Shown here: piece by piece, positions 1 through 64,000 of the stretch
Layout: every line of letters begins with the position of its first letter
Position numbering within the stretch: the first letter of the stretch is position 1
Origin: Parcubacteria group bacterium GW2011_GWA2_47_21
GTDB taxonomy: Bacteria > Patescibacteriota > Minisyncoccia > Phycocordibacterales > DSPV01
Assembly (NCBI GenBank): GCA_001000545.1
Contig: LCOC01000005.1
Coordinates: forward strand, 10,013-74,012
DNA: 64,000 nt
Direction: 5' to 3'
The notes under the pieces: generated by a model
What the model was told of the DNA's origin: nothing
Database searches by the model: none
Seen by the model: the letters and a program-made list of their open reading frames with translations, nothing else
Translations under genes and position numbers: made by a program

Positions 1-3000
1 AGACCTCGGTGATGCCCATCACCACATGCTCGGTCTTGGCCTCCGGCAAATCCTTCTCTTTGGTTTTTTTATTTTCTTCGGCCAATTCGTCCGAGCCAAC
101 AATATCGTGGGTGGCAAAACCGGTGCCACCCGGGTCTTTGACCTTTCGTCTGGAAAACATCTGCCGCACTATCAGTTCAATGTGTTTTCTGGCCACCGTT
201 TCGCCTTGCAATTCATAGGGCTTGGAGACTTCTTCAATGATGTAATTTTCCGTCCTCTCTTTGCCGGTGTATTTGAAAAGTTCGTCAATATCCGCCGAAC
301 CGTCCGTAAGGAAGTCGCCGGCTTTGACACTGTCGCCCGTCTTAACCAAAGGCGTGCGGCCGGCTAATGCGGTGTATTCAATGTTTTCCTTTTTGCCTTT
401 TTTGTCCGCGACTTCCGGAATCATGACAATGATTTTTTCGCGGCCGATGTCTTTGATTTCCGCGACCAAACCGTCTCCCTTAGAAATAATGGCCGGATTT
501 TTTGGCGAACGCTTCTCAAAAAGTTCTTCAACGCGCGGCAAACCCTGGGTGATGTCGCCGCCGACCGATGCCGTGCCGCCGGCGTGGAAAGTCCTCATCG
601 TAAGCTGGGTACCCGGCTCGCCGATGGCTTGGGCGGCCACCGTGCCGACCGCTTCGCCGATGTCAACCAATTTGTCCTTGCCCAAGTCAAAACCGTAACA
701 AAAGGCGCAGACACCGAAATTGGACTTGCAGGTCAAAGGCGAACGCACCTTGACGGCGTTTACTCCCGATTTTTCTACCGCCGCCGCGTCCGCTTTGGAA
801 AGGAGGTGGCCTTTTTTAAACAAAATCTTGCCGGCTGCTGAAACATCCTCCGCCACCACTCGTCCGCGAATCGCTTTGCCAATCAAAACCTCAATGCCGG
901 TCAAACTTTTATTGGTTATGGTCACAAAGTCCTTGGTGCCGCAATCCTCTTCGCCGACAATCGCATCTTGAGCCACATCAAACAGCCGGCGCGTCAAATA
1001 ACCGGCTTTGGCGGTGTTTAAAGCCGTATCAGTCAAGCCCTTTCTTGAGCCGTGGGTGGTAATAAAATATTCAATCGGCGTCAATCCTTCCTTCATTGAC
1101 GATAAAATCGGAAATTCAATGGTCTCGCCGGCCGTATTGGCGATAAGGCCCTTCATCCCGACCATCTGGGTAATCTGGGAAAGCGAGCCCCTAGCGCCGG
1201 ATTTCCACAAATCAAAGACCGAACCGACGGGATTTAGAGTGTCGGGAATTAGCCGCTCCACTTCATTTTTGGCTTCATGCCAAATCTGAATATTTTTCCT
1301 GATTCTTTCTTCTTCGGACAACAATCCGTCGTTAAATTCTTCGTTCACTTCATCGGAACGCTTCTTGGCTTTTTCAATCACCGCCCATTTGCCCTCAGGC
1401 ACCACCACATCGTCAATGCCCCAAGTAACGCCGGAGTAAGTGGCGTATTTGAAACCGAAGGCCTTGATTTTATCCATTATCGCCGGAATGTTTTCAATGC
1501 CGTATTTGATTATGAGCCCTTCCACAATGCCGGACATGGACTTCTTATCAATTTCTTTATTGATGAAAGGATAATCAGCCGGCAGGACGGTGTTGAAGAG
1601 CAAGCGCCCGACGGAGGTCTCAAAAAGCTCGCCTTGAAATTCTTTGTATTTGGGCTTATCGGTTGCCAGCACTTTTATCTTGGCGCGAAAATCCAAAACG
1701 CCGAAATCAAAAGCGGTAATGGCTGCGTTAGGGCTGGCAAAATATTTGCCTTCGCCCAAACCGCCCGGCACGATTTTAGTCATCCAGTAGCAACCCAAAA
1801 TGATATCCAGCAATTTGGCGGAAACAATCGGGTCGCCGCTTCCGGGTTTTAAGATATTTTTCGGCGCCGCCATAATTTCTTTCGCTTCCATCTGGGCTTC
1901 GTCGGAAAGCGGCACGTGAACGGCCATTTGGTCGCCGTCAAAGTCGGCGTTAAAGGCGGTGCAGACCAGAGGGTGGACTTGAATGGCGTTGCCTTCAACC
2001 AATATCGGCTGAAAGGCCTGAATGCCGAGCCGGTGGAGAGTCGGCGCGCGGTTTAGGAGCACGTGCTTACCTTTAATGACTTCCTCCAAAATCGCCCAGA
2101 CCTCAGGCGCGTCGTCTTCAATCAGCCGGCCGGCGCCCCTGATGTTGTAAGCCAATTCCCGCTCCAGAAGCTTGGCGATGACGAATGGGCGGAAAAGTTC
2201 AAGCGCCATATGCTTCGGCAAACCGCACTGATGAAGCCCCAATTCCGGACCAACCACAATGACCGAACGGCCCGAATAATCAACGCGTTTCCCCAAAAGA
2301 TTGGAGCGGAAAAGCCCTCTTTTACCCTTGAGATTGTCGGAAAGGGATTTGAGCGGCCGGCGGCTGGCCATAGTCGCCCCGCCGGCGGAGTTGGTGCTGT
2401 GACGGATTGAATTGTCAATCAGCGAATCCGCCGCCTCCTGAAGGATTCTTTTTTCGTTTCGAAGAATGACATCAGGCGCTTTTATCTCAAGGAGTTTCCT
2501 AAGCCGGTTGTTTCGGTTTATCACTCGGCGATAAAGGTCGTTGACATCGGAGGTGGCGTAGCGGCCGCCGTCCAGAGGCACCATCGGCCGAAGAGCCGGG
2601 GGAATGACGGGGATTCTCGTAAGAAACATCCATTCCGGCCGGAGGTTGTTCTTAATCATTGAGCGCACCAACCCCAGCCGTTTGGCGATTTTCTCCCGCT
2701 CGGCGGCGCCGGCATCGGCAAGGTCGCTTTCCAAATTTTCCGCCAGCTTACGCAAATCCAAACTCTTAAAAATTTCATAGATTGACTCGGCGCCAATGCC
2801 CGCCTCAAACATCGCTCCATACTTGACGGAGAAATGGTGGTAGGAAACCTCGTCAAGCACCCGCCCTTCTTGGACGGCGTCAATTTCGCTCTTGGCGTTT
2901 TTAAGCATTTCTTTAAGCGCTTCTTTGGTCTTGTCGTCTTGCACTCTCTTCACCTTGGTTTTGTATTCCGAATCAATGCTTTTAAGAATTTTCTCCCGTT

Positions 3001-3454
3001 CGCTTTCGTCAACGCGGGTGATGATGTAGCCGGCAAAATAAATGACTTTCTCCAAATCGGAGGAGGTCATGCCCAGGATAAGCCCCATTCTTGAAGGCAT
3101 GCTCCGGAGAAACCAAATATGGGATACGGGACTGGAAAGTTCAATATGCCCCATCCGGTCGCGCCGGACGATGGAGCGGGTAAGCTCCACGCCGCACTTT
3201 TCGCAGACGATTCCCTTGAAACGAATGCCGCGATATTTGCCGCAGTAACATTCAAAGTCCTTCTCCGGACCGAAAATCTTTTCGTCAAAGAGTCCGTTCT
3301 TCTCGCTTCTTTGGGTGCGATAATTGATGGTCTCCGGTTTCGTCACTTCGCCTTTTGACCACTCCAAAATTTTCTCCGGCGAAGCCAGTTGGAGGGCGAC
3401 CACGTTGAAGTCGTTAAAAGAAGACGCTTGGGGTTTTTTGTAATTGGTTCTCAT
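1..3454 (-). CDS. rpoC: DNA-directed RNA polymerase subunit beta' (3' end truncated by window edge)
   Basis: Own reverse-complement translation from ATG at 3452-3454 gives MRTNYKKPQASSFNDFNVVALQLASPEKILEWSKGEVTKPETINYRTQ..., Zn-finger CYCGKYRGIRFKGIVCEKCGVE, catalytic NADFDGDQMAVH; the frame continues open to position 1 (no stop, hence absent from ORF track); sits directly downstream of rpoB. All + strand ORFs listed in 9-3400 are antisense artefacts. Confidence 0.9.
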   Translation of the reverse strand, partial: MRTNYKKPQASSFNDFNVVALQLASPEKILEWSKGEVTKPETINYRTQRSEKNGLFDEKIFGPEKDFECYCGKYRGIRFKGIVCEKCGVELTRSIVRRDRMGHIELSSPVSHIWFLRSMPSRMGLILGMTSSDLEKVIYFAGYIITRVDESEREKILKSIDSEYKTKVKRVQDDKTKEALKEMLKNAKSEIDAVQEGRVLDEVSYHHFSVKYGAMFEAGIGAESIYEIFKSLDLRKLAENLESDLADAGAAEREKIAKRLGLVRSMIKNNLRPEWMFLTRIPVIPPALRPMVPLDGGRYATSDVNDLYRRVINRNNRLRKLLEIKAPDVILRNEKRILQEAADSLIDNSIRHSTNSAGGATMASRRPLKSLSDNLKGKRGLFRSNLLGKRVDYSGRSVIVVGPELGLHQCGLPKHMALELFRPFVIAKLLERELAYNIRGAGRLIEDDAPEVWAILEEVIKGKHVLLNRAPTLHRLGIQAFQPILVEGNAIQVHPLVCTAFNADFDGDQMAVHVPLSDEAQMEAKEIMAAPKNILKPGSGDPIVSAKLLDIILGCYWMTKIVPGGLGEGKYFASPNAAITAFDFGVLDFRAKIKVLATDKPKYKEFQGELFETSVGRLLFNTVLPADYPFINKEIDKKSMSGIVEGLIIKYGIENIPAIMDKIKAFGFKYATYSGVTWGIDDVVVPEGKWAVIEKAKKRSDEVNEEFNDGLLSEEERIRKNIQIWHEAKNEVERLIPDTLNPVGSVFDLWKSGARGSLSQITQMVGMKGLIANTAGETIEFPILSSMKEGLTPIEYFITTHGSRKGLTDTALNTAKAGYLTRRLFDVAQDAIVGEEDCGTKDFVTITNKSLTGIEVLIGKAIRGRVVAEDVSAAGKILFKKGHLLSKADAAAVEKSGVNAVKVRSPLTCKSNFGVCAFCYGFDLGKDKLVDIGEAVGTVAAQAIGEPGTQLTMRTFHAGGTASVGGDITQGLPRVEELFEKRSPKNPAIISKGDGLVAEIKDIGREKIIVMIPEVADKKGKKENIEYTALAGRTPLVKTGDSVKAGDFLTDGSADIDELFKYTGKERTENYIIEEVSKPYELQGETVARKHIELIVRQMFSRRKVKDPGGTGFATHDIVGSDELAEENKKTKEKDLPEAKTEHVVMGITEV

Positions 3455-3546
3455 ATGATTTTAATTGAATATAATCGCTTAATTTGTTTGGGAAAACTTT
3501 TGAACGGGGGGATTCCAAGAGGACGAATTTACTTTCTGGCAAGAAA

Positions 3547-6500
3547 CTATTGGGCATCCGCGCTCAAACCTTTGTCCGCGTTTCGACCTTCTTCCGGAAG
3601 CCGGAGCAATTCCACATTGAGCGACAGCCCTTTCAAGTTGTTCAAAAGCACGCTGAAAGAAGCGGGCGCGTTGGAGTCCTTAATGCGTTCGCCTTTGACG
3701 ATGGCGTCAAACGCCGCCGAGCGCCCCAAGATATCGTCGGATTTAATGGTGAGCATTTCCCGCAAAGTGTACGCGGCGCCGTGGCCCAAGAGAGCCCAGA
3801 CTTCCATTTCCCCGAATCGCTGGCCGCCGCCTTGAGCCTTGCCGCCCAAGGGCTGTTGGGTAATAAGCGAATACGGACCGATGGAGCGCATGTGGATTTT
3901 GTCTTCCACCATATGATGAAGTTTCAAAATATACATATAACCGACGGCGATATTTTGGCTGAATGATTCGCCGGTCCGGCCGTCATAGAGTTTCATCTTG
4001 CCGCTCCGGTCAAAACCGGCCTTTACCAATTCGTCTTTCACTTCCTCGTCGCTCGCGCCGGTAAAGGGGGGCACAATGGCCTGGTAACCCTGGGTGTGGG
4101 CGGCCAGGCCCAAATGTAATTCCAGAATTTGCCCCAAATTCATGCGCGACGGTACTCCGAGCGGAGTCAAAATAATGTCCACCGGCGTGCCGTCGGGCAG
4201 GTAAGGCATATCGGCTTCGGGCAGCACGCGGGAAATGACGCCTTTGTTGCCGTGCCGGCCAGCCAATTTGTCGCCCACCGAGACATTCCGGAGTTCCGCC
4301 ACTTCAATGTGAATTCGCTTCAAAATTCCGCTATCCAACTTATCGCCCCGTTCGCGGGAGAAAACTTTCACGCCGATTATCCGGCCCCTCTTGCCGTTCT
4401 CCATCCGCTTGGAGGTGTCTTTGACATCACGGGCTTTCTCGCCGAAAAGCGAGCGGAGCAATCGTTCCTCCGGAGTGAGCTGGGTTTCGCCTTTGGGCGT
4501 AATTTTCCCTACCAGAATATCACCCGGCCTAACTTCCGCCCCAACCCGGACAATGCCGTCCTCGTCAAGATTTTTGAGTTTGACTTCGCCGACATTCGGA
4601 ATATCGTGGGTCGTCACTTCGGGACCAAGCTTCGTGTCTCTGACATTCACCACAAATTCTTCAATGTGAATGGAAGTAAATTTACTGTCCTTGACCAACC
4701 GCTCGGAAATGATAATGGCGTCTTCGTAATTGAAACCGCTCCAAGACATAAAAGCGACCAGCACATTGTGGCCCAAAGCCATTTCCCCACCGACGCTTGA
4801 AGAGGTGTCGGCCAAAACCGTTCCTTTCTTTACTTTATCGCCAGCTTTGACAATCGGCCTCTGGTGGAAGACGGTAAAGCCGTTAGTTCGGGAAAAATTG
4901 ACAAGCTTGTATTCCCTGTCCTTGCTTTTGGAATTCTTGACGATAATTTTCTTGGCGTCAGAATAAGAGACCGTCCCTTCCTCAAGCGCGTTGACGACTC
5001 GGCCGGTGTCTTTAGCCGCCTGTTTTTCTATGCCCGTCGCAACCAAAGGCGCTTCCGGCACGATAGACGGCGTGGCTTGCTTTTGCATGTTTGAACCCAT
5101 AAGCGCTCTGTTGGCGTCGTCATGATTTAAAAATGGAATCATGGAGGTGGCGATGGAAAACGCTTGGTTGGTGGCGACATCTATAAAATCAACGCTTTCC
5201 TTTTTCGCCAAACCCGGCTTGCCACCAAGCCGGACTTCCGCCACTTCTTCCAGAAGCTCGCCTTTTTCGTTGTAGAGGGTGGCGGCGTGAGCGATATTGT
5301 AGTTTTCTTCTTCGTAAGCGTTTAGGTAGACGATTTCTTTGGTAATCATTCCGTTCTTCACTTTGGCATAAGGCGTCTCAATCATGCCGAAATCGTTTAT
5401 CCTGGCGTAGGTGGCCAATCTAAGAATCAAGCCGATGTTCGGGCCTTCCGGAGTGTGGATCGGACAAACCCGTCCGTAATGCGACGGGTGAACGTCCCGG
5501 ACTTCAAAACCGGCCCGCTCCCTGGTCAAACCGCCGGGGCCCAAAGCCGAAAAAGTCCGAAGGTGCTCCAACTCGGCCAAGATATTTTCTTGGGCCATAA
5601 ATTGGGAAAGCTGGTTGGTGGTGAAAAATTCTTTGATGCGGGCTTGCAGGGGCTTCGGAGAAATAAACTGGACCGGTGTCGTAACATCGGATTCAATCGT
5701 AGACATCCGGTCTTGGATATTCCGCTTTATCTGGGTCATACCAACGCGGATTTTTTGCTGGAGCAGTTCTCCCACATAGCGGACCCGCCGGCTTCCCAAG
5801 TGGTCTATATCGTCCTCCATCGCGCCGGCCGTGGTGTTTAATTTTATGATGTTGCCGACGATGTGAATCAAGTCGGTCAAGGTGATTTTCCTCTGCTCCA
5901 TGTCTTTTTCAGAAAGCCCCAAACCGAAGCGTTTGTTGAATTTGAAACGGCCGACTTTGGAAATATCATAACGCTCGGAGCTGAACAACCCATTGATGAA
6001 TTCCTTGGCATTATCTATGGAGCGCATATCGCCGTCGCGGAGCCGTTTGTGAATTTCAAGGTAGGATTCGGCAACGGTCTTGGCGTGGTCTTTTTCAAAA
6101 GACGCGTCAAGGAACGCCGGCGCTTCTTTAATGTCCGCAAAATGCTTTCTTATGATTTCGTCATTCTCGGCGCCAAACACCCGCAAGAGAGAGGTGATGG
6201 AGAATTTTCTCTGCCGGTCAATCCTAACGTAAATAGCACCGTCCGGCTCGGCATCTATCTCAACCCAAACGCCTCTGGAAGGAATAATCTTCGCGCCGAA
6301 ATACTGTTTGCCTTTGAATTCCGTCTTGGTAAAAAAGACGCCGAAAGAACGGGCCAGTTGCGGGACAATCACCCGCTCCACTCCGGAAATAATGAAAGTG
6401 CCGTGAGAGGTCATCATCGGCAAATCGGCGAGAAAAATTTCCTGCTCTTTGCTCACGCCCAATGTCTTATTTTTCAAACGAACGGTTACTTTAAGCGAAG

Positions 6501-6807
6501 CGTCATAAGTTAACTTATTGTCTTTGGCGAAATATTCGTCGCTCTTCGGCTCCCCGATTTTCAAACCCATGAAGTCCAATTCAAATTTTTTTCCCGAATG
6601 GTCTTTGAGCGCGGTGAACTCGCTTATCACTTCTTTGATGCCGTGGCTTAAAAGCCAGTTAAAGGAGTGGAGTTGCGATTCCACAAGGTTGGGCATGGTT
6701 ATTAGCGGCTCCTTGAAACGGCTCCAATATTTTTTGGGCCGGACGGCGCCATGAAGCAAAGGCGAAGCGATAAGTTGTTTGGTTATGGGAAATTTGTCGC
6801 TGGTCAT
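3547..6807 (-). CDS. rpoB: DNA-directed RNA polymerase subunit beta
   Basis: 1086-aa ORF; conserved RpoB blocks throughout (e.g. GRHGNKGVISRVLP, EVRDVHPSHYGRVCPIHTPEGPNIGLI, GGQRFGEMEVWALLGHGAAYTLREMLT); immediately followed by rpoC. Confidence 0.95.
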   Translation of the reverse strand: MTSDKFPITKQLIASPLLHGAVRPKKYWSRFKEPLITMPNLVESQLHSFNWLLSHGIKEVISEFTALKDHSGKKFELDFMGLKIGEPKSDEYFAKDNKLTYDASLKVTVRLKNKTLGVSKEQEIFLADLPMMTSHGTFIISGVERVIVPQLARSFGVFFTKTEFKGKQYFGAKIIPSRGVWVEIDAEPDGAIYVRIDRQRKFSITSLLRVFGAENDEIIRKHFADIKEAPAFLDASFEKDHAKTVAESYLEIHKRLRDGDMRSIDNAKEFINGLFSSERYDISKVGRFKFNKRFGLGLSEKDMEQRKITLTDLIHIVGNIIKLNTTAGAMEDDIDHLGSRRVRYVGELLQQKIRVGMTQIKRNIQDRMSTIESDVTTPVQFISPKPLQARIKEFFTTNQLSQFMAQENILAELEHLRTFSALGPGGLTRERAGFEVRDVHPSHYGRVCPIHTPEGPNIGLILRLATYARINDFGMIETPYAKVKNGMITKEIVYLNAYEEENYNIAHAATLYNEKGELLEEVAEVRLGGKPGLAKKESVDFIDVATNQAFSIATSMIPFLNHDDANRALMGSNMQKQATPSIVPEAPLVATGIEKQAAKDTGRVVNALEEGTVSYSDAKKIIVKNSKSKDREYKLVNFSRTNGFTVFHQRPIVKAGDKVKKGTVLADTSSSVGGEMALGHNVLVAFMSWSGFNYEDAIIISERLVKDSKFTSIHIEEFVVNVRDTKLGPEVTTHDIPNVGEVKLKNLDEDGIVRVGAEVRPGDILVGKITPKGETQLTPEERLLRSLFGEKARDVKDTSKRMENGKRGRIIGVKVFSRERGDKLDSGILKRIHIEVAELRNVSVGDKLAGRHGNKGVISRVLPEADMPYLPDGTPVDIILTPLGVPSRMNLGQILELHLGLAAHTQGYQAIVPPFTGASDEEVKDELVKAGFDRSGKMKLYDGRTGESFSQNIAVGYMYILKLHHMVEDKIHMRSIGPYSLITQQPLGGKAQGGGQRFGEMEVWALLGHGAAYTLREMLTIKSDDILGRSAAFDAIVKGERIKDSNAPASFSVLLNNLKGLSLNVELLRLPEEGRNADKGLSADAQ

Positions 6808-7284
6808 AAAAAATAACCGGTGAATTAATAAAAAAATTTAAATTAAAGAATGGCGCCGCGACGCCAACCAATATCCAAGTTCCTTTCGTAAAGTTAAAGC
6901 AAAAAACGAGGCCAAAAAGAAAAACACCCACGCAAAAAACCGCGTGAATCTTTAATAAGCCCTCGTTATTTAAAGTTTGCCAAAAAAATGGGGCGTTTAT
7001 TGGCTTCTAAAGCGTCGCCAGCCGCTACTCAATCGTGGCAGGTATTCTATACGAGCTATTTTTAATGTCAAGCGAAAAGTCAAGAGAGTTATCCACAACT
7101 GGATACGGAACAAGCGCGCCTGCCTGCCCCGCCGGGGCGGTAGGCAGGAAACTATACGACGCTAACGCAGAAAATACAAAGACGATTAAAGTGGGTTTTG
7201 CTCTACTGCCAAAATTAGTATGTTAACCCCATAAACCGAGAGCGTGTGCTATATTATTGTTCGGCAGGTATTAAAATAAAAGCC

Positions 7285-7366
7285 GGGCGAGTGGCGGAAC
7301 TGGCATACGCGTGCGCCTTAGGAGCGCATTCCGAAAGGATTGTGGGTTCAAATCCCACCTCGCCCA
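7285..7366 (+). tRNA. tRNA-Leu (anticodon UAG), class II with long variable arm
   Basis: Manual fold: acceptor GGGCGAG/CTCGCCC, D-arm with GG, anticodon stem TGCGC/GCGCA with loop CTTAGGA (UAG), 13-nt variable arm, T-arm GTGGG-TTCAAAT-CCCAC, discriminator A; no encoded CCA. Confidence 0.8.
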
Positions 7367-7530
7367 TTGAACGAAGTGAGACGGCGGAAGCATTGTGCCT
7401 ACGCACAATGCGGGTGGGATTTGAAAGGCTTTTCGTTATCGAACCGACTGGAAGGAGGTGAGATCGAAAAGCACCTGGCGATGATCGAAAAGCACCTGGC
7501 GATGTAGTCGCCAAATCCCACCCATTGACA
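7367..7530 (+). other. Structured non-coding region downstream of tRNA-Leu: local hairpin, 12-bp long-range inverted repeat (GGGTGGGATTTG...CAAATCCCACCC) enclosing a tandem 21-bp direct repeat (ATCGAAAAGCACCTGGCGATG x2); partial copy of tRNA-Leu 3' end (CAAATCCCACC..CCATTGA)
   Basis: Seen directly: CATTGTGC-ctac-GCACAATG hairpin at ~7393-7412; GGGTGGGATTTG at ~7412 pairs with CAAATCCCACCC at ~7513; exact 21-bp tandem duplication in between. Confidence 0.5.
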
Positions 7531-7620
7531 TTGATACATTAGATGTGCTAACTTTGTTTCCAGAGGCACAAATACAATTTTGGCTTCAATTCAAACACAC
7601 ACAGAAAAAACAGAAAGAAC

Positions 7621-8064
7621 ATGATAAGAACAAAAGTACTGTTAGTGTCTGGAAGGAGAGGCGGCAAAACCAAGGAGGAGATTAAAACCTTAATGAAAGA
7701 TGAGTTAGAGCAAGCGGGGCACGAAGTGCTCATTGCTCAAAATGTTGACGATGCGTTATACCTTGTCTACCACGAAGAAAACGTGTCGGTAATGATAACT
7801 GAGGCGGACATCACTGGTTATCAAGACGGCGTGGAGTTAATCAGGGCGGTCCATGATATAAACCACGGAACGACTAAGACCGTTCTCACCAGCGGCCGGT
7901 ATGTGGAAGAGTTAATTGAACTCGCCCACCTCGCTGGTGCCACCGCTTACTGGTCAAGACCGTCCAGCATGAAGAGTTTGGTCCACCTCATTGCCCAAAT
8001 TCTTCAAGACCAAGGAGAAATGGCGGCTGAAGCAATGGTCGCGACCGCGCCGGCAATGGCGTAA
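7621..8064 (+). CDS. CheY-like receiver-domain protein, atypical (stand-alone, degenerate acidic pocket)
   Basis: 147 aa; receiver-like spacing of conserved T (TKTVLTSG) and K-equivalent region (GATAYWSRP, K replaced by R); putative phospho-Asp in ITEAD; no output domain. Confidence 0.5.
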   Translation: MIRTKVLLVSGRRGGKTKEEIKTLMKDELEQAGHEVLIAQNVDDALYLVYHEENVSVMITEADITGYQDGVELIRAVHDINHGTTKTVLTSGRYVEELIELAHLAGATAYWSRPSSMKSLVHLIAQILQDQGEMAAEAMVATAPAMA

Positions 8065-8093
8065 CCTAATAACCGCCGAAGCCAAAATCACCA

Positions 8094-8126
8094 CAGGCCC
8101 GTCCGAAATGGACGGCCTGTTTTTTA
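8094..8126 (+). terminator. Rho-independent terminator after receiver gene
   Basis: CAGGCCCGTCC-gaaat-GGACGGCCTG followed by TTTTTT. Confidence 0.75.
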
Positions 8127-8220
8127 TGCTTCACCATTTTTTTACTACTTTTTTATGATTCATCTTTATAAATTTTATAAATTCTGGTTAGCAAAATCTC
8201 TTTAATTGAAGCCCCGCCAA

Positions 8221-8303
8221 CGCGTCAACCTGCCAGGTTGACGCGCAAAAATGGCTTTGTTTAGACGTATAATCTAAAGTGGTCAACCTGCCAGGTTGAC
8301 GCG
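8221..8303 (+). promoter_or_regulatory. Operator-like pair of palindromes (core GTCAACCTGCCAGGTTGAC) bracketing a TATAAT -10 element upstream of the SPFH operon
   Basis: CGCGTCAACCTGCCAGGTTGACGCG at 8221-8245 and GTCAACCTGCCAGGTTGACGCG at 8282-8303, centres ~59 bp apart with TATAAT at 8268-8273 between them; a third copy of the core occurs at 27902-27928. Confidence 0.5.
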
Positions 8304-8457
8304 TTGGGATGGCACGCAAGGACGGGAGGATAACACCCTCTGCTGTGACCATTTTTTCGACAAAACGCGACATTGACACAGTGAACATAATGTGATAGCT
8401 TATCCGACAGATTTCGTCAAAGTGGCCTTTGACAAAAGAAGAAACTGAAACACCATC

Positions 8458-9684
8458 ATGGAGTGGATTGTTCTATGGCTGGCTGAAAGGGATTTGTTCT
8501 TAACTACAGTAAAAGAGGCGCAAGCGAAGATCGTCGTGCGTTATGATGGGATTGACCGTTGTATCATGGCTTACAAGGACCATGTCTTGGCGCAAAAGGG
8601 CCAGACCTACAAAATGCCAATCAAAAAACTGAAACCGACTGATCCGAAGGAGTTGGAAGATGGGGCGGTGGATAAAAAGGTCGGAGAGGAGTACGAGACA
8701 TGGGTTAAAAACGCCGACGGCGCACTACAACAAAAAAAGTGCAAGTTGGACGAATGGGATGTGCTGCCGGCAGATTGGTTTCAAATAGACGCAAACGGAA
8801 ATACAACTCCCCCTTTGGAAGATGGGGGATGGCAAAAAAGATTCGGAGGGGGACTCCGCTGGCTCGGCTTGCCAGGCGTCAATACCATCTACAGATACAA
8901 CTTTATCTGGACAAGTCTAGAACAAAAAAAGGAAGAATCGTCTGGCAAAATCAAGACGGTCTTTGTCACCAAAGAATTCACGGGGGAGGCAGAAAAACGG
9001 GGCGGTAATGGTCCCATAGATTATGTTCCACTGTTTATTGACACCTATGTGGCCCAAGTGGAAGAAGCCGACAGCCGTGACGGGGTACCGTTTAATGTTC
9101 AGTACTTGATAACAGCTAGAGTGGTAAATCCGTACAAAGCTACACAAAAAGTCCATCGCTGGTTGGAGACCGTTCAAAACCAAATCGGTGGTAAAATTGT
9201 GGACTTTGTGCGCGACCACTCCTACACAGACCTATTAGATCAATCAAAAACGGATCCCAGTAAGCCGTCTGATTCCAAGATTGCGTTAGAATTAAACACT
9301 CTTCTATCGGACGAAAGACATTTCGATGAATTTGAGGAAAATCTGGGCGTTAAAGTGGACAAAATTCAAATCTGGGACATCAGTCCATCAAATCCAAAGT
9401 TCATTGAAACAGTCACGAAGAGGTTCACGGCCGAGCAGGAAGGTAAAGCCAATGTGGTTACAGCCACTTACTACCAACAACAACGCAAACTGGAGGCAAC
9501 CGCCGACGAGGATTACAACAGGAGGGTCTACGGCGCCATCAAGGAAGCCGGCGGCATGACGGTGGAAACGGCAAAACAACTCAAAGAAATCAAAGGTGTG
9601 TTGTCGCTTGGCGGCGAAGCTGCCAATATCATAGTCCAGCAACCACAACCAGAGAAAGAAAAGAAAGTGGAGGAAAAGAAATGA
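8458..9684 (+). CDS. SPFH/band-7 (stomatin/flotillin-like) domain protein with ~190-aa N-terminal extension
   Basis: Blocks alignable to SPFH consensus: RFGGGLRWLGLPGVNTIYRYNF (G..r.l.PG motif), LFIDTYVAQVEEADSRDGVPFNVQYLITARVVNP, IGGKIVDFVRDHSYTDLL, VKVDKIQIWDISPS..., C-terminal coiled-coil/lysine-glutamate tail. Confidence 0.55.
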   Translation: MEWIVLWLAERDLFLTTVKEAQAKIVVRYDGIDRCIMAYKDHVLAQKGQTYKMPIKKLKPTDPKELEDGAVDKKVGEEYETWVKNADGALQQKKCKLDEWDVLPADWFQIDANGNTTPPLEDGGWQKRFGGGLRWLGLPGVNTIYRYNFIWTSLEQKKEESSGKIKTVFVTKEFTGEAEKRGGNGPIDYVPLFIDTYVAQVEEADSRDGVPFNVQYLITARVVNPYKATQKVHRWLETVQNQIGGKIVDFVRDHSYTDLLDQSKTDPSKPSDSKIALELNTLLSDERHFDEFEENLGVKVDKIQIWDISPSNPKFIETVTKRFTAEQEGKANVVTATYYQQQRKLEATADEDYNRRVYGAIKEAGGMTVETAKQLKEIKGVLSLGGEAANIIVQQPQPEKEKKVEEKK

Positions 9685-10895
9685 TAACCCTTCTAACATT
9701 CATACACAACCTGAAGTCGCTTTGGGATGCGGCGTTTGAAGCTTGGTACGCTATCTTACTCACCGCTGTATTGGCGGCTGGAGTAATTTGGTGGCTTATC
9801 AAGTTCAAGCCATATAAGAAGGTGTGGACATGGATGCTTGCGGCGCTGAACTGGCCGGGGAAAATATTCGGATGGATGCTTGATAAGGTAGATAAAATGC
9901 TAAAGAAGTTGTTTTCTAAAACCACTTCGGCGCCGTTCAGCACTCGTTCAAGAATAATCGCGGCAATTGCCACCGGTATAGCTATCACCGGTATTGGATT
10001 AGCGGTCATACTAGGGACAGCCGGCGCCGGATTACCGTTACAGATGCCGAAAATCAGACAGGATGTACTGTGGGCAATCGGGGTTGTGTTTGTTTTGACA
10101 GTCATTGGCGGGTATTTCTTCTTCAAATGGCTCGTCGGTAAAGCAAAGTACAAACCAATCAGCACAGCGGCCGGCGGGAAAAAACCGTGGGATATCAAAA
10201 AGTTGAAGGATTCTCCGGTCGCCGGCACTTTGTTGGCACTGGCTGGGGTGGCTTTCATTTACTTCTTGACCAGCCAAATCTGGCCGAACTTCTGGGAAAA
10301 ATGGAGTGGTTCAGCTGGGTTTTGGTGGATACCGGTTGGCATTGCGGCGGGCTTCCTCCTTTACAACATTAAGGCGGGGTACGCGGCTACAGTTGCCGGT
10401 ATTGTCATTACCTTAATGTCCTTGGCCGTCATGGCAACCGCTCTATCCTCGTGCGTCGGGGTGTATAAGGAAAAGAAAACGGCGAAAATTGAAGCCGAAA
10501 GAAAGAAAAAGGAGGAAACAAAGCAATTGACGCTAGCAGAAGCGAGAAAAGACCCGACTAAGAGGGATTGGGAGTTGACATGGGAAAAAACGGATAATGT
10601 CGCGGGATACAATCCCCACCAGCGAAGCGGGACGTTCCAAGCAAAAGTAGTTCGGTTTGATGACAATGTCCTGGACATCCACGTCTATTACTCCCACGAA
10701 GGAAGGCGGTGGATATGCCGGATGAAAGGAGAAAAGCTGGGGCCGAAAACCTACGGCGGAACCTGGGAGCAGGACCCGCCGAAGTTACAAGGCCACTGGT
10801 CACTCACAAAAGTGGACGAAGACACCTTTATGGGTTGGCATACCAGTGAACGAAAAGAGAAGTATGTCCCCATGTGGCTCAAAGCCAAAAATTGA
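9681..10895 (+). CDS. Polytopic membrane protein with ~110-aa C-terminal soluble domain; translationally coupled partner of SPFH gene (ATGA overlap)
   Basis: Multiple hydrophobic helices over first ~260 aa, lysine-rich linker, then WELTWEKTDNVAGYNPHQ...DIHVYYSHEGRRWICRMKGEKLGPKTYGGTWEQ domain with no motif I recognise; start overlaps stop of upstream gene. Confidence 0.5.
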   Translation: MITLLTFIHNLKSLWDAAFEAWYAILLTAVLAAGVIWWLIKFKPYKKVWTWMLAALNWPGKIFGWMLDKVDKMLKKLFSKTTSAPFSTRSRIIAAIATGIAITGIGLAVILGTAGAGLPLQMPKIRQDVLWAIGVVFVLTVIGGYFFFKWLVGKAKYKPISTAAGGKKPWDIKKLKDSPVAGTLLALAGVAFIYFLTSQIWPNFWEKWSGSAGFWWIPVGIAAGFLLYNIKAGYAATVAGIVITLMSLAVMATALSSCVGVYKEKKTAKIEAERKKKEETKQLTLAEARKDPTKRDWELTWEKTDNVAGYNPHQRSGTFQAKVVRFDDNVLDIHVYYSHEGRRWICRMKGEKLGPKTYGGTWEQDPPKLQGHWSLTKVDEDTFMGWHTSERKEKYVPMWLKAKN

Positions 10896-10930
10896 AAAAA
10901 AGAAAAGGGATGTTCTTTAAGGATTCACAA

Positions 10931-10958
10931 AAGCGGGAAATGACTTCCCGCTTTTTTT
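10931..10958 (+). terminator. Rho-independent terminator after SPFH operon
   Basis: AAGCGGGAA-atgac-TTCCCGCTT followed by TTTTTTT. Confidence 0.75.
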
Positions 10959-11060
10959 ATGTTGCGCGCCCACCCCCCCCGCAACTTGCCGCGTGGGTAA
11001 GTTTTTTTATTCTCAATACGATGATAAGATAAAGAAAATTAAAAATAACTTATCCTCAAA

Positions 11061-12551
11061 GTGAAAATCGTGCTTTATGTCGTTGTTTTTATCGGGGGCG
11101 CGGTCGTTATGGTTTTAGAGTTGGTGGCGACCCGTATTATCGCGCCCTATCTCGGCGCGTCATCAATCGTCTGGACGAGTTTAATCGGCGTCATTCTGGC
11201 GGGCCTAAGCGTCGGCTACTTTGTAGGCGGAAAAATCGCCGATAAGAAAGCGACTTACAAAGGACTCGCGCTTATTTTCATAATTGCCGGACTTTTGGTG
11301 ATTCTCATTCTCTACTTCAAGCCCATACTCGGCTTAATCGCAAAAATAGAAAACCTGCAAGCCGGAGCATTGCTCGCCTCTTTAATCCTCTTTACGCCGG
11401 CGACAATCGCTTTGGGCACCATTGCTCCTTACGCCGTCCGTCTCCGGATTGAGTCGCTCCAAAATTCCGGAAATATCGTAGGGAAACTCTACGCTCTTTC
11501 AACGGTCGGAAGCATTGTCGGCACCTTCCTCGGCGGGTTTTTCCTTATCTCGTATTTCGGGAGCACTAAAATTCTAGAATACTTAAGCGCCACTCTGATT
11601 TTATCCGGGGTCTTCGTATATGTGGCAGATACCAGAAAATCAACCGGCTTAATTGCCCTGCCTTTGCTCCCCATAATACTGACAGCAATCATTCCCCCTT
11701 ATGGCTTAATCCTGGAAAAAAACGCCGAACTTCTCACCGATGTGGACAGCGAATACAGCCGGCTTTGGGTCTACGACAGCAGAGATAAAAAAACCAATCG
11801 GCCCGCCCGCTACCTTACGACAAGCGTTGAACTCACCCAATCGGGCATGTATCTCGATAACCCCGAAGAACTCCTCTTGGATTATGCCAAACTGCTTGAC
11901 CTGGCGGAAATGTTCAACCCGAAACTTAACCGCGGGCTTTTAATCGGCGCCGGGGCGTATTCATACCCAAAATACTTTTTGAAAAAGTATCCGGAAGCCA
12001 CCCTGGACGCGGTAGAAATAGATGAAAAAATGACAATGTTAGCCAGACAATATTTCTTTCTGAAAGATAACCCGCGGCTTGCCATATACCACCAAGACGG
12101 GAGGACATTTTTAAGTCGAATTGATAATAAATACGACGCGATTTTCATTGATGCTTTCCTCTCGCCTCTTTCCATTCCCTATCACCTTACAACGGTTGAA
12201 ATTATAAAAATGGCAGAGAGCAAGCTCGCCACAGAGGGAGTGGTGATTGTAAATATCATCGGCGCGCTTCAAGGCCACCGAAGCGATTTTTTCACAGCGG
12301 AATACGGCACTTACAAAACAGTGTTTCCTAATGTATACGTTTTTCGCGCGCAACCGGAGCGAAAACCCGATGAATTGCAAAACATTATTCTCGTGGCCGC
12401 AAAATCAAATAACACGCTCGTTATTGACAATAAGCTTAGGAAAAGCGATTACTTAAAAAATTGGTGGCCAGAAAAAGTAACGACAAATTTGCCCATCTTA
12501 ACCGACGACTTCGCTCCGGTAGAAAAATATGTGACAAAATCAATGTTCTGA
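11061..12551 (+). CDS. Fused polytopic membrane domain + spermidine-synthase-like (polyamine aminopropyltransferase fold) protein
   Basis: N-terminal ~8 predicted TM helices (LVATRIIAPYLGASSIVWTSLIGVILAGLSVGYFVGGKIADK) followed by class I MTase-like/spermidine synthase core (GLLIGAGAYSYPKYF...AVEIDEKM...DAIFIDAF); apparent GTG start. Confidence 0.65.
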   Translation: MKIVLYVVVFIGGAVVMVLELVATRIIAPYLGASSIVWTSLIGVILAGLSVGYFVGGKIADKKATYKGLALIFIIAGLLVILILYFKPILGLIAKIENLQAGALLASLILFTPATIALGTIAPYAVRLRIESLQNSGNIVGKLYALSTVGSIVGTFLGGFFLISYFGSTKILEYLSATLILSGVFVYVADTRKSTGLIALPLLPIILTAIIPPYGLILEKNAELLTDVDSEYSRLWVYDSRDKKTNRPARYLTTSVELTQSGMYLDNPEELLLDYAKLLDLAEMFNPKLNRGLLIGAGAYSYPKYFLKKYPEATLDAVEIDEKMTMLARQYFFLKDNPRLAIYHQDGRTFLSRIDNKYDAIFIDAFLSPLSIPYHLTTVEIIKMAESKLATEGVVIVNIIGALQGHRSDFFTAEYGTYKTVFPNVYVFRAQPERKPDELQNIILVAAKSNNTLVIDNKLRKSDYLKNWWPEKVTTNLPILTDDFAPVEKYVTKSMF

Positions 12552-12620
12552 AAGACGGATACGAGAGATTTTTAATTCCCGAGTGATTTAACGGTTTCCC
12601 CCATCAAATTCATAATCCCG
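12462..12620 (+). repeat. Direct repeat copy A (~158 bp): intact 3' end of the membrane/spermidine-synthase-like gene plus downstream junction
   Basis: TGGTGGCCAGAAAAAGTAACGACAAATTTGCCCATCTTAACCGACGACTTCGCTCCGGTAGAAAAATATGTGACAAAATCAATGTTCTGAAAGACGGATACGAGAGATTTTTAATTCCCGAGTGATTTAACGGTTTCCCCCATCAAATTCATAATCCC; recurs at 13924-13992 and 14782-14939. Confidence 0.9.
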
Positions 12621-12782
12621 AAAGGCTTTGTTGAATAATTCATTTTATGGCTCTAAATAAGAGCATTTTGGGCAGTCAAAAAATGGGGCAAAATAGAGAT
12701 ACGGCTTAAAATAAGGATATTTTGGTTGAATTATTCAACAACGCCATCCCGAAAACCGAAAACATTATCTTGCCGTAAAAAA

Positions 12783-13835
12783 TTACAAAAAATAATTCGC
12801 CTGTGAAAAATCGTGTTGTTCCAAAAATAATTTTTTTGCCAGCGAGGCGTTTTGCAGTTCATAAAACAAAATCATGGCTTTTTTGTATTCCGTCTCGCCA
12901 GCGCTCCGCAAAGAAAGCGGACAGGTATTGGCCGCCAAAAGACAAGCATTCGCCAAGAGCCGCGCCGTCCTTTTATTGCCATCTTCAAACGGCTGAATAT
13001 AAGAAATGACGATAAGAGCAATCAGCGCTTTGTTCCAGGGATCGCCTGCCTCGTTTATTTTTTCAAGCCCAAGCTCCAACGCTTCTTTAATTTGGTATTT
13101 ATTGTCCAAAGGCCGATAATTCGTGCCGGTAATGCCAACCGGTTTGCCCCGTAAACCAAAATTCACATTCAAACCATCAACCAAAAACCGATGAATGTCC
13201 TCCGTATCGCGCAAAGAAACCGTCTCAAATTTTTGCTTATTGCCAAAAATATAATCAAGGGCTTTCTTATGATTAAGAATCATTACCGCCTCTTCCTTCG
13301 GATGCCCCGCGGCCTCTCTGTTTTCCTTAATCAAGGTCTCGGTGTCCAAAAGAGTGTAAGTGTTGCCCTCAATTTTTGAGGACTTCCATGAAAACTCTAT
13401 GGTAATTCTCTCAAATTCCTTTTTTAAAATATCGGGCGGTAAACCAGCGATTCTTTTTTTATAATCGCCGTCTTTCGTTTTTAACGCAGCCAATTCTTTT
13501 TGATTTATCAAACCGCCGAGTTTTTCCACTGCCGTTGTCTTAAACGAAATAGGCGCCGGCGCGCGTTGGTCCGGTTCTTGCGCCAGATAACTCTCAAAAT
13601 CCATCGGTTTCAGAAACGGATGCGGGGCAACCGCCCGGTAAGCCAAAGAGCGGCCTTTGCCAAACTTTTCCAAAACGCCAGCCGCCACCAAAACCGAAAA
13701 TTCTCTGGCGACGGTTTCTCGGGAAAATGGTTCATTTTGTTCGGCAAAAAAAGCCACCAAATCAGAATTTCTAACGGAAGCTCGGGTGGCGGCAAATTCA
13801 AGTATTTTTTGTTGTCTTTTAGTTAATTGTGTCAT
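12783..13835 (-). CDS. Fic/Doc family protein (AMPylator-type toxin-like) with N-terminal winged-helix region
   Basis: Fic motif HxFx(D/E)GNxR present as IQPFEDGNKRTARLLANA; 350 aa. Confidence 0.75.
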   Translation of the reverse strand: MTQLTKRQQKILEFAATRASVRNSDLVAFFAEQNEPFSRETVAREFSVLVAAGVLEKFGKGRSLAYRAVAPHPFLKPMDFESYLAQEPDQRAPAPISFKTTAVEKLGGLINQKELAALKTKDGDYKKRIAGLPPDILKKEFERITIEFSWKSSKIEGNTYTLLDTETLIKENREAAGHPKEEAVMILNHKKALDYIFGNKQKFETVSLRDTEDIHRFLVDGLNVNFGLRGKPVGITGTNYRPLDNKYQIKEALELGLEKINEAGDPWNKALIALIVISYIQPFEDGNKRTARLLANACLLAANTCPLSLRSAGETEYKKAMILFYELQNASLAKKLFLEQHDFSQANYFL

Positions 13836-13923
13836 AAATTAACAACTATTCGCGTCAAGATGGCACAATTATACTGCCGTGTCTGACATAGAAGCAAATT
13901 CCGCGCAGAAGAATTCCTGACGG

Positions 13924-13992
13924 AAAATTTGCCCATCTTAACCGACGACTTCGCTCCGGTAGAAAAATATGTGACAAAATCAATGTTCTGAA
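13924..13992 (+). repeat. Direct repeat copy B (68-bp core of the junction repeat)
   Basis: AAATTTGCCCATCTTAACCGACGACTTCGCTCCGGTAGAAAAATATGTGACAAAATCAATGTTCTGAA identical to the core of copy A. Confidence 0.9.
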
Positions 13993-14047
13993 GAACAGAT
14001 GCGGATAATAATGGGATATGTCCTTAAAATTTTTCGTATTTATACGG

Positions 14048-14389
14048 TTATTCTAAATATTCCTTAATACGAAGTGCCGCTGCCGGCACATTATTCTTCA
14101 GTGTGTACCAGATGGTCGGCAAGTCAATGCTGAAATAATCGTGCGCCACAACATCGCGAAGTCCTGCCATCTGTTTCCATGGAATATCAATAGATATTTT
14201 AATTGAATCAGGCACTTTCTTGGCAAGTTCTCCAACAACTTCCAGTTGCATAATAACGGCGCTCTGGCTTTTGCTATCCACAGAAAAATCTTCATACGAC
14301 ATGCCTTCGGTAAAAGCGCGAATTTTAGCAAAGGCGTCAAGCATCAGACGAAGATACGCCGTGTCATCCTTGTTTTTATCTGGTCCCAT
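14048..14389 (-). CDS. HepT-like (DUF86) toxin of HepT/MNT type II TA pair
   Basis: R-x4-H-x-Y motif as LRDVVAHDY; overlaps upstream MNT gene by 14 bp. Confidence 0.7.
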   Translation of the reverse strand: MGPDKNKDDTAYLRLMLDAFAKIRAFTEGMSYEDFSVDSKSQSAVIMQLEVVGELAKKVPDSIKISIDIPWKQMAGLRDVVAHDYFSIDLPTIWYTLKNNVPAAALRIKEYLE

Positions 14390-14675
14390 AAATAATTTTC
14401 AAATCACGATAAATATAATCGCGAAAATACGGCACGATGGCTTTGTCAGAAATCAAATCAACCGGTTTTTGCAATCGTTCTGATAATTCTTCTTTAAACC
14501 CGACAAAATCCCACACGGAAAACGGCCGGTCTCCCAGAGAAACAAGAATATCCACATCACTGTCAGGTCTCGCATCACCGCGAGCGTATGACCCGAAAAT
14601 TCCGGCATAGCGAACTTCATATTTCCCCAAAATTGGTCTTATCGTGTCACCAATGTTTTGTATTGTCCTAGTCAT
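14376..14675 (-). CDS. MNT-type minimal nucleotidyltransferase antitoxin
   Basis: GSxxRG...DxD signature IFGSYARGDARPDSDVDILV. Confidence 0.75.
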   Translation of the reverse strand: MTRTIQNIGDTIRPILGKYEVRYAGIFGSYARGDARPDSDVDILVSLGDRPFSVWDFVGFKEELSERLQKPVDLISDKAIVPYFRDYIYRDLKIIYGTR

Positions 14676-14781
14676 ACAAAGATAATATCACAAGGAATGC
14701 GTGTTTGACAAAAAAAATAATAGCCAAAATACATCACTTGCGCCTAGAGAGCATAGAGAAAGGTTAAACCGCCGCCTTTCC

Positions 14782-14939
14782 TGGTGGCCAGAAAAAGTAA
14801 CGACAAATTTGCCCATCTTAACCGACGACTTCGCTCCGGTAGAAAAATATGCGACAAAATCAATGTTCTGAAAGACGGATACGAGAGATTTTTAATTCCC
14901 GAGTGATTTAACGGTTTCTCCTATCAAGTTCATAATCCC
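14782..14939 (+). repeat. Direct repeat copy C (~158 bp, 4 mismatches vs copy A), abutting first pilin-like gene
   Basis: Same 158-bp sequence as 12462-12620 with GTG->GCG and three substitutions in the distal part; its minus strand encodes the C-terminal tail (IMNLIGETVKSLGN*) of ORF 14892-15083. Confidence 0.9.
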
Positions 14940-15083
14940 AAACGCCGAGAACATTATGAACATTCCGATGATACCGAAGATAATCGCTAATCCGCCCTCT
15001 TTCCTCTTCGCCGCGTCATCACCTTTGGCTACATAACGAAAGACCCCCCAAATAAATACCAGAAAAGCCAGTGACAGAAGCAA
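14892..15083 (-). CDS. VirB2/TrbC-like small membrane protein paralog, N-terminally truncated (possible gene fragment)
   Basis: Two hydrophobic helices around loop VFRYVAKGDDAAKRKEGG; lacks signal peptide and overlaps 3' end of next paralog by 65 nt. Confidence 0.35.
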   Translation of the reverse strand: MLLSLAFLVFIWGVFRYVAKGDDAAKRKEGGLAIIFGIIGMFIMFSAFGIMNLIGETVKSLGN

Positions 15084-15528
15084 AAGGATAATCGGATTTC
15101 AAAAGTGGAATATCGTCGCTCTGCATTGTGCTGGAGCTCCCTGGAGCATCGGCTCTCTGCAAACCAAAAGTATAAAATAAAAGTTGGACAAACCCCCACA
15201 CCCCGACTAAAACCAACAAACCTATCACCCCATACATCATAAATTTACTTCCCTCGCTGCGTTGTTCCTCATTATGACCAGCGAAAACATATCGCATAAC
15301 CCCCCATAGAAATACCAATAAGCCCGCCCCCACTAATAATGAGAAAAGAGGAGCAAGAACCCCCCACCATGTCTCGGAAAGTAACGCCTCAACATAATTG
15401 CCGGGAGGAGCGAAATCAACGCGACCGGCAAAAACAAATCTAGAAAGCACAAAACCGGCAACGGTGGCCGTTACAGCCGTCGTCACACACTTTCTGACAA
15501 AAAATCTATTGGGGTTACTTCGGCTCAT
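15019..15528 (-). CDS. VirB2/TrbC-like (T4SS pilin-like) small membrane protein paralog
   Basis: Signal-peptide-like N-terminus then helix-loop-helix core LVFLWGVMRYVFAGHNEEQRSEGSKFMMYGVIGLLVLVGVWGFVQLL. Confidence 0.5.
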   Translation of the reverse strand: MSRSNPNRFFVRKCVTTAVTATVAGFVLSRFVFAGRVDFAPPGNYVEALLSETWWGVLAPLFSLLVGAGLLVFLWGVMRYVFAGHNEEQRSEGSKFMMYGVIGLLVLVGVWGFVQLLFYTFGLQRADAPGSSSTMQSDDIPLLKSDYPFASVTGFSGIYLGGLSLCSQR

Positions 15529-15664
15529 TTAAATAGACAATTATAAACCGTAACAATATCCTGTAGCTTACATGAAAGAGTTTTGACGAACGAAAAGCAA
15601 TCTTTGTTCTGAAGACATCCTAAATTCCACCCTCAATAAATTTAAAAAAATTCACACCGCCTAT

Positions 15665-16240
15665 CTACGAACACCCGGGCGACTTACCAATCAGCGTGCA
15701 CTCTGCATCCGTAAGTGGCGCCAATCGCGGTCCCGGCAAGGCGCCTCCCAAACCAACGCCCAAAGTATAAGCAAGAATGTTTACTATACCCCACACCCCG
15801 ACCATCACGAATAGAGCGATAACCCCAAAAACCATAAAACTGGCGCCCGCCTTCCGTTTCTCGTCATTGCCGCCGGCGCTTATGTATTTTACGACGCCCC
15901 ATAAAAACACTACCAAACCGATGCTGATGGCCAGGGCTATAAACTGATTTACCCATGTCTTCAGTGTGGCTATCACATCCTCAAAGTAGGTAAAATCTGG
16001 AGTCCCCGCACTGACAACTAGCGGTAGAAAAACTGCACCGATCACTGCGGCGGTACAAATTACCAATGACATAACTTGATTCTGATATTTTTTACCAATT
16101 AACTTCATAAAAACGGGATTTAAATGTTGAAAATTAAAAACGCGCGACTTAAGAAAACTTAATCTAGTCAGCCGCAAGACGACCTTAAGCATAATAGCAC
16201 GCAAACCTATAGCATTGGCAAGTGCGCAGACCGTACTCAC
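15665..16240 (-). CDS. VirB2/TrbC-like small membrane protein paralog (true start probably internal Met, MKLIGKK...)
   Basis: Core LVVFLWGVVKYISAGGNDEKRKAGASFMVFGVIALFVMVGVWGIVNIL preceded by signal peptide MSLVICTAAVIGAVFLPLVVSAG. Confidence 0.5.
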   Translation of the reverse strand: MSTVCALANAIGLRAIMLKVVLRLTRLSFLKSRVFNFQHLNPVFMKLIGKKYQNQVMSLVICTAAVIGAVFLPLVVSAGTPDFTYFEDVIATLKTWVNQFIALAISIGLVVFLWGVVKYISAGGNDEKRKAGASFMVFGVIALFVMVGVWGIVNILAYTLGVGLGGALPGPRLAPLTDAECTLIGKSPGCS

Positions 16241-16335
16241 TACGGAACCCCGCCACCGAACTAACCGGCGGCGGGGTTGTAATTACGACAGAAACCGCCC
16301 AGCAAACAACACTGAAATGTCTGGAAAGAATCCTC

Positions 16336-16743
16336 CTATGGAACAGGAACGATTGGGACTCCTCCACCAGACCGTCCACCTGTAAAATCAGGATTAGGCA
16401 CACTACCGCCAAGACCAACATTTAAGGTGTAAGCAAGCAACCGGACAAGACCCCAAACACCTACTATCACAAACAAAGCAATAACCCCCCAAATCATTGT
16501 TCCGCGAGCCGCTTTCTTTTGCTCCTCGTCAGCGCCGGCAGTAATATACCGAATCACGCCCCACATAAAGACAACCAAAGCAACTCCTATAAGGAGAGGG
16601 ACAAGAGCTACCACCCAGTTAACTAGCGTTGACAGAGCACTATCAACATATCCACTTTGGACAGCGGCGGCCGCCGCAAACGACGGCAGAAGTAATACTG
16701 AGACAATCCCAACCAAACCAATTATTTTTGCTTTAAGAGACAT
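16336..16743 (-). CDS. VirB2/TrbC-like small membrane protein paralog
   Basis: Signal peptide MSLKAKIIGLVGIVSVLLLPSFAAA then core LVVFMWGVIRYITAGADEEQKKAARGTMIWGVIALFVIVGVWGLVRLL; Gly/Pro-rich C-tail. Confidence 0.55.
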   Translation of the reverse strand: MSLKAKIIGLVGIVSVLLLPSFAAAAAVQSGYVDSALSTLVNWVVALVPLLIGVALVVFMWGVIRYITAGADEEQKKAARGTMIWGVIALFVIVGVWGLVRLLAYTLNVGLGGSVPNPDFTGGRSGGGVPIVPVP

Positions 16744-17166
16744 ATAATAAATATATATTTATTATTCGCTTGTAAATTTTTATGTTTTCTTTAATTCTAA
16801 ATAAAGACCGAAGACCCATTAAAACAAAGAAAACTAACTGATTTTAGTGCTTGCGCATTAAAAACCTCGACCTTTAACACGCGGCACACCAAACATCATG
16901 CACGGGATAAGTGTACCCTTAAGCCCGAAACCTCGCAAGGTACCCCTGTGAATTACTTTTTCCTGTCTATGAGACATCGGCTAAAGATTTTAGCGTCTCA
17001 ATAATAAGATTCATTATGCCACAAACCCCCAAACATTATAAACATACCCATTATTTCGTAATTCAAAATCCGTAAATAATGGCTTGACTTTCCTATCCTC
17101 CTTTACATTGAGTTTTGTGTTAAATGCGTCCATATCGCAATATTTACTTTTTTAATACATGATTAA

Positions 17167-17538
17167 TTAACTGGGAATTTCCGGCACCTCCGGATAGCTC
17201 CGACCGGTTTCGCCCGTACTGATGCCGAGCGTGCCGGCAATCAAAGAGACCAATCCCCACACACCCGCCATTACGAATATAAATACCAATCCCCAGAGCA
17301 TAAACTTACCCGCTTCTTTCCGTTGTTCTTCATTGTCAGCGGCGCCAAGATATCTAACAATCTGCCAAATGAAAAAAATTAGAGCAAACCCAATTAGAAC
17401 GGCAACCAGCGGGTTAAGAACTTTGTATAATCCATCAAGAAATTTGGCGTAGTAGGAGAAATCTTGAGCCAATACAATAAGAGGTGCGTAGCCAGAAACC
17501 AGAATAAGCAGGAATTTCAGCTTATAACATTTTGGCAT
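17167..17538 (-). CDS. VirB2/TrbC-like small membrane protein paralog
   Basis: Core FFIWQIVRYLGAADNEEQRKEAGKFMLWGLVFIFVMAGVWGLVSLI after signal peptide. Confidence 0.5.
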   Translation of the reverse strand: MPKCYKLKFLLILVSGYAPLIVLAQDFSYYAKFLDGLYKVLNPLVAVLIGFALIFFIWQIVRYLGAADNEEQRKEAGKFMLWGLVFIFVMAGVWGLVSLIAGTLGISTGETGRSYPEVPEIPS

Positions 17539-17560
17539 AAATTATTAAAAACTTTATCGT

Positions 17561-17986
17561 CTAGAAAGTCGGCGCGGTCGGCTTCGTCGACGACGAAAGA
17601 TTGAGTGTTACACTCAACAGATTTATCAACCCCCAAATTGAAAACATCACAAAAATACCGATGATGCCGAAGATAATAAAGTTCCGCGCCTCCTCTACCT
17701 TCTTACTGTCCGCCCCGGCGGTAATATACTTGAGCACGCCCCAAAGAAAAACCAGAACGGCAAGACCAATAACAAAAGCCACAAGTTGATTTACCAAAAT
17801 CTTCAAATTAACGACGATACTACTTAAAGTCGCGGCAAACACTACGGCCGGTAAAGCTGTTGCAAATAATGTCGGCAAGGCAACACCGGCAAAAAGTTTT
17901 TGGAAGTTTGCGCGCCCTGTTAGAAACCATGATGGTTTGTAGCGTGTCTTTGCCTCTAATGGGGAAATTTTGGCGATGGGGTTCAT
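17561..17986 (-). CDS. VirB2/TrbC-like small membrane protein paralog
   Basis: Core LVFLWGVLKYITAGADSKKVEEARNFIIFGIIGIFVMFSIWGLINLL after signal peptide. Confidence 0.5.
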   Translation of the reverse strand: MNPIAKISPLEAKTRYKPSWFLTGRANFQKLFAGVALPTLFATALPAVVFAATLSSIVVNLKILVNQLVAFVIGLAVLVFLWGVLKYITAGADSKKVEEARNFIIFGIIGIFVMFSIWGLINLLSVTLNLSSSTKPTAPTF

Positions 17987-18007
17987 TACTTGTCTTTTTA
18001 TTTTGCA

Positions 18008-18433
18008 CTAACTTTGCTTTTTCAAAAAAGCATCCACCAGTTTAACATACTCAACATATTGGCCGAAACCGTTCCTAATGTGGGCAACCATCAATTTTTT
18101 ATTAACATCGCCGTATTGATGGACAATGGCGTTTCTCATTCCGACCGATGGCGCGATTTTTAACGCAAAGTCAATGGGCAACATTCCCGCCTCGGCAATG
18201 ATTGAAAAACTACTCTGATAATCGTCAGCGGTTTTCAGTCCACTTTCAGCTATCAAATGCATATTGATATCCACCGCCGCGTCAACCATACCCTGAAAGT
18301 GCCTTTCCAGCGCAGCGAGAACATCTTCGTCGCGAAGAAAATGTTCATCTCCTTTCTGGAACAATCTTTCAATTTTCTGATATCGCGACTGAATCTCATC
18401 CATCTTTCTTTTTATCACTTCCTTGTCAATCAT
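18008..18433 (-). CDS. HepT-like (DUF86) toxin, second HepT/MNT pair, embedded in pilin-like array
   Basis: R-x4-H-x-Y motif as MRNAIVHQY. Confidence 0.7.
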   Translation of the reverse strand: MIDKEVIKRKMDEIQSRYQKIERLFQKGDEHFLRDEDVLAALERHFQGMVDAAVDINMHLIAESGLKTADDYQSSFSIIAEAGMLPIDFALKIAPSVGMRNAIVHQYGDVNKKLMVAHIRNGFGQYVEYVKLVDAFLKKQS

Positions 18434-18449
18434 ATTTTCCTACTCAATT

Positions 18450-18857
18450 TTAATGACTCAAGATAAATTTCTGAATCGCCGTTTCCCTTATTTCAAAAAG
18501 TCGTTTCGCTTCGGCAAAAAGTTTCAAAGCGTAAATTTTGAATGCGGCATATAGAGTCGATTTTTTTTGATAGAACAAAACGGAGTTGATCGCCACGTTT
18601 TTCATCAGAAGCGGCGGCGCTTTTTTCAAATCAACTAAGTCAGTTTTTCCGATTTTCAGAATCTCAGAAAGTTCAAACTCCATTCGGACTTGTTCTTCAA
18701 AACTTTTGGGTTGAGCGGAGATAAAACCAAAATCGTAATCGCTTTTTTTGTGAGTTTTGCCGGAAACCTGCGAACCGAACAACACCAACAAGTCCAAGTC
18801 GTGTTTCTCAGCGAATCCCGACGCTTTTTCTTTTATTATCTCTAAATTTTTCACCAT
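18450..18857 (-). CDS. MNT-type nucleotidyltransferase antitoxin (second pair)
   Basis: LFGSQVSGKTHKKSDYDFG nucleotidyltransferase signature; directly upstream of HepT. Confidence 0.7.
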   Translation of the reverse strand: MVKNLEIIKEKASGFAEKHDLDLLVLFGSQVSGKTHKKSDYDFGFISAQPKSFEEQVRMEFELSEILKIGKTDLVDLKKAPPLLMKNVAINSVLFYQKKSTLYAAFKIYALKLFAEAKRLFEIRETAIQKFILSH

Positions 18858-19010
18858 CTTATAATATCACAAGATATCGATATTTACCAAAAACCGGTGA
18901 TAGCAAAACGGCGGCGAGGATGGCAGCGAAAAGTTTTTGGGATTTTGCGCGCCCTGTTAGGCAAAACGAAGGTTTAGCTTCGTTTTATCTTATGCATACC
19001 CCCCCTCAAT

Positions 19011-19439
19011 CTACGGGCAGGTCTCAAACACAAACTTGCTGCCGGTAACCTGGCCGACTGTTTCGTTTAAGACCGTAGCGATAAGCCACGACCCCAATAA
19101 TACCGCCGTGCCGATAACCGCGCCGACAAAGGCGGTGCGGGCATTTTTTAGCGCCGCGGTGTCCCCTCCCGCCGTTACAAACAGAAAACCGGAGTAAATG
19201 ATAAATACGGCGGCGACAATAATGCCAATTTTAAGGAGGATATTAATGAACCCTTTGAGAAAACAGTAGATTGATGTTGAACAAAGGGGGTTGGGGAATC
19301 CCGTGCCCTCTCCTATGCTCCCGCCTGCCGGCGGCGTGCAGGCCGCGAGGACAAGCGCCGGCGCAATCGCGGTTAATAAAAGAATCAAAACCAGCGCCGG
19401 TATTTTTATTTTTTTGAAAAATTTGTTGAAAAACGCCAT
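19011..19439 (-). CDS. Divergent VirB2/TrbC-like small membrane protein paralog
   Basis: Signal peptide then VFIIYSGFLFVTAGGDTAALKNARTAFVGAVIGTAVLLGSWLIATVL (helix-AGGD loop-helix). Confidence 0.45.
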   Translation of the reverse strand: MAFFNKFFKKIKIPALVLILLLTAIAPALVLAACTPPAGGSIGEGTGFPNPLCSTSIYCFLKGFINILLKIGIIVAAVFIIYSGFLFVTAGGDTAALKNARTAFVGAVIGTAVLLGSWLIATVLNETVGQVTGSKFVFETCP

Positions 19440-19480
19440 AAATTCAATTCGGCCGAACTAAATTGTAACATATCGCCGCC

Positions 19481-19969
19481 CTACGGAAGATTCGAGAGTT
19501 GATAACCTGCCTTGGCGAGAACGGAAAGAATCGTGTCCACGATTAGCCAAGCGGTCAAAACCAGCACGAATCCTATAGCCGCATTTTTGAAAATCTTGTG
19601 GGCTTGCTTGATTTGGCCGACATCCCCGCCGGCGGTCATATATTTAAAACCGGCGAAAGCGAAAAGAAGAACGGCAATTAAAACGCTCATGTAAATCATG
19701 AAGTCCAGGAGATTATTCGCCAGAGCGACGGCGCCGTTCCAGTTACATTCCTCCATTGTGTTGGCATACGCCGGCCCATCATATGGGGCTACTCTGGTTG
19801 GCGGACCGCCTCCGGCCGGGTTTTCAATTTTACCGTCTCCATTCAAATCGTACCCGCACGGCACAAGCGCCTCTCCGGGTTTCCAAGCGAAAACCGCCGT
19901 TGGAACAAAAGTAAGCAAGACCACTACTACTCCGCAAAAGACCAAAAAAATATTTAGAGGGCGAGCCAT
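19481..19969 (-). CDS. Divergent VirB2/TrbC-like small membrane protein paralog
   Basis: LFAFAGFKYMTAGGDVGQIKQAHKIFKNAAIGFVLVLTAWLIVDTIL after signal peptide and Gly/Pro-rich segment. Confidence 0.45.
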   Translation of the reverse strand: MARPLNIFLVFCGVVVVLLTFVPTAVFAWKPGEALVPCGYDLNGDGKIENPAGGGPPTRVAPYDGPAYANTMEECNWNGAVALANNLLDFMIYMSVLIAVLLFAFAGFKYMTAGGDVGQIKQAHKIFKNAAIGFVLVLTAWLIVDTILSVLAKAGYQLSNLP

Positions 19970-19973
19970 TAAG

Positions 19974-20249
19974 TTATTTTACTATTAACTGAAGTCCCAA
20001 ACCATTAGTAACTTTTTTCAAAAAGGAAAGAGTCGGGTTAATCCTGCCCGACTCAAAACGAGCAAGCGCCGATTGCGTTACGCCAATCCTGCCCGCCAGC
20101 TGTTTTTGGGTTACCTTTTTATTTATTCGGGCCCGAATCATTGATTCGATAATGCGAAATTCCAAATCAATATCGGCTAATGCTTTTCGCACCCCTGCCC
20201 GTTTCAAAGAGGCCCGCTTAAATTGTTCAAATGTCTTCATTTTAATCAC
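19974..20249 (-). CDS. XRE-family HTH antitoxin (HigA-like)
   Basis: HTH block VTQKQLAGRIGVTQSALARFESGRINPTLSFLKKVTNGLG; immediately downstream of RelE/HigB-like gene. Confidence 0.65.
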   Translation of the reverse strand: MIKMKTFEQFKRASLKRAGVRKALADIDLEFRIIESMIRARINKKVTQKQLAGRIGVTQSALARFESGRINPTLSFLKKVTNGLGLQLIVK

Positions 20250-20275
20250 AAGGTCAATATAACATATACGCTATA

Positions 20276-20614
20276 TCAACGCAACCGCTTTTTCAACTGC
20301 AACACATAGTCAATCTCTTTTTTAGGAATCTTATTCGTCTTTTTAATAAGAGCGTGCAAAACCATGACTTCATCATTACGGTAAACAAAGAAAATTCTTA
20401 TATGCTTCACCCCAATCACTCGTAGCTCAAATATCCCTTGAGCCAGATATTTTGTATGCGGATATGCGGCAGTATTTCCGTATTTTTCAAGCAAACTTAA
20501 TGACCTGTTTATTCTAGCAACTGAACTATCGTCTAATGATAAAAGAAAGTCATAGGTCTTTGAAAAAAGAAATTTAATTTCCCTGCGCGCATTTAAGTAA
20601 TTCTTATCGTCCAA
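20276..20614 (-). CDS. RelE/ParE-superfamily toxin, HigB/Gp49-like
   Basis: Resembles phage Gp49/HigB family (GIFELRVIGVKHIRIFFVYRNDEVMVLHALIKKTNKIPKKEI); toxin-first, HTH-second order typical of higBA. Confidence 0.55.
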   Translation of the reverse strand: MDDKNYLNARREIKFLFSKTYDFLLSLDDSSVARINRSLSLLEKYGNTAAYPHTKYLAQGIFELRVIGVKHIRIFFVYRNDEVMVLHALIKKTNKIPKKEIDYVLQLKKRLR

Positions 20615-21890
20615 TCAGCGCGCTAAGTTCCGTGTTGGCTTGGCCGACCGCCTCGCTCACGCTTAAGCGGCCGGTAACCACCGCTTCAACCATCCGCTGG
20701 AAAATGGCGGACGTGGCGGATGGCGACGGGTCAGGCCAGCCCCTCGCCCAAAGCGCCGATTGGTCAAAAATGGCCCGCGCCGGATTGGTCTGGTCGGTGA
20801 AAAGCAAATCGCGCCTCGCCGACGGCAGGCCGGTCTTCGCGGACCACAGAAGTCCCGCGTTTTTATCAGTCAGCAAATAAATCCGGCTGACGGCGGCGGA
20901 GATGTTTCGGGAGGTTTTAAGAACCGCAACGGCGCGCATTTTACCGAAAGTGATTTTGTTCTTGGAATCCTTAAGCTGGGGAAGGCGGGAGACATCAAAA
21001 TTCAAATTGGGATTTTTCTCCCGAATCTCCTTAAATTCCGAAGCGAAACCGATGTAAATCGGCAAGGCGCCGGCCAGAAAATAATCTTTGGCCGGCGGAA
21101 AACTTTTATTCCACGAATAAACGGTCTTAAGCGGATTGGCAAAATCGGTGTAAAAACTCAAGACGGAAACAGCCGGATAAAGTTGCCCGACTGAATCCGC
21201 CAAAACCGCGTTAAAACCCTCGGGTGTCTTACCGATAATCGGCGTCCCCGCTTGAAGCAGGAGGGCCGAAAGAATCTCTTTGGCGTGGTTCACATTGCCG
21301 TATTCGCCGAAAGCCAAAGCGGGACTTACGACTTCGCCTTTTTCCGTTCGTTTGGCCAAACGGGAAACGACATAAAACATCTCCTCCCAAAATTCCGGCG
21401 GTCTGGGCAAACCGGCGGCCGAGAAAGAATCGCGGTTCCAATAAAGCACCAGCGGGTCAACGGAGAGGGGCAGGGCGGCGACGCCTTGCTCGGTTAGAAA
21501 CATCCCCCCTTCCTCAAGGAAAGTGTCTTTGAAGTCGCGAATCGGGTAGGAGTCGTAGGGAATGACCATCAACCGACTGGCAACGGCGGTAAAAAAGGAC
21601 TCCGGAAAAATGACAATGTCCGGCGCCACGCCATCGGCGATGGCGCTGATTAAATCCCGCTCAAAAGCCGCTTCGCTTTTGGCGACATAGACATTGGCGG
21701 TTTCGGTCTCCTGCGAGAACGACTCAACAAACGCGGAGTAGCTCGCGTCCGTGGGACCCCAGATTGTCAAATTAACGGCGCCCGGACCGCTTTTCCCTCC
21801 TTTATAAAGGGCAAAAGAAGCAACGCCCGCCAAAATGGCTACAAAAAACAGGCCGAGCAAAACCAGTTGGAATTTCGTCAAATTTTTCAT
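20604..21890 (-). CDS. Extracellular solute-binding protein (ABC-type SBP family 1-like), orphan
   Basis: N-terminal signal/anchor, LTIWGP and ALPLSVDPLVLYWNRD blocks typical of sugar-type SBPs; no permease/ATPase adjacent. Confidence 0.45.
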   Translation of the reverse strand: MKNLTKFQLVLLGLFFVAILAGVASFALYKGGKSGPGAVNLTIWGPTDASYSAFVESFSQETETANVYVAKSEAAFERDLISAIADGVAPDIVIFPESFFTAVASRLMVIPYDSYPIRDFKDTFLEEGGMFLTEQGVAALPLSVDPLVLYWNRDSFSAAGLPRPPEFWEEMFYVVSRLAKRTEKGEVVSPALAFGEYGNVNHAKEILSALLLQAGTPIIGKTPEGFNAVLADSVGQLYPAVSVLSFYTDFANPLKTVYSWNKSFPPAKDYFLAGALPIYIGFASEFKEIREKNPNLNFDVSRLPQLKDSKNKITFGKMRAVAVLKTSRNISAAVSRIYLLTDKNAGLLWSAKTGLPSARRDLLFTDQTNPARAIFDQSALWARGWPDPSPSATSAIFQRMVEAVVTGRLSVSEAVGQANTELSALIGR

Positions 21891-22414
21891 AGTTTTCTGG
21901 CGGTGAAGCCGTAGTGGTGAGCGCCGGCCAAGAAATTGGCTACGATTTCAAAACCGGATTTCTTAAAAATTTCCTTGGCCGATGCCGGAGGGACAACCAT
22001 ATTTGCCGTTGGCCCCAAATTGCCGAAGGACTCCGACCAATCAATAACAAACGCCCGGCCCCCTTTCTTCAAAATCCTCTTTACTTCGGACACGAGACCG
22101 GCTTTATTTTCCGCTTGAAACAAAACATTGGAGACAACGGCGGCGTCCAAGGAGTCGTCTTTGAGTTTTGTCCCGCCGATTTTTTCCGCGTCGCCCCAAA
22201 TAATTTCCAGATTATTGAGGTGCCCCTCCGCCGCCAAGCTCTTAAGCCGCGTGAGAAGATTCTCTTGCACATCAACGGCAAAAACCCGCCCGGAATCGCC
22301 GACGGCCTTCGCCAGAACCATTGAATACGCTCCGGAACCGGCGCCGATGTCGGCTACCTGCATGCCGGGTATTATGCCAAGCTGGTCAACGATGGATTGA
22401 GGGTTTAGGAACAT
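21887..22414 (-). CDS. Class I SAM-dependent methyltransferase (small, substrate unknown)
   Basis: Motif I VADIGAGSGAYS, motif post-I AVDVQ; 175 aa. Confidence 0.75.
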   Translation of the reverse strand: MFLNPQSIVDQLGIIPGMQVADIGAGSGAYSMVLAKAVGDSGRVFAVDVQENLLTRLKSLAAEGHLNNLEIIWGDAEKIGGTKLKDDSLDAAVVSNVLFQAENKAGLVSEVKRILKKGGRAFVIDWSESFGNLGPTANMVVPPASAKEIFKKSGFEIVANFLAGAHHYGFTARKL

Positions 22415-22450
22415 AGCTTCATAGCTTCATAGCTTCATAGCTTCATAGCT
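22415..22450 (-). repeat. Tandem 8-mer (ATGAAGCT on minus strand) x4.5 immediately upstream of the methyltransferase start codon, creating five in-register-shifted ATGs
   Basis: + strand AGCTTCAT x4 + AGCT directly 3' of CAT start (22412-22414); on the minus strand each unit reads ATG AAG CTA TGA (M K L stop) with TGA overlapping the next ATG. Confidence 0.9.
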
Positions 22451-22561
22451 AAAACAAATATGTCTTGAAACCAGTAATTATTTTCACTACCGCTACGATG
22501 ATGAAACTACCTTAAAAGTATACACTAAAATTATACACCAGTTATACACTGGCAAAGAACA

Positions 22562-22600
22562 CCGTGCCTGCCGGCGCGCAACGCGCGCCGGCAGGCACGG
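22562..22600. other. GC-rich perfect 18-bp-arm hairpin between gyrA 3' end and methyltransferase promoter region
   Basis: CCGTGCCTGCCGGCGCGC-aac-GCGCGCCGGCAGGCACGG; member of CCTGCC...GGCAGG palindrome family. Confidence 0.85.
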
Positions 22601-22608
22601 GAAACTAT

Positions 22609-22642
22609 GAAGCTAACGAAGCTAACGAAGCTAACGAAGCTA
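22609..22642. repeat. Tandem 9-mer (GAAGCTAAC) x3.5 abutting gyrA stop codon
   Basis: GAAGCTAACGAAGCTAACGAAGCTAACGAAGCTAAAT; + strand ORF 22607-22807 ([12 protein letters not shown]...) is just the translation of this repeat. Confidence 0.9.
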
Positions 22643-25096
22643 AATGGTAATAACCGATGCCAGCGAGTCCCCTTCTCTAAGTTTCATTATCCGAACCCCT
22701 TGGGTTTGCCGGCCGAGCGTTGGAATCTCTTTGAGAGCCACCCGAATCACTTGGCCTTTTTTGGAAATCGCCACCAATTCTGTTTCTTCATCGGTAACAA
22801 CCTTTGAGGTGATAAGCGAACCGGTCTTAGCCGTTACTTTGGCGGTCTTGATGCCCGAACCGCCTCGCTTTTGGATTTTGTATTCTTTGAGCTCGGAAAG
22901 CTTGCCGTAGCCATTCTCCGAAATGACAAGGAGCCGGGGGTTCGTCGCGGCCTTCCTCACGACATCGGCGCCGACGACAAAATCGCCCTTGCCGAGCCGC
23001 ACCGCCCGGACCCCGCCCGCGCCCCGCCCCATCACCCGAATATCGGACTCTTTGAAATGGATGGATTGACCTTTCCCCGTCGCCACCGCCGCTTCATCAC
23101 CCTTACCCACGAACGCGGCGTGCTTGAGCTCATCTCCCTGGTCTAAGCGGATGGCGATGATGCCGCTTCGCCTCACATCGTGGAAACCCTTTGAATCCAC
23201 TTTCTTGGCCACGCCGGCTTTAGTCACCATAAGTATGGCCGCTTCGGCTGCTTTGATTTCTTTAGGCATCGGCAAAACGGAAGTGACTTTTTCCTCGGCG
23301 GCCAGAGCCAGAAAATTCATAATGGACTTGCCTTTTGTTGCCCGCCGGCCTTCCGGAATCTCATACATTTTTATCTGATAGGCCTTGCCGCGGTCGGTGA
23401 AAAACAGAAGCTCGCTGTGAGTCGTGGTCGTAAGAAACATAGTCACAAAGTCCTCTTCTTTAGTGTCCAAATCAACCACCCCGACGCCCCCGCGGCGCTG
23501 TTTGCGGTACTCCTCCGGGTCGGTGCGCTTCACATAACCGCCCTTGGTAAGCACCAAAACGCTTTCTTCGTCGGCCACCAAATCCTCCATAGAGAAGCTC
23601 GCCGCCGCCGATTTGACGATTCTGGTCTTGCGCGGGTCGCCGTATTTCTCTTTGATTTCTTTGAATTCGTCTTTGATACTACCTAGAATTTTTTTCGGAT
23701 GAGCAAGGATGTCTTTGAGTTTGGCGATGAGCTCTTGGACACTCTTAAGCTCGTCCTCTATTTTCTTACGCTCCAAGCCCGCCAAGCGGGAAAGTTTCAT
23801 TTCCAAAATCGCCAGCGCCTGTCTTTCCGAAAACTTGAAGGACTTCATAAGGCCGGCTTTGGCTTCCTCCACGTCTTTAGATTTCTTTATTAACTTGATG
23901 ATTTCATCAATGTGGTCAAGGGCCTTCTTGAGGCCTAAGAGAATGTGCTCGCGGTCTTCCGCTTTGGCTAGGTCAAATTTCGTCCGTCGCTCTATCACCA
24001 CTTGGCGGTGAGAAACAAATTCTTCTAAAATGGATTTTAAGGAAAGGGTTTGAGGCACGCCGTTCACGAGCGCCACCATATTGAAATGGAAAGTGTCTTC
24101 CAGAGCGGTATGTTTGTAAAGAAAATTCAAAACGGTCTGGGGATGAGCGCCGTTCTTGAGGTCAATGACAATCCGAATATCGCGGGTGGACTCGTCGCGG
24201 AGCCCCTTAATGCCGTCCAATTTTTTCTCCCTGACCAAGTCGGCGATTTTCTCTATGAGGTCGGCTTTGTTGACGCGGTAAGGGATGGAGGTGATGACGA
24301 TTTGGAAAGCGCCGGCTTTCGTCTCAACAATTTCCGCTTCACCTCGGGCAACGACTCCGCCTTTCCCCGTGCTGTAAGCGTGGCGAATGTCATCCGCGCC
24401 AAAAATCACCCCGCCGGTCGGAAAATCGGGACCTTTGACGAATTTAAGCAAACCATCGGTGGTCATATCCGGGTCGTCTATTAGAGCGGACGCGGCATCC
24501 ACCACTTCGCCTAAGTTGTGAGTCGGAATGTTGGAAGCCATACCAACGGCGATGCCTAGCGTGCCGTTTAGAAGGAGTACCGGCACGGCGGCGGGCAAAA
24601 CTATCGGCTCTTTTTTGGTGCCGTCGTAATTGGGGCGAAAATCAACCGTGTCCTTCTCAATGTCCCGCAAAAGCTCGCCGGCGATTTTTGACATCTTGCA
24701 TTCGGTGTATCGGTACGCCGCCGCACTGTCGCCATCAATTGAACCCCAGTTGCCTTGGCCGATGACCAGTGGATATCTGATAGAAAAATCCTGAACCATT
24801 TTCACCATTGATTCATAGACGGCGGCGTCGCCGTGGGGATGATAACTGCCTAACACATCGCCGACCACCGTCGCCGATTTCTTAAATTTCGCCGAGGCCG
24901 TCAAACCCTTCTCGTGCATCACGTAAAGAATCCGCCGGTGGACCGGCTTTAAGCCGTCTCGCACATCAGGCAAAGCGCGGGCTGTTATCACCGACATGGC
25001 GTAATCCAAATACGCCTCTTTCATCTCCGTGCTGATATTTTGGAGTATCACGGCGCGAGCCACCGGCGCGCTTTTTGGTTCGGATTCTTTGGACAT
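22640..25096 (-). CDS. gyrA: DNA gyrase subunit A
   Basis: 818 aa; GyrA N-terminal blocks ([40 protein letters not shown], active-site Tyr region AAYRYTE) and C-terminal beta-pinwheel repeats. Confidence 0.95.
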
Positions 25097-25144
25097 AAGC
25101 GGCTATATTTTAGCAGAAAAAGCCGGCTTAAGCCAGCTTGAGTT

Positions 25145-25426
25145 CTAATTAGAAATCGCGTCGCTTGACGTCGCCAACGCCCCGAAATTTTCTTTAATCG
25201 CCTTAAACGATTCGCCGAAAGTGGAAAAACTTTCTTTCAGAACATTGAAAGGATTTTCGGTCTCTGCCCGTTTCTTTGCCTCGGCGTTAACCGCCAATTT
25301 GACTCGTAAATTGACAAGCCAAAAACCGGTAACGATGACGGTAAAAATGACAGTTACCGCCAAAGCAATCTGCCGCCTCCGCTCCGCCGGCAACCTCCTC
25401 AAGTTGTCTAGAATATTAAAAAACAT
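25145..25426 (-). CDS. Small hypothetical membrane protein
   Basis: One hydrophobic helix (IALAVTVIFTVIVTGFWLV); no recognisable motif. Confidence 0.3.
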   Translation of the reverse strand: MFFNILDNLRRLPAERRRQIALAVTVIFTVIVTGFWLVNLRVKLAVNAEAKKRAETENPFNVLKESFSTFGESFKAIKENFGALATSSDAISN

Positions 25427-25531
25427 GGAAAAAATAATAGGTAAGCGAGGTCAATTTGCTAGTAGCTGCAAGTTGAAAAAATCTTAAATCCTAAACAAAC
25501 CCCCAAATCATTTGTATATTGGTATAGTCAT

Positions 25532-26182
25532 TTATGGCTCTTTGAGCACCACTATCTCTCCCTCCTTGCCCTCCAAATCCTTTTTCTTGACTGTAAGCTT
25601 TTCAATGGGTTTGACTCCCTCGGCGCCGCTTTCTTTTAGAAAATTTTTAAGCGCATTGGGAACGCCAATCTCGCCAAAGTGAATCGGAATAATAATTTTC
25701 GGCTCTATCGCGACGGAGAGTTTATAGGCCTCGGCGGGAGTCAAAACGCCCTCGCCGCCAATCGGTATGAATAGAATATCAACATTATCAATCGCCTCAT
25801 TGGCTTCATGGGGCAAATCCTTGGTGTTTATCGCCCCCAAGTAACAGAGATTCATACCCTCCAAAGAAATCTGGTAGACGGTGTTTATTCTGTCGGCGGC
25901 AGCCGGTTTCTTGCCGTCATAACGGGAGGCGGATAAAAAACCTTTGATGAGCACGTCTTTAATTTCGTATTCACCCGGCCCTTGGACGATAAACGGCTGC
26001 TTGTCGCCAAACGCTGCTGCTTCAAAGCCGTTCGTATCCGCGTGATTTAGAGAAATCAAAGTCATATCAGCGCCGAACCGCGCCGCTTTTAAATTTGATT
26101 CTTTGGAAATAGGCCCGAGAGCGATGACGGTATTGCCGAATTGGAGCCGCACGCATTCCGCGCCATGGTAAGTGATTATCAT
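25532..26182 (-). CDS. MBL-fold metal-dependent hydrolase (UPF0173-like)
   Basis: MIITYHGAECVRLQF... start and overall pattern of beta-lactamase-fold hydrolases. Confidence 0.5.
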   Translation of the reverse strand: MIITYHGAECVRLQFGNTVIALGPISKESNLKAARFGADMTLISLNHADTNGFEAAAFGDKQPFIVQGPGEYEIKDVLIKGFLSASRYDGKKPAAADRINTVYQISLEGMNLCYLGAINTKDLPHEANEAIDNVDILFIPIGGEGVLTPAEAYKLSVAIEPKIIIPIHFGEIGVPNALKNFLKESGAEGVKPIEKLTVKKKDLEGKEGEIVVLKEP

Positions 26183-26507
26183 ACGACTATTATATAACAG
26201 GAATGCCGCGAATGAAAAACAAAGTGTCGCAAATCAACTGCCCAGAAGAGCGTGCTCTAAGTTGATTCACAAATATAAGCTGGCGTAACCTGTGAAAATC
26301 AGTTCTTCATAAATTGTGAGGAACTGATTTTCACAGAATCATAAAAACCCAAACTCACCCTCATGTTTCCCAAGGAAAAAATCTTTTGAAATCTTTTGCG
26401 AAACTCCGAGCGAAGAAGTTCGCCAAACGCGTAAGTCCAGAAATAGACAAAATGCGCTTTTCCCTTATACTACTCCTATTAACAACGCTGAAGCCGGTTA
26501 ACCCCGT

Positions 26508-27740
26508 TTGAGGCCGAAACGACTGCCAAACGGACACTACGCTTCGCAAAAACAAATGACCATAAAAGAGGATGTTAAGAAAAATAATAAAGTCGGCGAA
26601 AATGATTCAATAGACATTGGAAAAGAGGAAAATTTAGAAAAAAACGAGAGCGGTTTAGCCCCCAAAAAAGACGGGCTGATGACGAAACTTATCGGCAGTT
26701 CGGCTAATCCCCCGCAAGCCGGCGATTTGGTGGAAGGTCAAGTAAGCGCCGTGGAAAAAGCCGCTGTCTACGTGGATTTGCCGCCGTTCGGGGCCGGCAT
26801 TATTTATGGCCGGGAATACCAAAACGCCCGCGATTTGGTCAAAAAAATCCAAATCGGCGACAAGATTACGGCAAAGGTGGTAGACGCCGGCAATGAAAAC
26901 GGTTACATAGAATTATCTCTCCGCGAAGCCCGCCAAGCCCTTGTCTGGAACGAGGCCGAAGTGGCCATTAAAGAGCAGAAGGTGTTTGAATTGCCGATTA
27001 AAGACGCCAATAAAGGCGGCTTAATTATTGAGTGGCAAGGCATAGTCGGTTTCCTGCCCGCTTCCCAGCTTAAAAGCGAACACTACCCGAGAGTTGAGGG
27101 CGGCGACAAAGACAAGATTTTGGACGAACTCAAGAAGTTGGTCGGCACGCGCATGTCAGTCGCCATCATCACTGCGCTCCCCAAAGAGGGTAAATTGATT
27201 TTCTCCGAAAAGACATCCGAGGAGAAAGAGAAAGGCAAGATGGTGGAGAAATACAGCGTCGGCGACGAGTTGGCCGGCGTGGTAACCGGCATTGTTGACT
27301 TCGGCGTCTTCATCAAACTTGAAGACAATCTGGAGGGCTTGGTTCATATTTCAGAAATTGATTGGGGTTTGGTGGAAGACCCGCGAAAAATGTGCAAAGT
27401 CGGCGACCATGTGAAAGTAAAAGTCATTGAAGTCAAAGACGGCAAAGTGTCTCTTTCAATCAAGGCCTTAAAACCGAACCCGTGGATTGACGCGGCGACC
27501 AAATATAAAAAAGGCGACACGGTCAAGGGCATCATCATTAAATACAACAAGCACGGCGCGCTCGCTTCAATAGAAGAGGGAGTGGCCGGCTTGGTCCACA
27601 TCTCGGAATTCGGCGGAAGCGAGGAGAAACTCCGCGCGGCGCTTGAACTGGGCAAAGGATACGATTTCAAAATCGCCCTTTTTGACGCCAAAGAAATGAA
27701 GATGGCGCTCTCCTTTGCGGAGGCGAGTAAGAAGCAGTGA
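26508..27740 (+). CDS. rpsA: S1 RNA-binding domain protein (ribosomal protein S1-like, 4-5 S1 repeats)
   Basis: Repeated S1 motifs: GDLVEGQVSAVEKAAVYVDL, GDKITAKVVD, GDELAGVVTGIVDFGVFIKLEDNLEGLVHISEI, GDHVKVKVIEV, GDTVKGIIIKYNKHGALASIEEGVAGLVHISEF. Confidence 0.75.
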   Translation: MRPKRLPNGHYASQKQMTIKEDVKKNNKVGENDSIDIGKEENLEKNESGLAPKKDGLMTKLIGSSANPPQAGDLVEGQVSAVEKAAVYVDLPPFGAGIIYGREYQNARDLVKKIQIGDKITAKVVDAGNENGYIELSLREARQALVWNEAEVAIKEQKVFELPIKDANKGGLIIEWQGIVGFLPASQLKSEHYPRVEGGDKDKILDELKKLVGTRMSVAIITALPKEGKLIFSEKTSEEKEKGKMVEKYSVGDELAGVVTGIVDFGVFIKLEDNLEGLVHISEIDWGLVEDPRKMCKVGDHVKVKVIEVKDGKVSLSIKALKPNPWIDAATKYKKGDTVKGIIIKYNKHGALASIEEGVAGLVHISEFGGSEEKLRAALELGKGYDFKIALFDAKEMKMALSFAEASKKQ

Positions 27741-27901
27741 GAAGTTGTGTTGTCAATGTTTCTTTAAATTCCGTCTTTAAAAAAAGAAACGGGGCCGCTT
27801 CGCGGGCGGGGCATTAAAACCCTGCCCTTTGGAAACTCTTGCCCCCGCAGCCAGCTGCGGGGAAAGCTCCTGTATTCTAAAGACATTGTAAAAACACTCC
27901 C

Positions 27902-27928
27902 CCGTGTCAACCTGCCAGGTTGACACGG
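27902..27928. repeat. Third copy of GTCAACCTGCCAGGTTGAC palindrome (13-bp-stem hairpin) at convergent gene junction rpsA/pth
   Basis: CCGTGTCAACCTG-C-CAGGTTGACACGG. Confidence 0.85.
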
Positions 27929-28047
27929 AAATATGGCTTAACAAAAGCTTGGGCGCATCAGATTCTCCCAAACCGATTTGGGAGGAGCTGATGCTCCCAA
28001 AATGCTCCCGAAGACGGTGTTCCCGGAAGCTGAAAAATTAATGGGAG

Positions 28048-28641
28048 TTATGAAATCTTATTGAACTCCCCCATCGCCATCTCCCGCCCTAAAGTAATAA
28101 TCATTTGAAGCGCTTCATTCGTTTTCTTGGAAAGTTTCTTAAGAGCGGCAAGTTCGGCGGGTTTAAATTTGCCTAAAATGTGTTCAATAACGGCTTTTTC
28201 TCCGGCCGGCTTTTTTACTTTGCCTTTGGCGCCGGCGGACGAGATGCCGACCCGCACGCGGACGAAACCGTCGGTCTTGAGCATTTTGGAAATTGAGGCG
28301 ACGCCGCGATGTCCGCCGGCGCTTTTGTTGAAGGAAATTTTAAACCGGCCAAGCGGCAAATCTAAGTCATCGTGAACCACGACGAGCGCTTCGGCTTTTT
28401 TAGGCGAAATAATGAGTCCCTTAACGGCCTCGCCTGATTTATTCATAAAAGTCCCGGGCAGAAGAAGCAAGATTTTTTCTTTTCCGACTTTGCCTTCCGA
28501 AGTCAAGGACTTCTTTTTTTTATTTTCCTGCCAATCCGGAAAACCGGCGTAACGCCTGAAATTCTCAACCAAAAATGCCCCGGTATTATGACGAGTGTTT
28601 TCGTATTCGGCTCCCGGATTGCCCAAACCGACAATAATCAT
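28048..28641 (-). CDS. pth: Peptidyl-tRNA hydrolase
   Basis: MIIVGLGNPGAEYENTRHNTGAFLVE N-terminal signature; 197 aa. Confidence 0.9.
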   Translation of the reverse strand: MIIVGLGNPGAEYENTRHNTGAFLVENFRRYAGFPDWQENKKKKSLTSEGKVGKEKILLLLPGTFMNKSGEAVKGLIISPKKAEALVVVHDDLDLPLGRFKISFNKSAGGHRGVASISKMLKTDGFVRVRVGISSAGAKGKVKKPAGEKAVIEHILGKFKPAELAALKKLSKKTNEALQMIITLGREMAMGEFNKIS

Positions 28642-28879
28642 AAAAAATTTAAAGTAGAAAAGTCAAAGCGTAAAATGACAAAACTACAATTGACCTAAAT
28701 TAGGATTTGAGAATTGTTTAGAATAATTAGGATAATCAGGTAAATGAGAAATTGATTTATCATTCTTAATTTTGCCTGACTCGCTCAATGTTCCCGCAGT
28801 CGGCCGAGTGAACGTTTGCATTCTACATTCATCTTGAGTATTGCGTCAACGGCGCAAAAGGTAATACAATGTCGGCAAT

Positions 28880-29491
28880 ATGAATAAAGAGCAATCAAGC
28901 GCGAACGATGGAAACGCCGCTAACCCAACCCCCAAAAAAGAAAATTTCTGGTGGGAAACGCTAAAAATCATCATTACCACGCTGGCCATCGTTCTGCCTA
29001 TCCGTTACTTCATCGCCCAACCGTTCATTGTCGCCGGCAGTTCCATGTACCCCACTTTTGAGAACGGCGAGTACCTTATTATAGACGAAATTTCCTACCG
29101 ATTCGGCCCGCCAGAGCGCGGTGATGTCATAGTGTTCCGCTATCCCGGCAATCCGAAAAAGTTCTACATTAAAAGGATAGTCGGGTTGCCGGAAGAAACG
29201 ATAAAAATCAGAGACGAGGAAATCTTCATCACCACGCCGGCCGGCGAAACCTTTGAACTCTCGGAGTCCTATCTAAAAAGGCCGTCGCCGGGCAATTTCG
29301 TCTCTAATCTGGGACCGGACGAATATTACGTCTTGGGCGATAATCGGCAGGAAAGCTCTGACTCGCGCGTCTGGGGCGTTCTTCCCAAAGAGCTCATTAT
29401 CGGCAAACCGGTTGTCCGACTTTTACCTATCGGTAAAATAGACCTCTACCCGGGCAGGTTAACGGACGGCGAAGCGGCGACATCCGACTGA
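28880..29491 (+). CDS. lepB: Signal peptidase I (S26 family)
   Basis: Catalytic Ser block GSSMYPTF, RGDVIVFRYP, YIKRIVGLP, YYVLGDNRQESSDSRVWG. Confidence 0.9.
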   Translation: MNKEQSSANDGNAANPTPKKENFWWETLKIIITTLAIVLPIRYFIAQPFIVAGSSMYPTFENGEYLIIDEISYRFGPPERGDVIVFRYPGNPKKFYIKRIVGLPEETIKIRDEEIFITTPAGETFELSESYLKRPSPGNFVSNLGPDEYYVLGDNRQESSDSRVWGVLPKELIIGKPVVRLLPIGKIDLYPGRLTDGEAATSD

Positions 29492-29562
29492 GGAGTGGGG
29501 AAAAATAGATTGGCCGGCAAAAAATTTTTTGATTTTAAAATTACTTCAAAAAAACGCCAAAA

Positions 29563-30771
29563 ATGCAACCCAACACAGCAAAAGGTGGCGACATCCGCTT
29601 AAAAAACGCCAGCGTGGCCGAAGAGGTTGCCCTTTATTACGGCTTCAAGCCCGCCAGGGCACCCGCTGTGAACCGTGACGACTTGCACCAAGCCAAAATC
29701 CTAAGGGCCGGCGAAAGACGCTTAGTGGACGAGAAAACCATCGTCATCCGCCCGGAAGAACAAATCGCCATTCTACGGCTCTACGAAGAAAATAATTGGC
29801 ACAAAGAGCCCCAACCGATTTTTCTGTTCTTTGAGGGAAAGTTTCCCGGAGCGGCGGAACACAAAAACCCGCGGACTTTCCGACGAGTCCGTCTGGACAT
29901 CTTGGGTTCCTCAAAAAGCGTCTGTGAAGCCATCATAATAAAAACGGCGATAGAAATCCTCATTGAAGAGGGTTTTGAAAACCTCTATGTGGACATCAAC
30001 TCAATCGGCGATAAAGAATCCTTCCATTGTTTCAACAAGGACTTGGGCGCGTATTTAAGAAAGCGGGCCGGCGAGCTTCACGGCGTCTGCCGCGAAAAAC
30101 TGAAATTTGACCCTTTGGAGGCCTTAAATTGCGAAAATCAAAAATGCCAGGGCGTATTCGGCGAGGCGCCGAAGAGCATCTCTTATTTAAACGAGCCGAG
30201 CCGCAAACATTTTATGGAGGTCTTGGAATTTCTGGAATCAACCGGCATACCCTATCGCGTCAATGACCAGCTGGTTTCAAACCACGAAATGGCCTGCCAT
30301 ACGATTTTTGAAGTAAAATCATTAAATGACGAAACGGAGCAAAACCGAGCCCTGCCTTTGGCGTCCGGTTTTCGTTCCAACGGCTTGAGTAAAAAGGTCG
30401 GCTGGTCCCGCGATATAGCGTCAATCGGCATTGCTTTGCTTTACAAAGGCAACGGCAAAAATAAAAAAAATCTGCGTTTCAAGAAACCGAAAATCTACTT
30501 CGTGCAGATAGGTTTTGAAGCAAAACTTAAAAGCTTGAAGATAATAGAGATGCTTCGGAAGATTAAAGTGCCGCTTCTCCAAGCCCTTTCCAGAGACAAG
30601 CTAAGCGCCCAGCTCGCCACCGCGGAAAACCTGAAAATCCCCTACACCATCATTATGGGACAAAAAGAAGCGGTGGAAAATAACGTGATTATCCGCGATA
30701 TGAGCAACCGCTCCCAAGAGGTGGTGAAGATAGAAGAATTGCCGGCATACCTCAAAAAACTTGGGATTTAA
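29563..30771 (+). CDS. hisS: Histidine--tRNA ligase homolog (class II core + HGTP anticodon-binding domain), divergent
   Basis: Alignable to HisRS: RPEEQIAILRLYEENNW...FRRVRLDILG (motif 2 region), LYVDINSIG (cf. LELNSIG), EVLEFLESTGIPYRVNDQLV, C-terminal anticodon-binding fold (KIYFVQIGFEAK...IPYTIIMGQKE). Confidence 0.55.
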   Translation: MQPNTAKGGDIRLKNASVAEEVALYYGFKPARAPAVNRDDLHQAKILRAGERRLVDEKTIVIRPEEQIAILRLYEENNWHKEPQPIFLFFEGKFPGAAEHKNPRTFRRVRLDILGSSKSVCEAIIIKTAIEILIEEGFENLYVDINSIGDKESFHCFNKDLGAYLRKRAGELHGVCREKLKFDPLEALNCENQKCQGVFGEAPKSISYLNEPSRKHFMEVLEFLESTGIPYRVNDQLVSNHEMACHTIFEVKSLNDETEQNRALPLASGFRSNGLSKKVGWSRDIASIGIALLYKGNGKNKKNLRFKKPKIYFVQIGFEAKLKSLKIIEMLRKIKVPLLQALSRDKLSAQLATAENLKIPYTIIMGQKEAVENNVIIRDMSNRSQEVVKIEELPAYLKKLGI

Positions 30772-30789
30772 AAAGCGCGATGCCAATAC

Positions 30790-30900
30790 TGTCTCTGTGC
30801 AAACCTGCTTGCGCGCCGCCTGCCTGTGCGTGTCCTGCTTGCGCGCCGCGCGCAGGCAAGCCGCACGCAGACAGGCGCGCGGGCAAGCACACACAGGCAG
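30790..30900. repeat. GC-rich imperfect large palindrome with internal direct repeats between hisS and rpsU
   Basis: CCTGCTTGCGCGCCGC occurs twice 29 bp apart; region is largely self-complementary (CCTGCCTGTGCGTG...CAGACAGGCGCG...). Confidence 0.7.
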
Positions 30901-31024
30901 ATACTAACGCATACTTGCCCCGTAGTGAGCCGCGCTCTGCTAATGAGGCGAATGATACTAATGAAAAGTTCCTATCATTAACGCTGAATTTGCAGAGTAA
31001 AAAAACTCGTGTTAGTATCTCATT

Positions 31025-31279
31025 ATGTCAACCAATGTATCGGTAGAAAAAAATACCAATGAAAATACGGGCGGCCTGCTTCGCAGATTTTCAAGGAAAG
31101 TCCAAAGTTCCGGCGTCTTGCCTCGGGTCAAATCCATTCGTTACAAAGCCCGCAACCAATCACGCTACACGACAAGGAAAAAAGCTCTGAAAACCCTGCG
31201 CCGTCGCGCGGAAATAGCCAAACTAATCAAGCTTGGAAAATTGCCCGACAAACCGGCGCGCGGCTCATACAAGCGCTAA
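31025..31279 (+). CDS. rpsU: 30S ribosomal protein S21 with N-terminal extension
   Basis: LLRRFSRKVQSSGVLPRVKSIRYKARNQSRYTTRKKALKTLRRRAE matches S21 family pattern. Confidence 0.8.
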   Translation: MSTNVSVEKNTNENTGGLLRRFSRKVQSSGVLPRVKSIRYKARNQSRYTTRKKALKTLRRRAEIAKLIKLGKLPDKPARGSYKR

Positions 31280-31287
31280 AACGGAAG

Positions 31288-31668
31288 ATGAATCACTTGT
31301 CTTTAACCAACCTGACTCGCAGCGAATTGCCTCGCCTACCTTTTAGAAAAATTACAGAAAAAATCCTCAGTAAGAAATACTCTTTGTCGGTGGTTTTTAC
31401 CGGCAATAAGCGCGCCGCGCGCTTAAACAAAAAATATCGCGGCAAAAACTACGCGCCGGATGTCTTGGCTTTTCCTTTGTCGGACAAGTCGGGAGAAATA
31501 TTTATCGCGCCGAAGGCCGCTTCGCGGCAAGCGGCGCTTTTTGGAGAGCCAACGGCAAAATACATCGGACGCCTGTTTATCCACGGTTTGCTTCATTTGA
31601 AAGGATACCGCCATGGTAGTAAAATGGAGCATGAAGAAAGAAAAATTTTGAGAAGGATTGATTCTTAA
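31288..31668 (+). CDS. ybeY: rRNA maturation RNase YbeY
   Basis: HGLLHLKGYRHGSKMEHEE (H-x3-H-x5-H zinc motif); follows rpsU as in many bacteria. Confidence 0.85.
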   Translation: MNHLSLTNLTRSELPRLPFRKITEKILSKKYSLSVVFTGNKRAARLNKKYRGKNYAPDVLAFPLSDKSGEIFIAPKAASRQAALFGEPTAKYIGRLFIHGLLHLKGYRHGSKMEHEERKILRRIDS

Positions 31669-31843
31669 TTCTCAATATTTGCCGAAGACATCTGAAAAGG
31701 GCGGCGAGATTTTTAGCGACGGAGCGAATCATAGGCGCGGGGTGAAGGTTGGCGTCAGAATGCTTTATTATTTTGACACTGTCATCTTTTGTCGTTTATT
31801 GGCGAATTTTTAACGGCGTTGATTTTTTAAATTTTTTACTATC

Positions 31844-33016
31844 GTGACCAATAAAATCGGAGCGGGCATAGACATCGGCACTTACCATACCAAGGTTATG
31901 ATTGTTCAAAGCGCTTCCACGGACGGCAAGCCGCCGCGCATAATCGGCACGGGTTTTGCCGAAACGAAAGGCCTCCGGCACGGTTACATAATGAACAGAA
32001 ACGAAACGGCGGAAGGGCTCAAAACGGCTCTCCGGCAAGCGGAAAAAGCCGCCGGCGTCCCAATCAGGAAAGCGCTCGTGTCAGTCGGCGGAATCGGCCT
32101 CTCTTCAGTCGCGACATTCGGCAGCGCCGTCATTTCGCGCGCCGATTCTGAAATCACCAAGTTGGATATTGAGAAAGCCGTCGCCGCAAGCAACGAAGCC
32201 ATAACCGCGGCGGCTTCGCAAAACAGGAAAATCATTCACCGCATTCCCGTCCAATACAAAGTTGACGGCCGGCCGATAGTCGGCGCGACGCCGGTCGGCA
32301 TGAAAGGCGCCAAACTTGAAGTCAAAACCCTTTTCATCGCCTGCGCGGAACAACATTTAAACGATTTGATTCAAGCTGTGGAAGACAGCGGGGTGGAAAC
32401 CTTAGACCCCGTCGCCTCACCCTTGGCGGCCAGTATGGTGGTCTTAAACAAGACCCAAAAAATCGCCGGCGTCGTTTTGGCTAATATCGGCGCCGAGACC
32501 GTCTCTATCGCGGTTTTTGAAAACAACATCCCGATATCTTTGGAGGTCTTCCCTTACGGCGGCACCAATATCACGAATGACATCGCTTTGGGACTAAAAG
32601 TGCCGATTGAAGAGGCGGAGGAAATCAAACGCGGGAGCGTCCTTTCCACCAATTATTCGCGAAGAGAGTTGGACAAAATCGTCATCGCCCGTCTCCATGA
32701 CATTTTTGATTTGGTGGAGGCCCACCTTAAAAAAATCGGCCGGAGCGGACTTCTGCCGGCAGGCATTGTCATTACCGGCGGCGGTTCAAGAATTGAGACC
32801 ATTGAGGACTTGGCAAAAGCATCGTTAAATCTCCCTTCGCGCGTCGCGAAACTAAATTTCGGCGGCAATATCAGAGACCTCCATGATTCGGTTTGGTCGG
32901 TCTGTTACGGCCTCTGTCTTCTAAATCTCGCCGGAAGCGACAAGCCCTTCGGTTTTGATATATTCGCGAAAACCAAAAGACGTGCCGTTGACTGGCTCCG
33001 GCAGTTTCTGCCATAA
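31844..33016 (+). CDS. ftsA: Cell division protein FtsA
   Basis: Actin-fold N-terminus GIDIGTYHTKVMIV and C-terminal blocks (IVITGGGSRI); precedes ftsZ. Confidence 0.85.
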   Translation: MTNKIGAGIDIGTYHTKVMIVQSASTDGKPPRIIGTGFAETKGLRHGYIMNRNETAEGLKTALRQAEKAAGVPIRKALVSVGGIGLSSVATFGSAVISRADSEITKLDIEKAVAASNEAITAAASQNRKIIHRIPVQYKVDGRPIVGATPVGMKGAKLEVKTLFIACAEQHLNDLIQAVEDSGVETLDPVASPLAASMVVLNKTQKIAGVVLANIGAETVSIAVFENNIPISLEVFPYGGTNITNDIALGLKVPIEEAEEIKRGSVLSTNYSRRELDKIVIARLHDIFDLVEAHLKKIGRSGLLPAGIVITGGGSRIETIEDLAKASLNLPSRVAKLNFGGNIRDLHDSVWSVCYGLCLLNLAGSDKPFGFDIFAKTKRRAVDWLRQFLP

Positions 33017-33326
33017 AAATCGCCCGGGCATATGTTTTTCAACGCGCGACAAAACACCCCCCCAGCCGGGCGTTTTTTGTGCTCGCCTTGCCGCTTGCCC
33101 TGCCGCTTGCCAACTCCCGTTGGCAAGCGGCAGGATTCCCAAAAAAGACGCTGGGGTCAAATTTTTAAGAAACATTTGCTTGACTTGTCAACTCTTCCTT
33201 TTTTGAGCGGGTTTGTGTAGTATGCGACACTATAAAGCGGAGCGGATTCAAAACGGCGCTTCTGGCAAAAGCTCTCAAACGGTTTTTCATTTTTCGTTTG
33301 GCTTTTTAAATTTTACATAAATCATT

Positions 33327-34463
33327 ATGCCTCAAGTAAAACCCGAAGTTGAAGCGTTTGCGCGCATTAAAGTCATCGGGGTCGGCGGCTCGGGCAAGAA
33401 CGCCGTCAATCATATGCTCGGCGCCAAAGTCAAAGGCGTGGAATTCATCGTGGTCAATACCGACGCCCAAGACCTCCACAACGCGCAGGCGAGGAAGAAA
33501 ATCCACATCGGGAAAAATCTCACTCACGGGCTGGGGGCCGGCATGAATCCCGAAGTCGGCCGCAAAGCGGTTGAAGAAAATAAAGAAGAAATCCAAGAAG
33601 CCATCAAGGGCGCCGATATGGTGTTCGTGGCGGGAGGACTCGGTGGCGGCACTTACACCGGCGCGGCGCCGATGATCGCAAAAACCGCCAAGGAACTCGG
33701 CGCGCTCACTGTCGCCATCGCCACTAAGCCGTTTTTCTTTGAAGGCCAGCAAAGAATGAGAATTGCCGAAAGCGGGCTGGAAGAGCTTCGCCACTCGGTT
33801 GACGCCATCGTGGTCATTCCCAACGACCGCTTATTGGGAGTGGTGACCAAAGAGACCACCGCCAAGAACGCTTTCGCTATGTGCGATGAAGTGCTTAAGC
33901 AGGCGGTGGAAGGCATTTCCGACCTGATTACCATCCCGGGCATCATCAATGTTGATTTCGCCGATGTTAAAGCGGTTTTGGAAAATGCCGGCTCGGCTTT
34001 AATGGGCATCGGCATCGCCTCCGGCGAAAAAAGAGCCGAGGAAGCGGCCCGAGCGGCCATTAATTCCCCGCTTTTGGAGGTTTCAATCAGCGGCGCCAAA
34101 GGAGTCCTCTTCTCCATTGCCGGCGGCGACGACCTCACTATGTTTGAAATCCAAGATGCCGCCAAAGTCATTACCGAATCCATTGACCCTGACGCCAAAG
34201 TTATTTTTGGCACGGTCCGCGACGACAAACTCAAGAAAGGCGAAGTGAAAATTACGGTCATCGCTTCCGGTTTCCCCGAGCCGTCCACTCCCAGGAAAAC
34301 CTTATTTATGGCCGATTCGGAAGAGAAAAAAGGGAAAATTTTCAACGCAATGATGGCGCCGACCGCGGCCTCGGCCAACGAAACTAAAACGGACGGCAAG
34401 ACACTGCCTGAAGATGAAGACGAGTGGAGCGCCGTGCCGGCATTTCTAAGGAGGAAAAAGTAG
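33327..34463 (+). CDS. ftsZ: Cell division protein FtsZ
   Basis: Tubulin signature GGLGGGTYTGAAPMIAKTAKELGALTVAIATKPFFFEG and IKVIGVGGSGKNAVNHM. Confidence 0.95.
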   Translation: MPQVKPEVEAFARIKVIGVGGSGKNAVNHMLGAKVKGVEFIVVNTDAQDLHNAQARKKIHIGKNLTHGLGAGMNPEVGRKAVEENKEEIQEAIKGADMVFVAGGLGGGTYTGAAPMIAKTAKELGALTVAIATKPFFFEGQQRMRIAESGLEELRHSVDAIVVIPNDRLLGVVTKETTAKNAFAMCDEVLKQAVEGISDLITIPGIINVDFADVKAVLENAGSALMGIGIASGEKRAEEAARAAINSPLLEVSISGAKGVLFSIAGGDDLTMFEIQDAAKVITESIDPDAKVIFGTVRDDKLKKGEVKITVIASGFPEPSTPRKTLFMADSEEKKGKIFNAMMAPTAASANETKTDGKTLPEDEDEWSAVPAFLRRKK

Positions 34464-34600
34464 TTTAGTATTTTTCGCCTTTTTTAAATTCAAAGGAGGG
34501 TTTAAATTTTGGAATAAAAAAACTGCCCGCACGCAATGGTGTCGGGCTAGTTTAAGCTTTCATAGATTTTCACCTTTCTCTTTAGTGGGGATTGATTAGT

Positions 34601-35029
34601 TTAGTTGGGAATTTCAACGGCACTACCAGCGCTACGGAATGCTCTCTTGAGAAAACATTCTCTCTTTTCTGCAACGACTTGTGGCATCAAGTCGCGCACT
34701 TGATAGCACAGCCAGACAAGACGGTCTCCGCCTTGTTGTCCTTTGAAGCGGTGAGCAAGTTTTACTACCTCGCTCGCCAATTCGGGACTTTCACAGAGTA
34801 ATTTTCTCGCTGTATCCTTGAACTCACTGATTGATGAACAACTCTGGAGCAAAGTATAATGCTCCGTTCTATTTCCTTTACTCGCGACTTTTTTCCACAT
34901 AGCTTCGCGTTCGGCGAAACTATGAGCTTGGTCTGCAAGTGCCCGATCTCGTTCCTGTTGGTCAATCAGCCCAACTTTACACAATGCGTCTGCTAAGGAG
35001 TTAGCCATATTTTTATCACCAAGGTTCAA
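34601..35029 (-). CDS. Hypothetical protein in AT-richer segment
   Basis: 142-aa ORF with no motif I recognise; flanked by ~330-bp AT-rich non-coding DNA. Confidence 0.35.
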   Translation of the reverse strand: MNLGDKNMANSLADALCKVGLIDQQERDRALADQAHSFAEREAMWKKVASKGNRTEHYTLLQSCSSISEFKDTARKLLCESPELASEVVKLAHRFKGQQGGDRLVWLCYQVRDLMPQVVAEKRECFLKRAFRSAGSAVEIPN

Positions 35030-35357
35030 TTTCTAAGCTTGTTTTCTGGTACATACCAGGGCATTGCTTAGCCGCCAATAGGTTAGCATGGCTAATGATT
35101 TATGTCAATGGAGAAAAAATTTTGTGGATGAAGTGTCAAAATATGCCATTGTTTAACGATTTTTTCACCTACACCAACTTTCAACGATTGCTGTTTTTGT
35201 GTGTATGCCACAAAAATAAACGAAGGCATTAACAAGGTATTAACGAAGATATTTTTGCAAACAGCACAAACAGTAAATATCTGCCATAAATGTAATTTGC
35301 TAAATGGCGAAACTAAACATGAATCCTTCTTTGTAAAAGTGTGATAAACTATCGGTT

Positions 35358-36293
35358 ATGATTTACGATTTGGCCATCATCGGCGGGGGGCCGGCCGGCG
35401 TTGCGGCCGGCGTTTATGCTGCCAGAAAAAAACTCAAAACGATTTTTCTGACCATGGACTTTGGCGGCCAAAGCGTCGTTTCGCCCGACATTCAAAATTG
35501 GATTGGCACTATTTCCATTTCCGGCGAGGAATTGGCGAAAAACCTCAAGAATCATCTTTTGGCTTACGGCAAAGAAGTCGTGGCCGTGAAAGAAGGCCTT
35601 CGGGTTAAAAATGTAGAAAAGACCGAGGACGGCTTTGAAATCGCGCTTGATGACGGCGAGTCCTATCACGCAAAAATTGTCCTGATAACCACCGGTTCAA
35701 GCCGCCGGAAACTTTCTGTCCCGGGCGCCAAAGAATTTGAAAATAAAGGCATCACTTATTGCGCCACTTGCGACGGGCCGCTTTTCGCCGGCCAAGACGT
35801 CGCCGTCATCGGCGGGGGCAATGCCGCCTTTGAAACTGCCGTTCAGCTTTCCGCCTATTGTAAATCTGTAACACTACTCCAAAGAAGCGGGGGGTTCCGC
35901 GCCGACCCAGTCACGGCGGAGCGGGTTTTAGCTAAACCAAATGTTAAAGGCATTACCGGCACGGAAATCCTAGAAATCAAAGGCGGTAAATTCGTTTCTT
36001 CATTGCTCTTTAAGAAAACCGCTGCGGGAGAAATTACGGACCTGCCGGTAACCGGCATATTCGTTGAAATAGGCCTTGTGCCGGCCACCGGTTTCGTAAA
36101 AAATCTGCTCAAGTTAGACCCGTGGGGACATATAATCGTTGACCCGAAAACGCAAAGAACCTCATGCCCCGGTGTTTGGGCGGCTGGCGACTCCACCGAC
36201 GGACTATATCACCAAAATAACATCGCCGCCGGCGATGCCATTAAAGCGCTGGAAGATATTTATATGTTCCTTCACGCCGGTAAAACAAAGTAG
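35358..36293 (+). CDS. trxB: Thioredoxin-disulfide reductase
   Basis: FAD motif DLAIIGGGPAGVAAGVYAAR, redox-active CATCDG, NADPH motif VAVIGGGNAAFETA. Confidence 0.9.
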   Translation: MIYDLAIIGGGPAGVAAGVYAARKKLKTIFLTMDFGGQSVVSPDIQNWIGTISISGEELAKNLKNHLLAYGKEVVAVKEGLRVKNVEKTEDGFEIALDDGESYHAKIVLITTGSSRRKLSVPGAKEFENKGITYCATCDGPLFAGQDVAVIGGGNAAFETAVQLSAYCKSVTLLQRSGGFRADPVTAERVLAKPNVKGITGTEILEIKGGKFVSSLLFKKTAAGEITDLPVTGIFVEIGLVPATGFVKNLLKLDPWGHIIVDPKTQRTSCPGVWAAGDSTDGLYHQNNIAAGDAIKALEDIYMFLHAGKTK

Positions 36294-36491
36294 GCGTATC
36301 CTCCTCTGATTGACAATAACAATCAATGGAATACACTGGTAGTGGCAACAGTTCGCAGATTTCCGTCCCCAAAAAGCGTCTCTCGCATCTCCCAGTTACG
36401 TTTGAACGAACTCGATATGCAACACCCACAGCGAGCCACGCCTGACGCTTTGGTCTGCGTTCCTTCTTCGGAACTTTAGCCCGCCCTCGCA

Positions 36492-36839
36492 TTGATGTTG
36501 AGGGCGGGCTATCATTCTTCATATGAGGGTTTTTCAAGCGCAAGCGGCGGACACATTTTCTACCAGGGAGTGAAGAAACGCCAAAGGGGGCGACGCATTT
36601 TCCAAGACGACCTAGCGCCAAATACTCTTATCAGAATTATTCCATGGGACCGCTTCAGAGTGCTTTTCATAGATGATGACGGGAAGGAGAGGTTTCTTCA
36701 GCTAAACGCTCCCCTGCCGAAAGGCAACTGTTTTCGCACGGAGGCGGTTGGAGGGCAAATCCAACTTAAACCGATAGCGGACTTTGAAAGCGCGAGCAAC
36801 GAGGCCTTTGAAATGCCAGATGACTACAGACCGGCATAG
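36492..36839 (+). CDS. Hypothetical small protein
   Basis: 115-aa ORF followed by terminator-like hairpin AAGCCACC-TTT-GGGTGGCTT at ~36858-36878. Confidence 0.3.
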   Translation: MMLRAGYHSSYEGFSSASGGHIFYQGVKKRQRGRRIFQDDLAPNTLIRIIPWDRFRVLFIDDDGKERFLQLNAPLPKGNCFRTEAVGGQIQLKPIADFESASNEAFEMPDDYRPA

Positions 36840-36959
36840 CCAATCTTTTCGGCCGGCACAAGCCACCTTTGGGTGGCTTTCTCTTTGCGCACTTACTTAA
36901 AAAATGCGCTCGCGTGGTGGGGCTTCGATGCGGACGAGGCAAAGCAAAACTATTTTTGC

Positions 36960-37030
36960 GGGAGGAAAAGGATTTGCTTTGCCTCGGCTCTTTTTCCAAA
37001 ACCACGGGGATTTGGTATCCGCCGCGCCGG
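36960..37030. repeat. Inverted repeat, left copy (71 bp) flanking UDG-like/radical SAM cassette
   Basis: GGGAGGAAAAGGATTTGCTTTGCCTCGGCTCTTTTTCCAAAACCACGGGGATTTGGTATCCGCCGCGCCGG; exact reverse complement at 39184-39254. Confidence 0.9.
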
Positions 37031-37203
37031 TGTTGACGAAAAAACTGGAGATAGTTGGCGTAGATCGTGTGAGCGATTTTCGACACTTGGTTTTTTCTGC
37101 GACAATATCAAAATTATAAATTCCGATATATCGAGAAGATTCGTATGCTTCCCACTCTTCACGCGCGCTTCGCAAGCGATGTCCGTCCGCATCTCTTCCA
37201 TCT

Positions 37204-37686
37204 TCATGAGACAAGTCGTTCAATAACGGCTTTCACTGCTTGAACATATCGATTTTTTTCCTTTCGCTTGTACACCATGATGTACGAGGGATGTTGAATA
37301 GGCACATACCATTTCCCTCCATACTCAAAAGAGCGATATCTGTAAGACAATTTTGGCATCTGTAGTCCAATCTGACGAAGAACAAATGTTGCTGTCTTGT
37401 TACCAAGCAATAAGACAACGCGAGGATTAACTGTCTGAATCTCAACTTGTAGTTCAGGATAGCACAGCACACACTCTTCAGGTGTCGGATACCTCAACTT
37501 CCCCTTGGAATCCAATGGAGGAAACTTTACAAGGTTTGTTTTGTAAAAGCTTGCATGGCGGCATCGTGCCTCAATTTCTGCCACCAGCTTACCGGTGTTT
37601 GTGTCTATATGAAGAGGAGCGCAAATCTCGGCATTAATTGCCTTTTTCGCAGAAAGACCAACCCACATTACATTTGCGTTTTTCAT
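37204..37686 (-). CDS. Uracil-DNA glycosylase superfamily-like protein (family 4/5-like, non-canonical motif A)
   Basis: UDG-fold pattern: hydrophobic core VVLLLGNKTATFVL and C-terminal HPS motif (PIQHPSYI); N-terminal motif region VGLSAKKA instead of GEGPG. Confidence 0.45.
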   Translation of the reverse strand: MKNANVMWVGLSAKKAINAEICAPLHIDTNTGKLVAEIEARCRHASFYKTNLVKFPPLDSKGKLRYPTPEECVLCYPELQVEIQTVNPRVVLLLGNKTATFVLRQIGLQMPKLSYRYRSFEYGGKWYVPIQHPSYIMVYKRKEKNRYVQAVKAVIERLVS

Positions 37687-37749
37687 CGGTTTATTCCATT
37701 AGTTTCGGTAATGAATTTCCGAAGAATCTCATCGGACACTTCGGAAAAA

Positions 37750-38910
37750 TTACCACTCGTGAAATTGAAAGACGCTCGTCCTAAAGTTAACGCCATTTTT
37801 CACAGACGATTCTTTGAGTCCCGCCGCTAAATCGTAAGACATCCGCATATCATCAATGGTTTCAGTTTCAAAACCAAAAATGAAATACCCTTTTACATTT
37901 ATGCCGGCGAGGAATAATCTTTCGATGGTCCGTTTGATCAAATCCACATCCGAAGTTTTGTGAATCATTTTGAGTATGCGCGGAGATCCAGACTCAATAC
38001 CAATGAACACCTCCTTACAACCTGACCGCTTCAGTTCAAGTAATTGCGCATCACTCAATTTATAAAATGATAACACATGAGCCATGGCACGCCATGTTAC
38101 GGGAACATGCCCAAACATACGAACCGCACGCTCCACACTATCAGCATTCCTTAGGAATAAATCGTCAAGAACCCGCACCGAATCAACATTCGGGTACAGT
38201 TCGCATATCATCGCCACTTCATTTGCCACGCTTTGAGCATTTCTTTCTCTAATCGGTGTTTCCCTGTTCAGAGATCGAGCCGCTGAACAAAACGCGCAGT
38301 TATACATACACCCGCGACTGGTCACAATACTCACTTCGTTGAATCCTAACGTGTGTCGCAACGGCTGATTTACGAAGAATGACCTGTCTAAGGGAATATT
38401 GGAAATATCCTGAGGGAAATACGGTGAACTCACAGATACCGTAATAACCCGCTTATTACCTTTCTGACTAATGATATCAAGGGGCTTCCCCTGCACAATC
38501 GCGCTGACCACAAAATCCCCTTCTCCAATGACTATATCCACGGGACAAGAAGTATTCCAATGCAATATAGTTTTATAGAGATTCTTCGTAGCTAATCCAC
38601 CGATGATGAACCGTACTCCACCCTTAATTGATTCAACTATTTCACGAACCAAGTGCAAATTAGTTGTGAATACATTCAGAGCCACATAGCACGGACGCTT
38701 TTGACGAATAACCGCCAAAAGAATTTCAAGAGAAATGTTTGCCTCAACAGTATCCAACAGTTCAACGGTTATTCCATTACTCCAGAGATCCGTAGCTATA
38801 TACCCTAATCCAAGTGGTGGTAAAGAATCTTCATCGTATCCGTCCACCTTATCTCGAAATAAGGGTGAGTTGATAATCAAAACATCGAGCGATTGACTTT
38901 CTTCTTGCAT
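37750..38910 (-). CDS. Cobalamin-binding-domain (class B) radical SAM protein
   Basis: N-terminal B12-binding-like Rossmann segment (LPPLGLGYIATDL...VRFIIGGLATKN...DIVIGEGD) followed by radical SAM CxxxCxxC (GCMYNCAFCSA). Confidence 0.7.
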   Translation of the reverse strand: MQEESQSLDVLIINSPLFRDKVDGYDEDSLPPLGLGYIATDLWSNGITVELLDTVEANISLEILLAVIRQKRPCYVALNVFTTNLHLVREIVESIKGGVRFIIGGLATKNLYKTILHWNTSCPVDIVIGEGDFVVSAIVQGKPLDIISQKGNKRVITVSVSSPYFPQDISNIPLDRSFFVNQPLRHTLGFNEVSIVTSRGCMYNCAFCSAARSLNRETPIRERNAQSVANEVAMICELYPNVDSVRVLDDLFLRNADSVERAVRMFGHVPVTWRAMAHVLSFYKLSDAQLLELKRSGCKEVFIGIESGSPRILKMIHKTSDVDLIKRTIERLFLAGINVKGYFIFGFETETIDDMRMSYDLAAGLKESSVKNGVNFRTSVFQFHEW

Positions 38911-39183
38911 GACACTTTCCTCCTTTTTCTGTGTTGTGAGTGTTCTGGGTTTGCTGTACTGGCGGATAAACGCCGTCGCTTTTCTTCATTCACGAACGAG
39001 CCGTGAATGAGTCGATTTATCTTTCTTGAGCGAATGTTGAGTTGTCTTTTGATCCACCATGTTTTTATCTCCTTTCTTTTTTAGATTGTCAAAAAACAGC
39101 TTTGACTGATTGCTATTCTACATTAGTTTTTGATTTTGTGCAAGGCCGCCCGCCGAAAATCCGCCGCGCATTCCTCCCCACAC

Positions 39184-39254
39184 CCGGCGCGGCGGATACC
39201 AAATCCCCGTGGTTTTGGAAAAAGAGCCGAGGCAAAGCAAATCCTTTTCCTCCC
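39184..39254. repeat. Inverted repeat, right copy (71 bp)
   Basis: Reverse complement of 36960-37030; the two copies enclose 37031-39183. Confidence 0.9.
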
Positions 39255-39326
39255 TTTTGAAAATAGGTGCGAGCTTGGTACAATAGACACACCATAAGGA
39301 GATTAGGAGGAATTTTTCCTATTTCA

Positions 39327-39355
39327 CAATGGGCTTCCGCAATGGAAGCCCATTG
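39327..39355. repeat. Hairpin repeat element CAATGGGCTTCC-GCAAT-GGAAGCCCATTG, copy 1
   Basis: 31-bp identity (CACAATGGGCTTCCGCAATGGAAGCCCATTG) with 46290-46320. Confidence 0.9.
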
Positions 39356-39643
39356 AATTTCCGCAACGCCGCGCGCTTCGCGCGCGTGAAGTGTCAGGTT
39401 CAATCCGAAGATTTTTTGAGCGAACGATTTTTTGAGAGAAAGAGGGGCGAAGACATTTAATATAATGCTTGCCCCACGCCACCCGTGCGCGCATTATGAA
39501 AACTTTGCCGATTTTCAAATCGGCAACTCCATAAGATACGAGTTAAGTTCCTATAACTTCTTCACCTCGTTAGAAACGCTCTCAATACCGCAAAGATTTT
39601 ATTTTTCATTATTTCAATCAACCGGCGATTGGTGTCGGCTATT

Positions 39644-42637
39644 TTAGCCTTCATTATGTCTGTATAAATCTCCAAGTTTCAAAACGCTCCGATTCTCCCA
39701 CCAGCTTATATCCTTTTTCCCAACTTCCAGATTTTCTAGAATGAATAAATAACGCCATTCCTCTTTTGCCGGATCTGCCTCGGTTAGCATCGAGACATAT
39801 TTCTCGCCCCGCTCTTTTTTCGCCTTGTCTCGCTCGTCCATTCGTCCCTTTACTTCAATAATATAATTTACTACTCTATCGCCTTCATTTGCGCGTGCGA
39901 TAAAATCTGGAAAGTAATTTACATAAAACCCTTGCCAAAGATACTCAAAGTTATATCCCACGCCCTGCTGATGATTATAAATCCAGCCACTCACGTCCTC
40001 ACACGCATCTAATAATTGTGCGGCGCGCAACTCGTCATTATTAGCCATGCATTGCTTATCAAAACCGGCTCGCTCGGGATTCTCAAGGGCATTTTCAAAA
40101 ATCACCTGGTATGGCTCAATAACCCTGCTTTCTAAAATATCAAATTTGTCCGTCGCTGGTTTCTCATTTGAGCGCAAGCCGTTGATAAATTTGACGAGTT
40201 CCTGCTTCACCGCCGCCATCACATCGTCATTGAATATATTTTTCTTCACGATCTTGTCTGTCTTTTCATCCACCGAATCCAACCGCAAGGACGCACCGGC
40301 AGGAAGATCAAATACCCGCTTTTCCAAAAATCGCTTCACCACATCGAGTACGCGCAATTTATCGGAATGAGACAAACGCAATTCATTTAAAATCGGCCGG
40401 ACATAGCCAGAAATAAGTAACCGATCCAGCCCGTAATAATTTGCTGATTGTTCAAACTCAAATTCAAGCCCCTTTTCAATATCTTTCTCAAACTGTGTTT
40501 TGATCTTTAGTTTATCGGCAAATTCAATCCATTCAAGTCGCTTTGCCAACTCCGGCAAATCTGCCTCGCGGAAATTATCATGCCAAGTTTTTACATGCTC
40601 AATCAGCCCTAAAAATTTAATCATTCTCACATTACGAGCCTTCCGCACATCCGCATCAGAGAGCGGATTTACAACTGTGTATACTGGCGGTTCTTTCTCT
40701 CCTGCGTCCACTTCATCAACAATGTCGTCTATCTCGTCAATAATCGCTTGAAATGAGGGATGCTGGATAACATAGAGATTTTCAGGTTTGGAATATACTG
40801 CCCCCTCATCATCCATTTCCGGTTGATGCATTTTGCGAAGCCCTCGGCCCAATGTCTGCTCCGCTAGGGTCCGTGAATCACACGGCCGAAGTGGCACAAT
40901 GGTTTTCACATTCCGCACATCCCAGCCCTCTTTCAGCATCAAAACCGCGACAATCACGTTAAATGGATTCTCCACTACTTCGCCCTTCAATTGTGGATCC
41001 TCAATATATTCCTTATCTATCAAATGCACGAGCTTACGCACTTTGTCCCACTCCTTGTCGTTTTTAAGTTCCTTTTCGCCGATGTGTATTTGCACAACAG
41101 TTGTTTTGTCATCTTTTACAAACAGTGTTTGCTTGGCTTCGTCATCATAAAATCCTTTCACCGGCAGATTGTCTTGTGATAAGTCTTTGCCCTCATCGTC
41201 AATCTCCCGATACACTAAATAATTATATATCTGATTGGCTTCTTTTCTATCGTTACAGATAATAAAAAGAATTTGTTTGCGCTTATCGCCTTCTTGGTCA
41301 AAAACTTTTTGATTTTCCTGCCAGCGTTTGATACCTGTACGGAGCAGATTTTCGTACTTCTCCCAAGCGCATAGCTTTTCGTTATTGATAATACCGCGTG
41401 CCTCATCGCCCTCGTACACTTTCACCTTTTCCAGTTTTGGGAGTTTTATTATGCCGTCCCGTTTCGCATCGCCGAGCGAATACAAATCAACTGTGTGTTT
41501 GAATAAATCCATCCAACGGTAACGAATCTCCTCATTATCGTTCTTTTTCGTTTTATGAGACCCCTTTTCTTCAAAAAGCGTGGCCGATAAATCAATCTGT
41601 AAGCCAACTTCGCAAAGCTTATCTATATTTCTTATAGAGCGAATCCAACCCAATTCTTCGGCCGCCTGCTTTTCTTTCACGCCAATTTCCTTCAGGTTCT
41701 TTGTTTTCTTTTCATACTCCTTGTGCTTTTCTTCGTCGTGAACATGATGTGCCTCGTCGTTGATGACGAGAACATTCGATGAATTCTTAAAACTATCAAC
41801 CAATGCTCGCTTTTGGTTCTCTAACTTTTTGGGCATTGCCGTTTCAAAAATGCCAAGTTCCTTCGATAATCCCACGCTTTCTTCTTCACCTTCGTTTCCC
41901 GATTCCCTATAGAGCTTGTGGATGTTCGTTACTATAAGCGCACCTTCATCCGGCGCAAGCTCGCTTGGCACGGTTTCCGGCGAATACACTTTGAGATTCC
42001 AATATCGCTCAAGTTCTTTTGGAACTACCGGATCACCGTGGAAAATATCCGGCCTTTCATCTGACGGCGAAAAGTCCTCCAAAAGACGGTCAAGCACAAA
42101 CAAGTTCGGTGCAATCAAAATACTATGCTTGCCAATGTTTAAATGTTTTTCACCTTCAATCACTGCGTTTAAGTAACTCCATGCAATTACCAAGCCCATG
42201 ATTTTAGTCTTGCCGGAACCTGTTGCAAGTTGCGCGCCAAGCTTGGTCCAATCGTCGCGTTGGGGCACAATTTCAAAATCGATCACTTTGGAGATGTCCT
42301 CACGCCGACGAACCCCACAAACTTCGTAAAGATAAATAAAAGTTTCAAGTGCACGCCTCTGATGCGGCCAGTATTTGAAGCGATAACTTTTCCCGTCCCT
42401 TCCTTTTAACTCATGCGGAAATGGACGAAACCAATGTCTCAAAAGTAAATCCGTTGTTTCTGAAATATTCTTTTCAAACGGCATAACTGGCTTGTATCTT
42501 GGTTGCTCTTTCGGATAGGGCAGTTTAGCGCTTTGCAAAGCAAACCTTCGCCAAGCATCTACACGCTCACGGAGTTTTTGGATGACGATTTTCTGCGCTG
42601 GCAGAGTTTTCTCAGTTTTAGATGGTTTTGTAGGCAT
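39644..42637 (-). CDS. res: Type III restriction-modification system restriction subunit (Res), SF2 helicase + nuclease
   Basis: 997 aa; Walker A LATGSGKTKIM, DEAH box VINDEAHHV, helicase motifs; last gene of C-mod-...-res operon. Confidence 0.8.
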   Translation of the reverse strand: MPTKPSKTEKTLPAQKIVIQKLRERVDAWRRFALQSAKLPYPKEQPRYKPVMPFEKNISETTDLLLRHWFRPFPHELKGRDGKSYRFKYWPHQRRALETFIYLYEVCGVRRREDISKVIDFEIVPQRDDWTKLGAQLATGSGKTKIMGLVIAWSYLNAVIEGEKHLNIGKHSILIAPNLFVLDRLLEDFSPSDERPDIFHGDPVVPKELERYWNLKVYSPETVPSELAPDEGALIVTNIHKLYRESGNEGEEESVGLSKELGIFETAMPKKLENQKRALVDSFKNSSNVLVINDEAHHVHDEEKHKEYEKKTKNLKEIGVKEKQAAEELGWIRSIRNIDKLCEVGLQIDLSATLFEEKGSHKTKKNDNEEIRYRWMDLFKHTVDLYSLGDAKRDGIIKLPKLEKVKVYEGDEARGIINNEKLCAWEKYENLLRTGIKRWQENQKVFDQEGDKRKQILFIICNDRKEANQIYNYLVYREIDDEGKDLSQDNLPVKGFYDDEAKQTLFVKDDKTTVVQIHIGEKELKNDKEWDKVRKLVHLIDKEYIEDPQLKGEVVENPFNVIVAVLMLKEGWDVRNVKTIVPLRPCDSRTLAEQTLGRGLRKMHQPEMDDEGAVYSKPENLYVIQHPSFQAIIDEIDDIVDEVDAGEKEPPVYTVVNPLSDADVRKARNVRMIKFLGLIEHVKTWHDNFREADLPELAKRLEWIEFADKLKIKTQFEKDIEKGLEFEFEQSANYYGLDRLLISGYVRPILNELRLSHSDKLRVLDVVKRFLEKRVFDLPAGASLRLDSVDEKTDKIVKKNIFNDDVMAAVKQELVKFINGLRSNEKPATDKFDILESRVIEPYQVIFENALENPERAGFDKQCMANNDELRAAQLLDACEDVSGWIYNHQQGVGYNFEYLWQGFYVNYFPDFIARANEGDRVVNYIIEVKGRMDERDKAKKERGEKYVSMLTEADPAKEEWRYLFILENLEVGKKDISWWENRSVLKLGDLYRHNEG

Positions 42638-42708
42638 TGTGGATAACTATTGATTTTTAATAAGGGCTTGCTACAATACAGATGATCGTAAGATCACGGA
42701 TTTTAGAG

Positions 42709-43485
42709 CTAAGGGGCCCCAGAAATGGGGTCCTTTGTGCGTTTACCGTTATACTCCTTTTTCCAACAAATAAAATCTCTGATATTAAAAATATCAAATA
42801 TCCCCAAACCGCTTGTTTTGAGTTCGTTTAATTCCCTAGAGATTCGGCCGGCGGTTGCGAATAAAACAACCTTTTTGCCCACTTTAAGCAACCTTTCTAA
42901 GGGATCGGCGAAATCACTATCTCCGCTCCATAGTATAAAAGTTTCGGCGCTGTTTCGCTCACAATCAAGAAGCATATCAACTCCGATTTCAACATCAAAA
43001 TTACATTTCATATCCTCAATAAAATACTCCCCTTTTTTATTCATATCCTTGAAACGCTCATTCAAATATTCAATGGTCGCAATTTCATATTTCTTTAAAA
43101 GCGCCCGGCGAATAAACTGACTAACCAATACCGTTGAATCAGGCAATATACTGGAAACATCAATGGAAAAATTCATAATTTTTACCGGCTTTGTCCGAAG
43201 AATGTATTTGCAGTTCTCTGCTTCTGTTTTTTCTTTCTCTGATCTTTCATTTCCAGCCAAATAACCATTATAAAAATTAACTGCTTCAACTGTATCAAAA
43301 GAACCCAGAAATTGTTTTAATCTTTTAAGTTCAATATGCCAACCAAGTTTTTCACTCCACGGGCGCACGTTCGCATAATCAATATAGACACGAGTTTTTG
43401 CGCTAAAAATACTATCGAGTTGGCTAATAATTTCTTGCTGGTCCTTGGCAATTTTTTCAATCCTTTCTGTTTTTGGTGTGAACAT
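42709..43485 (-). CDS. NYN-domain (LabA-like, PIN-related) nuclease-family protein
   Basis: NYN blocks VYIDYANV, DVEIGVDML, LWSGDSDFADPL. Confidence 0.65.
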   Translation of the reverse strand: MFTPKTERIEKIAKDQQEIISQLDSIFSAKTRVYIDYANVRPWSEKLGWHIELKRLKQFLGSFDTVEAVNFYNGYLAGNERSEKEKTEAENCKYILRTKPVKIMNFSIDVSSILPDSTVLVSQFIRRALLKKYEIATIEYLNERFKDMNKKGEYFIEDMKCNFDVEIGVDMLLDCERNSAETFILWSGDSDFADPLERLLKVGKKVVLFATAGRISRELNELKTSGLGIFDIFNIRDFICWKKEYNGKRTKDPISGAP

Positions 43486-43497
43486 ATGGGTAGGTAA

Positions 43498-43710
43498 TTA
43501 GCTTATTTTCTGGTATCGATAACTATATCGAATATTGTCGTTAAGGAATTGCCCCGGCGATGAGGCCTGAAAAAATTGCCGATATAAATGATCCGGCACA
43601 TTAAAATACTGATATATATCGCCCGAAGTAAACTCCACCTCTAAAGTACCCAACTGCCGATCGTAGCCAATTGAGCGAATATTTGAGGACGATACTGATA
43701 CTCTATGCAT
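43498..43710 (-). CDS. KTSC-domain protein
   Basis: 70 aa; IRSIGYDRQLGTLEVEFTSGDIYQYFNVPDHLYRQFFQASSPGQFLNDNIRYSYRYQKI matches KTSC domain pattern. Confidence 0.6.
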   Translation of the reverse strand: MHRVSVSSSNIRSIGYDRQLGTLEVEFTSGDIYQYFNVPDHLYRQFFQASSPGQFLNDNIRYSYRYQKIS

Positions 43711-43712
43711 AG

Positions 43713-45800
43713 TTATTTTATCACGACTTTCGTCATCACAATCCCGTCGTTTCCGAAAATGTCTACGACCTTGACGGCAATGGTATATTCGCCGGATTTT
43801 TCGTAAGTATGGAAGGCCTTAAAAATCAAATCCTCAACCACTTTTTTGCCTTTTCGCTTGCGGAAACTCTGCCACTCATTTTCAAAAATAGGCCCATGTC
43901 CGTCTTCTTCATTCTTCAAATTTTCGTAATTCCAATCTACCGCCCAGAAATCCACAAAGCTCTGCCAGCTTTTTTCTTTTTCCAGCCACTTTTTGAGCTC
44001 ATCCCTTCGTTCCGGCTTCTGGCTTTCAAGAAAACTCTCCACATCCACCTCAAGCCCAGAAAGTTCAATGCTGGCCTCTTTGCCATCGACAACTTTGTGA
44101 ACCTTTACCGCAAGTGGCGCGAAAAAAGCAATATTGGGCATATCACTCACTTTCTCTGGACTCTTAACGCCTTGTTTAATGAGCTCCAAGCGTTTTTTCA
44201 CTTCTTCAATGGCGCTTGCCGGAATCATGCGTACAAAAACCTGCACGCCAAATTCTTCTTTCGCCTTTTCAACTGCCTGATTAAGGTGCGCGGTAAAATC
44301 CGCCGAAAGCACATAACACTTTTTAAAATCGGTGTCTTTGACTTCTTTGGCAATCGCTTGGATTTGCTCGGAAACTATCGGCTGGGAAAGCGGACCAACA
44401 TGAATCCACGCGCCTCTTTTCTTGCCGTGTAGTAATTTTGAATATGGCGTGTACTCTCCGCCAAAAAGTTCAATAATTGCTTGCCGATAAGCATCGGCTT
44501 GATTCCCAACCTGAATCGGGTCCCATTTCACGCCGCGTTGATAATAACCCATATTCTCAACCGTAAACGGACGGACTTTATAAACCCCCGCATTCTTTTC
44601 ACTTTTTTGCTTGCCGTTTAGCTCAATCAATCTTTTTCGTGCAGTATGAACAGCAAATTTTGAGTTATCAATCCCAATCCATGTGTAATTTAAACCGTCT
44701 GTCATTTGCTCAGTAGCTTTACAAGTTGTACCAGAGCCCATGAAAGAGTCCAAAATCACACCATTTTTAGGACAAGACGTTTCAATGATTCTCAATAATA
44801 GCTCAATTGGTTTTTGAGTAGGGTACCCTGTACGCTCAAGAGCTTTTGGATGCTCTTTATTGATTAACCAGTAGTCTCTTAGTGGGTTACCTTCTGGATC
44901 TTTGTAAATGACACGAGCGAATTTATTACTTTTAATTAATGCTTTTATATTTTCCTTATTTTCACTTCCCTTATAAACGATTAATTGTTTCTCACCATTT
45001 TTAAGTAAGTTGGTGGTATATCCTCTGTCAAGCGTTAGTTGTCTTTTGTCATCAATTTCTCTAAGTGATCGAAAATAATAATCATCGGTTTTGCTATATC
45101 GTAGTATGACATCATGGTCTTTTTGAAAATCGTTAGATGGAGCTGGCCACTTATCATAACACCAGACCACTTCGTTTCTAAAGTTTTGATATTCAAAAAT
45201 TTCATCCATCAATACTTTTACATAGTGAGATGTGTGCCAATCTAAATGCACATAAATTGAACCTGTAGGGGCGAGAAGCTCTTTCATTAAAAGCAACCGC
45301 TCGCGCATCATTTGGAGAAAACTATCCAACCCATTTTTCCAGGTGTCTTTGTAGGCAATCGTTTCTATAATCGTCGGCTCTTTTACTGACATCACGCCCT
45401 CCTCCTCATCCACCTCAATATCAATAGAATTTTCTGCCACAAAATCGTTCTGTACCATAAACGGCGGATCTATGTAGATAAGGTCAATTTTATTGCGGTA
45501 TCTATGTTCGCCAGAGATGGAATCTTTTTCGTCTAAAAGCGTCTTGAGCGCAACTAAATTATCGTTTGTCCAAATAAGCCGATTTTTAGGAAAATCCGCT
45601 GATTTAATAATTTTACCGGTCCCAATTTGTCCTTCGTGAAAAAATCTAAGGGTTTCGCCCTTCTTTTCTTCTTCGTTTGATTTATGCGGATAAACAATTT
45701 CCACTACTTGCGTAGGCACGGCTTCCGCAAGCGTCTTTTTGTCCATGCCGACATAGGCGAGCTTTGGCTTCTTTGGTTTTAGTTCAATTTCTTTTTTCAT
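43713..45800 (-). CDS. mod: Type III restriction-modification system methyltransferase subunit (Mod), beta-class N6-adenine MTase
   Basis: Mod hallmark WTNDNLVALKTL, motif IV DPPF (LIYIDPPF) before motif I FMGSGTT, TGYPTQKP. Confidence 0.85.
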   Translation of the reverse strand: MKKEIELKPKKPKLAYVGMDKKTLAEAVPTQVVEIVYPHKSNEEEKKGETLRFFHEGQIGTGKIIKSADFPKNRLIWTNDNLVALKTLLDEKDSISGEHRYRNKIDLIYIDPPFMVQNDFVAENSIDIEVDEEEGVMSVKEPTIIETIAYKDTWKNGLDSFLQMMRERLLLMKELLAPTGSIYVHLDWHTSHYVKVLMDEIFEYQNFRNEVVWCYDKWPAPSNDFQKDHDVILRYSKTDDYYFRSLREIDDKRQLTLDRGYTTNLLKNGEKQLIVYKGSENKENIKALIKSNKFARVIYKDPEGNPLRDYWLINKEHPKALERTGYPTQKPIELLLRIIETSCPKNGVILDSFMGSGTTCKATEQMTDGLNYTWIGIDNSKFAVHTARKRLIELNGKQKSEKNAGVYKVRPFTVENMGYYQRGVKWDPIQVGNQADAYRQAIIELFGGEYTPYSKLLHGKKRGAWIHVGPLSQPIVSEQIQAIAKEVKDTDFKKCYVLSADFTAHLNQAVEKAKEEFGVQVFVRMIPASAIEEVKKRLELIKQGVKSPEKVSDMPNIAFFAPLAVKVHKVVDGKEASIELSGLEVDVESFLESQKPERRDELKKWLEKEKSWQSFVDFWAVDWNYENLKNEEDGHGPIFENEWQSFRKRKGKKVVEDLIFKAFHTYEKSGEYTIAVKVVDIFGNDGIVMTKVVIK

Positions 45801-45801
45801 A

Positions 45802-46005
45802 TTATTTCAAAAGCTCATCGCTTGAAACACCAAGAGCTTTTGCCAGTTTCGTAATAGTTGAAAGTGTAGGATTCGTCTTTCCGTTTTCTATGTTGCTTAC
45901 AAACCCTTTATCCACGGCAAGTATCCGGCCAATCTCACCTTGGGATATGCCCTTCGCGGTTCTAATGCATTTTAGATTTTTGCCTAGTTTCGCAGATTCG
46001 TTCAT
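45802..46005 (-). CDS. XRE-family HTH regulator, controller (C-protein)-like, immediately upstream of mod
   Basis: 67 aa, HTH ISQGEIGRILAVDKGFVSNIENGKTNPTLSTITKLAKALGV; stop 2 bp before mod start codon. Confidence 0.6.
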   Translation of the reverse strand: MNESAKLGKNLKCIRTAKGISQGEIGRILAVDKGFVSNIENGKTNPTLSTITKLAKALGVSSDELLK

Positions 46006-46063
46006 TATTCATAGTATATCCTGTTGTTGTATTCTACACTATCCGTTGTGGTATACTATAACT

Positions 46064-46291
46064 ATGCCTAATTACTTTCTCTACGCTCGCAAAAGCACCG
46101 ATGTTGAAGACAAGCAAGTCCGGTCTATTGACGACCAACTTACTGTCTTGCGAGCGTTGGCGAAAGAGCAAAATTTCTCCATCACCCGAGAGTTCATAAA
46201 GAGGCAATCCGCGAAAATGCCCGGACACCCCGTCTTTGATGAAATGCTCGCCCTGATTGAGAAAGGCGAAGCGCGCGGCGGTCCACAAACA
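46064..46291 (+). pseudogene. Serine recombinase (resolvase/invertase-type) N-terminal catalytic-domain fragment, interrupted after ~75 aa by the hairpin repeat
   Basis: MPNYFLYARKSTDVEDKQVRSIDDQLTVLRALAKEQNFSITREFIKRQSAKMPGHPVFDEMLALIEKGEA matches Y-x-R-x-S-T...Q...L serine recombinase N-terminus; similarity ends where palindrome 46290-46320 begins. Confidence 0.6.
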
Positions 46292-46320
46292 CAATGGGCT
46301 TCCGCAATGGAAGCCCATTG
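46292..46320. repeat. Hairpin repeat element, copy 2
   Basis: Identical 31-bp core to 39325-39355. Confidence 0.9.
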
Positions 46321-46549
46321 TTTGGCTGGTAAAAAATCTTTCAGTTGGATTATGGTGGGCGGTATAGGGCTCGACCCTTACAGGGTCAGTACACCTTTCC
46401 CATTTTCTCGCGATAAGAATCGCTCGAAAATATGGGAGAAGGTCTTCAAATCCTCTCTCGCAACCAAAATCTTTTGCCCATCTAAATATATCAAAAAACT
46501 TGTTTGTTACAACTCAAACCAATTTTTTCAAAAAGTCATTTTCAAAAAC

Positions 46550-46636
46550 GGAAGGGGTGGGATTCGAACCCACGTGGGGCTTGCGCCCCCAGCCGATTTC
46601 GAGTCGGCGCCGTTATGACCGCTTCGGTACCCTTCC
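46550..46636 (-). tRNA. tRNA-Ser (anticodon CGA), class II
   Basis: Manual fold of reverse complement: acceptor GGAAGGG/CCCUUCC, anticodon stem GCCGA/UCGGC loop CUCGAAA, variable stem-loop GGGGGC-GCAA-GCCCC, T-arm GUGGG-UUCGAAU-CCCAC; 3' end faces the R-M island. Confidence 0.75.
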
Positions 46637-46700
46637 AACTGGTAGCTTTAGACCCCTGCCCGCCGAAGTCTCGGTGTAGGCGGGACTCAGCCACCCTTCC
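46637..46700 (-). other. tRNA-like 5' fragment (GGAAGGGUGGCUGAGU...) directly upstream of tRNA-Ser, not foldable into a complete tRNA
   Basis: First 16 nt resemble acceptor+D-arm start of a class II tRNA with the same acceptor 5' strand as tRNA-Ser; remainder forms an unrelated GC hairpin; no matching 3' acceptor strand. Confidence 0.5.
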
Positions 46701-46794
46701 CATAGAACGATAGCAATTTTTTGAATTTTTTTCAAAAAATGCTATTGTATGTCTGCCGTTTTTAGTTTTTCGCTTTTCGTTTTTAATTTACCGC

Positions 46795-46866
46795 GGCCCT
46801 ATCGTCTAACGGTTAGGACACAGGCTTTTCAAGCCTGGAATCGGGGTTCGATTCCCCGTGGGGTCA
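46795..46866 (+). tRNA. tRNA-Glu (anticodon UUC)
   Basis: Manual fold: D-arm GUCU-AACGGUUA-GGAC, anticodon stem CAGGC/GCCUG loop UUUUCAA, T-arm CGGGG-UUCGAUU-CCCCG; acceptor has two G-U pairs. Confidence 0.65.
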
Positions 46867-46926
46867 AAGTTTTTGAGCATGGCGAGAAAACTTTGAGCCC
46901 AAGCAAGCAAACTGCTTGGCTTGCGT

Positions 46927-47037
46927 CGGGGAATCGAACGGCGGAGTATGTCGCGAGTTTCGAGCGACGACGAGCCGGTGCCCAGACAAATTTTTGCGAC
47001 GGCAAAAATTTAGTCGCGGGCGATTCCCCGTGGGTCA
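46927..47037. repeat. Partial tRNA-Glu T-arm/3'-end-like copies downstream of tRNA-Glu (one inverted ~46927-46947, one direct ~47021-47037)
   Basis: CGATTCCCCGTGGGTCA (direct) vs tRNA 3' end TCGATTCCCCGTGGGGTCA; CGTCGGGGAATCGAACGG is an inverted GTTCGATTCCCC-like segment. Confidence 0.55.
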
Positions 47038-47107
47038 CCGAAAGAAACTTTGCCGAGATTTCGTAGTTGTAATATTTGTTGTATAGCCGGTGTTTTCTTC
47101 AATATAA

Positions 47108-47878
47108 ATGGACCAATTCAAAATAATTATTCTCGCCGCGGGCAAAGGCAAGCGGATGAATTCAAATTCACCAAAAGTGCTTCTCCCTCTTCGGGGGAAG
47201 CCCTTGCTTTTACATTTGCTTGATTCGGTGGCTAAATCAGAAATCACCGAGCCGGCCACTATCGTTGTTGGCATTGGAAAAGAATTAGTTCAAACTGCCG
47301 CCGGAAACGATTATCATTATGTTCATCAAAAAGAACAACTCGGCACCGGACACGCCGTCGCCTCCGCCGAAACGAAGCTTCGCGGAAAAGCAAAATACAT
47401 TATGGTGCTTTACGGCGACCACCCCCTCCTTGAGGCAAGGGCTATAAACAAGATTGCCAAGACCCACCTTCGGGGAAACATGCCGATAACTATGGCAACG
47501 GTAAGCGTTTCTGATTTCAATGATTGGCGAGCCGGGTTCTTTGATTTTGGCAGAATTGTCCGCGATAAGTCAGGAGAAATTATAAGAATCGTTGAGAAAA
47601 AAGACGCGACGCCAGTAGAGCAGAGTATCACGGAAATCAATCCGTCTTATATGTGTTTTGATTCTGAATGGCTCTGGGAACGGCTGAAACTGCTTAAAAA
47701 CGACAACGCCCAGAAAGAATATTATTTGACTGACTTGCCGGGTATCGCCCAAAAAGAGGGGTTGGGAATAAATTCGGTTGAAATAGAACCGGAAGCCGCT
47801 CTTGGCGCCAATACCAAAGAACAACTCCAAATCCTTGAACAAATTCTTGAGGAAAGAGAGGGTGGCAAACAGATTTAA
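47108..47878 (+). CDS. Sugar-phosphate nucleotidyltransferase (GlmU N-terminal domain-like, no acetyltransferase domain)
   Basis: IILAAGKGKRMNSNSPKVLLPLRGKPLL nucleotide-binding loop; 256 aa. Confidence 0.7.
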   Translation: MDQFKIIILAAGKGKRMNSNSPKVLLPLRGKPLLLHLLDSVAKSEITEPATIVVGIGKELVQTAAGNDYHYVHQKEQLGTGHAVASAETKLRGKAKYIMVLYGDHPLLEARAINKIAKTHLRGNMPITMATVSVSDFNDWRAGFFDFGRIVRDKSGEIIRIVEKKDATPVEQSITEINPSYMCFDSEWLWERLKLLKNDNAQKEYYLTDLPGIAQKEGLGINSVEIEPEAALGANTKEQLQILEQILEEREGGKQI

Positions 47879-47896
47879 TTCTTGTAATATAACGAA

Positions 47897-49282
47897 ATGG
47901 TGATTTTAGGCGTTGAAACGAGTTGTGACGAAACGGCTCTGGCTTTAATAGAAGCCGAGGACGATTCGGTGCGGGTCCTGGCAGACATCACGCATTCGCA
48001 AGCGGCGCTTCACGCAAAATACGGTGGCGTGTTTCCTAATCTTGCCAAACGGGAACACAGCCGAAACCTGATTCCATTGCTGAAAAATCTCTTAGCGGAA
48101 TCAGGTTTCGGAAATCCCAAATCACAAGCGCCCCGCCTGCCAATCGGCGGGCAGGCAAATTCCCTGCCTGCGCCGAATCGGCTTCGGCAGGCAGGCAAAC
48201 AAATCCAAAGTGTTAAATCCAAAACACTAAACGCTAAACGCTCTACGCTAAACGCTATCTTCGAGCGGGAGCCGGAGTTGTGGGAACAATTTGAGAGGTT
48301 TATCCCGACAATTGAAAAGCCGCCGATTGATGCGATTGCAGTAACCTACGGACCCGGGCTTGAGCCGGCGCTGTGGGTCGGCATTAATTTCGCGAAAGCG
48401 CTCGGAGTGATTTGGAACATCCCGGTGATTCCAACGAATCATATGGAAGGGCACATCGTTTCCGCGCTGTTGCGCAGAAACGCAAACTCTAAATCCGAAA
48501 CTCTAAATTCCCTGCCTGCGCCGAATCGGCTTCGGCAGGCAGGCAAACAAATCCTAAATTCAAAATCTCAAATACTAAATGCTACACGCTATACACTACA
48601 CGCCATACGCTTTCCTGCTATTGCTTTACTCATCTCCGGCGGGCATACAGAGTTGGTGCTGGTTAAAAAGCTGGGACAATACGAAATTATTGGCGAGACG
48701 AAAGATGATGCGGTCGGCGAGGCGTTTGATAAAGTGGCGCGCATCCTTGGACTTCCCTATCCTGGAGGACCGGAAATCTCCGCGCTGGCAGAGCGGGCGC
48801 GGCAAGCAAAACAAGGTTCGACCTTGGAGTCGGGAAAAAGGTCGAACCTTGTTTTGCCAAGACCCATGCTCCATTCGGGCGACTACCACTTTTCTTTTTC
48901 CGGTTTAAAAACTGCGGTGCTGTACACGGTAAAAAAGATTCCGAGGGTCACGGCCGCAATCAAACAAGCGCTCGCGAAAGAGTTTGAAGATTCCGTCACG
49001 GAAGTGCTCATTTCCAAAACAACCAAAGCCATCAAAGAATACGAAGCAAAGACCTTAATCATCGCCGGCGGGGTAATCGCCAACAAACACATCCGCTCCG
49101 CCTTTGAGGAACTTCGCGCATCTGCCTTCCCTTCCCTTGAGCTCCTCATCCCCGAAATCCCCCATTCCACCGACAACGCACTCATGATCGCCGTTGCGGG
49201 GTATCTCAACCTAAAATCCGGCCGCCGACCAGCAAAGGGAAACGAGTTTATAATCATCGCCTCCGGCCGCGTTCGACTGTAA
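47897..49282 (+). CDS. tsaD: tRNA N6-adenosine threonylcarbamoyltransferase TsaD (Kae1/Gcp family) carrying in-frame repeat insertions
   Basis: ILGVETSCDETA, NHMEGH, LISGGHTELVLV, DDAVGEAFDKVARILGLPYPGGP, FSFSGLKT conserved blocks; interrupted by two copies of a 49-bp palindromic repeat and AT-rich simple repeats (peptide NSLPAPNRLRQAGKQI occurs twice). Confidence 0.85.
   Translation: MVILGVETSCDETALALIEAEDDSVRVLADITHSQAALHAKYGGVFPNLAKREHSRNLIPLLKNLLAESGFGNPKSQAPRLPIGGQANSLPAPNRLRQAGKQIQSVKSKTLNAKRSTLNAIFEREPELWEQFERFIPTIEKPPIDAIAVTYGPGLEPALWVGINFAKALGVIWNIPVIPTNHMEGHIVSALLRRNANSKSETLNSLPAPNRLRQAGKQILNSKSQILNATRYTLHAIRFPAIALLISGGHTELVLVKKLGQYEIIGETKDDAVGEAFDKVARILGLPYPGGPEISALAERARQAKQGSTLESGKRSNLVLPRPMLHSGDYHFSFSGLKTAVLYTVKKIPRVTAAIKQALAKEFEDSVTEVLISKTTKAIKEYEAKTLIIAGGVIANKHIRSAFEELRASAFPSLELLIPEIPHSTDNALMIAVAGYLNLKSGRRPAKGNEFIIIASGRVRL
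48158..48206. repeat. Palindromic repeat copy 1 inside tsaD (AATTCCCTGCCTGCGCCGAATCGGCTTCGGCAGGCAGGCAAACAAATCC)
   Basis: Identical 49-mer at 48506-48554; nested palindrome CCTGCCTGC...GCAGGCAGG. Confidence 0.9.
48506..48554. repeat. Palindromic repeat copy 2 inside tsaD
   Basis: Same 49-mer as 48158-48206. Confidence 0.9.
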
Positions 49283-49422
49283 GCTGAGTAGAAACCACCT
49301 CAAGAATAAAAACAAACGGTTGAGATGTAGACATCAGATGTCTACAGCGTGTTAAAGTTCCTAAAATGGCAGAAAGTGGAAACCTTTTGGGGAAAAACCT
49401 TATTTCTGATACTATTTCTTGA

Positions 49423-51597
49423 ATGGCACTACCGGAAAAATTTTTAAAACCCTACAACCACACCGAGACGGAGGCGCGGATTTACAAACTCTGGGAAGAG
49501 GGCGGCTTTTTCCAGCCCGAGGCTGGTCGGCCTTGGGCCGATAACCCTGACTCTCCCTCTACCAACCACAAACTATCAACTAACAACTTCTGCATCATTA
49601 TGCCTCCCCCGAACGCCAACGGCCACCTTCACGCCGGCCACGCGCTTTTTATCACCCTTGAAGACATTATGACCCGCTATAAACGAATGCGGGGTTTTAA
49701 GACACTCTGGCTTCCCGGCGCCGACCACGCCGGTTTTGAGACCCAAATCGTCTACGAGAAAAAACTGGAAAAGGAGGGGCGCTCTCGTTTCAAAATGGCG
49801 CCTAAAGAGCTTTTTGACGAAATAATGGCTTTTACGCTAGAAAATAAAAAGTTCATGGAAGCGGAAGTCCGAGCGCTCGGCGCTTCATGCGACTGGACGA
49901 GAGAACGTTTTACGCTTGACCCCGATATCATCAAAAAAGTCCAACAAACATTCAAGAAAATGTATGACGACGGCCTTATCTATCGCGGACCGAGAATCGT
50001 CAACTGGTGTTCCAAACATCTGACTTCCCTTTCCGATGTGGAAACGGAAAACCGCGAAGTGAAAGACAAATTTTATTATTTCCAATACGGCCCGTTCGTT
50101 ATCGGCACATCAAGGCCGGAAACCAAGTTTGGCGACAAATATGTGGTCATGCACCCCAAGGACAAACGCTATGACAAATACAAAGACGGGGAGAAAATGG
50201 AACTGGAATGGATTAACGGAAAAATCACCGCCACCGTCATTAAAGACGAAGCGGTTGATATGGAATTCGGCACCGGCGTCATGACCATCACCCCGTGGCA
50301 CGACGCGGCGGACTTTGAAATCGCCAAGCGCCACAACCTTGACCAAGAACAAATCATTGATTGGCGCGGGAAACTTCTGCCCATCGCCGGAGAATTTGCG
50401 GGAATGAAAATCGCCGAAGCCCGCCCCAAAATCGTGGAAAAACTCAAAGCCAAAGGCCTCTTGGTCAAAGTGGAAGAAAATTACGTCCATAATGTGCCAA
50501 TCTGCTATAAATGCGAAACGCCAATTGAGCCGCAAATTATGCCGCAATGGTTCGTCAAAATGGCGCCCTTAGCGAAGCTCGCCACGGACGCGGTGGAAGC
50601 GGGAAAAATAAAATTTATGCCCGACAACTACCGAAAAATTTTCCTCTACTGGATGAAAAACGCGCTGGACTGGAACATTTCCCGCCAAATCGTCTGGGGT
50701 ATTCCGATTCCGGCAAAAATCTGCGACAACTGCGGCGAAGGAACGCCGGACTTGGACAACGAGGTGAGAGAATGTCCGAAGTGCAAAGGCGTTATCCGCG
50801 CCGATACTGACACCTTTGACACTTGGTTCTCTTCCGGCCAGTGGCCGCTTCTCACTTTGAATTTCCCAGACGGCGAGGACTTCAAGGCCTTCTATCCGAC
50901 CGATGTGATGGAAACCGGCTCCGACCTAATTTTCAAGTGGGTGCCGAGAATGGTGATTTTCGGCCTATACCTAGCGGACGAGGTGCCCTTTAGGACCGTC
51001 TACCTCCACGGTTTGGTCAACGACGCTAAGGGGCAAAAGATGTCCAAAAGCAAGGGCAACATTATCAATCCTTTAGAACTCACGGCGAAATACGGCACTG
51101 ACGCTTTGCGCATCGCTCTCATTATCGGCAATACGCCGGGTACCGCTCTGTCACTTTCGGAGAATCGCATCAGGGGTTACAAACATTTTGCCAATAAACT
51201 CTGGAACATTACCCGTTTTGCTCTGGAAAATATTCCGGAAGACATCCTTGACAAAGAACCAAAGCTCTCCGAGACGGACGAAATCCACCTTAAAAATTTT
51301 GAGGCCTTAACGCGCGAAGTGACCGAGGATATGGAACAGTTTCGTTTTTATCTCGCCGCCGAAAAACTCTATCACTATGTCTGGCACGAATTTGCTGATA
51401 AAATAATTGAGGAGAAAAAAAATAATCTAAACGGCGACGATACTCCGGCGAAAAAATCAGCCGAACGACTCCTGCAACATATCCTGAAAAATTCGCTCGT
51501 CATGCTCCACCCCTTCATTCCTTTCGTTACTGAAGAAATTTGGTCGCACCTGAAGAAAAAGGAGATGCTTATGGTAGAAAGATGGCCTGTTGAATAG
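49423..51597 (+). CDS. valS: Valine--tRNA ligase (short form, no long C-terminal coiled coil)
   Basis: Class I HIGH variant PPPNANGHLHAGHA, KMSKSKGN, ValRS-like N-terminus YNHTETEARIYKLWEEGGFF. Confidence 0.75.
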   Translation: MALPEKFLKPYNHTETEARIYKLWEEGGFFQPEAGRPWADNPDSPSTNHKLSTNNFCIIMPPPNANGHLHAGHALFITLEDIMTRYKRMRGFKTLWLPGADHAGFETQIVYEKKLEKEGRSRFKMAPKELFDEIMAFTLENKKFMEAEVRALGASCDWTRERFTLDPDIIKKVQQTFKKMYDDGLIYRGPRIVNWCSKHLTSLSDVETENREVKDKFYYFQYGPFVIGTSRPETKFGDKYVVMHPKDKRYDKYKDGEKMELEWINGKITATVIKDEAVDMEFGTGVMTITPWHDAADFEIAKRHNLDQEQIIDWRGKLLPIAGEFAGMKIAEARPKIVEKLKAKGLLVKVEENYVHNVPICYKCETPIEPQIMPQWFVKMAPLAKLATDAVEAGKIKFMPDNYRKIFLYWMKNALDWNISRQIVWGIPIPAKICDNCGEGTPDLDNEVRECPKCKGVIRADTDTFDTWFSSGQWPLLTLNFPDGEDFKAFYPTDVMETGSDLIFKWVPRMVIFGLYLADEVPFRTVYLHGLVNDAKGQKMSKSKGNIINPLELTAKYGTDALRIALIIGNTPGTALSLSENRIRGYKHFANKLWNITRFALENIPEDILDKEPKLSETDEIHLKNFEALTREVTEDMEQFRFYLAAEKLYHYVWHEFADKIIEEKKNNLNGDDTPAKKSAERLLQHILKNSLVMLHPFIPFVTEEIWSHLKKKEMLMVERWPVE

Positions 51598-51600
51598 ATT

Positions 51601-51730
51601 AAAGAAAAAAATTCCAAATAACAAATCCTAAACAAGATTAAAATCTGAATGTTCAAAATTACAAAAGTTTAGAAGTTTTGAATTTAGAATTTGTTTGTTA
51701 TTTGGAATTTGTGATTTGTAATTTTAACAT
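51601..51730. repeat. AT-rich simple-repeat/inverted-repeat element (AAATCC/GGATTT family) downstream of valS
   Basis: ATTCCAAATAACAAATCCTAAAC ... GTTTGTTATTTGGAATTTG inverted arms plus TTTAGAA/TTGAATTTAGAATTTG units. Confidence 0.7.
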
Positions 51731-51781
51731 TGGCGCTTTTTTAGAAATTAGGTCAATTAGAGCAATTAGAAATTTATTCTG

Positions 51782-52507
51782 ATGTCTTTCCCAACCATTC
51801 TTTATGCCATTCTCGGCGGCCTTCTTCCCGCCCTCCTTTGGCTTTGGTTCTGGCGGCATGAAGACGGGCGCCATCCGGAGCCGAGACGGCTCATCGCTAT
51901 CGCTTTTCTCGCCGGCGTCCTGGCGGTGCCCTTTGCCATACCGCTGGAAAAATTCGTCTTGGAAGAAATCCTTGGTGGGCAAAATGTTGAACTCGCGGCG
52001 AAAGCATTGCCACTCGCCGCCCTCTTAGCCGTTCTCCTTTGGGCCATTATAGAAGAGCTCCTTAAATTCATCGCCGCCTATTTATCCGTCCTTACGAGAC
52101 CTTCGGTAGACGAACCGATTGACCCGGTGATTTATATGATAAGCGCGGGACTCGGCTTTGCCGCCGCCGAAAATATTATGTTTTTAATTGAACCGATTCT
52201 GGCTGGCGAGACCACGGTAAGCTTTATGACGGGAAATCTCCGATTTATGGGCGCCACGCTTCTCCACATCACCGCTTCGGCTATAATAGGAGCGGCTTTA
52301 GGATTTGGCTTCTATAAACAAAAGAAAATCCGCCGGCGGATTGCCGGCTTGGGAGTTATCCTCGCCATAACCTTGCATACGGTTTTCAACTTTCTTATAA
52401 TTATTGAAACCCCTGTCGGCATATTCGCGTCTTTCCTCTTGGTCTGGCTCGCCGTCATCGCCCTCATCGTCGCGTTGGAAAAAGTAAAACGAGTCCATCC
52501 GGCGTAA
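51782..52507 (+). CDS. PrsW-family intramembrane metalloprotease
   Basis: PrsW motifs EELLKF, FAAAEN, HTVFN across polytopic membrane protein. Confidence 0.7.
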   Translation: MSFPTILYAILGGLLPALLWLWFWRHEDGRHPEPRRLIAIAFLAGVLAVPFAIPLEKFVLEEILGGQNVELAAKALPLAALLAVLLWAIIEELLKFIAAYLSVLTRPSVDEPIDPVIYMISAGLGFAAAENIMFLIEPILAGETTVSFMTGNLRFMGATLLHITASAIIGAALGFGFYKQKKIRRRIAGLGVILAITLHTVFNFLIIIETPVGIFASFLLVWLAVIALIVALEKVKRVHPA

Positions 52508-52583
52508 TCTTTAAAAAGTCGGCCGAAGAATCCACGCCCTCAAACTGTTTAATAAAAAATTATTAGATTTAAAAATATAAACT

Positions 52584-53039
52584 ATGGCAAAAGACAAGCG
52601 GTCATTTTTTGAACGGCTAACCGGCGCCGGCGCCGAGGAGCTTGAAGATGAAAAAGAATTATCGGTTTCCCAAAATCTATCCCCTCTGTCCGATTCGGAC
52701 GACGAGGCCGGCGAGCTGGCCGTTGATGTGTATCAGACGGCCGACAATATCATCATCAAAGCGATGGTCGCGGGCATTAAGCCGGACGATTTGGACATCG
52801 CCATCACGCGCGATATGGTAACCATCAAAGGAACGCGCGAATCCGACCGCGAGGCCAACGATGAAAATTTCTTTTTCAAAGAGCTTTACTGGGGCTCGTT
52901 CTCCCGCACGATTCTCCTGCCCCAAGAAGTGGAGGTGGAGGAAGCCGAGGCCTCGGAGAAAAACGGCTTGCTAACCATTAAATTGCCGAAAGTAGACAAG
53001 GGACGCCAAACCAAACTCAAGGTCCGCTCGTCAAGCTAA
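52584..53039 (+). CDS. Hsp20/alpha-crystallin family small heat-shock protein
   Basis: ACD pattern AVDVYQTADNIIIKAMVAGIKPDDLDIAI...NGLLTIKLPK. Confidence 0.8.
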   Translation: MAKDKRSFFERLTGAGAEELEDEKELSVSQNLSPLSDSDDEAGELAVDVYQTADNIIIKAMVAGIKPDDLDIAITRDMVTIKGTRESDREANDENFFFKELYWGSFSRTILLPQEVEVEEAEASEKNGLLTIKLPKVDKGRQTKLKVRSSS

Positions 53040-53045
53040 TTCATC

Positions 53046-53074
53046 AAAAAATCACGCTAGCGCGTGATTTTTTG
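53046..53074 (+). terminator. Rho-independent terminator after hsp20
   Basis: AATCACGC-tagc-GCGTGATT followed by TTTTT. Confidence 0.75.
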
Positions 53075-53081
53075 ATAACGG

Positions 53082-53154
53082 TGCCGAGACCCAGGTTTGC
53101 ACTGGGGACCCTTCGCTCTTCAGGCGAATGCTCTACTAACTGAGCTATCTCGGC
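53082..53154 (-). tRNA. tRNA-Phe (anticodon GAA)
   Basis: Reverse complement GCCGAGAUAGCUCAGUUAGUAGAGCAUUCGCCUGAAGAGCGAAGGGUCCCCAGUGCAAACCUGGGUCUCGGCA; anticodon loop CUGAAGA; unusual T-loop UGCAAAC. Confidence 0.75.
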
Positions 53155-53225
53155 GTGTATTATTTAACTCTGCCAAACTATTAGTTTAATTTAACGCCTT
53201 TACTGAATACAATCAAGAGACGGGG

Positions 53226-53492
53226 TTATTCCGCTAACTGTTTTAAGGAATCGCCGACATTCCGCACGCTTTCCACACTTTGCCTGACTGTCCCTATGGA
53301 GCCGGTAATCGCTTCCAAATACGGCTGAATGAGCCAATACGCGCCGAAAGCAGTGCCGAGAATGAGAACCCAGTAAGTTATCTTAATCGCTCTCCCCCAT
53401 TTGTGGCTCCTGTAAAATTTTTTGATAATCTCATTGTTCTCTGCCGCCAGCCGATGGGTTTCCTCCAGTAATTCTTTTTCTTCTTCGTTCAT
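53226..53492 (-). CDS. Small hypothetical membrane protein
   Basis: One TM helix (ITYWVLILGTAFGAYWLI); no motif recognised. Confidence 0.35.
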   Translation of the reverse strand: MNEEEKELLEETHRLAAENNEIIKKFYRSHKWGRAIKITYWVLILGTAFGAYWLIQPYLEAITGSIGTVRQSVESVRNVGDSLKQLAE

Positions 53493-53555
53493 AAAATTAA
53501 AATAAAAATGTTAGCTGTAAATCCCAAAAAGAACTTGGAACTATTTTATCACAAA

Positions 53556-53627
53556 TGCCACCGACAGGAATCGAACCTGTATCTAGACGTTAGGAGTGTC
53601 TTGTTCTATCCATTGAACTACGGCGGC
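53556..53627 (-). tRNA. tRNA-Arg (anticodon CCU)
   Basis: Reverse complement GCCGCCGUAGUUCAAUGGAUAGAACAAGACACUCCUAACGUCUAGAUACAGGUUCGAUUCCUGUCGGUGGCA; anticodon loop CUCCUAA. Confidence 0.7.
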
Positions 53628-53736
53628 AACGGATTAAATCTACGCTCTACAACTTACCACCGACGACATCCAAAAACAAACCGGGCTAATCTGCTATTTT
53701 AGCGAACTTGAGTTGTCAGTGGTTAATTGTAAGCGG

Positions 53737-53973
53737 TCAGTTAATTCCTAATGCTGCCGCGATTTTGGGTTGGTTGTAACCCACAATAAGTTCATCGTCT
53801 ATTGTAATCACCGGCACGCCCATCTGGCCGCTTTTGTCCATCATTTCTCTGCGTTTCTCCAAATCACTGGCTACATTATGTTCGGTATAAGAAATATTGT
53901 GGGCGTTAAAGAGGTCCTTGGCGGCGTTGCAATAAACACAGGTTGGGGTTGAATAGATGACAACTTTTTTCAT
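53737..53973 (-). CDS. Glutaredoxin-like/NrdH-like redoxin
   Basis: 78 aa, VVIYSTPTCVYCNAAK CxxC thioredoxin-fold start, GVPVITIDD. Confidence 0.75.
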   Translation of the reverse strand: MKKVVIYSTPTCVYCNAAKDLFNAHNISYTEHNVASDLEKRREMMDKSGQMGVPVITIDDELIVGYNQPKIAAALGIN

Positions 53974-54177
53974 TTTTTTCTCAAGTTAAACGGATAAGGA
54001 AAGTCATTATATCAACCGAAGCCGTCTTTGCGCAAAAAATTCAATCGTTAACCAAAGAAAAAAACCATCCGTCAATATGTTCATCCGAGCGAACTCATTA
54101 TTTCCTAGCGAGAATCGGCTACTACATAGCCAGATGGTTTTCGTTATCGCCGCGAGCGAATATAGGTCCCCACGGCA

Positions 54178-54220
54178 GACCTGCCTGCCCTGTCTGCGTC
54201 TGGACGCACAGGCGGGCAGG
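54178..54220. repeat. GC-rich imperfect palindrome of CCTGCC...GGCAGG family
   Basis: GACCTGCCTGCCCTGTCTGCGTCTGGACGCACAGGCGGGCAGG. Confidence 0.8.
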
Positions 54221-54291
54221 AACCACGCGGTCTTGACCTAATTTGCGTTACTCGCTTAACTCGCAAAATACATACGCCTCGCTCATTATTT

Positions 54292-54362
54292 TGCGGGTAG
54301 CGAGAATCGAACTCGCGTCTCAACCTTGGGAAGGTCGCATTCTGCCACTAAACCATACCCGC
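54292..54362 (-). tRNA. tRNA-Gly (anticodon CCC)
   Basis: Reverse complement GCGGGUAUGGUUUAGUGGCAGAAUGCGACCUUCCCAAGGUUGAGACGCGAGUUCGAUUCUCGCUACCCGCA; anticodon loop UUCCCAA; D-stem with two G-U pairs. Confidence 0.65.
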
Positions 54363-54369
54363 TTAAAAA

Positions 54370-54750
54370 TCAGATTCCTAAAATTTTTTTAAATTTATCC
54401 CATAAATTTTCACTTTCTCCTTTGCCATATAAAGACCCGCCATCATCGTCGTTCACAATAACCACAGTTCGCTCGCCCTCTTTCTCCATTCCGAATTTCC
54501 CTCTGATTTCCTCTTCAACGCCGGCGGGCGTTTGAAGCCGGCCGAGCGCCGCTTGAATAAAATCCCTTCTCGCCGATAGCGCGTCGCGCCTAGAAGCTAC
54601 GCCTTGGAGAAGCGCTTTGCTCTCCGCGCTCTTTTGATAAGCGCTATACGCTGTTTGGACCAAAAAAACGGCGACGATAATCGCGAGAATTATGAATACT
54701 GGCGAGTGGCTTATTTTCTTAAAATTGTTTTTCTTTTCAAATAAACGCAT
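54370..54750 (-). CDS. Hypothetical membrane-anchored protein (single N-terminal TM, possibly FtsB/DivIC-like)
   Basis: N-terminal helix VFIILAIIVAVFLV then charged/coiled region; weak resemblance only. Confidence 0.3.
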   Translation of the reverse strand: MRLFEKKNNFKKISHSPVFIILAIIVAVFLVQTAYSAYQKSAESKALLQGVASRRDALSARRDFIQAALGRLQTPAGVEEEIRGKFGMEKEGERTVVIVNDDDGGSLYGKGESENLWDKFKKILGI

Positions 54751-54997
54751 AAATGTTGCAAGTTACACGGTATATAGTACATAATATTCTCATGTTTTTC
54801 CAAAATAAACATCGCAAAAAAATAAATGCCATCTGGGCGGTGCTTTGCGTGCTCATAATCATCAGCATGATACTTCTTTACACGCCGATATTGTTTTACT
54901 AAAATATATACTTGAGACAGGACTCCTTATTCTAAATAACAAGTAAATACTATTCGTAGTTATTGGTAGATTGGTATCATTCGTATATTGGTATTTT

Positions 54998-56890
54998 TTA
55001 TTGTCTCATCATCTTCACAAACACCTCCTCCGGAATATTGACCTTGCCTCGCTCTTTGAGCCGTTTCTTGCCTTCCTTTTGTTTCTCCCACAGTTTTCTT
55101 TTTCGCGTGATATCGCCGCCGTATAAATAGCCGGTAACATCTTTTCGGAGCGCTGAAAGGGTGCGGGAAGAAATAATGCGGCCCAAGGCCTTGGCTTGAA
55201 TTTTTGTTGCAAACATTTGGCGAGGCAGAATTTTGTGAAGTTTTTCAACGCTGGCTTCGGCTTCGGTTTCAAGGCGTCGCCGCGATACGATGCGGGCAAA
55301 AGCCGGCACCGATTCCCCAGCCACCAGAATTTCCATCTTTACCACATCGGCCATTTCTTCTCCTTGGATTTTATAAGAAAGGGAGCCGTAACCGGAGGTG
55401 GCACTTTTGAGCTCGTCAAAAAAATTCCGCATCAGTTCCCTAAGAGGCATTCTGGCTTCCACCTCGGTCCGGTTGTCGCTTAAATTTTCCGTGACGCCAA
55501 CCACCGCTTCGTGTTCGTAAAAAAGCTGCATCACATTGCCCAGATAATCCGCCGGCGCGATTATTTGGACGGCGGCCCACGGCTCCCGAACTGACACCAC
55601 CTCGCCGTGGTCGGGAAAATGAATCGGCGAGTAAGCGATTTTCTGCCGGCCGGCGCGGTCGGTTACCTCGTAACTGATTGAGGGCGTGGTAACAATTATT
55701 TTCAGACCAAATTCCCGCCGAAGCCGTTCGGTAATAATTTCCAAGTGAAGCATCCCGAGAAAACCGACCCGAAATCCCCGCCCCAAGACGCCGGAGGACT
55801 CTTCCTCATAAGCGAACGATGAATCGGAAAGCCGAAGGCGCGCCAAGGCCTGACGCAAAGCATTAAAGTCATCCTGACTTTCCGGATAGACGGACGCCCA
55901 GACCACCGGAGCGGGTTTGCCGTAACCGGGGAGCGCTAAGGCCGGGTTTTTATCGGAAGTAACCGTGTCGCCAACCGTCGCAATACCCGGCTCTTTTATG
56001 CCCGTTATAATGTAGCCGATTTCGCCAGCCGAGAGGGTTTCTGTCGGCATTTCTTTTGGCGAGAAAACCCCAAGATCAATCGGGATAAAGCGGGCTTTGC
56101 CGGCAATGAGGCGAAGCGCGTCTCTCTTATTCACTTCGCCCGCCATTACCCTAAGATAAAGAATTACGCCGGTGTGATTAGAGTATTGGAAATCAAAAAT
56201 GAGGGCCTGGAAGTTTTCTCCTGTTTGTTTCGGCGGCGGCACTTTCCCAATGATTTCTTCAAGAAGTTCAGGAACGCCTTGGCCGGTTCTACCCGATACT
56301 TCCATTATCTCGCCTTCCGCTACGTGGAGAAGTTTTGCCATATCGGCCTTAACATCGACCACTCTTGCCAAAGGCGAATCAATTTTATTTACCGCCGGAA
56401 TAATGGCTAGGCCCTGTTCCCTGGCCATCTGAAGCACTGAAAGCGTCTGTGCCTGCACACCCTGCGTCGCGTCTACCAGTAAAATCGCGCCCTCCACGGC
56501 CTTAAGCGCGCGTGACACCTCATACGAGAAATCAATGTGACCCGGCGTGTCTATCAAATTCAGAATGAATTCTGAACCTGCAAACCCTAAACTCGAAACC
56601 CTAATCTCTAAACTTTTTGGGAAATTTGGATTTGAATATTGGGATTTGTTTAGAATTTTGGATTTAGAACTTAAATTTTCCGCATGATTCCCTTTGTAAA
56701 TCATGCGGACGGGTTTCATCTTTATGGTGATTCCCCTTTCCCGTTCGAGCTCCATGGAATCAAGCACTTGGTCTTGCATCTTTCTTTTTTCAATCGTGCC
56801 AGTCAGCTCCAAAAAACGGTCCGCAAGCGTGGACTTGCCGTGGTCTATATGCGCTATGACGCAAAAGTTGCGGATGTTTTCCAGACCCAT
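54998..56890 (-). CDS. lepA: Translation elongation factor 4 (LepA) with ~40-aa low-complexity insertion in G domain
   Basis: MGLENIRNFCVIAHIDHGKSTLADR G1 motif, DTPGH G3 motif, LepA C-terminal domain; insertion AENLSSKSKILNKSQYSNPNFPKSLEIRVSSLGFAGSEF encoded by AT-rich simple repeat at 56570-56680. Confidence 0.9.
   Translation of the reverse strand: MGLENIRNFCVIAHIDHGKSTLADRFLELTGTIEKRKMQDQVLDSMELERERGITIKMKPVRMIYKGNHAENLSSKSKILNKSQYSNPNFPKSLEIRVSSLGFAGSEFILNLIDTPGHIDFSYEVSRALKAVEGAILLVDATQGVQAQTLSVLQMAREQGLAIIPAVNKIDSPLARVVDVKADMAKLLHVAEGEIMEVSGRTGQGVPELLEEIIGKVPPPKQTGENFQALIFDFQYSNHTGVILYLRVMAGEVNKRDALRLIAGKARFIPIDLGVFSPKEMPTETLSAGEIGYIITGIKEPGIATVGDTVTSDKNPALALPGYGKPAPVVWASVYPESQDDFNALRQALARLRLSDSSFAYEEESSGVLGRGFRVGFLGMLHLEIITERLRREFGLKIIVTTPSISYEVTDRAGRQKIAYSPIHFPDHGEVVSVREPWAAVQIIAPADYLGNVMQLFYEHEAVVGVTENLSDNRTEVEARMPLRELMRNFFDELKSATSGYGSLSYKIQGEEMADVVKMEILVAGESVPAFARIVSRRRLETEAEASVEKLHKILPRQMFATKIQAKALGRIISSRTLSALRKDVTGYLYGGDITRKRKLWEKQKEGKKRLKERGKVNIPEEVFVKMMRQ
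56570..56680. repeat. AT-rich AAACCCTAA / TTGGATTT simple-repeat element lying in-frame inside lepA
   Basis: AAACCCTAAACTCGAAACCCTAATCTCTAAAC...GGAAATTTGGATTTGAATATTGGGATTTGTTTAGAATTTTGGATTTAGAAC. Confidence 0.8.
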
Positions 56891-56936
56891 CGGCTTATCC
56901 TAACAGAAATCCGCTCAACTGTTTAGCTTCCTTCAT

Positions 56937-57416
56937 TTGTGGTATAGTATGGGCATGGTAGAAATAGACAAAAACAAAATCGCGGAAATTATGGAGAAAC
57001 ACAGCATCATTGTTGGGTATGTTTTCGGTTCGGTTGCGCGTGGCACTTTGAGACCACATTCCGATATTGATGTGGCAGTGCTCTTTCCATACGACATGCC
57101 GAAAGAAAAACAAGGAATGTCCAGGGAAGAAATACGCGATGAAATCGCTAGTGTTTTTGGTGTTGAGAAAGTGGATGTTATTAACTTAAACCAACAGACA
57201 AATCCGGTACTGCGCTATGACGCCGTACTTGAAGGCAAAGCGGTTCTCGTTAAAGATGTTGCCGTCAAAGCGCAGCTTACTCGTGCGGTGCTTCGCGAAT
57301 ACGAAAACACCAGACATCTTCGGGAAACTTCCTATAAAATTTTGCGCCGGCAGATACGGTCTGGACAATTCGGCCGAGCGGCAATCAATTCTCAAAAATA
57401 TGTCTCCTTTAAATAA
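56937..57416 (+). CDS. MNT-type nucleotidyltransferase antitoxin (third HepT/MNT pair)
   Basis: VFGSVARGTLRPHSDIDVAVLF signature. Confidence 0.7.
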   Translation: MWYSMGMVEIDKNKIAEIMEKHSIIVGYVFGSVARGTLRPHSDIDVAVLFPYDMPKEKQGMSREEIRDEIASVFGVEKVDVINLNQQTNPVLRYDAVLEGKAVLVKDVAVKAQLTRAVLREYENTRHLRETSYKILRRQIRSGQFGRAAINSQKYVSFK

Positions 57417-57840
57417 AAAAACAATTCACGAAAAGTTATTTAAACTTCAAGAATCAGTTAAAATTCTTGAAGAATTGCGAGCCGAGGGACGCAATCCGTT
57501 TTTTACTGACAGAAAAAATCAAGACGTCGCTTTACTTAATATGTTTGTTTCTATTGAACTGATTACTGACATTGGTAACCATATAATCACGGAAGTTTTC
57601 CAAAAGCAGGCAAAAAACTACAAAGAAATTATTGAGCTCTTGGGTAAAACCGGGGTCATAACGGAAATATTTGCGAAAGAAAACGAAGATATGACAAAAT
57701 TCCGAAACCTAATTGCTCATGATTACGAGAAAATTACACCAGAGGGCATCTATGAAAATCTCCAAAAAGCTCCGGATGTCTTCCGCGAGTTTGCAAAATA
57801 TTTCGTGGAATTTATGGACAAGCAGCCAAGTAAAGATTAA
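57400..57840 (+). CDS. HepT-like (DUF86) toxin, third pair; start at internal ATG 57400 (ORF-track 57217 start is an upstream extension overlapping MNT)
   Basis: R-x4-H-x-Y motif as FRNLIAHDY; ATG 57400 overlaps MNT stop by 17 bp in the same frame as track ORF. Confidence 0.65.
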   Translation: MSPLNKKTIHEKLFKLQESVKILEELRAEGRNPFFTDRKNQDVALLNMFVSIELITDIGNHIITEVFQKQAKNYKEIIELLGKTGVITEIFAKENEDMTKFRNLIAHDYEKITPEGIYENLQKAPDVFREFAKYFVEFMDKQPSKD

Positions 57841-57902
57841 GGATGGGTAAAACACCATGGATAATCTCACTCTCCCGACAGGCCAGACACCGCCGACATT
57901 GA

Positions 57903-58649
57903 ATGCGGCAGATGAAAATATTATGGGTATTCCGCCCGAAAAACCGCGCGGCAATAAAACCGCCCTCTGTATATTTAATCGTTGCAACCCTAACGGTGGT
58001 AGTTGTAGTCTCTGGATACCTCGCTCTCAACTCTATCAAGAGGCCGCCTACCATTCCTACCACACCAACAAACGAGCCCCAAACCGAAAGCACCGCCGAC
58101 AAAACCGTCAACTGGCAAATTTATCAAAATGAAAAGTATGGTTTGGAGTTCAAATATCCTACTGAAGCTAGGTTATTTCTTGGGGCTGATTGTCTGGGGT
58201 GCTCTGATGAAGAACTGGAAGCAGTAAATAGCGCAAGAGTGATCATCGATTATTCAGGCGGAATAATTTTTCAGGTTCAGATTTTAGAATATAACAAGAC
58301 GCAACCACAATTTGTTAAAATAGGTAAAAACGCAGAACAAACAGCCGAGTTATGGCGGAAATATAACAAAGAGGGGGAAAATAATCCAAATGTTTTCACC
58401 TACGTTAGCAGAATTGTGGAGCAAAACACAAATGGCCTTGGAGGTTATTCATACACGGTTTCAGGTAGTATCAACTTCCCTTGGGAAATGGGGTTACTTT
58501 CTTACCCAATGAGATTTAATTTTTTTGATTTCCCAGCACGACCAGAAACTATAATTGTGATATCACTATCAATTAGGGAGGAAAATTTGAATGATGTGTC
58601 AAATCAAATTATCTCCACCTTCAAATTCTTCGAGCCGACAGAAAAATAA
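57903..58649 (+). CDS. Hypothetical membrane-anchored/secreted protein
   Basis: N-terminal hydrophobic helix, Pro/Thr-rich linker, no motif recognised. Confidence 0.4.
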   Translation: MRQMKILWVFRPKNRAAIKPPSVYLIVATLTVVVVVSGYLALNSIKRPPTIPTTPTNEPQTESTADKTVNWQIYQNEKYGLEFKYPTEARLFLGADCLGCSDEELEAVNSARVIIDYSGGIIFQVQILEYNKTQPQFVKIGKNAEQTAELWRKYNKEGENNPNVFTYVSRIVEQNTNGLGGYSYTVSGSINFPWEMGLLSYPMRFNFFDFPARPETIIVISLSIREENLNDVSNQIISTFKFFEPTEK

Positions 58650-58780
58650 TTATTTCATTCCTACAAGCTAACCTCCTACAAGCTACAAGCTCTCTTGCTC
58701 CGGCACGATGACTTTGGCCTTCCAAATTTTGTGGTGGAGGGTTATCCAAACTTCTTTGAGTTCTCTATTCTTGAGGAGTA

Positions 58781-60244
58781 TCAAGACAACCAAACCGACC
58801 GCGATACCAAGGAGAAAACCTCAAAAAATGTTTTATTGACCTGCGGGGAAAATTCTTTAAACCGCCGGGCGAAGTAATACCAGAAGACAGCGGCGTTAAG
58901 AAGCATGGCCGTTGAAAAGCCGAGCGGGAGCATGAGGACTTCGGTGCCGGCAACCTCCGGCACCCGAAGCAAACTCTCAATAAAGTAGCGAAAGAACTCC
59001 CACTCGCGGAAGATTCTCAAAAAACCAAAGGCAAAAATGACGACAAAAAGCGAAGCGATGATATTTATAACAAGTGGTTTCTTAGTATTCCCTCCGGCGT
59101 AATAGCCGCGGACAAATAAGAGAATCAGCGACTGCGCCAAAATTGAGATGGAGAACAAAGCGAGAGCGGCGGCGGTAAGGCGTGTGTCCGTCCAATCAAA
59201 ACTGCCCGAGCCCAAAATCGTTCTGACAATTTGCGCGCGAAGCACTATAAAAAGGATGATTATCGGCACCGACCAGAAGGTAATATGGCGCGCCGCTACC
59301 GTCATCTCCTCCAAAAATTTCTGCCGTTCGCCGTTTGAAAAAAGGCGGCTAATAGTCGGAAACAGGGCGACGGTATAACTCACGCCGACGAGCGCGAGCG
59401 GCACCGACTGCAAATTCCAAGCGAAATTAAACACCGCCACCGAGCCGGACGCCAAAATCGCCGCCATAATAATCAACACAAGAGTGGAAAGCTGGCTTCC
59501 GGAAAGAGCGAGGGTGCGAGAGAACGACAGTCCGACCACCTCCCGAATCGTCCGGAAATCAAAAGGAAAACTAAAAGACGGAAAGGGCTTGGTAATGGTT
59601 GAAAGCTGGCAGAGCAGATGGAGAACGGCGCCGATAACGACTCCTAAAGAGAGTCCTTTGAGGCCCATTTTAGGATAGAGAAAAACGACGCCGATGATAA
59701 TGCCGGCATTGTAGAAAATTGGGCTCAAAGCGTAAGAGATGAAGCGGTGCCTTGCCTGAGCGATGGACGCAAACAAATTAGAAAAGCCGAGAAGAATCGG
59801 CGAGAGGAGCATAATCCTCGTCATTGAGACAAACTCCGCGCCGTAAGCGGAAGAGGTAAGCTCTGGAAAAAGCTGAGCGAGCAGCCAAGGCACAAAGGCG
59901 AAGCAAATAGCGCTCACGAGAATGATAAGCACCGAGAAAAAAGAAAAAATGGAATCAACAAAACGCTTCGCCTCACCCTCGCTCCTTTCAAGCCGCTCAA
60001 TCACAAAAGGCACCAGCACGGAAACCGATACAATGGAAGCGACAGACACGAAGATTAAATCGGGTATCCTGAAAGCGCTGTAATAAGTATCCAAGGCAAG
60101 GCCCGCTCCGAAGATATGAGCCAAAACCCGGTCGCGGAATAGTCCTAAAACTTGAGAAAGAAAAGTGAAGAACGCCAAAAGATAAGCGGCCTCGTGGAGT
60201 CCGCTTATCTCTTTGTTAATGAACCGAAGAATTCTTGAAACCAT
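58781..60244 (-). CDS. murJ: Lipid II flippase MurJ (MviN family)
   Basis: LGLFRDRVLAHIFGAGLALDTYYSAFRIPDL N-terminal MurJ signature; polytopic 487 aa. Confidence 0.8.
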   Translation of the reverse strand: MVSRILRFINKEISGLHEAAYLLAFFTFLSQVLGLFRDRVLAHIFGAGLALDTYYSAFRIPDLIFVSVASIVSVSVLVPFVIERLERSEGEAKRFVDSIFSFFSVLIILVSAICFAFVPWLLAQLFPELTSSAYGAEFVSMTRIMLLSPILLGFSNLFASIAQARHRFISYALSPIFYNAGIIIGVVFLYPKMGLKGLSLGVVIGAVLHLLCQLSTITKPFPSFSFPFDFRTIREVVGLSFSRTLALSGSQLSTLVLIIMAAILASGSVAVFNFAWNLQSVPLALVGVSYTVALFPTISRLFSNGERQKFLEEMTVAARHITFWSVPIIILFIVLRAQIVRTILGSGSFDWTDTRLTAAALALFSISILAQSLILLFVRGYYAGGNTKKPLVINIIASLFVVIFAFGFLRIFREWEFFRYFIESLLRVPEVAGTEVLMLPLGFSTAMLLNAAVFWYYFARRFKEFSPQVNKTFFEVFSLVSRSVWLS

Positions 60245-60251
60245 ATTCTAA

Positions 60252-62708
60252 CTATTGCCCCGCACCGTTTTCGGAAACCGGCAAGGTGTTGCGATTCTCC
60301 GGGCTGGCTTCCGGAATGCCGGCAAAGGGCGTCCGGCCGGCTTTGATGTTTTTTATAATCGTCGGCAATTCTTTGTTGTCCGGGTTGGTCTTCCGAATTT
60401 CCTCAAATTGCGCCAAGGCCTCGGCGTCCCGAGCCACCCTCTCATAGGAAAGCCCCAGGAAGTAACGAGCGTTGGCGTAAACCGGATTAAGACCGACGGC
60501 CCGCTCTAAGGCGGTTACGGCGCCGCGATAATCCTTGTCGTTGAATTTAAGAACGCCTAGCTGGAAGTGAATGACCGCGTCATTGGGCGCTATAAGCGCG
60601 CCGGCTTCGGCCGCGGTTATCGCCTTGTCAATATTGCCGAGTCCCGCTTCAAGCTGCGACTCAAAGAACACCGCTTCCAGATAGTTGGTCTTCTTGGCGC
60701 GAGCGGCCGCCAATCTCTCTTTGGCCTTGTTGAAATTCCGATTGGCTACTTCCAACCGAGCCAAAACCAAATCAATTTCCGGGTTCGTGGGATTTAAAGC
60801 CATAGCGCTATTGTAAACCCGAAGAGCGTTGTCATAGGCCCCTTGAACGCCAAGCGGCACAACCGATTCATACACCCGGCCAAGCTGCATGTAATTCTGG
60901 TAGTTTTTGTCGTTGAAGCTTACGGCGGCCTGGGCGTCAGAAAGCGCGGCGCCGAAAATATCTTTAAATTGATTCTGAACCGCCTCGGTGGACAAATTCT
61001 GATTGGCGCTTACCAATTGGTTAAGTTTGACGAGTTTTAATTCGGAAAGAAAACGATAAGCGGTATCTGTTTTGCTGGTTTTAAGCGATTTGGAAATCAG
61101 ATTCTCCGCCCTCTCCATATTGCCGTCGGTGTTTAACACCAGCACTCCCTTCTGAAGCCGCCACAAAGCGAGAAATTTCGAGGTCTCGGCGTAAGCCAGT
61201 GAAATTGACAGCACCAAGAACATAATCATTGCCACCACCAAAGCAAAACCGATTTTCGGCTGTTCGGGGAAAGAAACCGTTTTCACCTTAAGCGTATTTT
61301 CCAATACCAGGCTTGCGATTAGCAGACCAGAGAGAAAGAAAGCTAAAGCCGTGCTGGATAAACTCGGCACATAGAAAAAAGTAATGGTAAAGAGATAAAG
61401 GGCGCCGAGGAACGAAGTAACGCCCAGATACCGGCTAAATCGGTCGGCTGGTTGGCTAAAGAATAACTTAAGCCCGGTTGACAGGAAAAAGACGGCGAAA
61501 AGCAGCCACGAAAGCAGTCCCAGGAGCCCGGTGCTTATGATAAAGGTCGGAATCAAACCGACGGCAAAAACAAAATCAGAGGACCAAAAGACCGTTTCGT
61601 TGACGCCGGCCGGCTTGTGGCTTTGCCACTGATTGACAAAGGTGTTCGGTCCAGCGCCAAAAATCGGGTTTGCCTTCACGCTCTCTTTGGCGATATTCAG
61701 AGTGGCGCTCCATGATGGCCTGGTTTCAAGTTGGAAAATTTGGAAGAAGTTAGAAATGGCGGTGCTAAGCGGCCTGCTCTCGCTGAAGGCGTATCGCTCG
61801 GTAATAAACACAGCCGATACGACAAGGAGAATAACGGGTAAAATTGGAATTCTTTTTTTATTTGTTGCGCCACCAGAATCCAAATCATCCGGTTTAGGCG
61901 TCGTGTGGGCTCTCGGAAAATTCTTATAGCCGGAAAACCCAAGGTAGACGATAAGTAGCAGCGAGAAAACAGCCAGCACGACCCAAGCGGTGTCAAAATT
62001 CACAATCGCAAGGAGCGCGAGCGAGATAGTAAATACTCCGTAAAATGTGATTCGTAATTTTCTACTGAGCGAAGCGATTTCGAGCGCCAAAGCGGAAATG
62101 AGCGCGCTTAAACCAAAGAGGACGGCGAGGTCATTCCACTTGCCGAGGAAGTTGGCGGTTACGTTAGTAAAAATACCGAAAGAGAGAAAATCGGGACCTA
62201 TAATAAGTTTCAGAAGCTGATACAAAGCCAGAATGGAGGTGACGGCAAAAAGCGCGAGATAGGCGCCAAAAATCCGGCCTTTAGAATTAAAAACTTGAGC
62301 TGAAACGAAGAATAAGGCGAACAAAACAATAAGCGATGCCAGAGTGCCCAACTCAAAGTTTCCTCCCACAAACGAATTCCTGAAACCGCCGGAAAAAATG
62401 GCCGACAACAAAGCGCTTATGAGCACTAAGAACGCCCCGATGTTTAAGTGGCTCTGGCTAAACTCGAACCGACCAACCTTCAATCGGGCGACTAGCCAAA
62501 AAGCAACGCCGATTAAAACGAAAAATGAAATAAAAGCGATTTTCCCAACTTGAAAGGGATAGGAGGTTGACGGTAAAAAGAAAAGCGGAGCGAGTAGCGC
62601 GCCAATAGCGATAAAAATACAGGACATTTTATCTAAAAAAGAACTGCGGGCGGCACGGGGCTCTTCTTGACTCTCCACGACCTCAACATTTTCATTTTGC
62701 GTATCCAT
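60252..62708 (-). CDS. O-antigen-ligase-like polytopic membrane protein with C-terminal TPR repeats
   Basis: ~12 TM helices with Wzy_C-like central region; C-terminal ~250 aa of TPR-like repeats (RGAVTALERAVGLNPVYANARYFLGLSYERVARDAEALAQF...). Confidence 0.55.
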   Translation of the reverse strand: MDTQNENVEVVESQEEPRAARSSFLDKMSCIFIAIGALLAPLFFLPSTSYPFQVGKIAFISFFVLIGVAFWLVARLKVGRFEFSQSHLNIGAFLVLISALLSAIFSGGFRNSFVGGNFELGTLASLIVLFALFFVSAQVFNSKGRIFGAYLALFAVTSILALYQLLKLIIGPDFLSFGIFTNVTANFLGKWNDLAVLFGLSALISALALEIASLSRKLRITFYGVFTISLALLAIVNFDTAWVVLAVFSLLLIVYLGFSGYKNFPRAHTTPKPDDLDSGGATNKKRIPILPVILLVVSAVFITERYAFSESRPLSTAISNFFQIFQLETRPSWSATLNIAKESVKANPIFGAGPNTFVNQWQSHKPAGVNETVFWSSDFVFAVGLIPTFIISTGLLGLLSWLLFAVFFLSTGLKLFFSQPADRFSRYLGVTSFLGALYLFTITFFYVPSLSSTALAFFLSGLLIASLVLENTLKVKTVSFPEQPKIGFALVVAMIMFLVLSISLAYAETSKFLALWRLQKGVLVLNTDGNMERAENLISKSLKTSKTDTAYRFLSELKLVKLNQLVSANQNLSTEAVQNQFKDIFGAALSDAQAAVSFNDKNYQNYMQLGRVYESVVPLGVQGAYDNALRVYNSAMALNPTNPEIDLVLARLEVANRNFNKAKERLAAARAKKTNYLEAVFFESQLEAGLGNIDKAITAAEAGALIAPNDAVIHFQLGVLKFNDKDYRGAVTALERAVGLNPVYANARYFLGLSYERVARDAEALAQFEEIRKTNPDNKELPTIIKNIKAGRTPFAGIPEASPENRNTLPVSENGAGQ

Positions 62709-63079
62709 AAATTAACTTTTGCTTAAAATTTATAATATTGCCGTTAATTATAACAATGAGAATTGAATAATCAACAAGAGAGTGTTAATTAAAAGGACCA
62801 GTGCCATTATTATTGCAACAAAAATCAGCTTGTGGTAGTTTAATGGACGGAAAACACAAAGGTGTATCAAGAGTGTGGAGGAGGGCCTGGCCCGTTATTA
62901 CTCCATCGGCAACTTGTCCTAAGTGGCTAAGCATTGGTGCTTTTGCGAAACCACTAAAAGATAAAGTGCCAATTCCAACCCGCTTGGCGGGAACGATACT
63001 TAACTGATTGGGTCTGTTTGACCATCAGTGAATATCTTGGAATATCTCTTGATACACCTCGACATTTCGTCGGGGTGTT

Positions 63080-63331
63080 TTGTTCGTTGAAAATATGCCT
63101 ATCCTGTCTCTATACCCTCGATATGTTGCAGTTAAATTTACGGATGACACGCGTTCACGCGGAGAGCAGATTATCTTTACTCAAACGAAGGAAAGTGTCG
63201 GTCTTCGTCATGGCATCAATGTATTAGGGGAAGAAGACCTAGTTCACCTTGATTGTGCGGGTATTGAATACGCACGATACTACCCTAAGTCTATTGAGAC
63301 TAGAGAGATATACGAGTTTTTCGGTGTCTAA
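63080..63331 (+). CDS. Hypothetical small protein
   Basis: 83-aa ORF followed by strong terminator; no motif recognised. Confidence 0.3.
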   Translation: MFVENMPILSLYPRYVAVKFTDDTRSRGEQIIFTQTKESVGLRHGINVLGEEDLVHLDCAGIEYARYYPKSIETREIYEFFGV

Positions 63332-63362
63332 TAAAAATCCGTAGAATTTGTATTTACACCGC

Positions 63363-63390
63363 AAAACCCCGCTTTTTTAAGCGGGGTTTT
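63363..63390. terminator. Bidirectional rho-independent terminator (A-tract/hairpin/T-tract)
   Basis: AAAACCCCGC-ttttttaa-GCGGGGTTTT. Confidence 0.8.
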
Positions 63391-63429
63391 CATTTTGAAT
63401 TTGTAATTTTAAATTTTGCGTTTTTAATT

Positions 63430-64000
63430 TTACACTATCTCGCACACCCCCGCCACACAGGCCAGTTCTTTCTTGGGGTCCGTTTCGTTTTGCTTTTCGT
63501 AAGTCAAAATCTTTGAGTAATCAATGTGGGTCAAACGCTTGGCCAGCTCGTTGTAGCGCTTCTCGTCAATCGTTTCGTAGGGCGCCAGCTGATAAACATG
63601 ATTGTCGCGCGGCAAAAACGAGAGTCCGCCGATGTAATCCCAATTTTTATAAAGCCAGTCAGCCGCGGCAATCCACTCGTCTTCTCCGATTGAAACCGTA
63701 ACGGACGGATTGTGTTCGGTATAATTTTGTTTGACCGACTTCCAATGTTCAAGCTGTTCAATCGCCGACAAATCATCGCGAAAAACTTTCGTGCCAGCCG
63801 GCGCTTTGACCGGAAATTCTAAAACATAAGTCGTGGCATTTTCCGGCGACTGGCCGACTTCCGGATAATAAAGCACGCCCTGGTCTTTAAGCATCTTGAA
63901 AAGAGCGTCGGTGGCGGCAATTCTGATTCGTCTGATGTAATAGGCGGAGTGCCTCGGATGCATGCCGGAAGAACAGTCAACCATTTGGGAAAGCGTGCCC
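63430..64000 (-). CDS. C-terminal part of a larger protein running off window end; possibly class II (B12-dependent) ribonucleotide reductase-like C-terminus
   Basis: Minus-strand frame open to 64000; C-terminal tail ...LACVAGVCEIV with C-x4-C pair reminiscent of RNR C-terminal redox cysteines; weak assignment. Confidence 0.3.
   Translation of the reverse strand, partial: GTLSQMVDCSSGMHPRHSAYYIRRIRIAATDALFKMLKDQGVLYYPEVGQSPENATTYVLEFPVKAPAGTKVFRDDLSAIEQLEHWKSVKQNYTEHNPSVTVSIGEDEWIAAADWLYKNWDYIGGLSFLPRDNHVYQLAPYETIDEKRYNELAKRLTHIDYSKILTYEKQNETDPKKELACVAGVCEIV

Follow-up and report, generated by a model that had tools for sequence, protein, structure and literature searches.

Complementary, naturally polymorphic 8-nt and 9-nt repeat arrays in the gyrA–methyltransferase spacer of a groundwater Patescibacterium

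To our knowledge, repeat-driven heterogeneity of expression has been described almost entirely from host-adapted pathogens, with repeat units of 1–7 nt. The repeats of classical SSR contingency loci and of phasevarions are tetra- or pentanucleotides inside mod or surface-protein open reading frames (ORFs). The closest documented analogue of the locus presented below is the heptamer SSR (ATCTTTC)n in the 5′-UTR of hmw1A and hmw2A of Haemophilus influenzae (PMC12721329; PMC8262952). Expression of hmw1A falls as repeat number rises, making the repeat an intergenic SSR rheostat (PMC12721329). A second relevant process is termination-reinitiation at ATGA overlaps, which works in both bacteria and archaea and for which a Shine-Dalgarno (SD) motif is not essential in Haloferax volcanii (PMC6728339).

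Here, we document a pair of 8-nt and 9-nt repeats that is polymorphic in nature and lies at the start codon of a conserved operon of an uncultivated Patescibacterium from groundwater. The stretch of DNA that we analyzed (64,000 nt, hereafter the window) comes from a genome with the standard code and ~47% G+C. Judging from sequence comparison and predicted folding, we think it somewhat probable that the locus is a pair of recent, slippage-generated, complementary arrays, and that the 8-mer array is at most a graded attenuator of translation of the methyltransferase (MTase) and solute-binding protein (SBP) genes that follow it.

The two arrays and their genomic setting

On the minus strand, positions 22450–22412 of the window read AGCT(ATGAAGCT)4ATG, a perfect array followed by TTCCTAAACC. 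TRF reported the same tract (22412–22450) with period 8, 4.9 copies, 100% matches, and a score of 78, and we delimited it from TRF together with the natural alleles described below. Five ATGs fall within the array, at 22446, 22438, 22430, 22422, and 22414, and the last of them (22414–22412) is the MTase start codon. The original prediction had described an array of 8-mers with five ATGs before an MTase start, and both TRF and the minus-strand reading agree with it.

Besides this array, the window has just one other perfect array with a period >4 and at least three copies, a neighbor at 22609–22643. The other three perfect arrays of the window measure 12 nt each (period 4, 3.0 copies). Two hundred first-order Markov simulations under the same criteria yielded a mean of ~1 array per 64 kb, and the 8-mer array is far beyond random expectation and not a product of chance. 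We also considered a dispersed repeat or mobile element and rejected it, because the motif TAGCTTCR occurs outside both arrays at about chance level (three occurrences in the window vs. 3.3 expected).

The neighboring array, (TAGCTTCGT)3 TAGCTTCA TAG (22605..22643, minus strand), lies ~160 nt upstream of the 8-mer array and starts at the stop codon TAG (22642–22640) of gyrA, the upstream gene (22640..25096, minus strand, 818 aa), so that this stop is the first triplet of the array. TRF assigned it period 9, 3.9 copies, and 100% identity over 22609–22643. Read as its reverse complement, the 8-mer unit gives TAGCTTCA, the two arrays carry the 7-nt core TAGCTTC in opposite orientations, and the 9-mer array as a whole is a near reverse complement of the 8-mer array. 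It has no evident coding or translational role, and the original prediction did not mention it.

Between the arrays lies a segment of 154 nt (22451..22604, minus strand) that holds a terminator-like hairpin and −10-like boxes. The hairpin (22562..22600, minus strand) resembles an intrinsic terminator after gyrA, with an 18-bp stem containing 16 G-C pairs, a 3-nt loop, and then TGTTCTTTGC. Three GTGTATA-type −10-like boxes follow (22517..22546, minus strand), namely TATAAC at 22546–22541, TATAAT at 22535–22530, and TATACT at 22522–22517. The TATAAT box is 79 nt upstream of the 8-mer array and is kept as CTGGTGTATAATTTT in an ortholog locus with an 87% identical MTase (L010). A consensus scan found no full −35/−10 promoter, and the box region is our presumed MTase promoter solely on account of the conserved TATAAT. 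An extended −10 had been proposed ~70 nt upstream of the array; a TATAAT box does stand near that distance, but it is not a canonical TGnTATAAT, as its TG directly abuts TATAAT.

Two further features of this segment were noted in passing. The GTGTATA motif occurs three times at 11–13 nt spacing (22517–22554, minus strand), with the first copy inside a 7-bp hairpin, and the trio could serve as alternative −10 elements or operator-like repeats. The terminator-like hairpin (22562–22600) also has two counterparts, one at 30803–30888, after a gene ending at 30771, and one inside the MTase leader of another ortholog locus (L011:360–405). All three are long, GC-rich hairpins with the common motif CCTGCC(N)GCGCGC, and they may belong to a family of mobile-position REP-like or terminator elements.

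The MTase gene (21887..22414, minus strand) starts 225 nt downstream of gyrA and encodes a class I SAM-dependent enzyme of 175 aa (Methyltransf_31/11/25, UbiE/ArsM-like). Pfam and NCBIfam returned generic class I, UbiE-like, and ArsM-like matches only, and the best match among solved structures was 3dh0, an uncharacterised SAM MTase. The earlier label “methyltransferase” was therefore right as to the enzyme class, but Pfam/NCBIfam and 3dh0 do not point to a restriction-modification DNA MTase. Neither the gene product nor its neighbors, gyrA and the SBP gene, are Mod/HsdM-type DNA methyltransferases, and because the enzyme is not a DNA MTase, phasevarion logic is inapplicable. From ortholog comparison, ATG 22414 is the true MTase start, since the orthologs keep M-F-(L/I/S) and several have in-frame stops 3–9 nt upstream. 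The SBP gene (SBP_bac_1; 20604..21890, minus strand) probably depends on the MTase leader too, because its ATG overlaps the MTase TGA in an ATGA. The gyrA-MTase(-SBP) order recurs in many Patescibacteria, with the MTase family conserved downstream of gyrA, and the named MTase homologs belong to Patescibacteria (Paceibacterota, Minisyncoccia, and Saccharibacteria).

Some observations concern the surroundings of the operon and other parts of the window. At 21887–21895 (minus strand), the MTase ends in K-L-stop and the SBP starts with M-K, and their junction AAACTATGAAA has the 7-mer CTATGAA in common with the repeat-unit junction GAAGCTATGAAG, possibly by coincidence. Beyond the SBP gene, a RelE/Gp49-HTH toxin-antitoxin pair (19974–20614) follows a series of nine or more small ORFs of 123–191 aa that all point the same way (15019–19969, minus strand); five of them were scanned, and four gave a match to the T4SS_pilin family (PF18895). 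Elsewhere, a perfect 21-nt direct duplication (GATCGAAAAGCACCTGGCGAT ×2, 7462–7504) lies downstream of tRNA-Leu (7285–7366). It is preceded by GGAAGGAGGTGA, one of the few strong SD-like sequences of the window, and may represent seven codons repeated in frame within a small ORF.

Copy-number variation and age of the arrays

By exact-protein look-ups with the MTase, GyrA, and SBP, we collected ~12 distinct contigs from groundwater metagenome assemblies; flank-anchored exact searches of metagenome and genome collections found no further alleles. The 8-mer array had three full units in 3 contigs, four in 7 contigs and the window, and five in 2 contigs. These counts come from consensus assemblies and span only three values in a narrow range (3–5), and the independent observations are fewer than 12 if, as is possible, some assemblies derive from the same samples. 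Still, the 3-, 4-, and 5-unit alleles were found in different sample accessions. For the 9-mer array, the count was three in the window and in one further contig, and five in five contigs. The combinations of 9-mer and 8-mer units were (3,4), (5,3), and (5,4), and the two arrays vary independently.

Apart from the arrays, this DNA was nearly invariant. Among the contigs encoding the MTase, the protein was identical or 99% identical, and the alleles differed by 0–3 mismatches over 5.7–6.5 kb of flank. In the long contigs, the alignment gaps were multiples of 8 and 9 nt, fitting differences in unit count. The length heterogeneity that had been named as a check on the original prediction is thus present, with 3, 4, or 5 units on near-identical DNA. 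Polymorphism among near-clonal genomes, as looked for in SSR contingency loci, was likewise found (3–5 units with 0–3 SNPs per ~6 kb flank).

Several contigs (L006–L009, L067, and L012) start or end inside an array. Assemblers break contigs where one sample holds several repeat lengths, and these breaks fit within-sample heterogeneity, although they are suggestive only. Two of the contigs, L006 and L009, which carry the 5-unit allele, also have a divergent tail of low coverage that is probably a chimeric join and is irrelevant to the alleles.

The same breaks could be explained by inversion, with the two arrays serving as the inverted repeats of a 154-nt element (terminator and presumed promoter) whose flipping would turn the MTase-SBP operon off. 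The locus does have the anatomy of an inverton, with inverted-repeat arms of ~35 nt around a TATAAT-bearing segment, and some assemblies have contig breaks at both arrays. However, repeat-number variation already accounts for these breaks. All spanning assemblies have the 154 nt between the arrays (22451..22604) in one orientation and with 100% identity, and no reverse-complement 40-mer was found in the assemblies, which show the majority form only. Moreover, the scanned set of the 20 largest ORFs, between ~8.5 and 33 kb of the window, contained no recombinase domain. We rejected an inverton on these grounds and consider an invertible promoter very improbable.

To place the arrays in time, we compared them with close orthologs. 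In L010, where the 87% identical MTase also lies downstream of gyrA, the gyrA stop carries only one copy of TAGCTTCA, and the leader is degenerate, AGCTATGAAG...GAAGCTAT, i.e., AGCTATGAAGTTTTGAAGTTAACGAAGCTATAAATC-ATG. L011, a second ortholog whose MTase is likewise 87% identical, has no array. Because relatives this close have single or degenerate copies or no array, we read both perfect arrays as recent, lineage-specific expansions, which appear to have grown from a pre-existing short inverted repeat, ATAGCTTC...GAAGCTAT (TAGCTTC...GAAGCTA). Absence in one close relative and degeneracy in another also mean that the array is dispensable. We noticed post hoc that the L010 leader (L010:458–538) contains three chained uORFs, MNKFLLTSPLL, MILLKL, and MKF, two of them with ATGA overlaps, and a uORF chain may therefore predate the repeat expansion.

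More distant orthologs carry repeats of other kinds. Copies of (AGATTTN) end 8 nt before the ATG in L059:2956–2992 (5.3 copies) and L060:2942–2992 (7.3 copies), and (CTTTATT) at 4.6 copies in L092:565–596 merges with a TATACT box that stands 6 nt ahead of the ATG. Weaker repeats occur in the MTase ortholog spacers of L063, L077, L094, and L058. This recurrence of unrelated period-7 repeats at the starts of distant orthologs is suggestive but statistically not secure. The raw comparison gave 7 arrays in 2.1 kb of spacer vs. 12 in 12.8 kb of other intergenic DNA from the same loci (Poisson P = 0.004), but three of the seven matches are the ascertained window itself, L059 and L060 are related, and the ORF mask was mis-set in three spacers. 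After correction for ascertainment and relatedness, enrichment in the MTase-family spacer was not significant, and we rejected recurrent leader repeats as a trait of the family. A conserved (ATGAAGCT)n regulatory family was rejected as well, because the ATGAAGCT microsatellites in 43 other metagenome contigs are unrelated. In other metagenomes (L020, L021, L028, L036, L037, L040, L046, L048, and L051), one recurring unrelated locus has (ATGAAGCT)n at 3–7 copies between conserved flanks, TTCCCNGAATTATGCTTCGC ... GGACGAT, and is thus a further variable-number repeat made of the identical 8-mer.

These observations raise the question of whether the arrays do anything at all. They could be neutral hypermutable microsatellites, by-products of slippage in a tolerant spacer with no meaningful effect on expression, in which case the uORFs would be accidental. 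The 9-mer array at the gyrA stop is as polymorphic as the 8-mer array without an evident coding or translational role, and variability alone is therefore no indication of function. The lack of arrays in close relatives, the different repeats in the spacers of other MTase orthologs, and the presence of the same 8-mer in unrelated microsatellites all fit neutrality, as does the reported general over-representation of 7-nt-unit repeats in bacterial intergenic DNA (PMC4692102). By contrast, the 64 kb contain just two long perfect arrays, and these occupy one spacer and are mutually complementary, which would not be expected from a random neutral process. Further evidence on both sides comes from the leader itself.

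Reading frames, initiation context, and RNA pairing

For each observed allele (3, 4, or 5 units), we enumerated every reading frame that opens with an ATG. In the window, uORF1 (22435..22446, minus strand; MKL*, ATG AAG CTA TGA) opens at the first AUG downstream of the TATAAT box and meets the next ATG in an ATGA junction. The same junction ends uORF2 (22427..22438, minus strand) and uORF3 (22419..22430, minus strand), which also read MKL*; uORF2 is in the MTase frame, but its TGA closes it. The last, uORF4 (22405..22422, minus strand; MKLCS*), crosses the true start to a TAA at +7 to +9 of the MTase ORF and is the same in all alleles. The enumeration found no ATG in the MTase leader other than those of the array, and it agrees with the earlier description of a chain of M-K-L-stop mini-ORFs with ATGA overlaps whose last stop lies inside the MTase ORF.

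Every allele of N units has N − 1 MKL mini-ORFs with ATGA links, then an identical MKLCS, and then an identical true start. Because this terminal geometry is constant, unit number alters only the rung count and the leader length. It had been argued that, as the 8-nt unit is not divisible by 3, adding or losing units would shift the phase of the reinitiation chain relative to the true start and so permit ON/OFF phase variation of the MTase. Unit number does vary, and the unit length is indeed not a multiple of 3. However, alleles with N = 3, 4, or 5 all meet the true start through one and the same junction, and the claimed shift does not occur. The in-frame upstream ATG (24 nt upstream) reaches a TGA after three codons at each of these unit numbers, and any stretch of three units has a TGA in each of the three forward frames and a TAG in each of the three reverse frames. 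Translation from an upstream ATG can never continue in the MTase frame, and consequently there is no ON/OFF switch and a rheostat at most. The array, moreover, sits between the −10 box and the start codon, where changes in its length alter neither the frame nor −35/−10 spacing, as an ON/OFF contingency locus would demand. Frame-dependent switching is excluded by the ORF enumeration for N = 3, 4, and 5, and we find phase variation of this kind barely credible. The broader proposal of a phase-variable or termination-reinitiation element survives in part, in that an ATGA-linked mini-ORF chain of variable length is present but does not depend on phase.

We also considered a genetic code with TGA as a sense codon, which would open an N-terminal extension of the MTase. 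This was rejected, as table 11 leaves gyrA and other long ORFs uninterrupted and the orthologs start at the same M-F-L.

The initiation context of this genome is unusual. Of 43 genes examined in the window, only 4 have an SD core, and a TATAAT-like box precedes the ATG by 6–10 nt in many (e.g., 25532–26182, minus strand; 47897–49282, plus strand; 18450–18857, minus strand), which suggests that leaderless or near-leaderless mRNAs are widespread in the host. The MTase is atypical in this respect, with ~115 nt between the conserved TATAAT and the start. In a genome almost without SD sequences, upstream AUGs are plausible initiation sites, and with no SD marking the true start, they should compete for ribosomes. 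The stop/start overlaps of termination-reinitiation are present as well, as N − 1 ATGA junctions (three in the window) plus the MTase/SBP junction.

From this anatomy, we propose the following course of events for a graded attenuator. Slipped-strand mispairing would have generated two young VNTRs flanking the gyrA-MTase spacer, which would be hypermutable in the groundwater population. Each 8-mer unit adds one 3-codon MKL mini-ORF, ATGA-linked to the next. Ribosomes would probably start on the upstream AUGs, the first array AUG being the first in the leader, and would probably reach the true AUG by serial termination-reinitiation, with a short back-step from the UAA 7 nt downstream of the true AUG as the presumed last step. 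Every extra unit would thus impose one more lossy step and 8 nt of leader, with less flux to the true AUG. The outcome would be graded attenuation of MTase-SBP translation at most, without ON/OFF switching.

A role for RNA structure at the true start was considered and rejected, since predicted accessibility was constant with unit number. The predicted unpaired probability near the true AUG was ~0.3 for N = 0–8 (0.29–0.33 for N = 2–8 and 0.24 for N = 1). This independence from N again fits the neutral explanation. However, in an SD-poor genome, ribosomes are unlikely to overlook four extra AUGs that come first in the leader. Taking both sides together, neutrality is possible, and we hold it to be somewhat unlikely.

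Because the arrays are near complements, they could also act through pairing. As in the hmw loci, gyrA read-through would produce a transcript in which the 9-mer array pairs with the 8-mer array in an interrupted helix of ~35–40 bp. This helix would bury all leader AUGs and might be an RNase III substrate, and the copy number of either array would set its length and thereby mRNA processing or MTase translation. When both arrays were folded as one RNA, they were predicted to pair unit for unit in ~8-bp blocks with one unpaired base per 9-mer unit. The predicted inter-array duplex reached −48.6 kcal/mol for the (3,4) allele, −40.6 for (5,3), and −50.9 for (5,4), vs. −12.1 ± 3.5 with shuffled partners, and the 266-nt region as a whole had an MFE of −117 kcal/mol vs. 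−65 for shuffles (z = −11.5). In hmw1A, the repeats form one arm of a long 5′-UTR hairpin that is cleaved by RNase III (PMC12721329). Here, however, the two arms are separated by the 18-bp, GC-rich terminator and the presumed promoter, and most MTase transcripts should lack the 9-mer arm. The copy numbers of the two arrays are independent, without co-variation, and the MTase leader folded alone was unremarkable (z = −1.65). We therefore think an hmw-like RNA element improbable. A known RNA family or riboswitch was rejected separately, as an Rfam scan of the leader gave no family at gathering score.

Graded attenuation by a young repeat, our preferred reading, makes no claim that the ladder was selected. 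Going further, the locus could be a selected translational rheostat of an undescribed type, in which a repeat-made uORF ladder is combined with a complementary variable array that can form a duplex of variable length across the terminator and presumed promoter. We regard this as doubtful. If it were true, it would provide heritable, reversible expression heterogeneity of an MTase-transporter operon in a natural aquifer population.

Comparison with described repeat loci

The anatomy of this locus is unusual in combining a unit that contains the start codon, paired complementary arrays, and a host with few SD sequences, in a natural population of an uncultivated phylum. If the ladder tunes translation, contingency-type variation would operate in ultra-small environmental symbionts, and a repeat that copies the start codon would be a simple heritable translational dial that works without SD selection. 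If the arrays are neutral, they would still be a useful strain marker, as well as a warning that repeat-number variability itself is no evidence of regulation.

Our locus shares with hmw1A/hmw2A a unit of >6 nt between the promoter (here presumed) and the start codon, natural copy-number polymorphism, an expected effect that is graded, and repeats that can form a helix arm. Unlike natural hmw loci, which have at least 11 units, it has only 3–5. The unit here holds both a start and a stop and so makes uORFs, a feature that is not known to us from the hmw loci. The complementary arm is, in our case, a second variable array upstream of a terminator and presumed promoter. The genes differ as well, with a cytoplasmic-type MTase and a solute-binding protein of an environmental Patescibacterium in place of a pathogen adhesin.

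In its junctions, the locus resembles ATGA/TGATG translational coupling (PMC6728339, PMC10666635), as each mini-ORF stop overlaps the next start in a 4-nt ATGA, and the same holds for the MTase/SBP junction. Known coupling, however, joins two real genes (PMC6728339, PMC10666635), whereas here 3-codon, repeat-made ORFs form a ladder of variable length. The last step also differs, having no overlap and a stop 7 nt downstream of the true AUG.

With classical SSR loci and phasevarions, the locus has in common slippage-prone repeats at a “methyltransferase” gene and length variation in the population. By contrast with them, its repeat lies outside the ORF, its frame is unshiftable, and its enzyme is not a restriction-modification DNA MTase. 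Finally, within the CPR, a hypervariable 9-mer locus of a Gracilibacteria genome (PMC6851277) is similar in having 9-nt units and in that local hypervariation fragments CPR assemblies. That locus is coding and encodes PTD repeats, whereas the arrays described here are non-coding and flank a terminator and presumed promoter.

Follow-up and report, generated by a model that had tools for sequence, protein, structure and literature searches.

Gene content and setting of the locus

The window analyzed here, a 64,000-nucleotide stretch of the Parcubacteria MAG GW2011_GWA2_47_21, carries between trxB and a tRNA cluster a type III restriction-modification (R-M) operon, a serine recombinase gene with a divergent regulator, and a two-gene cassette for a UDG-like protein and a radical SAM enzyme. 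The R-M operon, already recognized in the preliminary description, is read from the minus strand and encodes the modification methyltransferase Mod (43713-45800, 695 aa; Pfam N6_N4_Mtase E=2e-41, PADLOC MTase_III E=2.5e-68) and the restriction subunit Res (39644-42637, 997 aa; Pfam ResIII, PADLOC REase_III, NCBIfam BPTD_3080-family restriction endonuclease at E=3e-70, below cut-off). It also contains genes on the same strand for a KTSC-domain protein (43498-43710, 70 aa; Pfam E=2e-23) and an NYN-domain protein (42709-43485, 258 aa; Pfam E=9e-14), the latter with homologues among the cargo of related elements (contigs L112 and L127). Divergent from the recombinase gene (46064-46357, plus strand) lies a gene for an HTH (Cro/C1-type) regulator (45802-46005, minus strand), identified by a domain match and a recurring pairing: a copy 77% identical adjoins an intact recombinase in L022, and the divergent arrangement is also found in L057, L120, L122, L124, L128, and L137. 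Because this pairing recurs in related elements, the HTH gene is perhaps part of the recombinase module and not an R-M control protein.

On the trxB side, and likewise on the minus strand, are genes for a B12-binding radical SAM protein (37750-38910, 386 aa in the window; Pfam) and a UDG-superfamily protein (37204-37686, 160 aa; Pfam UDG E=2e-14, below NCBIfam cut-offs). The opposite flank holds the intact tRNA-Ser(cga) (46548-46637, minus strand), a member of a conserved Val/Ser/Glu trio, and tRNA-Glu(ttc) (46795-46866, plus strand), both recovered by tRNA search in agreement with the earlier annotation. Between trxB and these genes, a lineage-specific reading frame, orf115 (36492-36839, plus strand), is followed on its 3' side by a terminator-like hairpin (36860-36879). 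Gene prediction also calls it in sibling contigs; it has no Pfam, NCBIfam, or PADLOC match and no homologue in 80 relatives, and probably lies outside the island.

Gene order at this locus is not conserved. In distant Paceibacteria relatives (80 loci), FtsZ-TrxB directly adjoins the tRNA trio Val(gac)/Ser(cga)/Glu(ttc), followed by TsaD, and the empty order reads TrxB-tRNA-Val(-)-Ser(-)-Glu(+)-TsaD. The end of trxB is 39 nt from tRNA-Val(-) in L096 and 12 nt in L020, and the TrxB-TsaD gap measures 11.6 kb here versus 0.7-2.7 kb in about 12 relatives. UDG, radical SAM, and Res genes were found at none of the 80 loci (E<1e-5), where the sole Mod match was weak (23% identity, L075). Composition likewise sets the island apart from the flanking core, as had been claimed, with a GC3 of 0.34-0.45 (mean 0.40) for island genes versus 0.53 +/- 0.075 in the remaining window (Mann-Whitney p=2e-4).

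Some 10 kb of foreign DNA adjoins a conserved tRNA cluster in this tiny groundwater bacterium, and the region from ~36.9 to 46.5 kb, between trxB and the tRNA-Val(GAC)/Ser(CGA)/Glu(UUC) cluster, is very probably a composite genomic island, of an ordinary kind as islands go and with an unusual recombinase family. Synteny, recombinase, and composition support the earlier proposal of a mobile island that was integrated and later decayed or rearranged in more than one event. The nearest relatives available are distant (TrxB <=66% identical), which limits any dating or ordering of the insertions; no clean direct pair of tRNA-Val repeats was found bracketing the island, and no tRNA-Val-like scar on the trxB side. 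The best overall explanation, which we hold with considerable confidence, joins two parts: an element of a large serine recombinase (LSR) family (39295-46385) and a separate radical SAM/UDG cassette (36907-39294). The first part would carry the R-M operon with its NYN and KTSC genes, together with the divergently oriented HTH regulator next to the recombinase gene, and would be closed on the trxB side by an inverted solo tail, an architecture equalled in unrelated contigs.

The recombinase gene and its tail

The preliminary description saw a bare N-terminal serine recombinase fragment, broken exactly where a 31-bp hairpin begins. The recombinase similarity held up, with a Resolvase N-terminal match at 46064-46270 (Pfam E=1.3e-6, above cut-off; homologues reach 4e-30) and an alignment of residues 5-73 of a 511-aa intact homologue to 46073-46279 (tblastn, 68% identity, E=3e-25). 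The fragment, however, is not bare: residues 440-511 of the same homologue align to 46142-46387 (tblastn, E=5e-6), and the reading frame past the joint is homologous to the C-terminal ~40 aa of intact recombinases, so that Pfam, tblastn, and tail alignment together describe an internally deleted gene with its own tail. The joint itself lies not at the hairpin but at 46266-46280 (GCGAAGCGCGCGGCG), where the N-terminal part runs into the 3' tail of the same gene. Of the protein, the first 72 aa remain, with the catalytic Ser of YARKST among them, and ~400 codons are lost; the fusion point is a 9-nt repeat, GCGAAGCGC, which the intact gene of L122 contains at codons 69 and 477. A ~1.2-kb deletion between two such repeats would have fused codon 72 to the tail, and, as judged from its sequence, the recombinase is dead, with this internal deletion the inactivating event. 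Intact family members carry Resolvase, Recombinase, and Zn_ribbon_recom domains, the full LSR set.

Residues 454-501 of the 511-aa homologue also match 39433-39290 on the minus strand (tblastn, E=0.005), where tblastn and tail alignment delimit a solo, inverted recombinase 3' tail with no recombinase body attached (39295-39449, minus strand), composed of a 32-nt spacer, hairpin 2 (39327-39355), and hairpin 1 (39370-39386). In an alignment of this left copy with 15 other tails, it follows the family consensus throughout, and the right copy fits only from GAAGCGCGCGGCG onward, with hairpin 2 at 46292-46320 and the spacer reaching ATGGTG at 46352-46357. The 31-nt hairpin reported on both sides of the R-M operon is indeed present twice (39325-39355 and 46290-46320), against a chance expectation of none. 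It is very unlikely that these copies are boundary repeats, whether att-type scars or an inserted hairpin element, one of which split the recombinase gene down to an N-terminal fragment. In favour of such a reading, the 31-mers are identical and in direct orientation on either side of the operon, and recombinase similarity ends ~10-20 nt before the right copy; but what follows the joint corresponds to the C-terminal tail that intact recombinases natively carry, together with its hairpin, on the left there is a complete inverted tail instead of a half-site, and the hairpin takes the same position in 39 other contigs, in several within intact recombinase tails and otherwise in solo tails. The copies appear as a direct repeat because the 5-nt loop of the right one is flipped: read in the sense of the recombinase gene, every full-tail copy has ATTGC as its loop, among them the 14 common-loop copies from outside the window in the tail alignment, and GCAAT is confined to the right copy of the window. 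Sequence comparison thus identifies the repeat as hairpin 2, native to the ~190-nt recombinase tail, not a break or boundary scar, and it may also serve as a terminator for the adjacent tRNA.

Beyond the window, copies of the hairpin stems were found in 39 metagenome contigs (Rifle, Hainich, and further sites), in each case within the same module. The hairpin lies 32 nt from the 3' ends of tRNA-Tyr, Val(tac), Arg(tct), Ile(tat), Gly(tcc), Lys(ctt), Arg(cct), Leu(gag), and Arg(ccg), and CCA is encoded by 13 of 13 unique tail-adjacent tRNA genes versus 28 of the 181 remaining tRNA genes at the loci retrieved (Fisher p=3e-10). Tails follow an intact recombinase in L112, L122/L124, and L142 and stand alone in L111, L114/L119/L127, L130, and L147, with HTH, Mod, Res, and NYN genes as recurrent neighbours; a recombinase at one end with an inverted solo tail and the partner sequence P' (see below) at the other is seen again in L120/L137. 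In this widespread family, common in groundwater CPR bacteria and, we propose, mobilised by the LSR, the recombinase gene points toward a tRNA gene on the opposite strand, and its ~190-nt tail of two GC-rich hairpins and a 32-nt spacer joins the tRNA CCA end. Integration would occur at the CCA end, and the ends of many different tRNA genes seem to serve as insertion sites for the family. Serine recombinases, according to a 2015 report, reportedly do not insert at tRNA gene ends, and the apparent behaviour of this family is contrary to that. Neither an excised circle nor an empty/occupied-site pair from near-identical genomes was found for the tail family.

Alternatively, the family might act mainly as an invertase, the inverted tails being the ends of a segment that flips between tRNA-like sites without integrating or excising. 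Each inverted tail ends at a CACCA/GGTG core, tails adjoin tRNA 5' ends as well (L130, L147), and the Val/Ser/Glu trio is permuted in order and orientation among relatives; in one Kuenenbacteria population, moreover, an HTH-recombinase segment with a pseudo-tRNA on its other side appears in both orientations against the same tRNA-Thr/tRNA-Tyr flank (L013 versus L014). We nevertheless consider this improbable, though not negligibly so. A single orientation is present in all siblings spanning the 7-kb R-M segment (L001, L003-L006), the window recombinase is dead, and the near-identical tail beside at least nine tRNA species in different genomes calls for transfer from site to site, beyond mere inversion.

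As a separate observation on geometry, two inverted tails are not the product of canonical attP x attB integration, and an inversion or a transposon-like mechanism fits them equally well.

The radical SAM/UDG cassette

The second part of the proposed composite (36907-39294) would be a separately spreading cassette of two genes, for a B12-binding radical SAM enzyme and a family-4-like UDG without an Fe-S cluster. The UDG-like protein lacks the Fe-S cysteines and has VGLSAKK as motif A and HPSY as motif B; its AlphaFold model (pLDDT 92) retrieves family-4 UDG and UdgX in Foldseek (TM 0.72-0.77), and the predicted fold is family 4/UdgX-like. The cassette may act on DNA bases. Identity of the pair is 74-90% across unrelated CPR contexts and ~50% in Chitinophagaceae. 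The cassette adjoins the solo tail at a CACCA core (39290-39294), which ends the partner sequence P' (39257-39294, plus strand). P' is promoter-like (TTGAAA-16-TACAAT with TG) and contiguous with the radical SAM cassette in the unrelated genome L103, which is collinear with the window as far as the CACC core.

The inverted repeat described earlier around the two genes, both supported by Pfam, is perfect over 71 nt (36960-37030/39184-39254). In the window, this is the core of a hairpin-rich left arm (36907-37033), with its inner 100 nt missing, and a right arm (39184-39254) that lacks its outer 86 nt and with them the hairpin CCCCACCAC...GTGGTGGGG; in sibling contigs, the arms measure 163 nt with 97% complementarity and ~127 identical nt. 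The long repeat is absent around the pair in the other genomes, and in this lineage the hairpin-rich region downstream of the cassette genes is duplicated in inverted orientation. Long, nearly perfect flanking repeats might also mark a programmed invertible switch (phase variation), and one 35-kb JGI contig (L006) links the Res-side flank to the UDG end, the opposite orientation and the one seen with a single arm in L103. We regard such a switch as quite unlikely. The flipped junction occurs in one contig versus five for the window's orientation and, as the ~127 identical nt of the arms are near assembler k-mer size, could be a graph artefact. The promoter-like site TGCACA-16-TAGAAT (39115-39142, minus strand), upstream of a 24-codon reading frame and the radical SAM gene, is internal to the cassette, which means that flipping would not turn the operon on or off; there is no adjacent invertase gene, and the cassette exists without inverted repeats elsewhere.

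Missing segments and the tRNA cluster

Comparison with 11 metagenome contigs of near-identical sequence (99.7-100%) shows four gaps in the window: 100 nt after 37030, 107 nt at ~37765, 86 nt after 39254, and 113 nt at 46464/46465. The second gap shortens the radical SAM protein from 447 to 386 aa; in every other assembly, its length is 447 aa and its gene shares 4 nt with the start of the UDG gene. The fourth corresponds to a complete tRNA-Val(gac), present in all sibling assemblies spanning the position. Sequence comparison suggests that the absence of these four segments of 86-113 nt is probably an assembly artefact, and the window may hold assembly errors in exactly the island region. Their clustering in the island of a window otherwise collinear with its siblings (25358-37033 and 39255-46467) would suit real deletions in the strain, as would a dead recombinase: ongoing decay would have truncated the radical SAM gene, shortened the arms, and removed tRNA-Val. 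This is a less likely account, since the 386-aa radical SAM and a 184-aa recombinase reading frame occur only in the single NCBI record of the MAG, every fetched ENA or JGI assembly from Rifle groundwater samples has the long forms, and the flanks are 99.9-100% identical; loss of tRNA-Val(gac), found at the locus in 29 of 32 relatives scanned for tRNAs, would also be unusual.

The site at a tRNA cluster is as first described, but the likely target or anchor is tRNA-Val(GAC), not tRNA-Ser. The right tail joins a degenerate 3' end that resembles tRNA-Val and encodes CCA (46353-46385, minus strand; TACCGCCCACCA), identified by comparison with the sibling tRNA-Val, and the junction ACCA/TAATCCAA is the usual type for the tail family, as in L110 and L116. 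An inverted tRNA-Val T-loop-like scar (46438-46464, plus strand) lies directly left of the missing 113 nt with tRNA-Val(gac) (minus strand). A proposed 5' tRNA-Ser-like fragment proved weak, with only GGAAGGGT (8 nt) in common with tRNA-Ser and scores below threshold in local alignment and Rfam.

The tail-adjacent tRNA-Val copy is degenerate and the intact tRNA-Val lies 85 nt further on, an arrangement not expected from a simple one-step integration. As previously noted, the interval 46927-47037 holds two partial copies of tRNA-Glu: a T-arm 13-mer, inverted (46927-46939, minus strand), and a 3'-end 17-mer, direct (47021-47037, plus strand). In sibling contig L005, the 171-nt unit that the direct copy bounds occurs twice in tandem.

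The island and its tRNA hot spot

Using an ORF listing together with Pfam, NCBIfam and PADLOC scans, we established the order of features between trxB and the tRNA cluster. TrxB (35358–36293, plus strand) is followed on the same strand by a 115-aa ORF without assignment (36492–36839). The minus strand then carries genes for a UDG-superfamily protein (37204–37686), a B12-binding radical SAM (rSAM) protein (37750–38910), Res (39644–42637), an NYN protein (42709–43485), a KTSC protein (43498–43710), Mod (43713–45800) and an HTH protein (45802–46005). An ORF with recombinase similarity starts at 46064 on the plus strand, and tRNA-Ser(cga) (46548–46637, minus) and tRNA-Glu(ttc) (46795–46866, plus), both called by ARAGORN and Rfam, lie beyond it. 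Three features of the preliminary description were recovered: an inverted repeat, perfect over 71 nt (36960–37030 and 39184–39254); a repeated hairpin, a 31-nt palindrome found at both 39325–39355 and 46290–46320 where the chance expectation is none; and a deviant composition, with island GC3 at 0.34–0.45 (mean 0.40) against 0.53 ± 0.075 in the other long ORFs of the window (p = 2e-4). Rfam matched only the two intact tRNAs, with no family for the hairpins, the inverted-repeat arms or the tRNA fragments.

As sibling assemblies we used 11 Rifle groundwater metagenome contigs, retrieved by exact-protein look-ups and 99.7–100% identical to the window. Every sibling contig covering the relevant points contains four segments that are missing from the window: 100 nt after 37030, 107 nt at ~37765, 86 nt after 39254 and 113 nt at 46464/46465. 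With the second segment, the rSAM protein has 447 aa, compared with 386 aa in the window, and its gene has a 4-nt overlap with the start of the UDG-like gene; the fourth holds a complete tRNA-Val(gac) on the minus strand (ARAGORN). With the extra segments included, the inverted-repeat arms of the siblings reach 163 nt at 97% complementarity. Window and siblings are collinear without comparable gaps over 25358–37033 and 39255–46467. The 386-aa rSAM protein and a 184-aa ‘Recombinase’ occur in a single NCBI record, that of GW2011_GWA2_47_21 (KKU70487.1, KKU70492.1), and all other assemblies have long forms of both ORFs. The four gaps are probably artefacts of assembly or curation, a reading we hold with good confidence; such gaps would drop one tRNA gene from the public MAG sequence and truncate one enzyme.

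We then compared synteny at 80 Paceibacteria/Parcubacteria loci, identified by TrxB with one genome per species; no TrxB there exceeded 66% identity, which places the source genome and its close relatives outside the scanned collection. FtsZ–TrxB is present at all 80 loci, TsaD and the next core gene follow after a variable distance, and the tRNA-Val(gac)/Ser(cga)/Glu(ttc) trio lies between TrxB and TsaD in most. The TrxB–TsaD interval measures 11.6 kb in the window and 0.7–2.7 kb in about a dozen relatives; in others it spans 7–10 kb with content different from the window’s. At one short locus (L096), trxB ends at 10909 and is followed by tRNA-Val (minus, 10948), tRNA-Ser (minus, 11029), tRNA-Glu (plus, 11291) and TsaD (11639). 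The minus-strand tRNA-Val begins 39 nt past the trxB end there and 12 nt past it in a second relative (L020), and both loci show the tRNA order and orientation of the window’s siblings (Val−, Ser−, Glu+ in sibling L006), minus the intervening 10 kb. Homologues of the UDG-like protein, rSAM and Res were found at the locus in none of the 80 relatives, and the sole Mod match was weak (23% identity, L075). The comparison thus came out as expected for an insertion, with an empty site in relatives and a window gene order that is not conserved there. Because the relatives’ intervals are empty or differ in content, we regard the interval as a hot spot and its content as an insertion 3′ of tRNA-Val(GAC). 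The preliminary description was correct in placing an insertion by the tRNA cluster, but its anchor is tRNA-Val(GAC), not tRNA-Ser.

Among the features expected of tRNA-site integration, the recombinase remnant (46064–46357) runs into a tRNA-Val-like end, placing an integrase next to its att site. No tRNA-Val-like repeat was found at the trxB boundary; the tRNA-Val scars, in both orientations, are confined to within 120 nt of tRNA-Val, and the two ends of the island do not pair an intact tDNA with a displaced direct fragment. The locus is a decayed composite island, an ordinary kind of object, and most of the original view of a decayed, composite mobile island holds. The island itself is mostly bookkeeping (a defence island, a tRNA hot spot, a dead recombinase); the wider value lies in the recombinase family and its tail.

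Two observations concern the tRNA trio and its neighbours in other genomes. Downstream of trxB the trio is permuted among Paceibacteria (L019–L098; Val-Ser-Glu+, Val-Glu-Ser+, Ser-Glu+Val+, Glu-Ser+Val+), which suggests repeated local inversions. On contig CAXRCZ010000007.1 (loci L091 and L092), two identical FtsZ–TrxB–…–TsaD regions lie in opposite orientation ~70 kb apart, reflecting either a large inverted duplication or a mis-assembly.

The recombinase remnant and its tail

The recombinase gene had been described as cut by the hairpin at 46290–46320. Comparison with intact relatives points instead to an internal deletion. Over its first ~70 residues, the 46064 ORF is similar to the Resolvase N-terminal domain (E = 1.3e-6, 29 bits, cut-off 23.3); it retains profile positions 2–63 of 145, including YARKST with the catalytic Ser, and the remainder of the domain is deleted. 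Resolvase, Recombinase and zinc-ribbon domains are all found in the relatives L014, L122 and L142. With the 511-aa L014 protein as query, tblastn aligned aa 5–73 to 46073–46279 (68% identity, E = 3e-25), aa 440–511 to 46142–46387 (E = 5e-6) and aa 454–501 to 39433–39290 on the minus strand (E = 0.005). The window thus lacks the Recombinase and zinc beta-ribbon domains, as tblastn reaches only aa 5–73 and 440–511 of the query. On the basis of these matches, the ORF after ‘GEARG’ is the gene’s own C-terminal tail, and a second tail lies inverted across the R-M operon. In the intact L122 gene, GCGAAGCGC occurs twice, at codon 69 and codon 477, and the window sequence across the recombinase joint reads AAAGGCGAAGCGCGCGGCG. 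A deletion of ~400 codons between the two repeats would have fused codon ~72 to the tail, so that what follows the joint is the gene’s own end. An SSV1-type split integrase, divided by its own integration and with its C-terminal half past the left hairpin, was also considered and rejected, since no recombinase-like sequence follows 39355 on the plus strand and both hairpins have tail on both sides.

The 72-aa fragment as query gave 158 matches, and the 120 listed were all short, from CPR genomes and 53–82% identical. We rejected a family of truly short (57–125 aa) resolvase-like proteins because the examined examples are split full-length genes and intact 508–513-aa genes exist: in L014 (Kuenenbacteria) a 511-aa coding capacity is broken by a TGA, in frame, that takes the place of the conserved Trp in GILAWHPDRLARN, and in L012 the short match is a full-length gene with a frameshift. 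The L014 TGA (706–714, GILA*HPDRLARN) lies in an otherwise intact gene that is found on 17 contigs, and the short matches P0069 and P0002 likewise stop just before the conserved Trp; a TGA at this codon could reflect a pseudogene, low-level readthrough or recoding.

We next asked where else the hairpin occurs, scanning a metagenome collection for its stems with any 5-nt loop. The search returned 39 contigs (Rifle, Hainich groundwater and other sites), all of which carry the same conserved module, in full reading ...AAAATCTTCGGATTGAACCTGACACTTCACGCGCGCGAAGCGCGCGGCGTTGCGGAAAAA-[hairpin]-TTTGGAAAATAAAATTCCTCTTAATCTCCTTATGGTG. It makes up the final ~190 nt of the recombinase ORF and comprises hairpin 1 (CGCGCGC-GAA-GCGCGCG), a 29-nt hairpin and a 32-nt spacer. 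Three contigs (L113, L121, L132) have the module without its upstream part, that is, without hairpin 1 and the recombinase C-terminal coding sequence, and in more distant members of the family (L014, L022, L057, L073) the corresponding position is occupied by one or two hairpins that differ in sequence. The left tail of the window (39295–39449, minus) fits the consensus along its entire length; the right tail fits only from GAAGCGCGCGGCG on, the preceding part being recombinase N-terminus. A 15-nt inverted match beside the hairpins is hairpin 1 of the tail and not a chance similarity. The hairpins, taken earlier for boundary features, are therefore a native part of the recombinase tail.

Every full-tail copy, among them 14 non-window copies that carry the common loop, has ATTGC as its loop when read in the direction of the recombinase; GCAAT is seen in the right window copy only. 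The two window hairpins are identical as a direct repeat because the loop of the right copy is flipped; such a flip within a perfect palindrome amounts to a minute inversion and calls for no special meaning.

tRNA junctions and the element family

After ATGGTG, the module joins the reverse complement of a tRNA 3′ end. The hairpin lies 32 nt from the tRNA end (ARAGORN) of nine species, Tyr(gta), Val(tac), Arg(tct), Ile(tat), Gly(tcc), Lys(ctt), Arg(cct), Leu(gag) and Arg(ccg); on two contigs (L130, L147) the module adjoins the 5′ end of tRNA-Ile(gat) instead. All 13 unique tail-adjacent tRNA genes have an encoded CCA exactly at the junction, compared with 28 of the 181 remaining tRNA genes of the CPR loci retrieved (Fisher p = 3e-10), and the window’s own tRNA genes have no encoded CCA. 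Judged from these sequences, the pattern suggests a crossover in the tRNA 3′ end, in which the element would bring CCA, trailer and hairpin. T-rich runs follow the hairpin in the tRNA sense in most loci (TTTTTCC, TGTTTCC, TATTTCC), so the hairpin may act as a putative terminator of the tRNA transcript; a simple terminator scan did not call the hairpin in the window.

The right tail of the window joins TACCGCCCACCA, which consists of the acceptor end of a tRNA-Val, a CCA and a degenerate T-arm (46353–46385). In the siblings the intact tRNA-Val lies 85 nt past this tail-joined degenerate copy, with an inverted T-loop-like scar between them. Tails are also joined to a conserved non-tRNA partner, P′, which reads AGTGTTTATCGTTCAGCTCGCACTTATTTT on four contigs (L109, L120, L137, L134) and TGTCTATTGTACCAAGCTCGCACCTATTTT at the window’s left tail, where its plus strand (39257–39284) is promoter-like (TTGAAA-16-TACAAT with TG). 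The partial tRNA-Glu copies reported earlier are present, as a 13-nt inverted T-arm copy (46927–46939) and a 17-nt direct copy of the 3′ end (47021–47037); the fragment likened to the 5′ part of tRNA-Ser has only 8 identical nt and is unconvincing. After tRNA-Glu, a 171-nt unit, with an 18-nt copy of the 3′ end of tRNA-Glu as its boundary, occurs once in the window (46849–47037) and twice in tandem in sibling L005 (158–517).

An intact recombinase gene precedes the tail in L112, L122/L124 and L142, and solo tails without recombinase body occur in L111, L114/L119/L127, L130 and L147. An HTH gene is divergent from the recombinase in seven loci (L022, where it is 77% identical to the window HTH, L057, L120, L122, L124, L128 and L137). 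Mod follows HTH in L124, Mod and Res lie next to the tail in L140, and NYN genes are found in L112 and L127. Two loci (L120, L137) share the window layout, in which the recombinase faces outward from one end and the opposite end holds P′ and an inverted solo tail; this makes the two inverted tails a family trait and not an accident of this locus. Textbook attP × attB recombination accounts for such inverted tails less well than would a transposon-like element bearing terminal inverted repeats or a segment that can invert. In a Kuenenbacteria population, the HTH–recombinase segment is found in both orientations with the same tRNA-Thr/tRNA-Tyr flank (L013 versus L014).

The window’s own cargo resembles type III R-M systems of the EcoP15I type in having a Mod methyltransferase (PF01555, E = 2e-41; PADLOC MTase_III, E = 2.5e-68) and a putative Res helicase-nuclease (ResIII domain, E = 7.5e-12; 237 bits against the NCBIfam restriction model, well below the cut-off of 800) that are co-oriented with mod upstream, but differs in that NYN and KTSC genes sit between mod and res.

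Large serine recombinases (LSRs) include the phiC31 and Bxb1 integrases, TnpX of Tn4451, TndX of Tn5397 and Ccr of SCCmec. Intact members of the present family resemble these in combining Resolvase, Recombinase and zinc-ribbon domains, with the gene at the element edge beside the site. In place of one specific attB, the partner here appears to be the CCA end of many tRNA genes; the family also differs in its ~190-nt conserved two-hairpin tail inside the ORF and in the solo inverted tail at the far end. Like the tDNA islands catalogued by Islander/TIGER and the tycheposons of Prochlorococcus, the window has deviant foreign DNA with defence cargo beside a tRNA gene at a conserved hot spot. Islands of this sort are well described: those of tycheposons, for example, combine defence genes with fragments of an integrase and of tRNAs left by successive events (10.1101/2020.12.28.424599), and the window shares the fragmented integrase and the partial tRNA copies. 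Tyrosine integrases classically insert at tRNA genes, a habit that serine integrases, by a 2015 account, do not share (PMC4383910). Unlike tDNA islands, almost exclusively the work of tyrosine integrases, the island here has a large serine recombinase, and two inverted 190-nt tails mark its ends in place of an intact tDNA and a displaced direct 3′ fragment.

We tentatively propose, as a possibility we rate below even, that the dead recombinase and its two tails are remnants of an undescribed class of CPR mobile element. Its LSR would attach a conserved 190-nt tail to virtually any tRNA gene at the CCA end, rebuilding the tRNA 3′ end and providing its terminator; the element, bounded by inverted tails in the manner of a transposon, could invert, scrambling tRNA clusters, and might ferry R-M and other defence cargo between reduced genomes with few mobile elements. 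The family’s nearly identical tail adjoins at least nine tRNA species at a fixed distance, always with the CCA encoded. Confirmation would give serine integrases a new way of targeting and CPR bacteria a path for exchanging genes; it would also supply recombinases whose target is short, universal and structured. Our literature search, incomplete in coverage, found neither this CPR serine-recombinase family nor the rSAM/UDG pair described.

The rSAM/UDG cassette

The 447-aa rSAM protein has 1793 homologues at E < 1e-10, many of them 82–90% identical and on 2.3–2.9-kb contigs, and the relatives of the UDG-like protein match those of rSAM. Three CPR genomes (L101, L103, L104) carry the two genes, overlapping by 4 nt, in core contexts that are unrelated, and the pair is a horizontally spreading two-gene module. 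A pair ~50% identical is found in Chitinophagaceae bacterium IBVUCB1 and related contigs (L106–L108, 7001–8975), where the neighbours are HTH, Peptidase_M78 (ImmA-type), DUF3368 and HEPN/RES toxin genes with a DUF5906 primase-like gene adjoining, surroundings of a defence or mobile type in another phylum. A phage source for the cassette was discarded, as IMG/VR gave only two weak matches. An ORF downstream of UDG (137, 159 or 85 aa) was judged spurious as a gene: it is unconserved in other genomes and varies with the junction, and its 137-aa form has no family match.

The structural model of the UDG-like protein (pLDDT 92) has the UDG alpha/beta fold and matches family-4 UDG and UdgX in Foldseek at TM 0.72–0.77 (0.75–0.77 to 4zbx and 1ui1). 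Scores against TIGR00758 (45 bits, cut-off 125) and TIGR03914 (29.7 bits, cut-off 190) fall below the cut-offs. The CPR forms have no N-terminal CxxC, KC is changed to KF, and motif A reads VGLSAKK in place of GE.PG, so they lack the Fe-S cysteines and the GE(A/G)PG motif that, with four Cys ligands of [4Fe-4S], mark family 4 UDG; motif B, H132-P133-S134, is invariant in 30 homologues. The model also matches, at rank 33 (TM 0.74), the N-terminal domain of a phage family-A DNA polymerase solved with a modified template (9qhs_A), a hint that such a fold may accommodate modified bases.

The pair resembles the TIGR03914 UdgX family of NCBIfam and its linked radical SAM protein, in its genetic coupling of a UDG-superfamily member with a radical SAM enzyme, but here the partner is of the B12-binding class and the CPR UDG is without Fe-S cysteines and GE.PG. 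PADLOC has no system for the pair, giving a weak generic match for rSAM (PDC-M51A, 51 bits) and none for the UDG-like protein. As a guess made with low confidence, the UDG-like protein might serve as a base-flipping partner, offering DNA bases to a B12-dependent enzyme of the radical methylase type in self-modification or defence. The pair is a cross-phylum candidate for a DNA-modification or defence module in defence-type neighbourhoods.

Long inverted repeats do not surround the cassette in L101 or L104, and L103 has one arm, downstream of UDG; P′ follows it up to the CACC core, beyond which L103 and the window are no longer similar. Having the repeat in its long inverted form is a trait of the window lineage only. 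Relative to the Res flank, the cassette has the L103-like orientation in one JGI contig (L006) and the window-like orientation in five contigs, and in L010 the arm is 48 nt longer. The flipped join in L006 is possibly an assembly artefact, as the arms share ~127 identical nt. With its segment between long near-identical inverted repeats and a hint of both orientations, the cassette resembles invertons and plastid-type inverted-repeat isomers. It differs from invertons in having no site-specific invertase, arms of 163 nt, far beyond the length of invertase sites, and no switched promoter, the promoter-like site being internal to the cassette; nor did we find the dedicated invertase and short sites flanking a promoter or gene segment of a Hin/Gin-type switch. 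Inversion of the cassette, if it occurs, is probably a by-product of recombination between the arms.

Repeats are also present elsewhere in the window. Within a low-GC stretch (12–19 kb), three copies of a direct repeat (84–161 nt, 93–99% identity) lie 0.9–2.3 kb apart at 12462–14942, and a palindromic element of 26–37 nt, CGCGTCAACCTGCCAGGTTGACGCG, occurs three times (8217–8315 and 27903–27939) and resembles a dispersed hairpin repeat.

Follow-up and report, generated by a model that had tools for sequence, protein, structure and literature searches.

Family-4 uracil-DNA glycosylases (UDGs) are characterized by a motif A of the form GE(A/G)PG, with an acidic residue, and by four cysteines that bind a 4Fe-4S cluster, and the motif A of family 5 reads GLAPG. 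A UDG-superfamily protein coupled to a radical SAM (rSAM) protein is described for UdgX and its linked partner (TIGR03914-type), both of which are presumed to act on DNA, and the locus analysed here features a coupling of the same kind. The class I cobalamin rSAM proteins QCMT/MgmA (9CCB), TsrM, OxsB and TokK join an N-terminal Rossmann-type B12-binding domain to an rSAM barrel with a CxxxCxxC motif, and none of this class is known to be paired with a protein of DNA glycosylase fold. The substrate of OxsB, the cobalamin rSAM of oxetanocin A biosynthesis, is a deoxyadenosine nucleotide and its product is antiviral. The PADLOC entry PDC-M51, itself an untried candidate, consists of an rSAM protein (A) and a P-loop kinase (B) and contains no UDG-like component. 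SCC/Ccr elements, tRNA-targeting tycheposons and shufflons feature a serine recombinase (LSR) beside a tRNA landmark, interchangeable cargo and end repeats, and are found in both orientations.

The window is a 64,000-nt stretch of contig UX94_C0005 from the groundwater genome of Parcubacteria group bacterium GW2011_GWA2_47_21. Our preferred reading of the locus as a whole, to which we assign a probability of roughly 0.45, combines the anatomy of a decayed, tRNA-linked island with a predicted function of its rSAM-UDG cargo. The arms of a repeat designated R, the cargo and the neighbouring genes are arranged as follows.

36907–37030, no strand: distal arm of R, with the perfect inverted repeat (IR) core at 36960–37030; the outer part, 36907–36959, carries the partner of a 14-bp hairpin (CGAGGCAAAGCAAA / TTTGCTTTGCCTCG)
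37031–37203, minus: guanylate-kinase-like 3'-end stump (pseudogene), a remnant of the ancestral cassette
37204–37686, minus: UDG-fold protein of 160 aa (KKU70486.1), Pfam UDG PF03167
37686–37796, minus: out-of-frame remnant of the rSAM C-terminus (residues 411–447 of the intact protein)
37750–38910, minus: B12-binding-domain rSAM ORF, 386 aa (intact form 447 aa)
38950–39060, minus: remnant of the zinc-ribbon gene 'c16', with the first ~20 and last ~20 codons left and the middle deleted
39115–39143, minus: sigma-70-like promoter just inside the proximal arm, pointing toward the cassette genes
39145–39254, no strand: proximal arm of R, with the IR core at 39184–39254 and an inner extension at 39145–39183
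39255–39420, no strand: outer R sequence with a copy of the serine-recombinase gene 3' end ('frag')
39644–46005, minus: neighbouring operon, comprising the five genes listed next
39644–42637, minus: type III Res (ResIII 7.5e-12, REase_III 5.8e-14)
42709–43485, minus: NYN-domain protein in the R-M operon
43498–43710, minus: KTSC protein in the R-M operon
43713–45800, minus: type III Mod (N6_N4_Mtase 2e-41, PADLOC MTase_III 2.5e-68)
45802–46005, minus: Xre-type HTH in the R-M operon
46073–46279, plus: N-terminal LSR remnant (~70 aa), a dead copy of a gene that is intact in relatives
46548–46637, minus: tRNA-Ser (CGA), at the edge of the low-GC island

The UDG-like protein matches PF03167 with 54.2 bits against a cut-off of 24.3, and its structure model (pLDDT 92.6) superimposes on family-4 UDGs with a TM of 0.78 (4ZBX, 1VK2), which places it in the UDG superfamily at the level of the fold. 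Across family 4 and 5 enzymes (T. maritima TM0511, T. thermophilus UDGA and UDGB, S. tokodaii UDG) the TM is 0.76–0.78, and the protein shares with them the HPS motif B and a TN..K.P motif with a conserved Asn. Both H132-P-S-Y (motif B) and N51 in FYKTNLVK are invariant across its own family, a distinct clade recognized by VWVGLSAKK, FYKTNLVK, RYP and HPSYIxVYxR. Motif A is VGLSAK, not GE(A/G)PG, with G-L-S-x-K invariant in the family, so that the UDG fold, HPS motif and non-canonical motif A first noticed in the sequence-only reading all hold. Where family 4 has Glu, the window protein has Leu, like the GLAPG of family 5, and because motif A is without the family-4 acidic residue, the protein may or may not be an active glycosylase. 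Fe-S ligands have been lost from the 160-aa form of the Patescibacteria (in the window protein the N-terminal CxxC is absent and F stands at the KC cysteine of relatives), and longer relatives retain the four Fe-S cysteines, as in family 4. Unlike family 4 and 5 enzymes, the UDG-like protein is always coupled to an rSAM. The family-4 models TIGR00758 and NF040953 gave 44.9 versus a cut-off of 125.3 and 39.9 versus 250 respectively, and the UdgX model TIGR03914, whose motif A also differs from the GLSAK of the window protein, gave only 29.7 versus 189.95 bits. Membership in a characterised UDG family was rejected, since every curated cut-off is missed and the sequence matches to solved structures are weak. 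Among the best 120 profile matches no UDG-like domain fusion was found, all being single-domain proteins of 140–212 aa.

The rSAM ORF contains a B12-binding domain (PF02310, 44.7 versus a cut-off of 32.1) and a Radical_SAM domain (PF04055, 65.4 versus 29.5), and all three Cys of its cluster motif C201-x3-C205-x2-C208 are invariant in the family, in agreement with its earlier description as a class B enzyme. Cobalamin binding and methyl transfer are predicted from this architecture and are not readable from the sequence alone. The nearest folds are QCMT/MgmA (9CCB), TsrM, OxsB and TokK; AprD4, which is not known to use B12, is also close. Domain order is shared with the class I proteins, but identity to them is only 14–19%, and the C-terminal domain features invariant motifs of its own, FQFRPYHGT and GRxQFNFxSGN. 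The protein has 25 NCBIfam matches, all to B12-type or methylthiotransferase-type families, and the models of the UdgX-linked rSAM, from which it differs by its N-terminal B12-binding domain, are absent among them. None of the curated equivalog cut-offs (HpnJ, PhpK, BchE, QCMT, HpnR, BzaD and others) is reached. The best model is HpnJ with 90.7 versus 577.6, all others being lower. A characterised rSAM family was accordingly rejected as its home, the sequence matches to solved structures also being weak.

Relatives number 326 in the species-representative genomes, and the locus counts given here refer to the best 80 of these, which belong to Patescibacteria, Bacteroidota, Campylobacterota, Clostridia, Ignavibacteria, Peribacteria and one archaeon. 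A UDG-like gene adjoins the rSAM gene in 78 of the 80, the other two having no downstream DNA. It usually lies directly downstream, with a stop/start overlap in the closest relatives. The dN/dS of both genes is 0.06–0.20, by which measure both are under purifying selection, and together with the adjacency this identifies them, as had been supposed, as a functional pair and not chance neighbours. At least 1,800 UDG-like proteins are present in the protein collection. The distribution of the pair is patchy and looks horizontally transferred, and in no lineage examined is it part of the core genome. All lineages other than that of the window have the pair without R. The rSAM-UDG module is, on these comparisons, independent of R, and it is autonomous and horizontally transferred. 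The mobile module of the sequence-only reading stands as regards horizontal spread and its defence or mobile-element contexts, but the IRs do not delimit a transposon devoted to the pair. No family in curated NCBIfam, PADLOC or PHROGs describes the pair, and full-text searches found no paper that treats a B12-rSAM/UDG pair, PDC-M51 or R-like repeats of Parcubacteria, which is in line with the initial impression that the pair is undescribed.

The pair lies in defence or mobile-element contexts. An HTH+M78 gene matching RmrA of RosmerTA (PADLOC 2e-50) lies directly upstream and opens the operon in 45 of the 80 loci, followed by a PIN-like gene; no described RosmerTA system is known to include the rSAM-UDG pair, which in these operons is often accompanied by a membrane protein. 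Neither the window nor any other Patescibacteria copy has the RmrA-like and PIN-like genes, and these might be a separate toxin-antitoxin system that travels with the pair. Kiwa is next door in three loci (L029, L071, L072); Pfam was applied to the KwaB of L029 and the neighbour in L071 only, the calls in L071 and L072 come from blastp cluster membership, and the KwaA-like gene of L071 has no Pfam match. An integrase cluster, recognized from sequence by eye, occurs near 12 of the 80 loci and an excisionase-like cluster (Pfam HTH_17) near seven. A thymidylate-kinase-like gene stands beside the pair in 11 of the 80 and also in L083, and MazG-like neighbours (two) and a HAD-fused neighbour (one) were found within the same set. 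Neighbours of these three types point to free nucleotides, against a DNA substrate. PADLOC v2 gave no family-level match; the rSAM protein weakly resembles PDC-M51A (4e-13), the thymidylate-kinase-like neighbour of the 11 loci resembles PDC-M51B (4e-12), both matches appearing to be at superfamily level, and the UDG-like protein has no match. Among 2.9 million viral contigs only six weak matches were obtained, with one true member, L083, which is an insertion in a decayed prophage and has a truncated primase on one side and a truncated terminase on the other. Neither protein matches PHROGs, and phage-encoded DNA hypermodification was rejected on these grounds.

On balance, we favour the view that the pair acts on a base, either of DNA or of deoxynucleotides, in connection with defence or mobile elements, and the 'DNA-base modification or anti-restriction' role proposed from the sequence remains putative. 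A more specific model at the level of DNA is possible and is put forward tentatively. In it, the rSAM and UDG-fold proteins would cooperate on a pyrimidine of the DNA: after binding to the DNA, the UDG-fold subunit would flip out or excise the target base, and the cobalamin-type rSAM would perform radical chemistry on that base, C-methylation being the likeliest reaction. Such a reaction would have its use in phage-host conflict, where it could mark or protect the cell's own DNA or else harm foreign DNA as it replicates.

A role at the nucleotide level is unlikely in our estimate but has to be taken seriously, given the recurrence of thymidylate-kinase-like, MazG-like and HAD genes next to the pair. 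Here the chemistry would resemble that of OxsB and the prokaryotic viperins, with the rSAM protein making a deoxypyrimidine-nucleotide analogue that a thymidylate-kinase-type enzyme phosphorylates. The UDG-fold protein would then either remove this analogue from the DNA of the host or convert it, once incorporated into phage DNA, to lethal abasic sites. The PDC-M51 candidate, which couples a related rSAM with a related kinase, agrees with this, as does the place of OxsB among the nearest folds, although identity to OxsB is only 14–16%. Most loci, including all of those in Patescibacteria, are nonetheless without a dedicated kinase, the known UDG-fold proteins all act on DNA, and the tight translational coupling of the two genes suits a complex more than two separate steps.

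DNA repair is a less probable assignment. The rSAM protein would then reverse or process a lesion in the manner of spore photoproduct lyase, and the UDG-fold protein would recognize or excise it. In its favour, most enzymes of the UDG superfamily function in repair, the structures closest to the protein are those of UdgX and of UDGs from families 4 and 5, and UDG-like/rSAM pairs of the TIGR03914-type family are annotated as putative 'DNA modification/repair'. Against this stand the patchy distribution resembling horizontal transfer, the exclusion of the pair from the core genome, the RosmerTA-type regulators upstream, the Kiwa, R-M and integrase genes alongside, and the swappable cassette.

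If the pair acts on DNA or deoxynucleotides, cobalamin-dependent radical chemistry would extend to the genome or its precursors, and phage-defence or DNA-modification systems would gain a new type of component. It would be the first cobalamin-type rSAM on DNA bases or deoxypyrimidine nucleotides with a glycosylase-fold partner, and its product would be either a DNA base modification of a new kind or, by a 'poison and excise' mechanism, damage to phage DNA during replication. The pair is directly testable, since it occurs in cultured Bacteroidota and Lachnospiraceae. The current labels 'uracil-DNA glycosylase', 'DNA polymerase, bacteriophage-type', 'YgiQ' and 'Mg-protoporphyrin cyclase' should not be trusted for this family.

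The anatomy of the locus, taken as a whole, is held with high confidence: the region from ~36.9 to 46.6 kb is a decayed genomic island linked to tRNA-Ser. Its order is tRNA-Ser, dead LSR, HTH and type III R-M, LSR 3'-end copy, arm R, cargo and inverted arm R'. The LSR stump beside tRNA-Ser and the low GC content from 36.9 to 46.5 kb identify a tRNA-linked serine-recombinase island. The reduced GC content that had been noted for the cassette (0.41–0.45 versus 0.50–0.55 on its left) is correct, and the low-GC tract runs on past the cassette to ~46.5 kb. The type III R-M system reported beside the cassette is also borne out, with Mod and Res identified by Pfam and PADLOC in one operon. A second copy of the recombinase 3'-end repeat follows the LSR remnant at 46266–46357, and the window contains a second IR pair as well as the LSR stump. 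A 31-nt palindrome-bearing repeat in outer R (39325–39355) has a second copy at 46290–46320.

The IR arms at 36960–37030 and 39184–39254 are 71 nt each and 100% complementary, exactly as first read. The arm has two copies in the window, where chance predicts 0, and a MITE family with many copies in the genome, considered at the outset, was rejected on this count. The arms enclose the UDG-like and rSAM genes, both on the minus strand, but the statement that they enclose exactly two genes needs amendment, since the rSAM gene is frameshifted and two gene stumps are enclosed as well. The guanylate-kinase-like stump shows 91% DNA identity to positions 2853–3027 of locus L126 and 83% identity by tblastn to residues 132–173, and its L126 counterpart is Pfam Guanylate_kin. 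The 'c16' remnant still has its RBS and start codon, and the cassette ends are 90–92% identical to those of L126. The rSAM-UDG module took the place of the middle of an older cassette, which contained c16, GTP cyclohydrolase II, OMP decarboxylase and guanylate kinase. The putative promoter reads TTGCAC-N17-TAGAAT by eye and TGCACA-N16-TAGAAT (9/12) by scan, a consensus match only.

A 26-mer scan for R identified 46 metagenome loci. R is a 150–470-nt non-coding, hairpin-rich element, of which the 71-nt IR is a stump, and in related groundwater contigs its copies are paired in inverted orientation, enclosing cargo of at least six unrelated types, usually beside a tRNA and an LSR with the domains Resolvase + Recombinase + Zn_ribbon_recom. 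The alternative named at the outset, that the IRs are ordinary multi-copy repeats, is right insofar as R is multi-copy across genomes, but the arms still mark the cassette boundaries. The R loci share with SCC/Ccr elements, tycheposons and shufflons the LSR beside a tRNA, the interchangeable cargo and the repeats at the cassette ends. The arms of R differ from the repeats of these systems in their length of 150–470 nt, their inverted arrangement, their high conservation and their copy of the recombinase 3' end. Compared with an inverton or shufflon, recombinase action on R is putative and the LSR of the window is a ~70-aa stump. No known RNA was found in R by an Rfam gathering scan of the window, which returned tRNAs only, or by an E-value scan of six R-bearing loci, and a tRNA search rejected the IR core as a tRNA. 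RNAalifold of 24 copies of R identified conserved hairpins with an invariant main 14-bp stem, and the compensatory changes (only 3–7 pairs) are too few to decide on a structured RNA. The long identical arms would let the cassette invert, and they could also let cargo be swapped by recombination.

The length and perfect inversion of the flanking repeats, and the presence of the repeat in many contigs, would suit a composite or MITE-flanked transposon that moves both genes between its terminal inverted repeats. This is very improbable and was rejected: the cassette is without a transposase domain, and no target-site duplication is seen, the flanks of the arm ends being different (...GCTTGCTT| versus |CATTTTTTAA, long form). 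The 150–470-nt non-coding arms moreover stay with the LSR and tRNA as the cargo changes, and all other lineages have the pair without R.

A joint interpretation, in which the rSAM-UDG pair would be a new nucleic-acid chemistry of immunity and R with its LSR an unrecognised platform for cassette inversion or exchange in CPR bacteria, is rather doubtful. The R arms and LSR suggest how tiny CPR genomes, poor in classical mobile elements, might shuffle cargo at tRNA-linked sites.

Eight further assemblies of the same population are 99.7–100% identical to the window and contain an intact 447-aa rSAM gene and an IR of ~163 nt, in which the identical core measures 134 nt. The window differs from them by three deletions within 2.4 kb, which are peculiar to it and could be errors of the original assembly, not biology. 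The loss of ~116 nt between a pair of TTTCAATTTC-like repeats, at about 37761–37770, shifts the rSAM frame, and residues 411–447 are readable in another frame at 37796–37686, up to an ATGA in which this frame overlaps the start codon of the UDG gene. At 37031|37030 the window is missing ~100 nt with an intrinsic-terminator hairpin that is kept in all other assemblies, and at 39254|39255 an 86-nt outer piece of the proximal arm, found in other assemblies, is absent. Because of the frameshift and the loss of the terminator, the window's own rSAM-UDG copy is probably inactive in this assembly. An exact look-up of the 386-aa rSAM protein returned no identical protein, which fits a truncated form peculiar to this assembly. 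That the IR was misassembled around unrelated neighbouring genes, as IRs exceeding the k-mer of an assembler easily are and as these deletions might suggest, is refuted by both arms and unique flanks on each side in nine independent assemblies and by gene adjacency kept across phyla, the window-specific deletions being the only exception.

Orientation could be compared in L139, L140, L141 and the window, the only sequences that span both arms. In one of the nine assemblies, L141, the cassette is inverted relative to Res, and the other three of these sequences all have it the opposite way round. The 134-nt identical core contains the crossover, and the inversion could be the path chosen by the assembler through this repeat. 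The 'c16' cassette and the LSR body were each seen in both orientations.

The cassette is bounded by a perfect inverted repeat of 71 nt and encloses two ORFs, encoding a uracil-DNA-glycosylase-fold (UDG-like) protein and a radical SAM protein with a B12-binding domain (rSAM).

36960–37030 and 39184–39254: arms of the 71-nt inverted repeat
37204–37686, minus strand: UDG-like ORF between the arms, 160 aa, Pfam UDG match above threshold
37750–38910, minus strand: rSAM ORF between the arms, 386 aa, Pfam B12-binding and Radical_SAM matches above threshold

The GC content falls from approximately 0.50–0.55 left of the cassette to 0.41–0.45 within it and stays low as far as approximately 46.5 kb. A type III restriction-modification (R-M) operon encoding Res, an NYN protein, a KTSC protein and Mod lies to the right. 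The repeat search, ORFs, Pfam matches and GC profile bear out the sequence-only reading in its description of the repeat, the enclosed genes, the GC drop and the R-M neighbour. Exact matches of its proteins assign the window to contig UX94_C0005 of Parcubacteria group bacterium GW2011_GWA2_47_21. The NYN-domain protein (258 aa) and KTSC-domain protein (70 aa) are encoded between res and mod (42709–43710), and the NYN protein also exhibits weak matches to the PADLOC NYN and HEC-09 models.

The rSAM has 326 relatives in a pattern scan limited to one genome per species. The 80 best loci among them belong to Patescibacteria, many Bacteroidota, Campylobacterota, Clostridia, Desulfosporosinus, Ignavibacteria, Gallionella, Peribacteria and a Woesearchaeote, and a UDG-like gene is adjacent to the rSAM gene in 78 of them, the contigs of the remaining two ending too early. 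Within this set the UDG-like gene is nearly always on the same strand and directly 3′ of the rSAM gene, and this adjacency rejects the view of it as an unrelated neighbour. The dN/dS values among the Patescibacteria copies are 0.07–0.14 for the rSAM and 0.06–0.20 for the UDG-like gene. The two genes are obligately paired, both are under purifying selection, and the pair has spread horizontally.

A profile search with the UDG-like protein returned approximately 1,800 proteins at E ≤ 1e-5, and the best 120 matches are all single-domain proteins. Invariant motifs of the family are VWVGLSAKK, TNTGK, FYKTNLVK, RYP, LLG and HPSYIxVYxR. Longer members contain four cysteines at the Fe-S ligand positions of family 4 UDGs, which are lost in the 160-aa form found in Patescibacteria. 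The fold model is confident, and its nearest matches are family 4 UDGs, UdgX and family 5. The rSAM shares its architecture with class I cobalamin rSAMs, and its best fold matches include QCMT/MgmA, TsrM, OxsB and TokK at 14–19% identity. The profile searches proposed in the sequence-only reading place both proteins in their Pfam superfamilies above threshold and miss every curated cut-off, the UDG-like protein scoring below those of all curated families and the rSAM below that of every curated subfamily. No coupling of a B12-type rSAM with a UDG-fold protein was found in curated families, PADLOC, PHROG or the literature; together with the horizontal spread, this supports in substance the earlier description of the module as mobile and undescribed. 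Among named ideas, the UdgX-type pairing of a UDG-like protein with an rSAM comes closest, and by its membership tests the window pair falls outside it. The pair is thus a variant on the known UDG-like/rSAM theme, with a real chance of being more than that.

The neighbouring genes were counted in the best 80 of the 326 loci. In 45 loci the first gene of the operon encodes an HTH and M78 peptidase protein with a match (2e-50) to PADLOC RmrA, the RosmerTA antitoxin, which has been described with a Zn-peptidase. Next come a PIN-like gene (44 loci), in many cases also a gene for a membrane protein without a Pfam match (27 loci), and then the pair. The five-gene operon is present in cultured carriers, among them Flavitalea sp. 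BT771 (L033), Chryseolinea sp. H1M3-3 (L037), Segetibacter sp. 3557_3 (L045), Croceitalea sp. MTPC5 (L062) and Lachnospiraceae bacterium ZAX-1 (L079). A canonical-looking thymidylate-kinase-like gene adjoins the pair in 11 loci; this neighbour and the rSAM exhibit weak PADLOC matches to PDC-M51B and PDC-M51A, respectively, the kinase and rSAM components of a phage-defence candidate. A HAD fusion is found near the pair in one locus and a MazG-like gene in two. In the Peribacteria loci L036 (9891–10229) and L042 (9881–10213), a MazG-like nucleotide pyrophosphohydrolase gene directly follows the UDG-like gene on its 3′ side. An integrase cluster, recognised by eye, is near the pair in 12 loci, and an excisionase-like cluster (Pfam HTH_17) in seven. 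Kiwa-type genes are directly beside the pair in three loci (L029 10185–11725, L071 9577–11092 and L072 11460–12023); KwaB was identified by Pfam (2e-35) in L029, the genes of L071 and L072 were assigned by cluster membership, and the KwaA-like membrane protein has no Pfam match. The sole close viral match is an IMG/VR contig (L083 79–8277), in which a four-gene version encoding a 343-aa membrane protein, a thymidylate-kinase-like protein, the rSAM and the UDG-like protein is situated in a decayed prophage. On its two sides are a primase gene truncated after ~190 residues and a gene for a terminase large subunit that starts at profile position 390, and the module appears to have been inserted into the prophage with deletion of part of it. 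Taken as a whole, the neighbours are the signature of an accessory genetic-conflict module and not of housekeeping repair.

As a hypothesis for the function of the pair, we infer that both proteins act on one common substrate, a pyrimidine base. Our preferred model, to which we assign a probability of about 0.35, is chemistry at the level of DNA: the UDG-fold protein would flip or cut a base out of DNA, and the cobalamin-type rSAM would modify that base, probably by C-methylation. The main rival is a nucleotide-level pathway, in which the rSAM would produce a deoxypyrimidine analogue that is activated by a kinase, and the UDG-fold protein would either shield the host DNA or cause abasic damage where the analogue is incorporated. 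Such a pathway draws support from the kinase, MazG and HAD neighbours, yet many loci are without the kinase and the record of the UDG fold is with DNA only, both of which favour the DNA-level model; we regard the nucleotide-level pathway as rather unlikely. A role as a repair pair fits the genomic context poorly and is improbable.

The 71-nt repeat has no copies in the 64-kb window beyond its two arms, and none is expected by chance. The earlier reading proposed a genome-wide search for further copies; a 26-mer of the arm matches 46 groundwater metagenome loci, only one of which contains the rSAM-UDG pair. Sensitive comparison identified the arm as a portion of a conserved non-coding element of 150–470 nt, here termed R. 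Two R copies in inverted orientation, 2–5 kb apart, bracket unrelated cargo in at least 14 loci.

Cargo types bracketed by R, with the basis of each assignment
Cargo 1: c16 zinc-ribbon protein, GTP cyclohydrolase II, OMP decarboxylase and guanylate kinase; Pfam-tested
Cargo 2: sigma factor and HtrA, with Hsp20 and an IS30-like transposase also in one locus; read from ORF translations
Cargo 3: Liv-type ABC transporter; read from ORF translations
Cargo 4: GreA-like protein, thymidylate-kinase-like protein and another rSAM; Pfam for the GreA-like protein and rSAM, kinase name from translation
Cargo 5: IucA/IucC-like protein and hydrolase; Pfam for the IucA/IucC-like protein, hydrolase from translation
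Cargo 6: aspartate racemase; read from ORF translation

The first cargo, seen in L126 (25–3418) and also in L099, L116, L124 and L128 as c16 with GTP cyclohydrolase II-like, OMP-decarboxylase-like and guanylate-kinase-like genes, is a compact nucleotide-chemistry set. In L123 (10141–13609), R brackets genes encoding a protein with a GreA/GreB C-domain, a thymidylate-kinase-like protein, a 346-aa radical SAM protein and a 192-aa protein without a Pfam match; its combination of kinase and rSAM recalls viperin-type arrangements.

The ends of the window cassette are 90–92% identical to those of the c16-type cassette and carry stumps of the c16 and guanylate kinase genes, so the rSAM-UDG pair took over the central part of an older cassette, and the c16-type cassette is the ancestor of the one in the window. 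A terminator followed by the repeat is conserved 3′ of the UDG-like gene behind the same pair in other Patescibacteria contigs, which have different flanks and do not contain the upstream repeat copy. The window cassette contains no transposase, and no target-site duplication was seen at the arm ends; the arms fit a cassette site linked to a serine recombinase better than they fit transposon ends. R contains several conserved hairpins (for example in L122 1798–2266 and window 36907–37030), one of them an invariant stem of 14 bp and another a small CUGCCC/GGGCAG stem that shows a few compensatory changes. It matched no Rfam family and has no conserved reading frame. The hairpins are conserved, yet the covariation is too scant to call R a structured RNA. 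Candidate roles are a recombination site, an insulator or terminator, or an RNA.

A large serine recombinase (LSR) gene with Resolvase, Recombinase and Zn_ribbon_recom domains is usually located outside one R arm. Its 3′ end abuts a tRNA gene, and an inverted copy of this end sits between the LSR gene and R. A decayed version of this layout is present in the window.

46548–46637: tRNA-Ser
46795–46866: tRNA-Glu
45764–46618 (chiefly 46073–46279), plus strand: LSR pseudogene, a 70-aa stump adjoining tRNA-Ser

Just Resolvase positions 2–63 of 145 remain in the pseudogene, fused to a C-terminal repeat. A second inverted repeat pair in the window (39326–39381 and 46266–46321; 56 nt, 80% complementary) has as its core an identical 31-nt sequence with the palindrome AATGGGCTTCC-GCAA-TGGAAGCCCATT. 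Between its arms, each derived from the 3′ end of the LSR gene, lie the type III R-M operon in full, the recombinase stump and an Xre HTH gene. In L126, L097, L116, L124 and L128, on contigs 99–100% identical, the LSR body is found in either orientation, flanked by two inverted ~132-nt duplicates of the gene's 3′ end, so that either duplicate could provide the last ~44 codons. The LSR gene may lie in an invertible segment of its own, or this may be assembler ambiguity.

The window copy was compared with eight other assemblies of the same population (L001 and L139–L145) from several Rifle groundwater runs, which are 99.7–100% identical to it. Homologues of the rSAM are 447 aa in length; the contig L001 (99.9% identical) encodes the full-length protein, and its rSAM stop codon overlaps the UDG-like start. 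The window gene is without ~116 nt between two TTTCAATTTC-like repeats, which shifts the frame and places residues 1–386 in one frame and 411–447 in another. Three segments are missing from the window and present in all eight assemblies.

Segment 1: inside the rSAM gene, kept in all eight other assemblies
Segment 2: ~100 nt next to the inner side of the downstream arm, with a terminator-like hairpin CTCGCAGT...ACTGCGAG and a T-run behind it
Segment 3: outer part of the upstream arm, 86 nt

The inverted repeat of the eight assemblies is ~163 nt, with an identical core of 134 nt. The three deletions are either a genuine variant or errors of the original assembly; whichever their origin, the long form is the version to reason from, and the window copy of the pair, judged from its sequence, is probably dead.

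In L139, L140 and the window, the Res flank is joined to the rSAM end of the cassette, and in L141 to the UDG end; these are the only assemblies covering both arms. L142–L144 reveal just the junction of the UDG end with the TrxB flank, consistent with the orientation of L139, L140 and the window. No informative flank is reached by L001 and L145. The variant positions at the outer and inner arm edges identify L141 as a recombinant inside the 134-nt identical core. The c16-type cassette is also found in both orientations, on contigs 99–100% identical. When an inverted repeat is longer than the k-mer, the assembler is free to take either path. The pattern is what an inversion polymorphism would look like, and assembler path choice could also give it. 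The contig L128 (1–7119) is a palindrome with 2.2-kb arms, with a recombinase and R on each side of the cassette; most likely the assembly folded back on itself at the inverted repeat, which advises caution for other contigs.

Other repeats are also present in the window. Direct repeats of 84–161 nt at 12462–12622, 13920–14003 and 14782–14942 are 93–99% identical, are spaced 0.9–2.3 kb apart and look like duplicated gene ends or intergenic modules. A 102-nt direct repeat (48157–48258 and 48505–48606, 86% identical) within a TsaD/Kae1-like gene (47897–49282) encodes the repeated peptide ...LPAPNRLRQAGKQI..., an insertion in a conserved enzyme.
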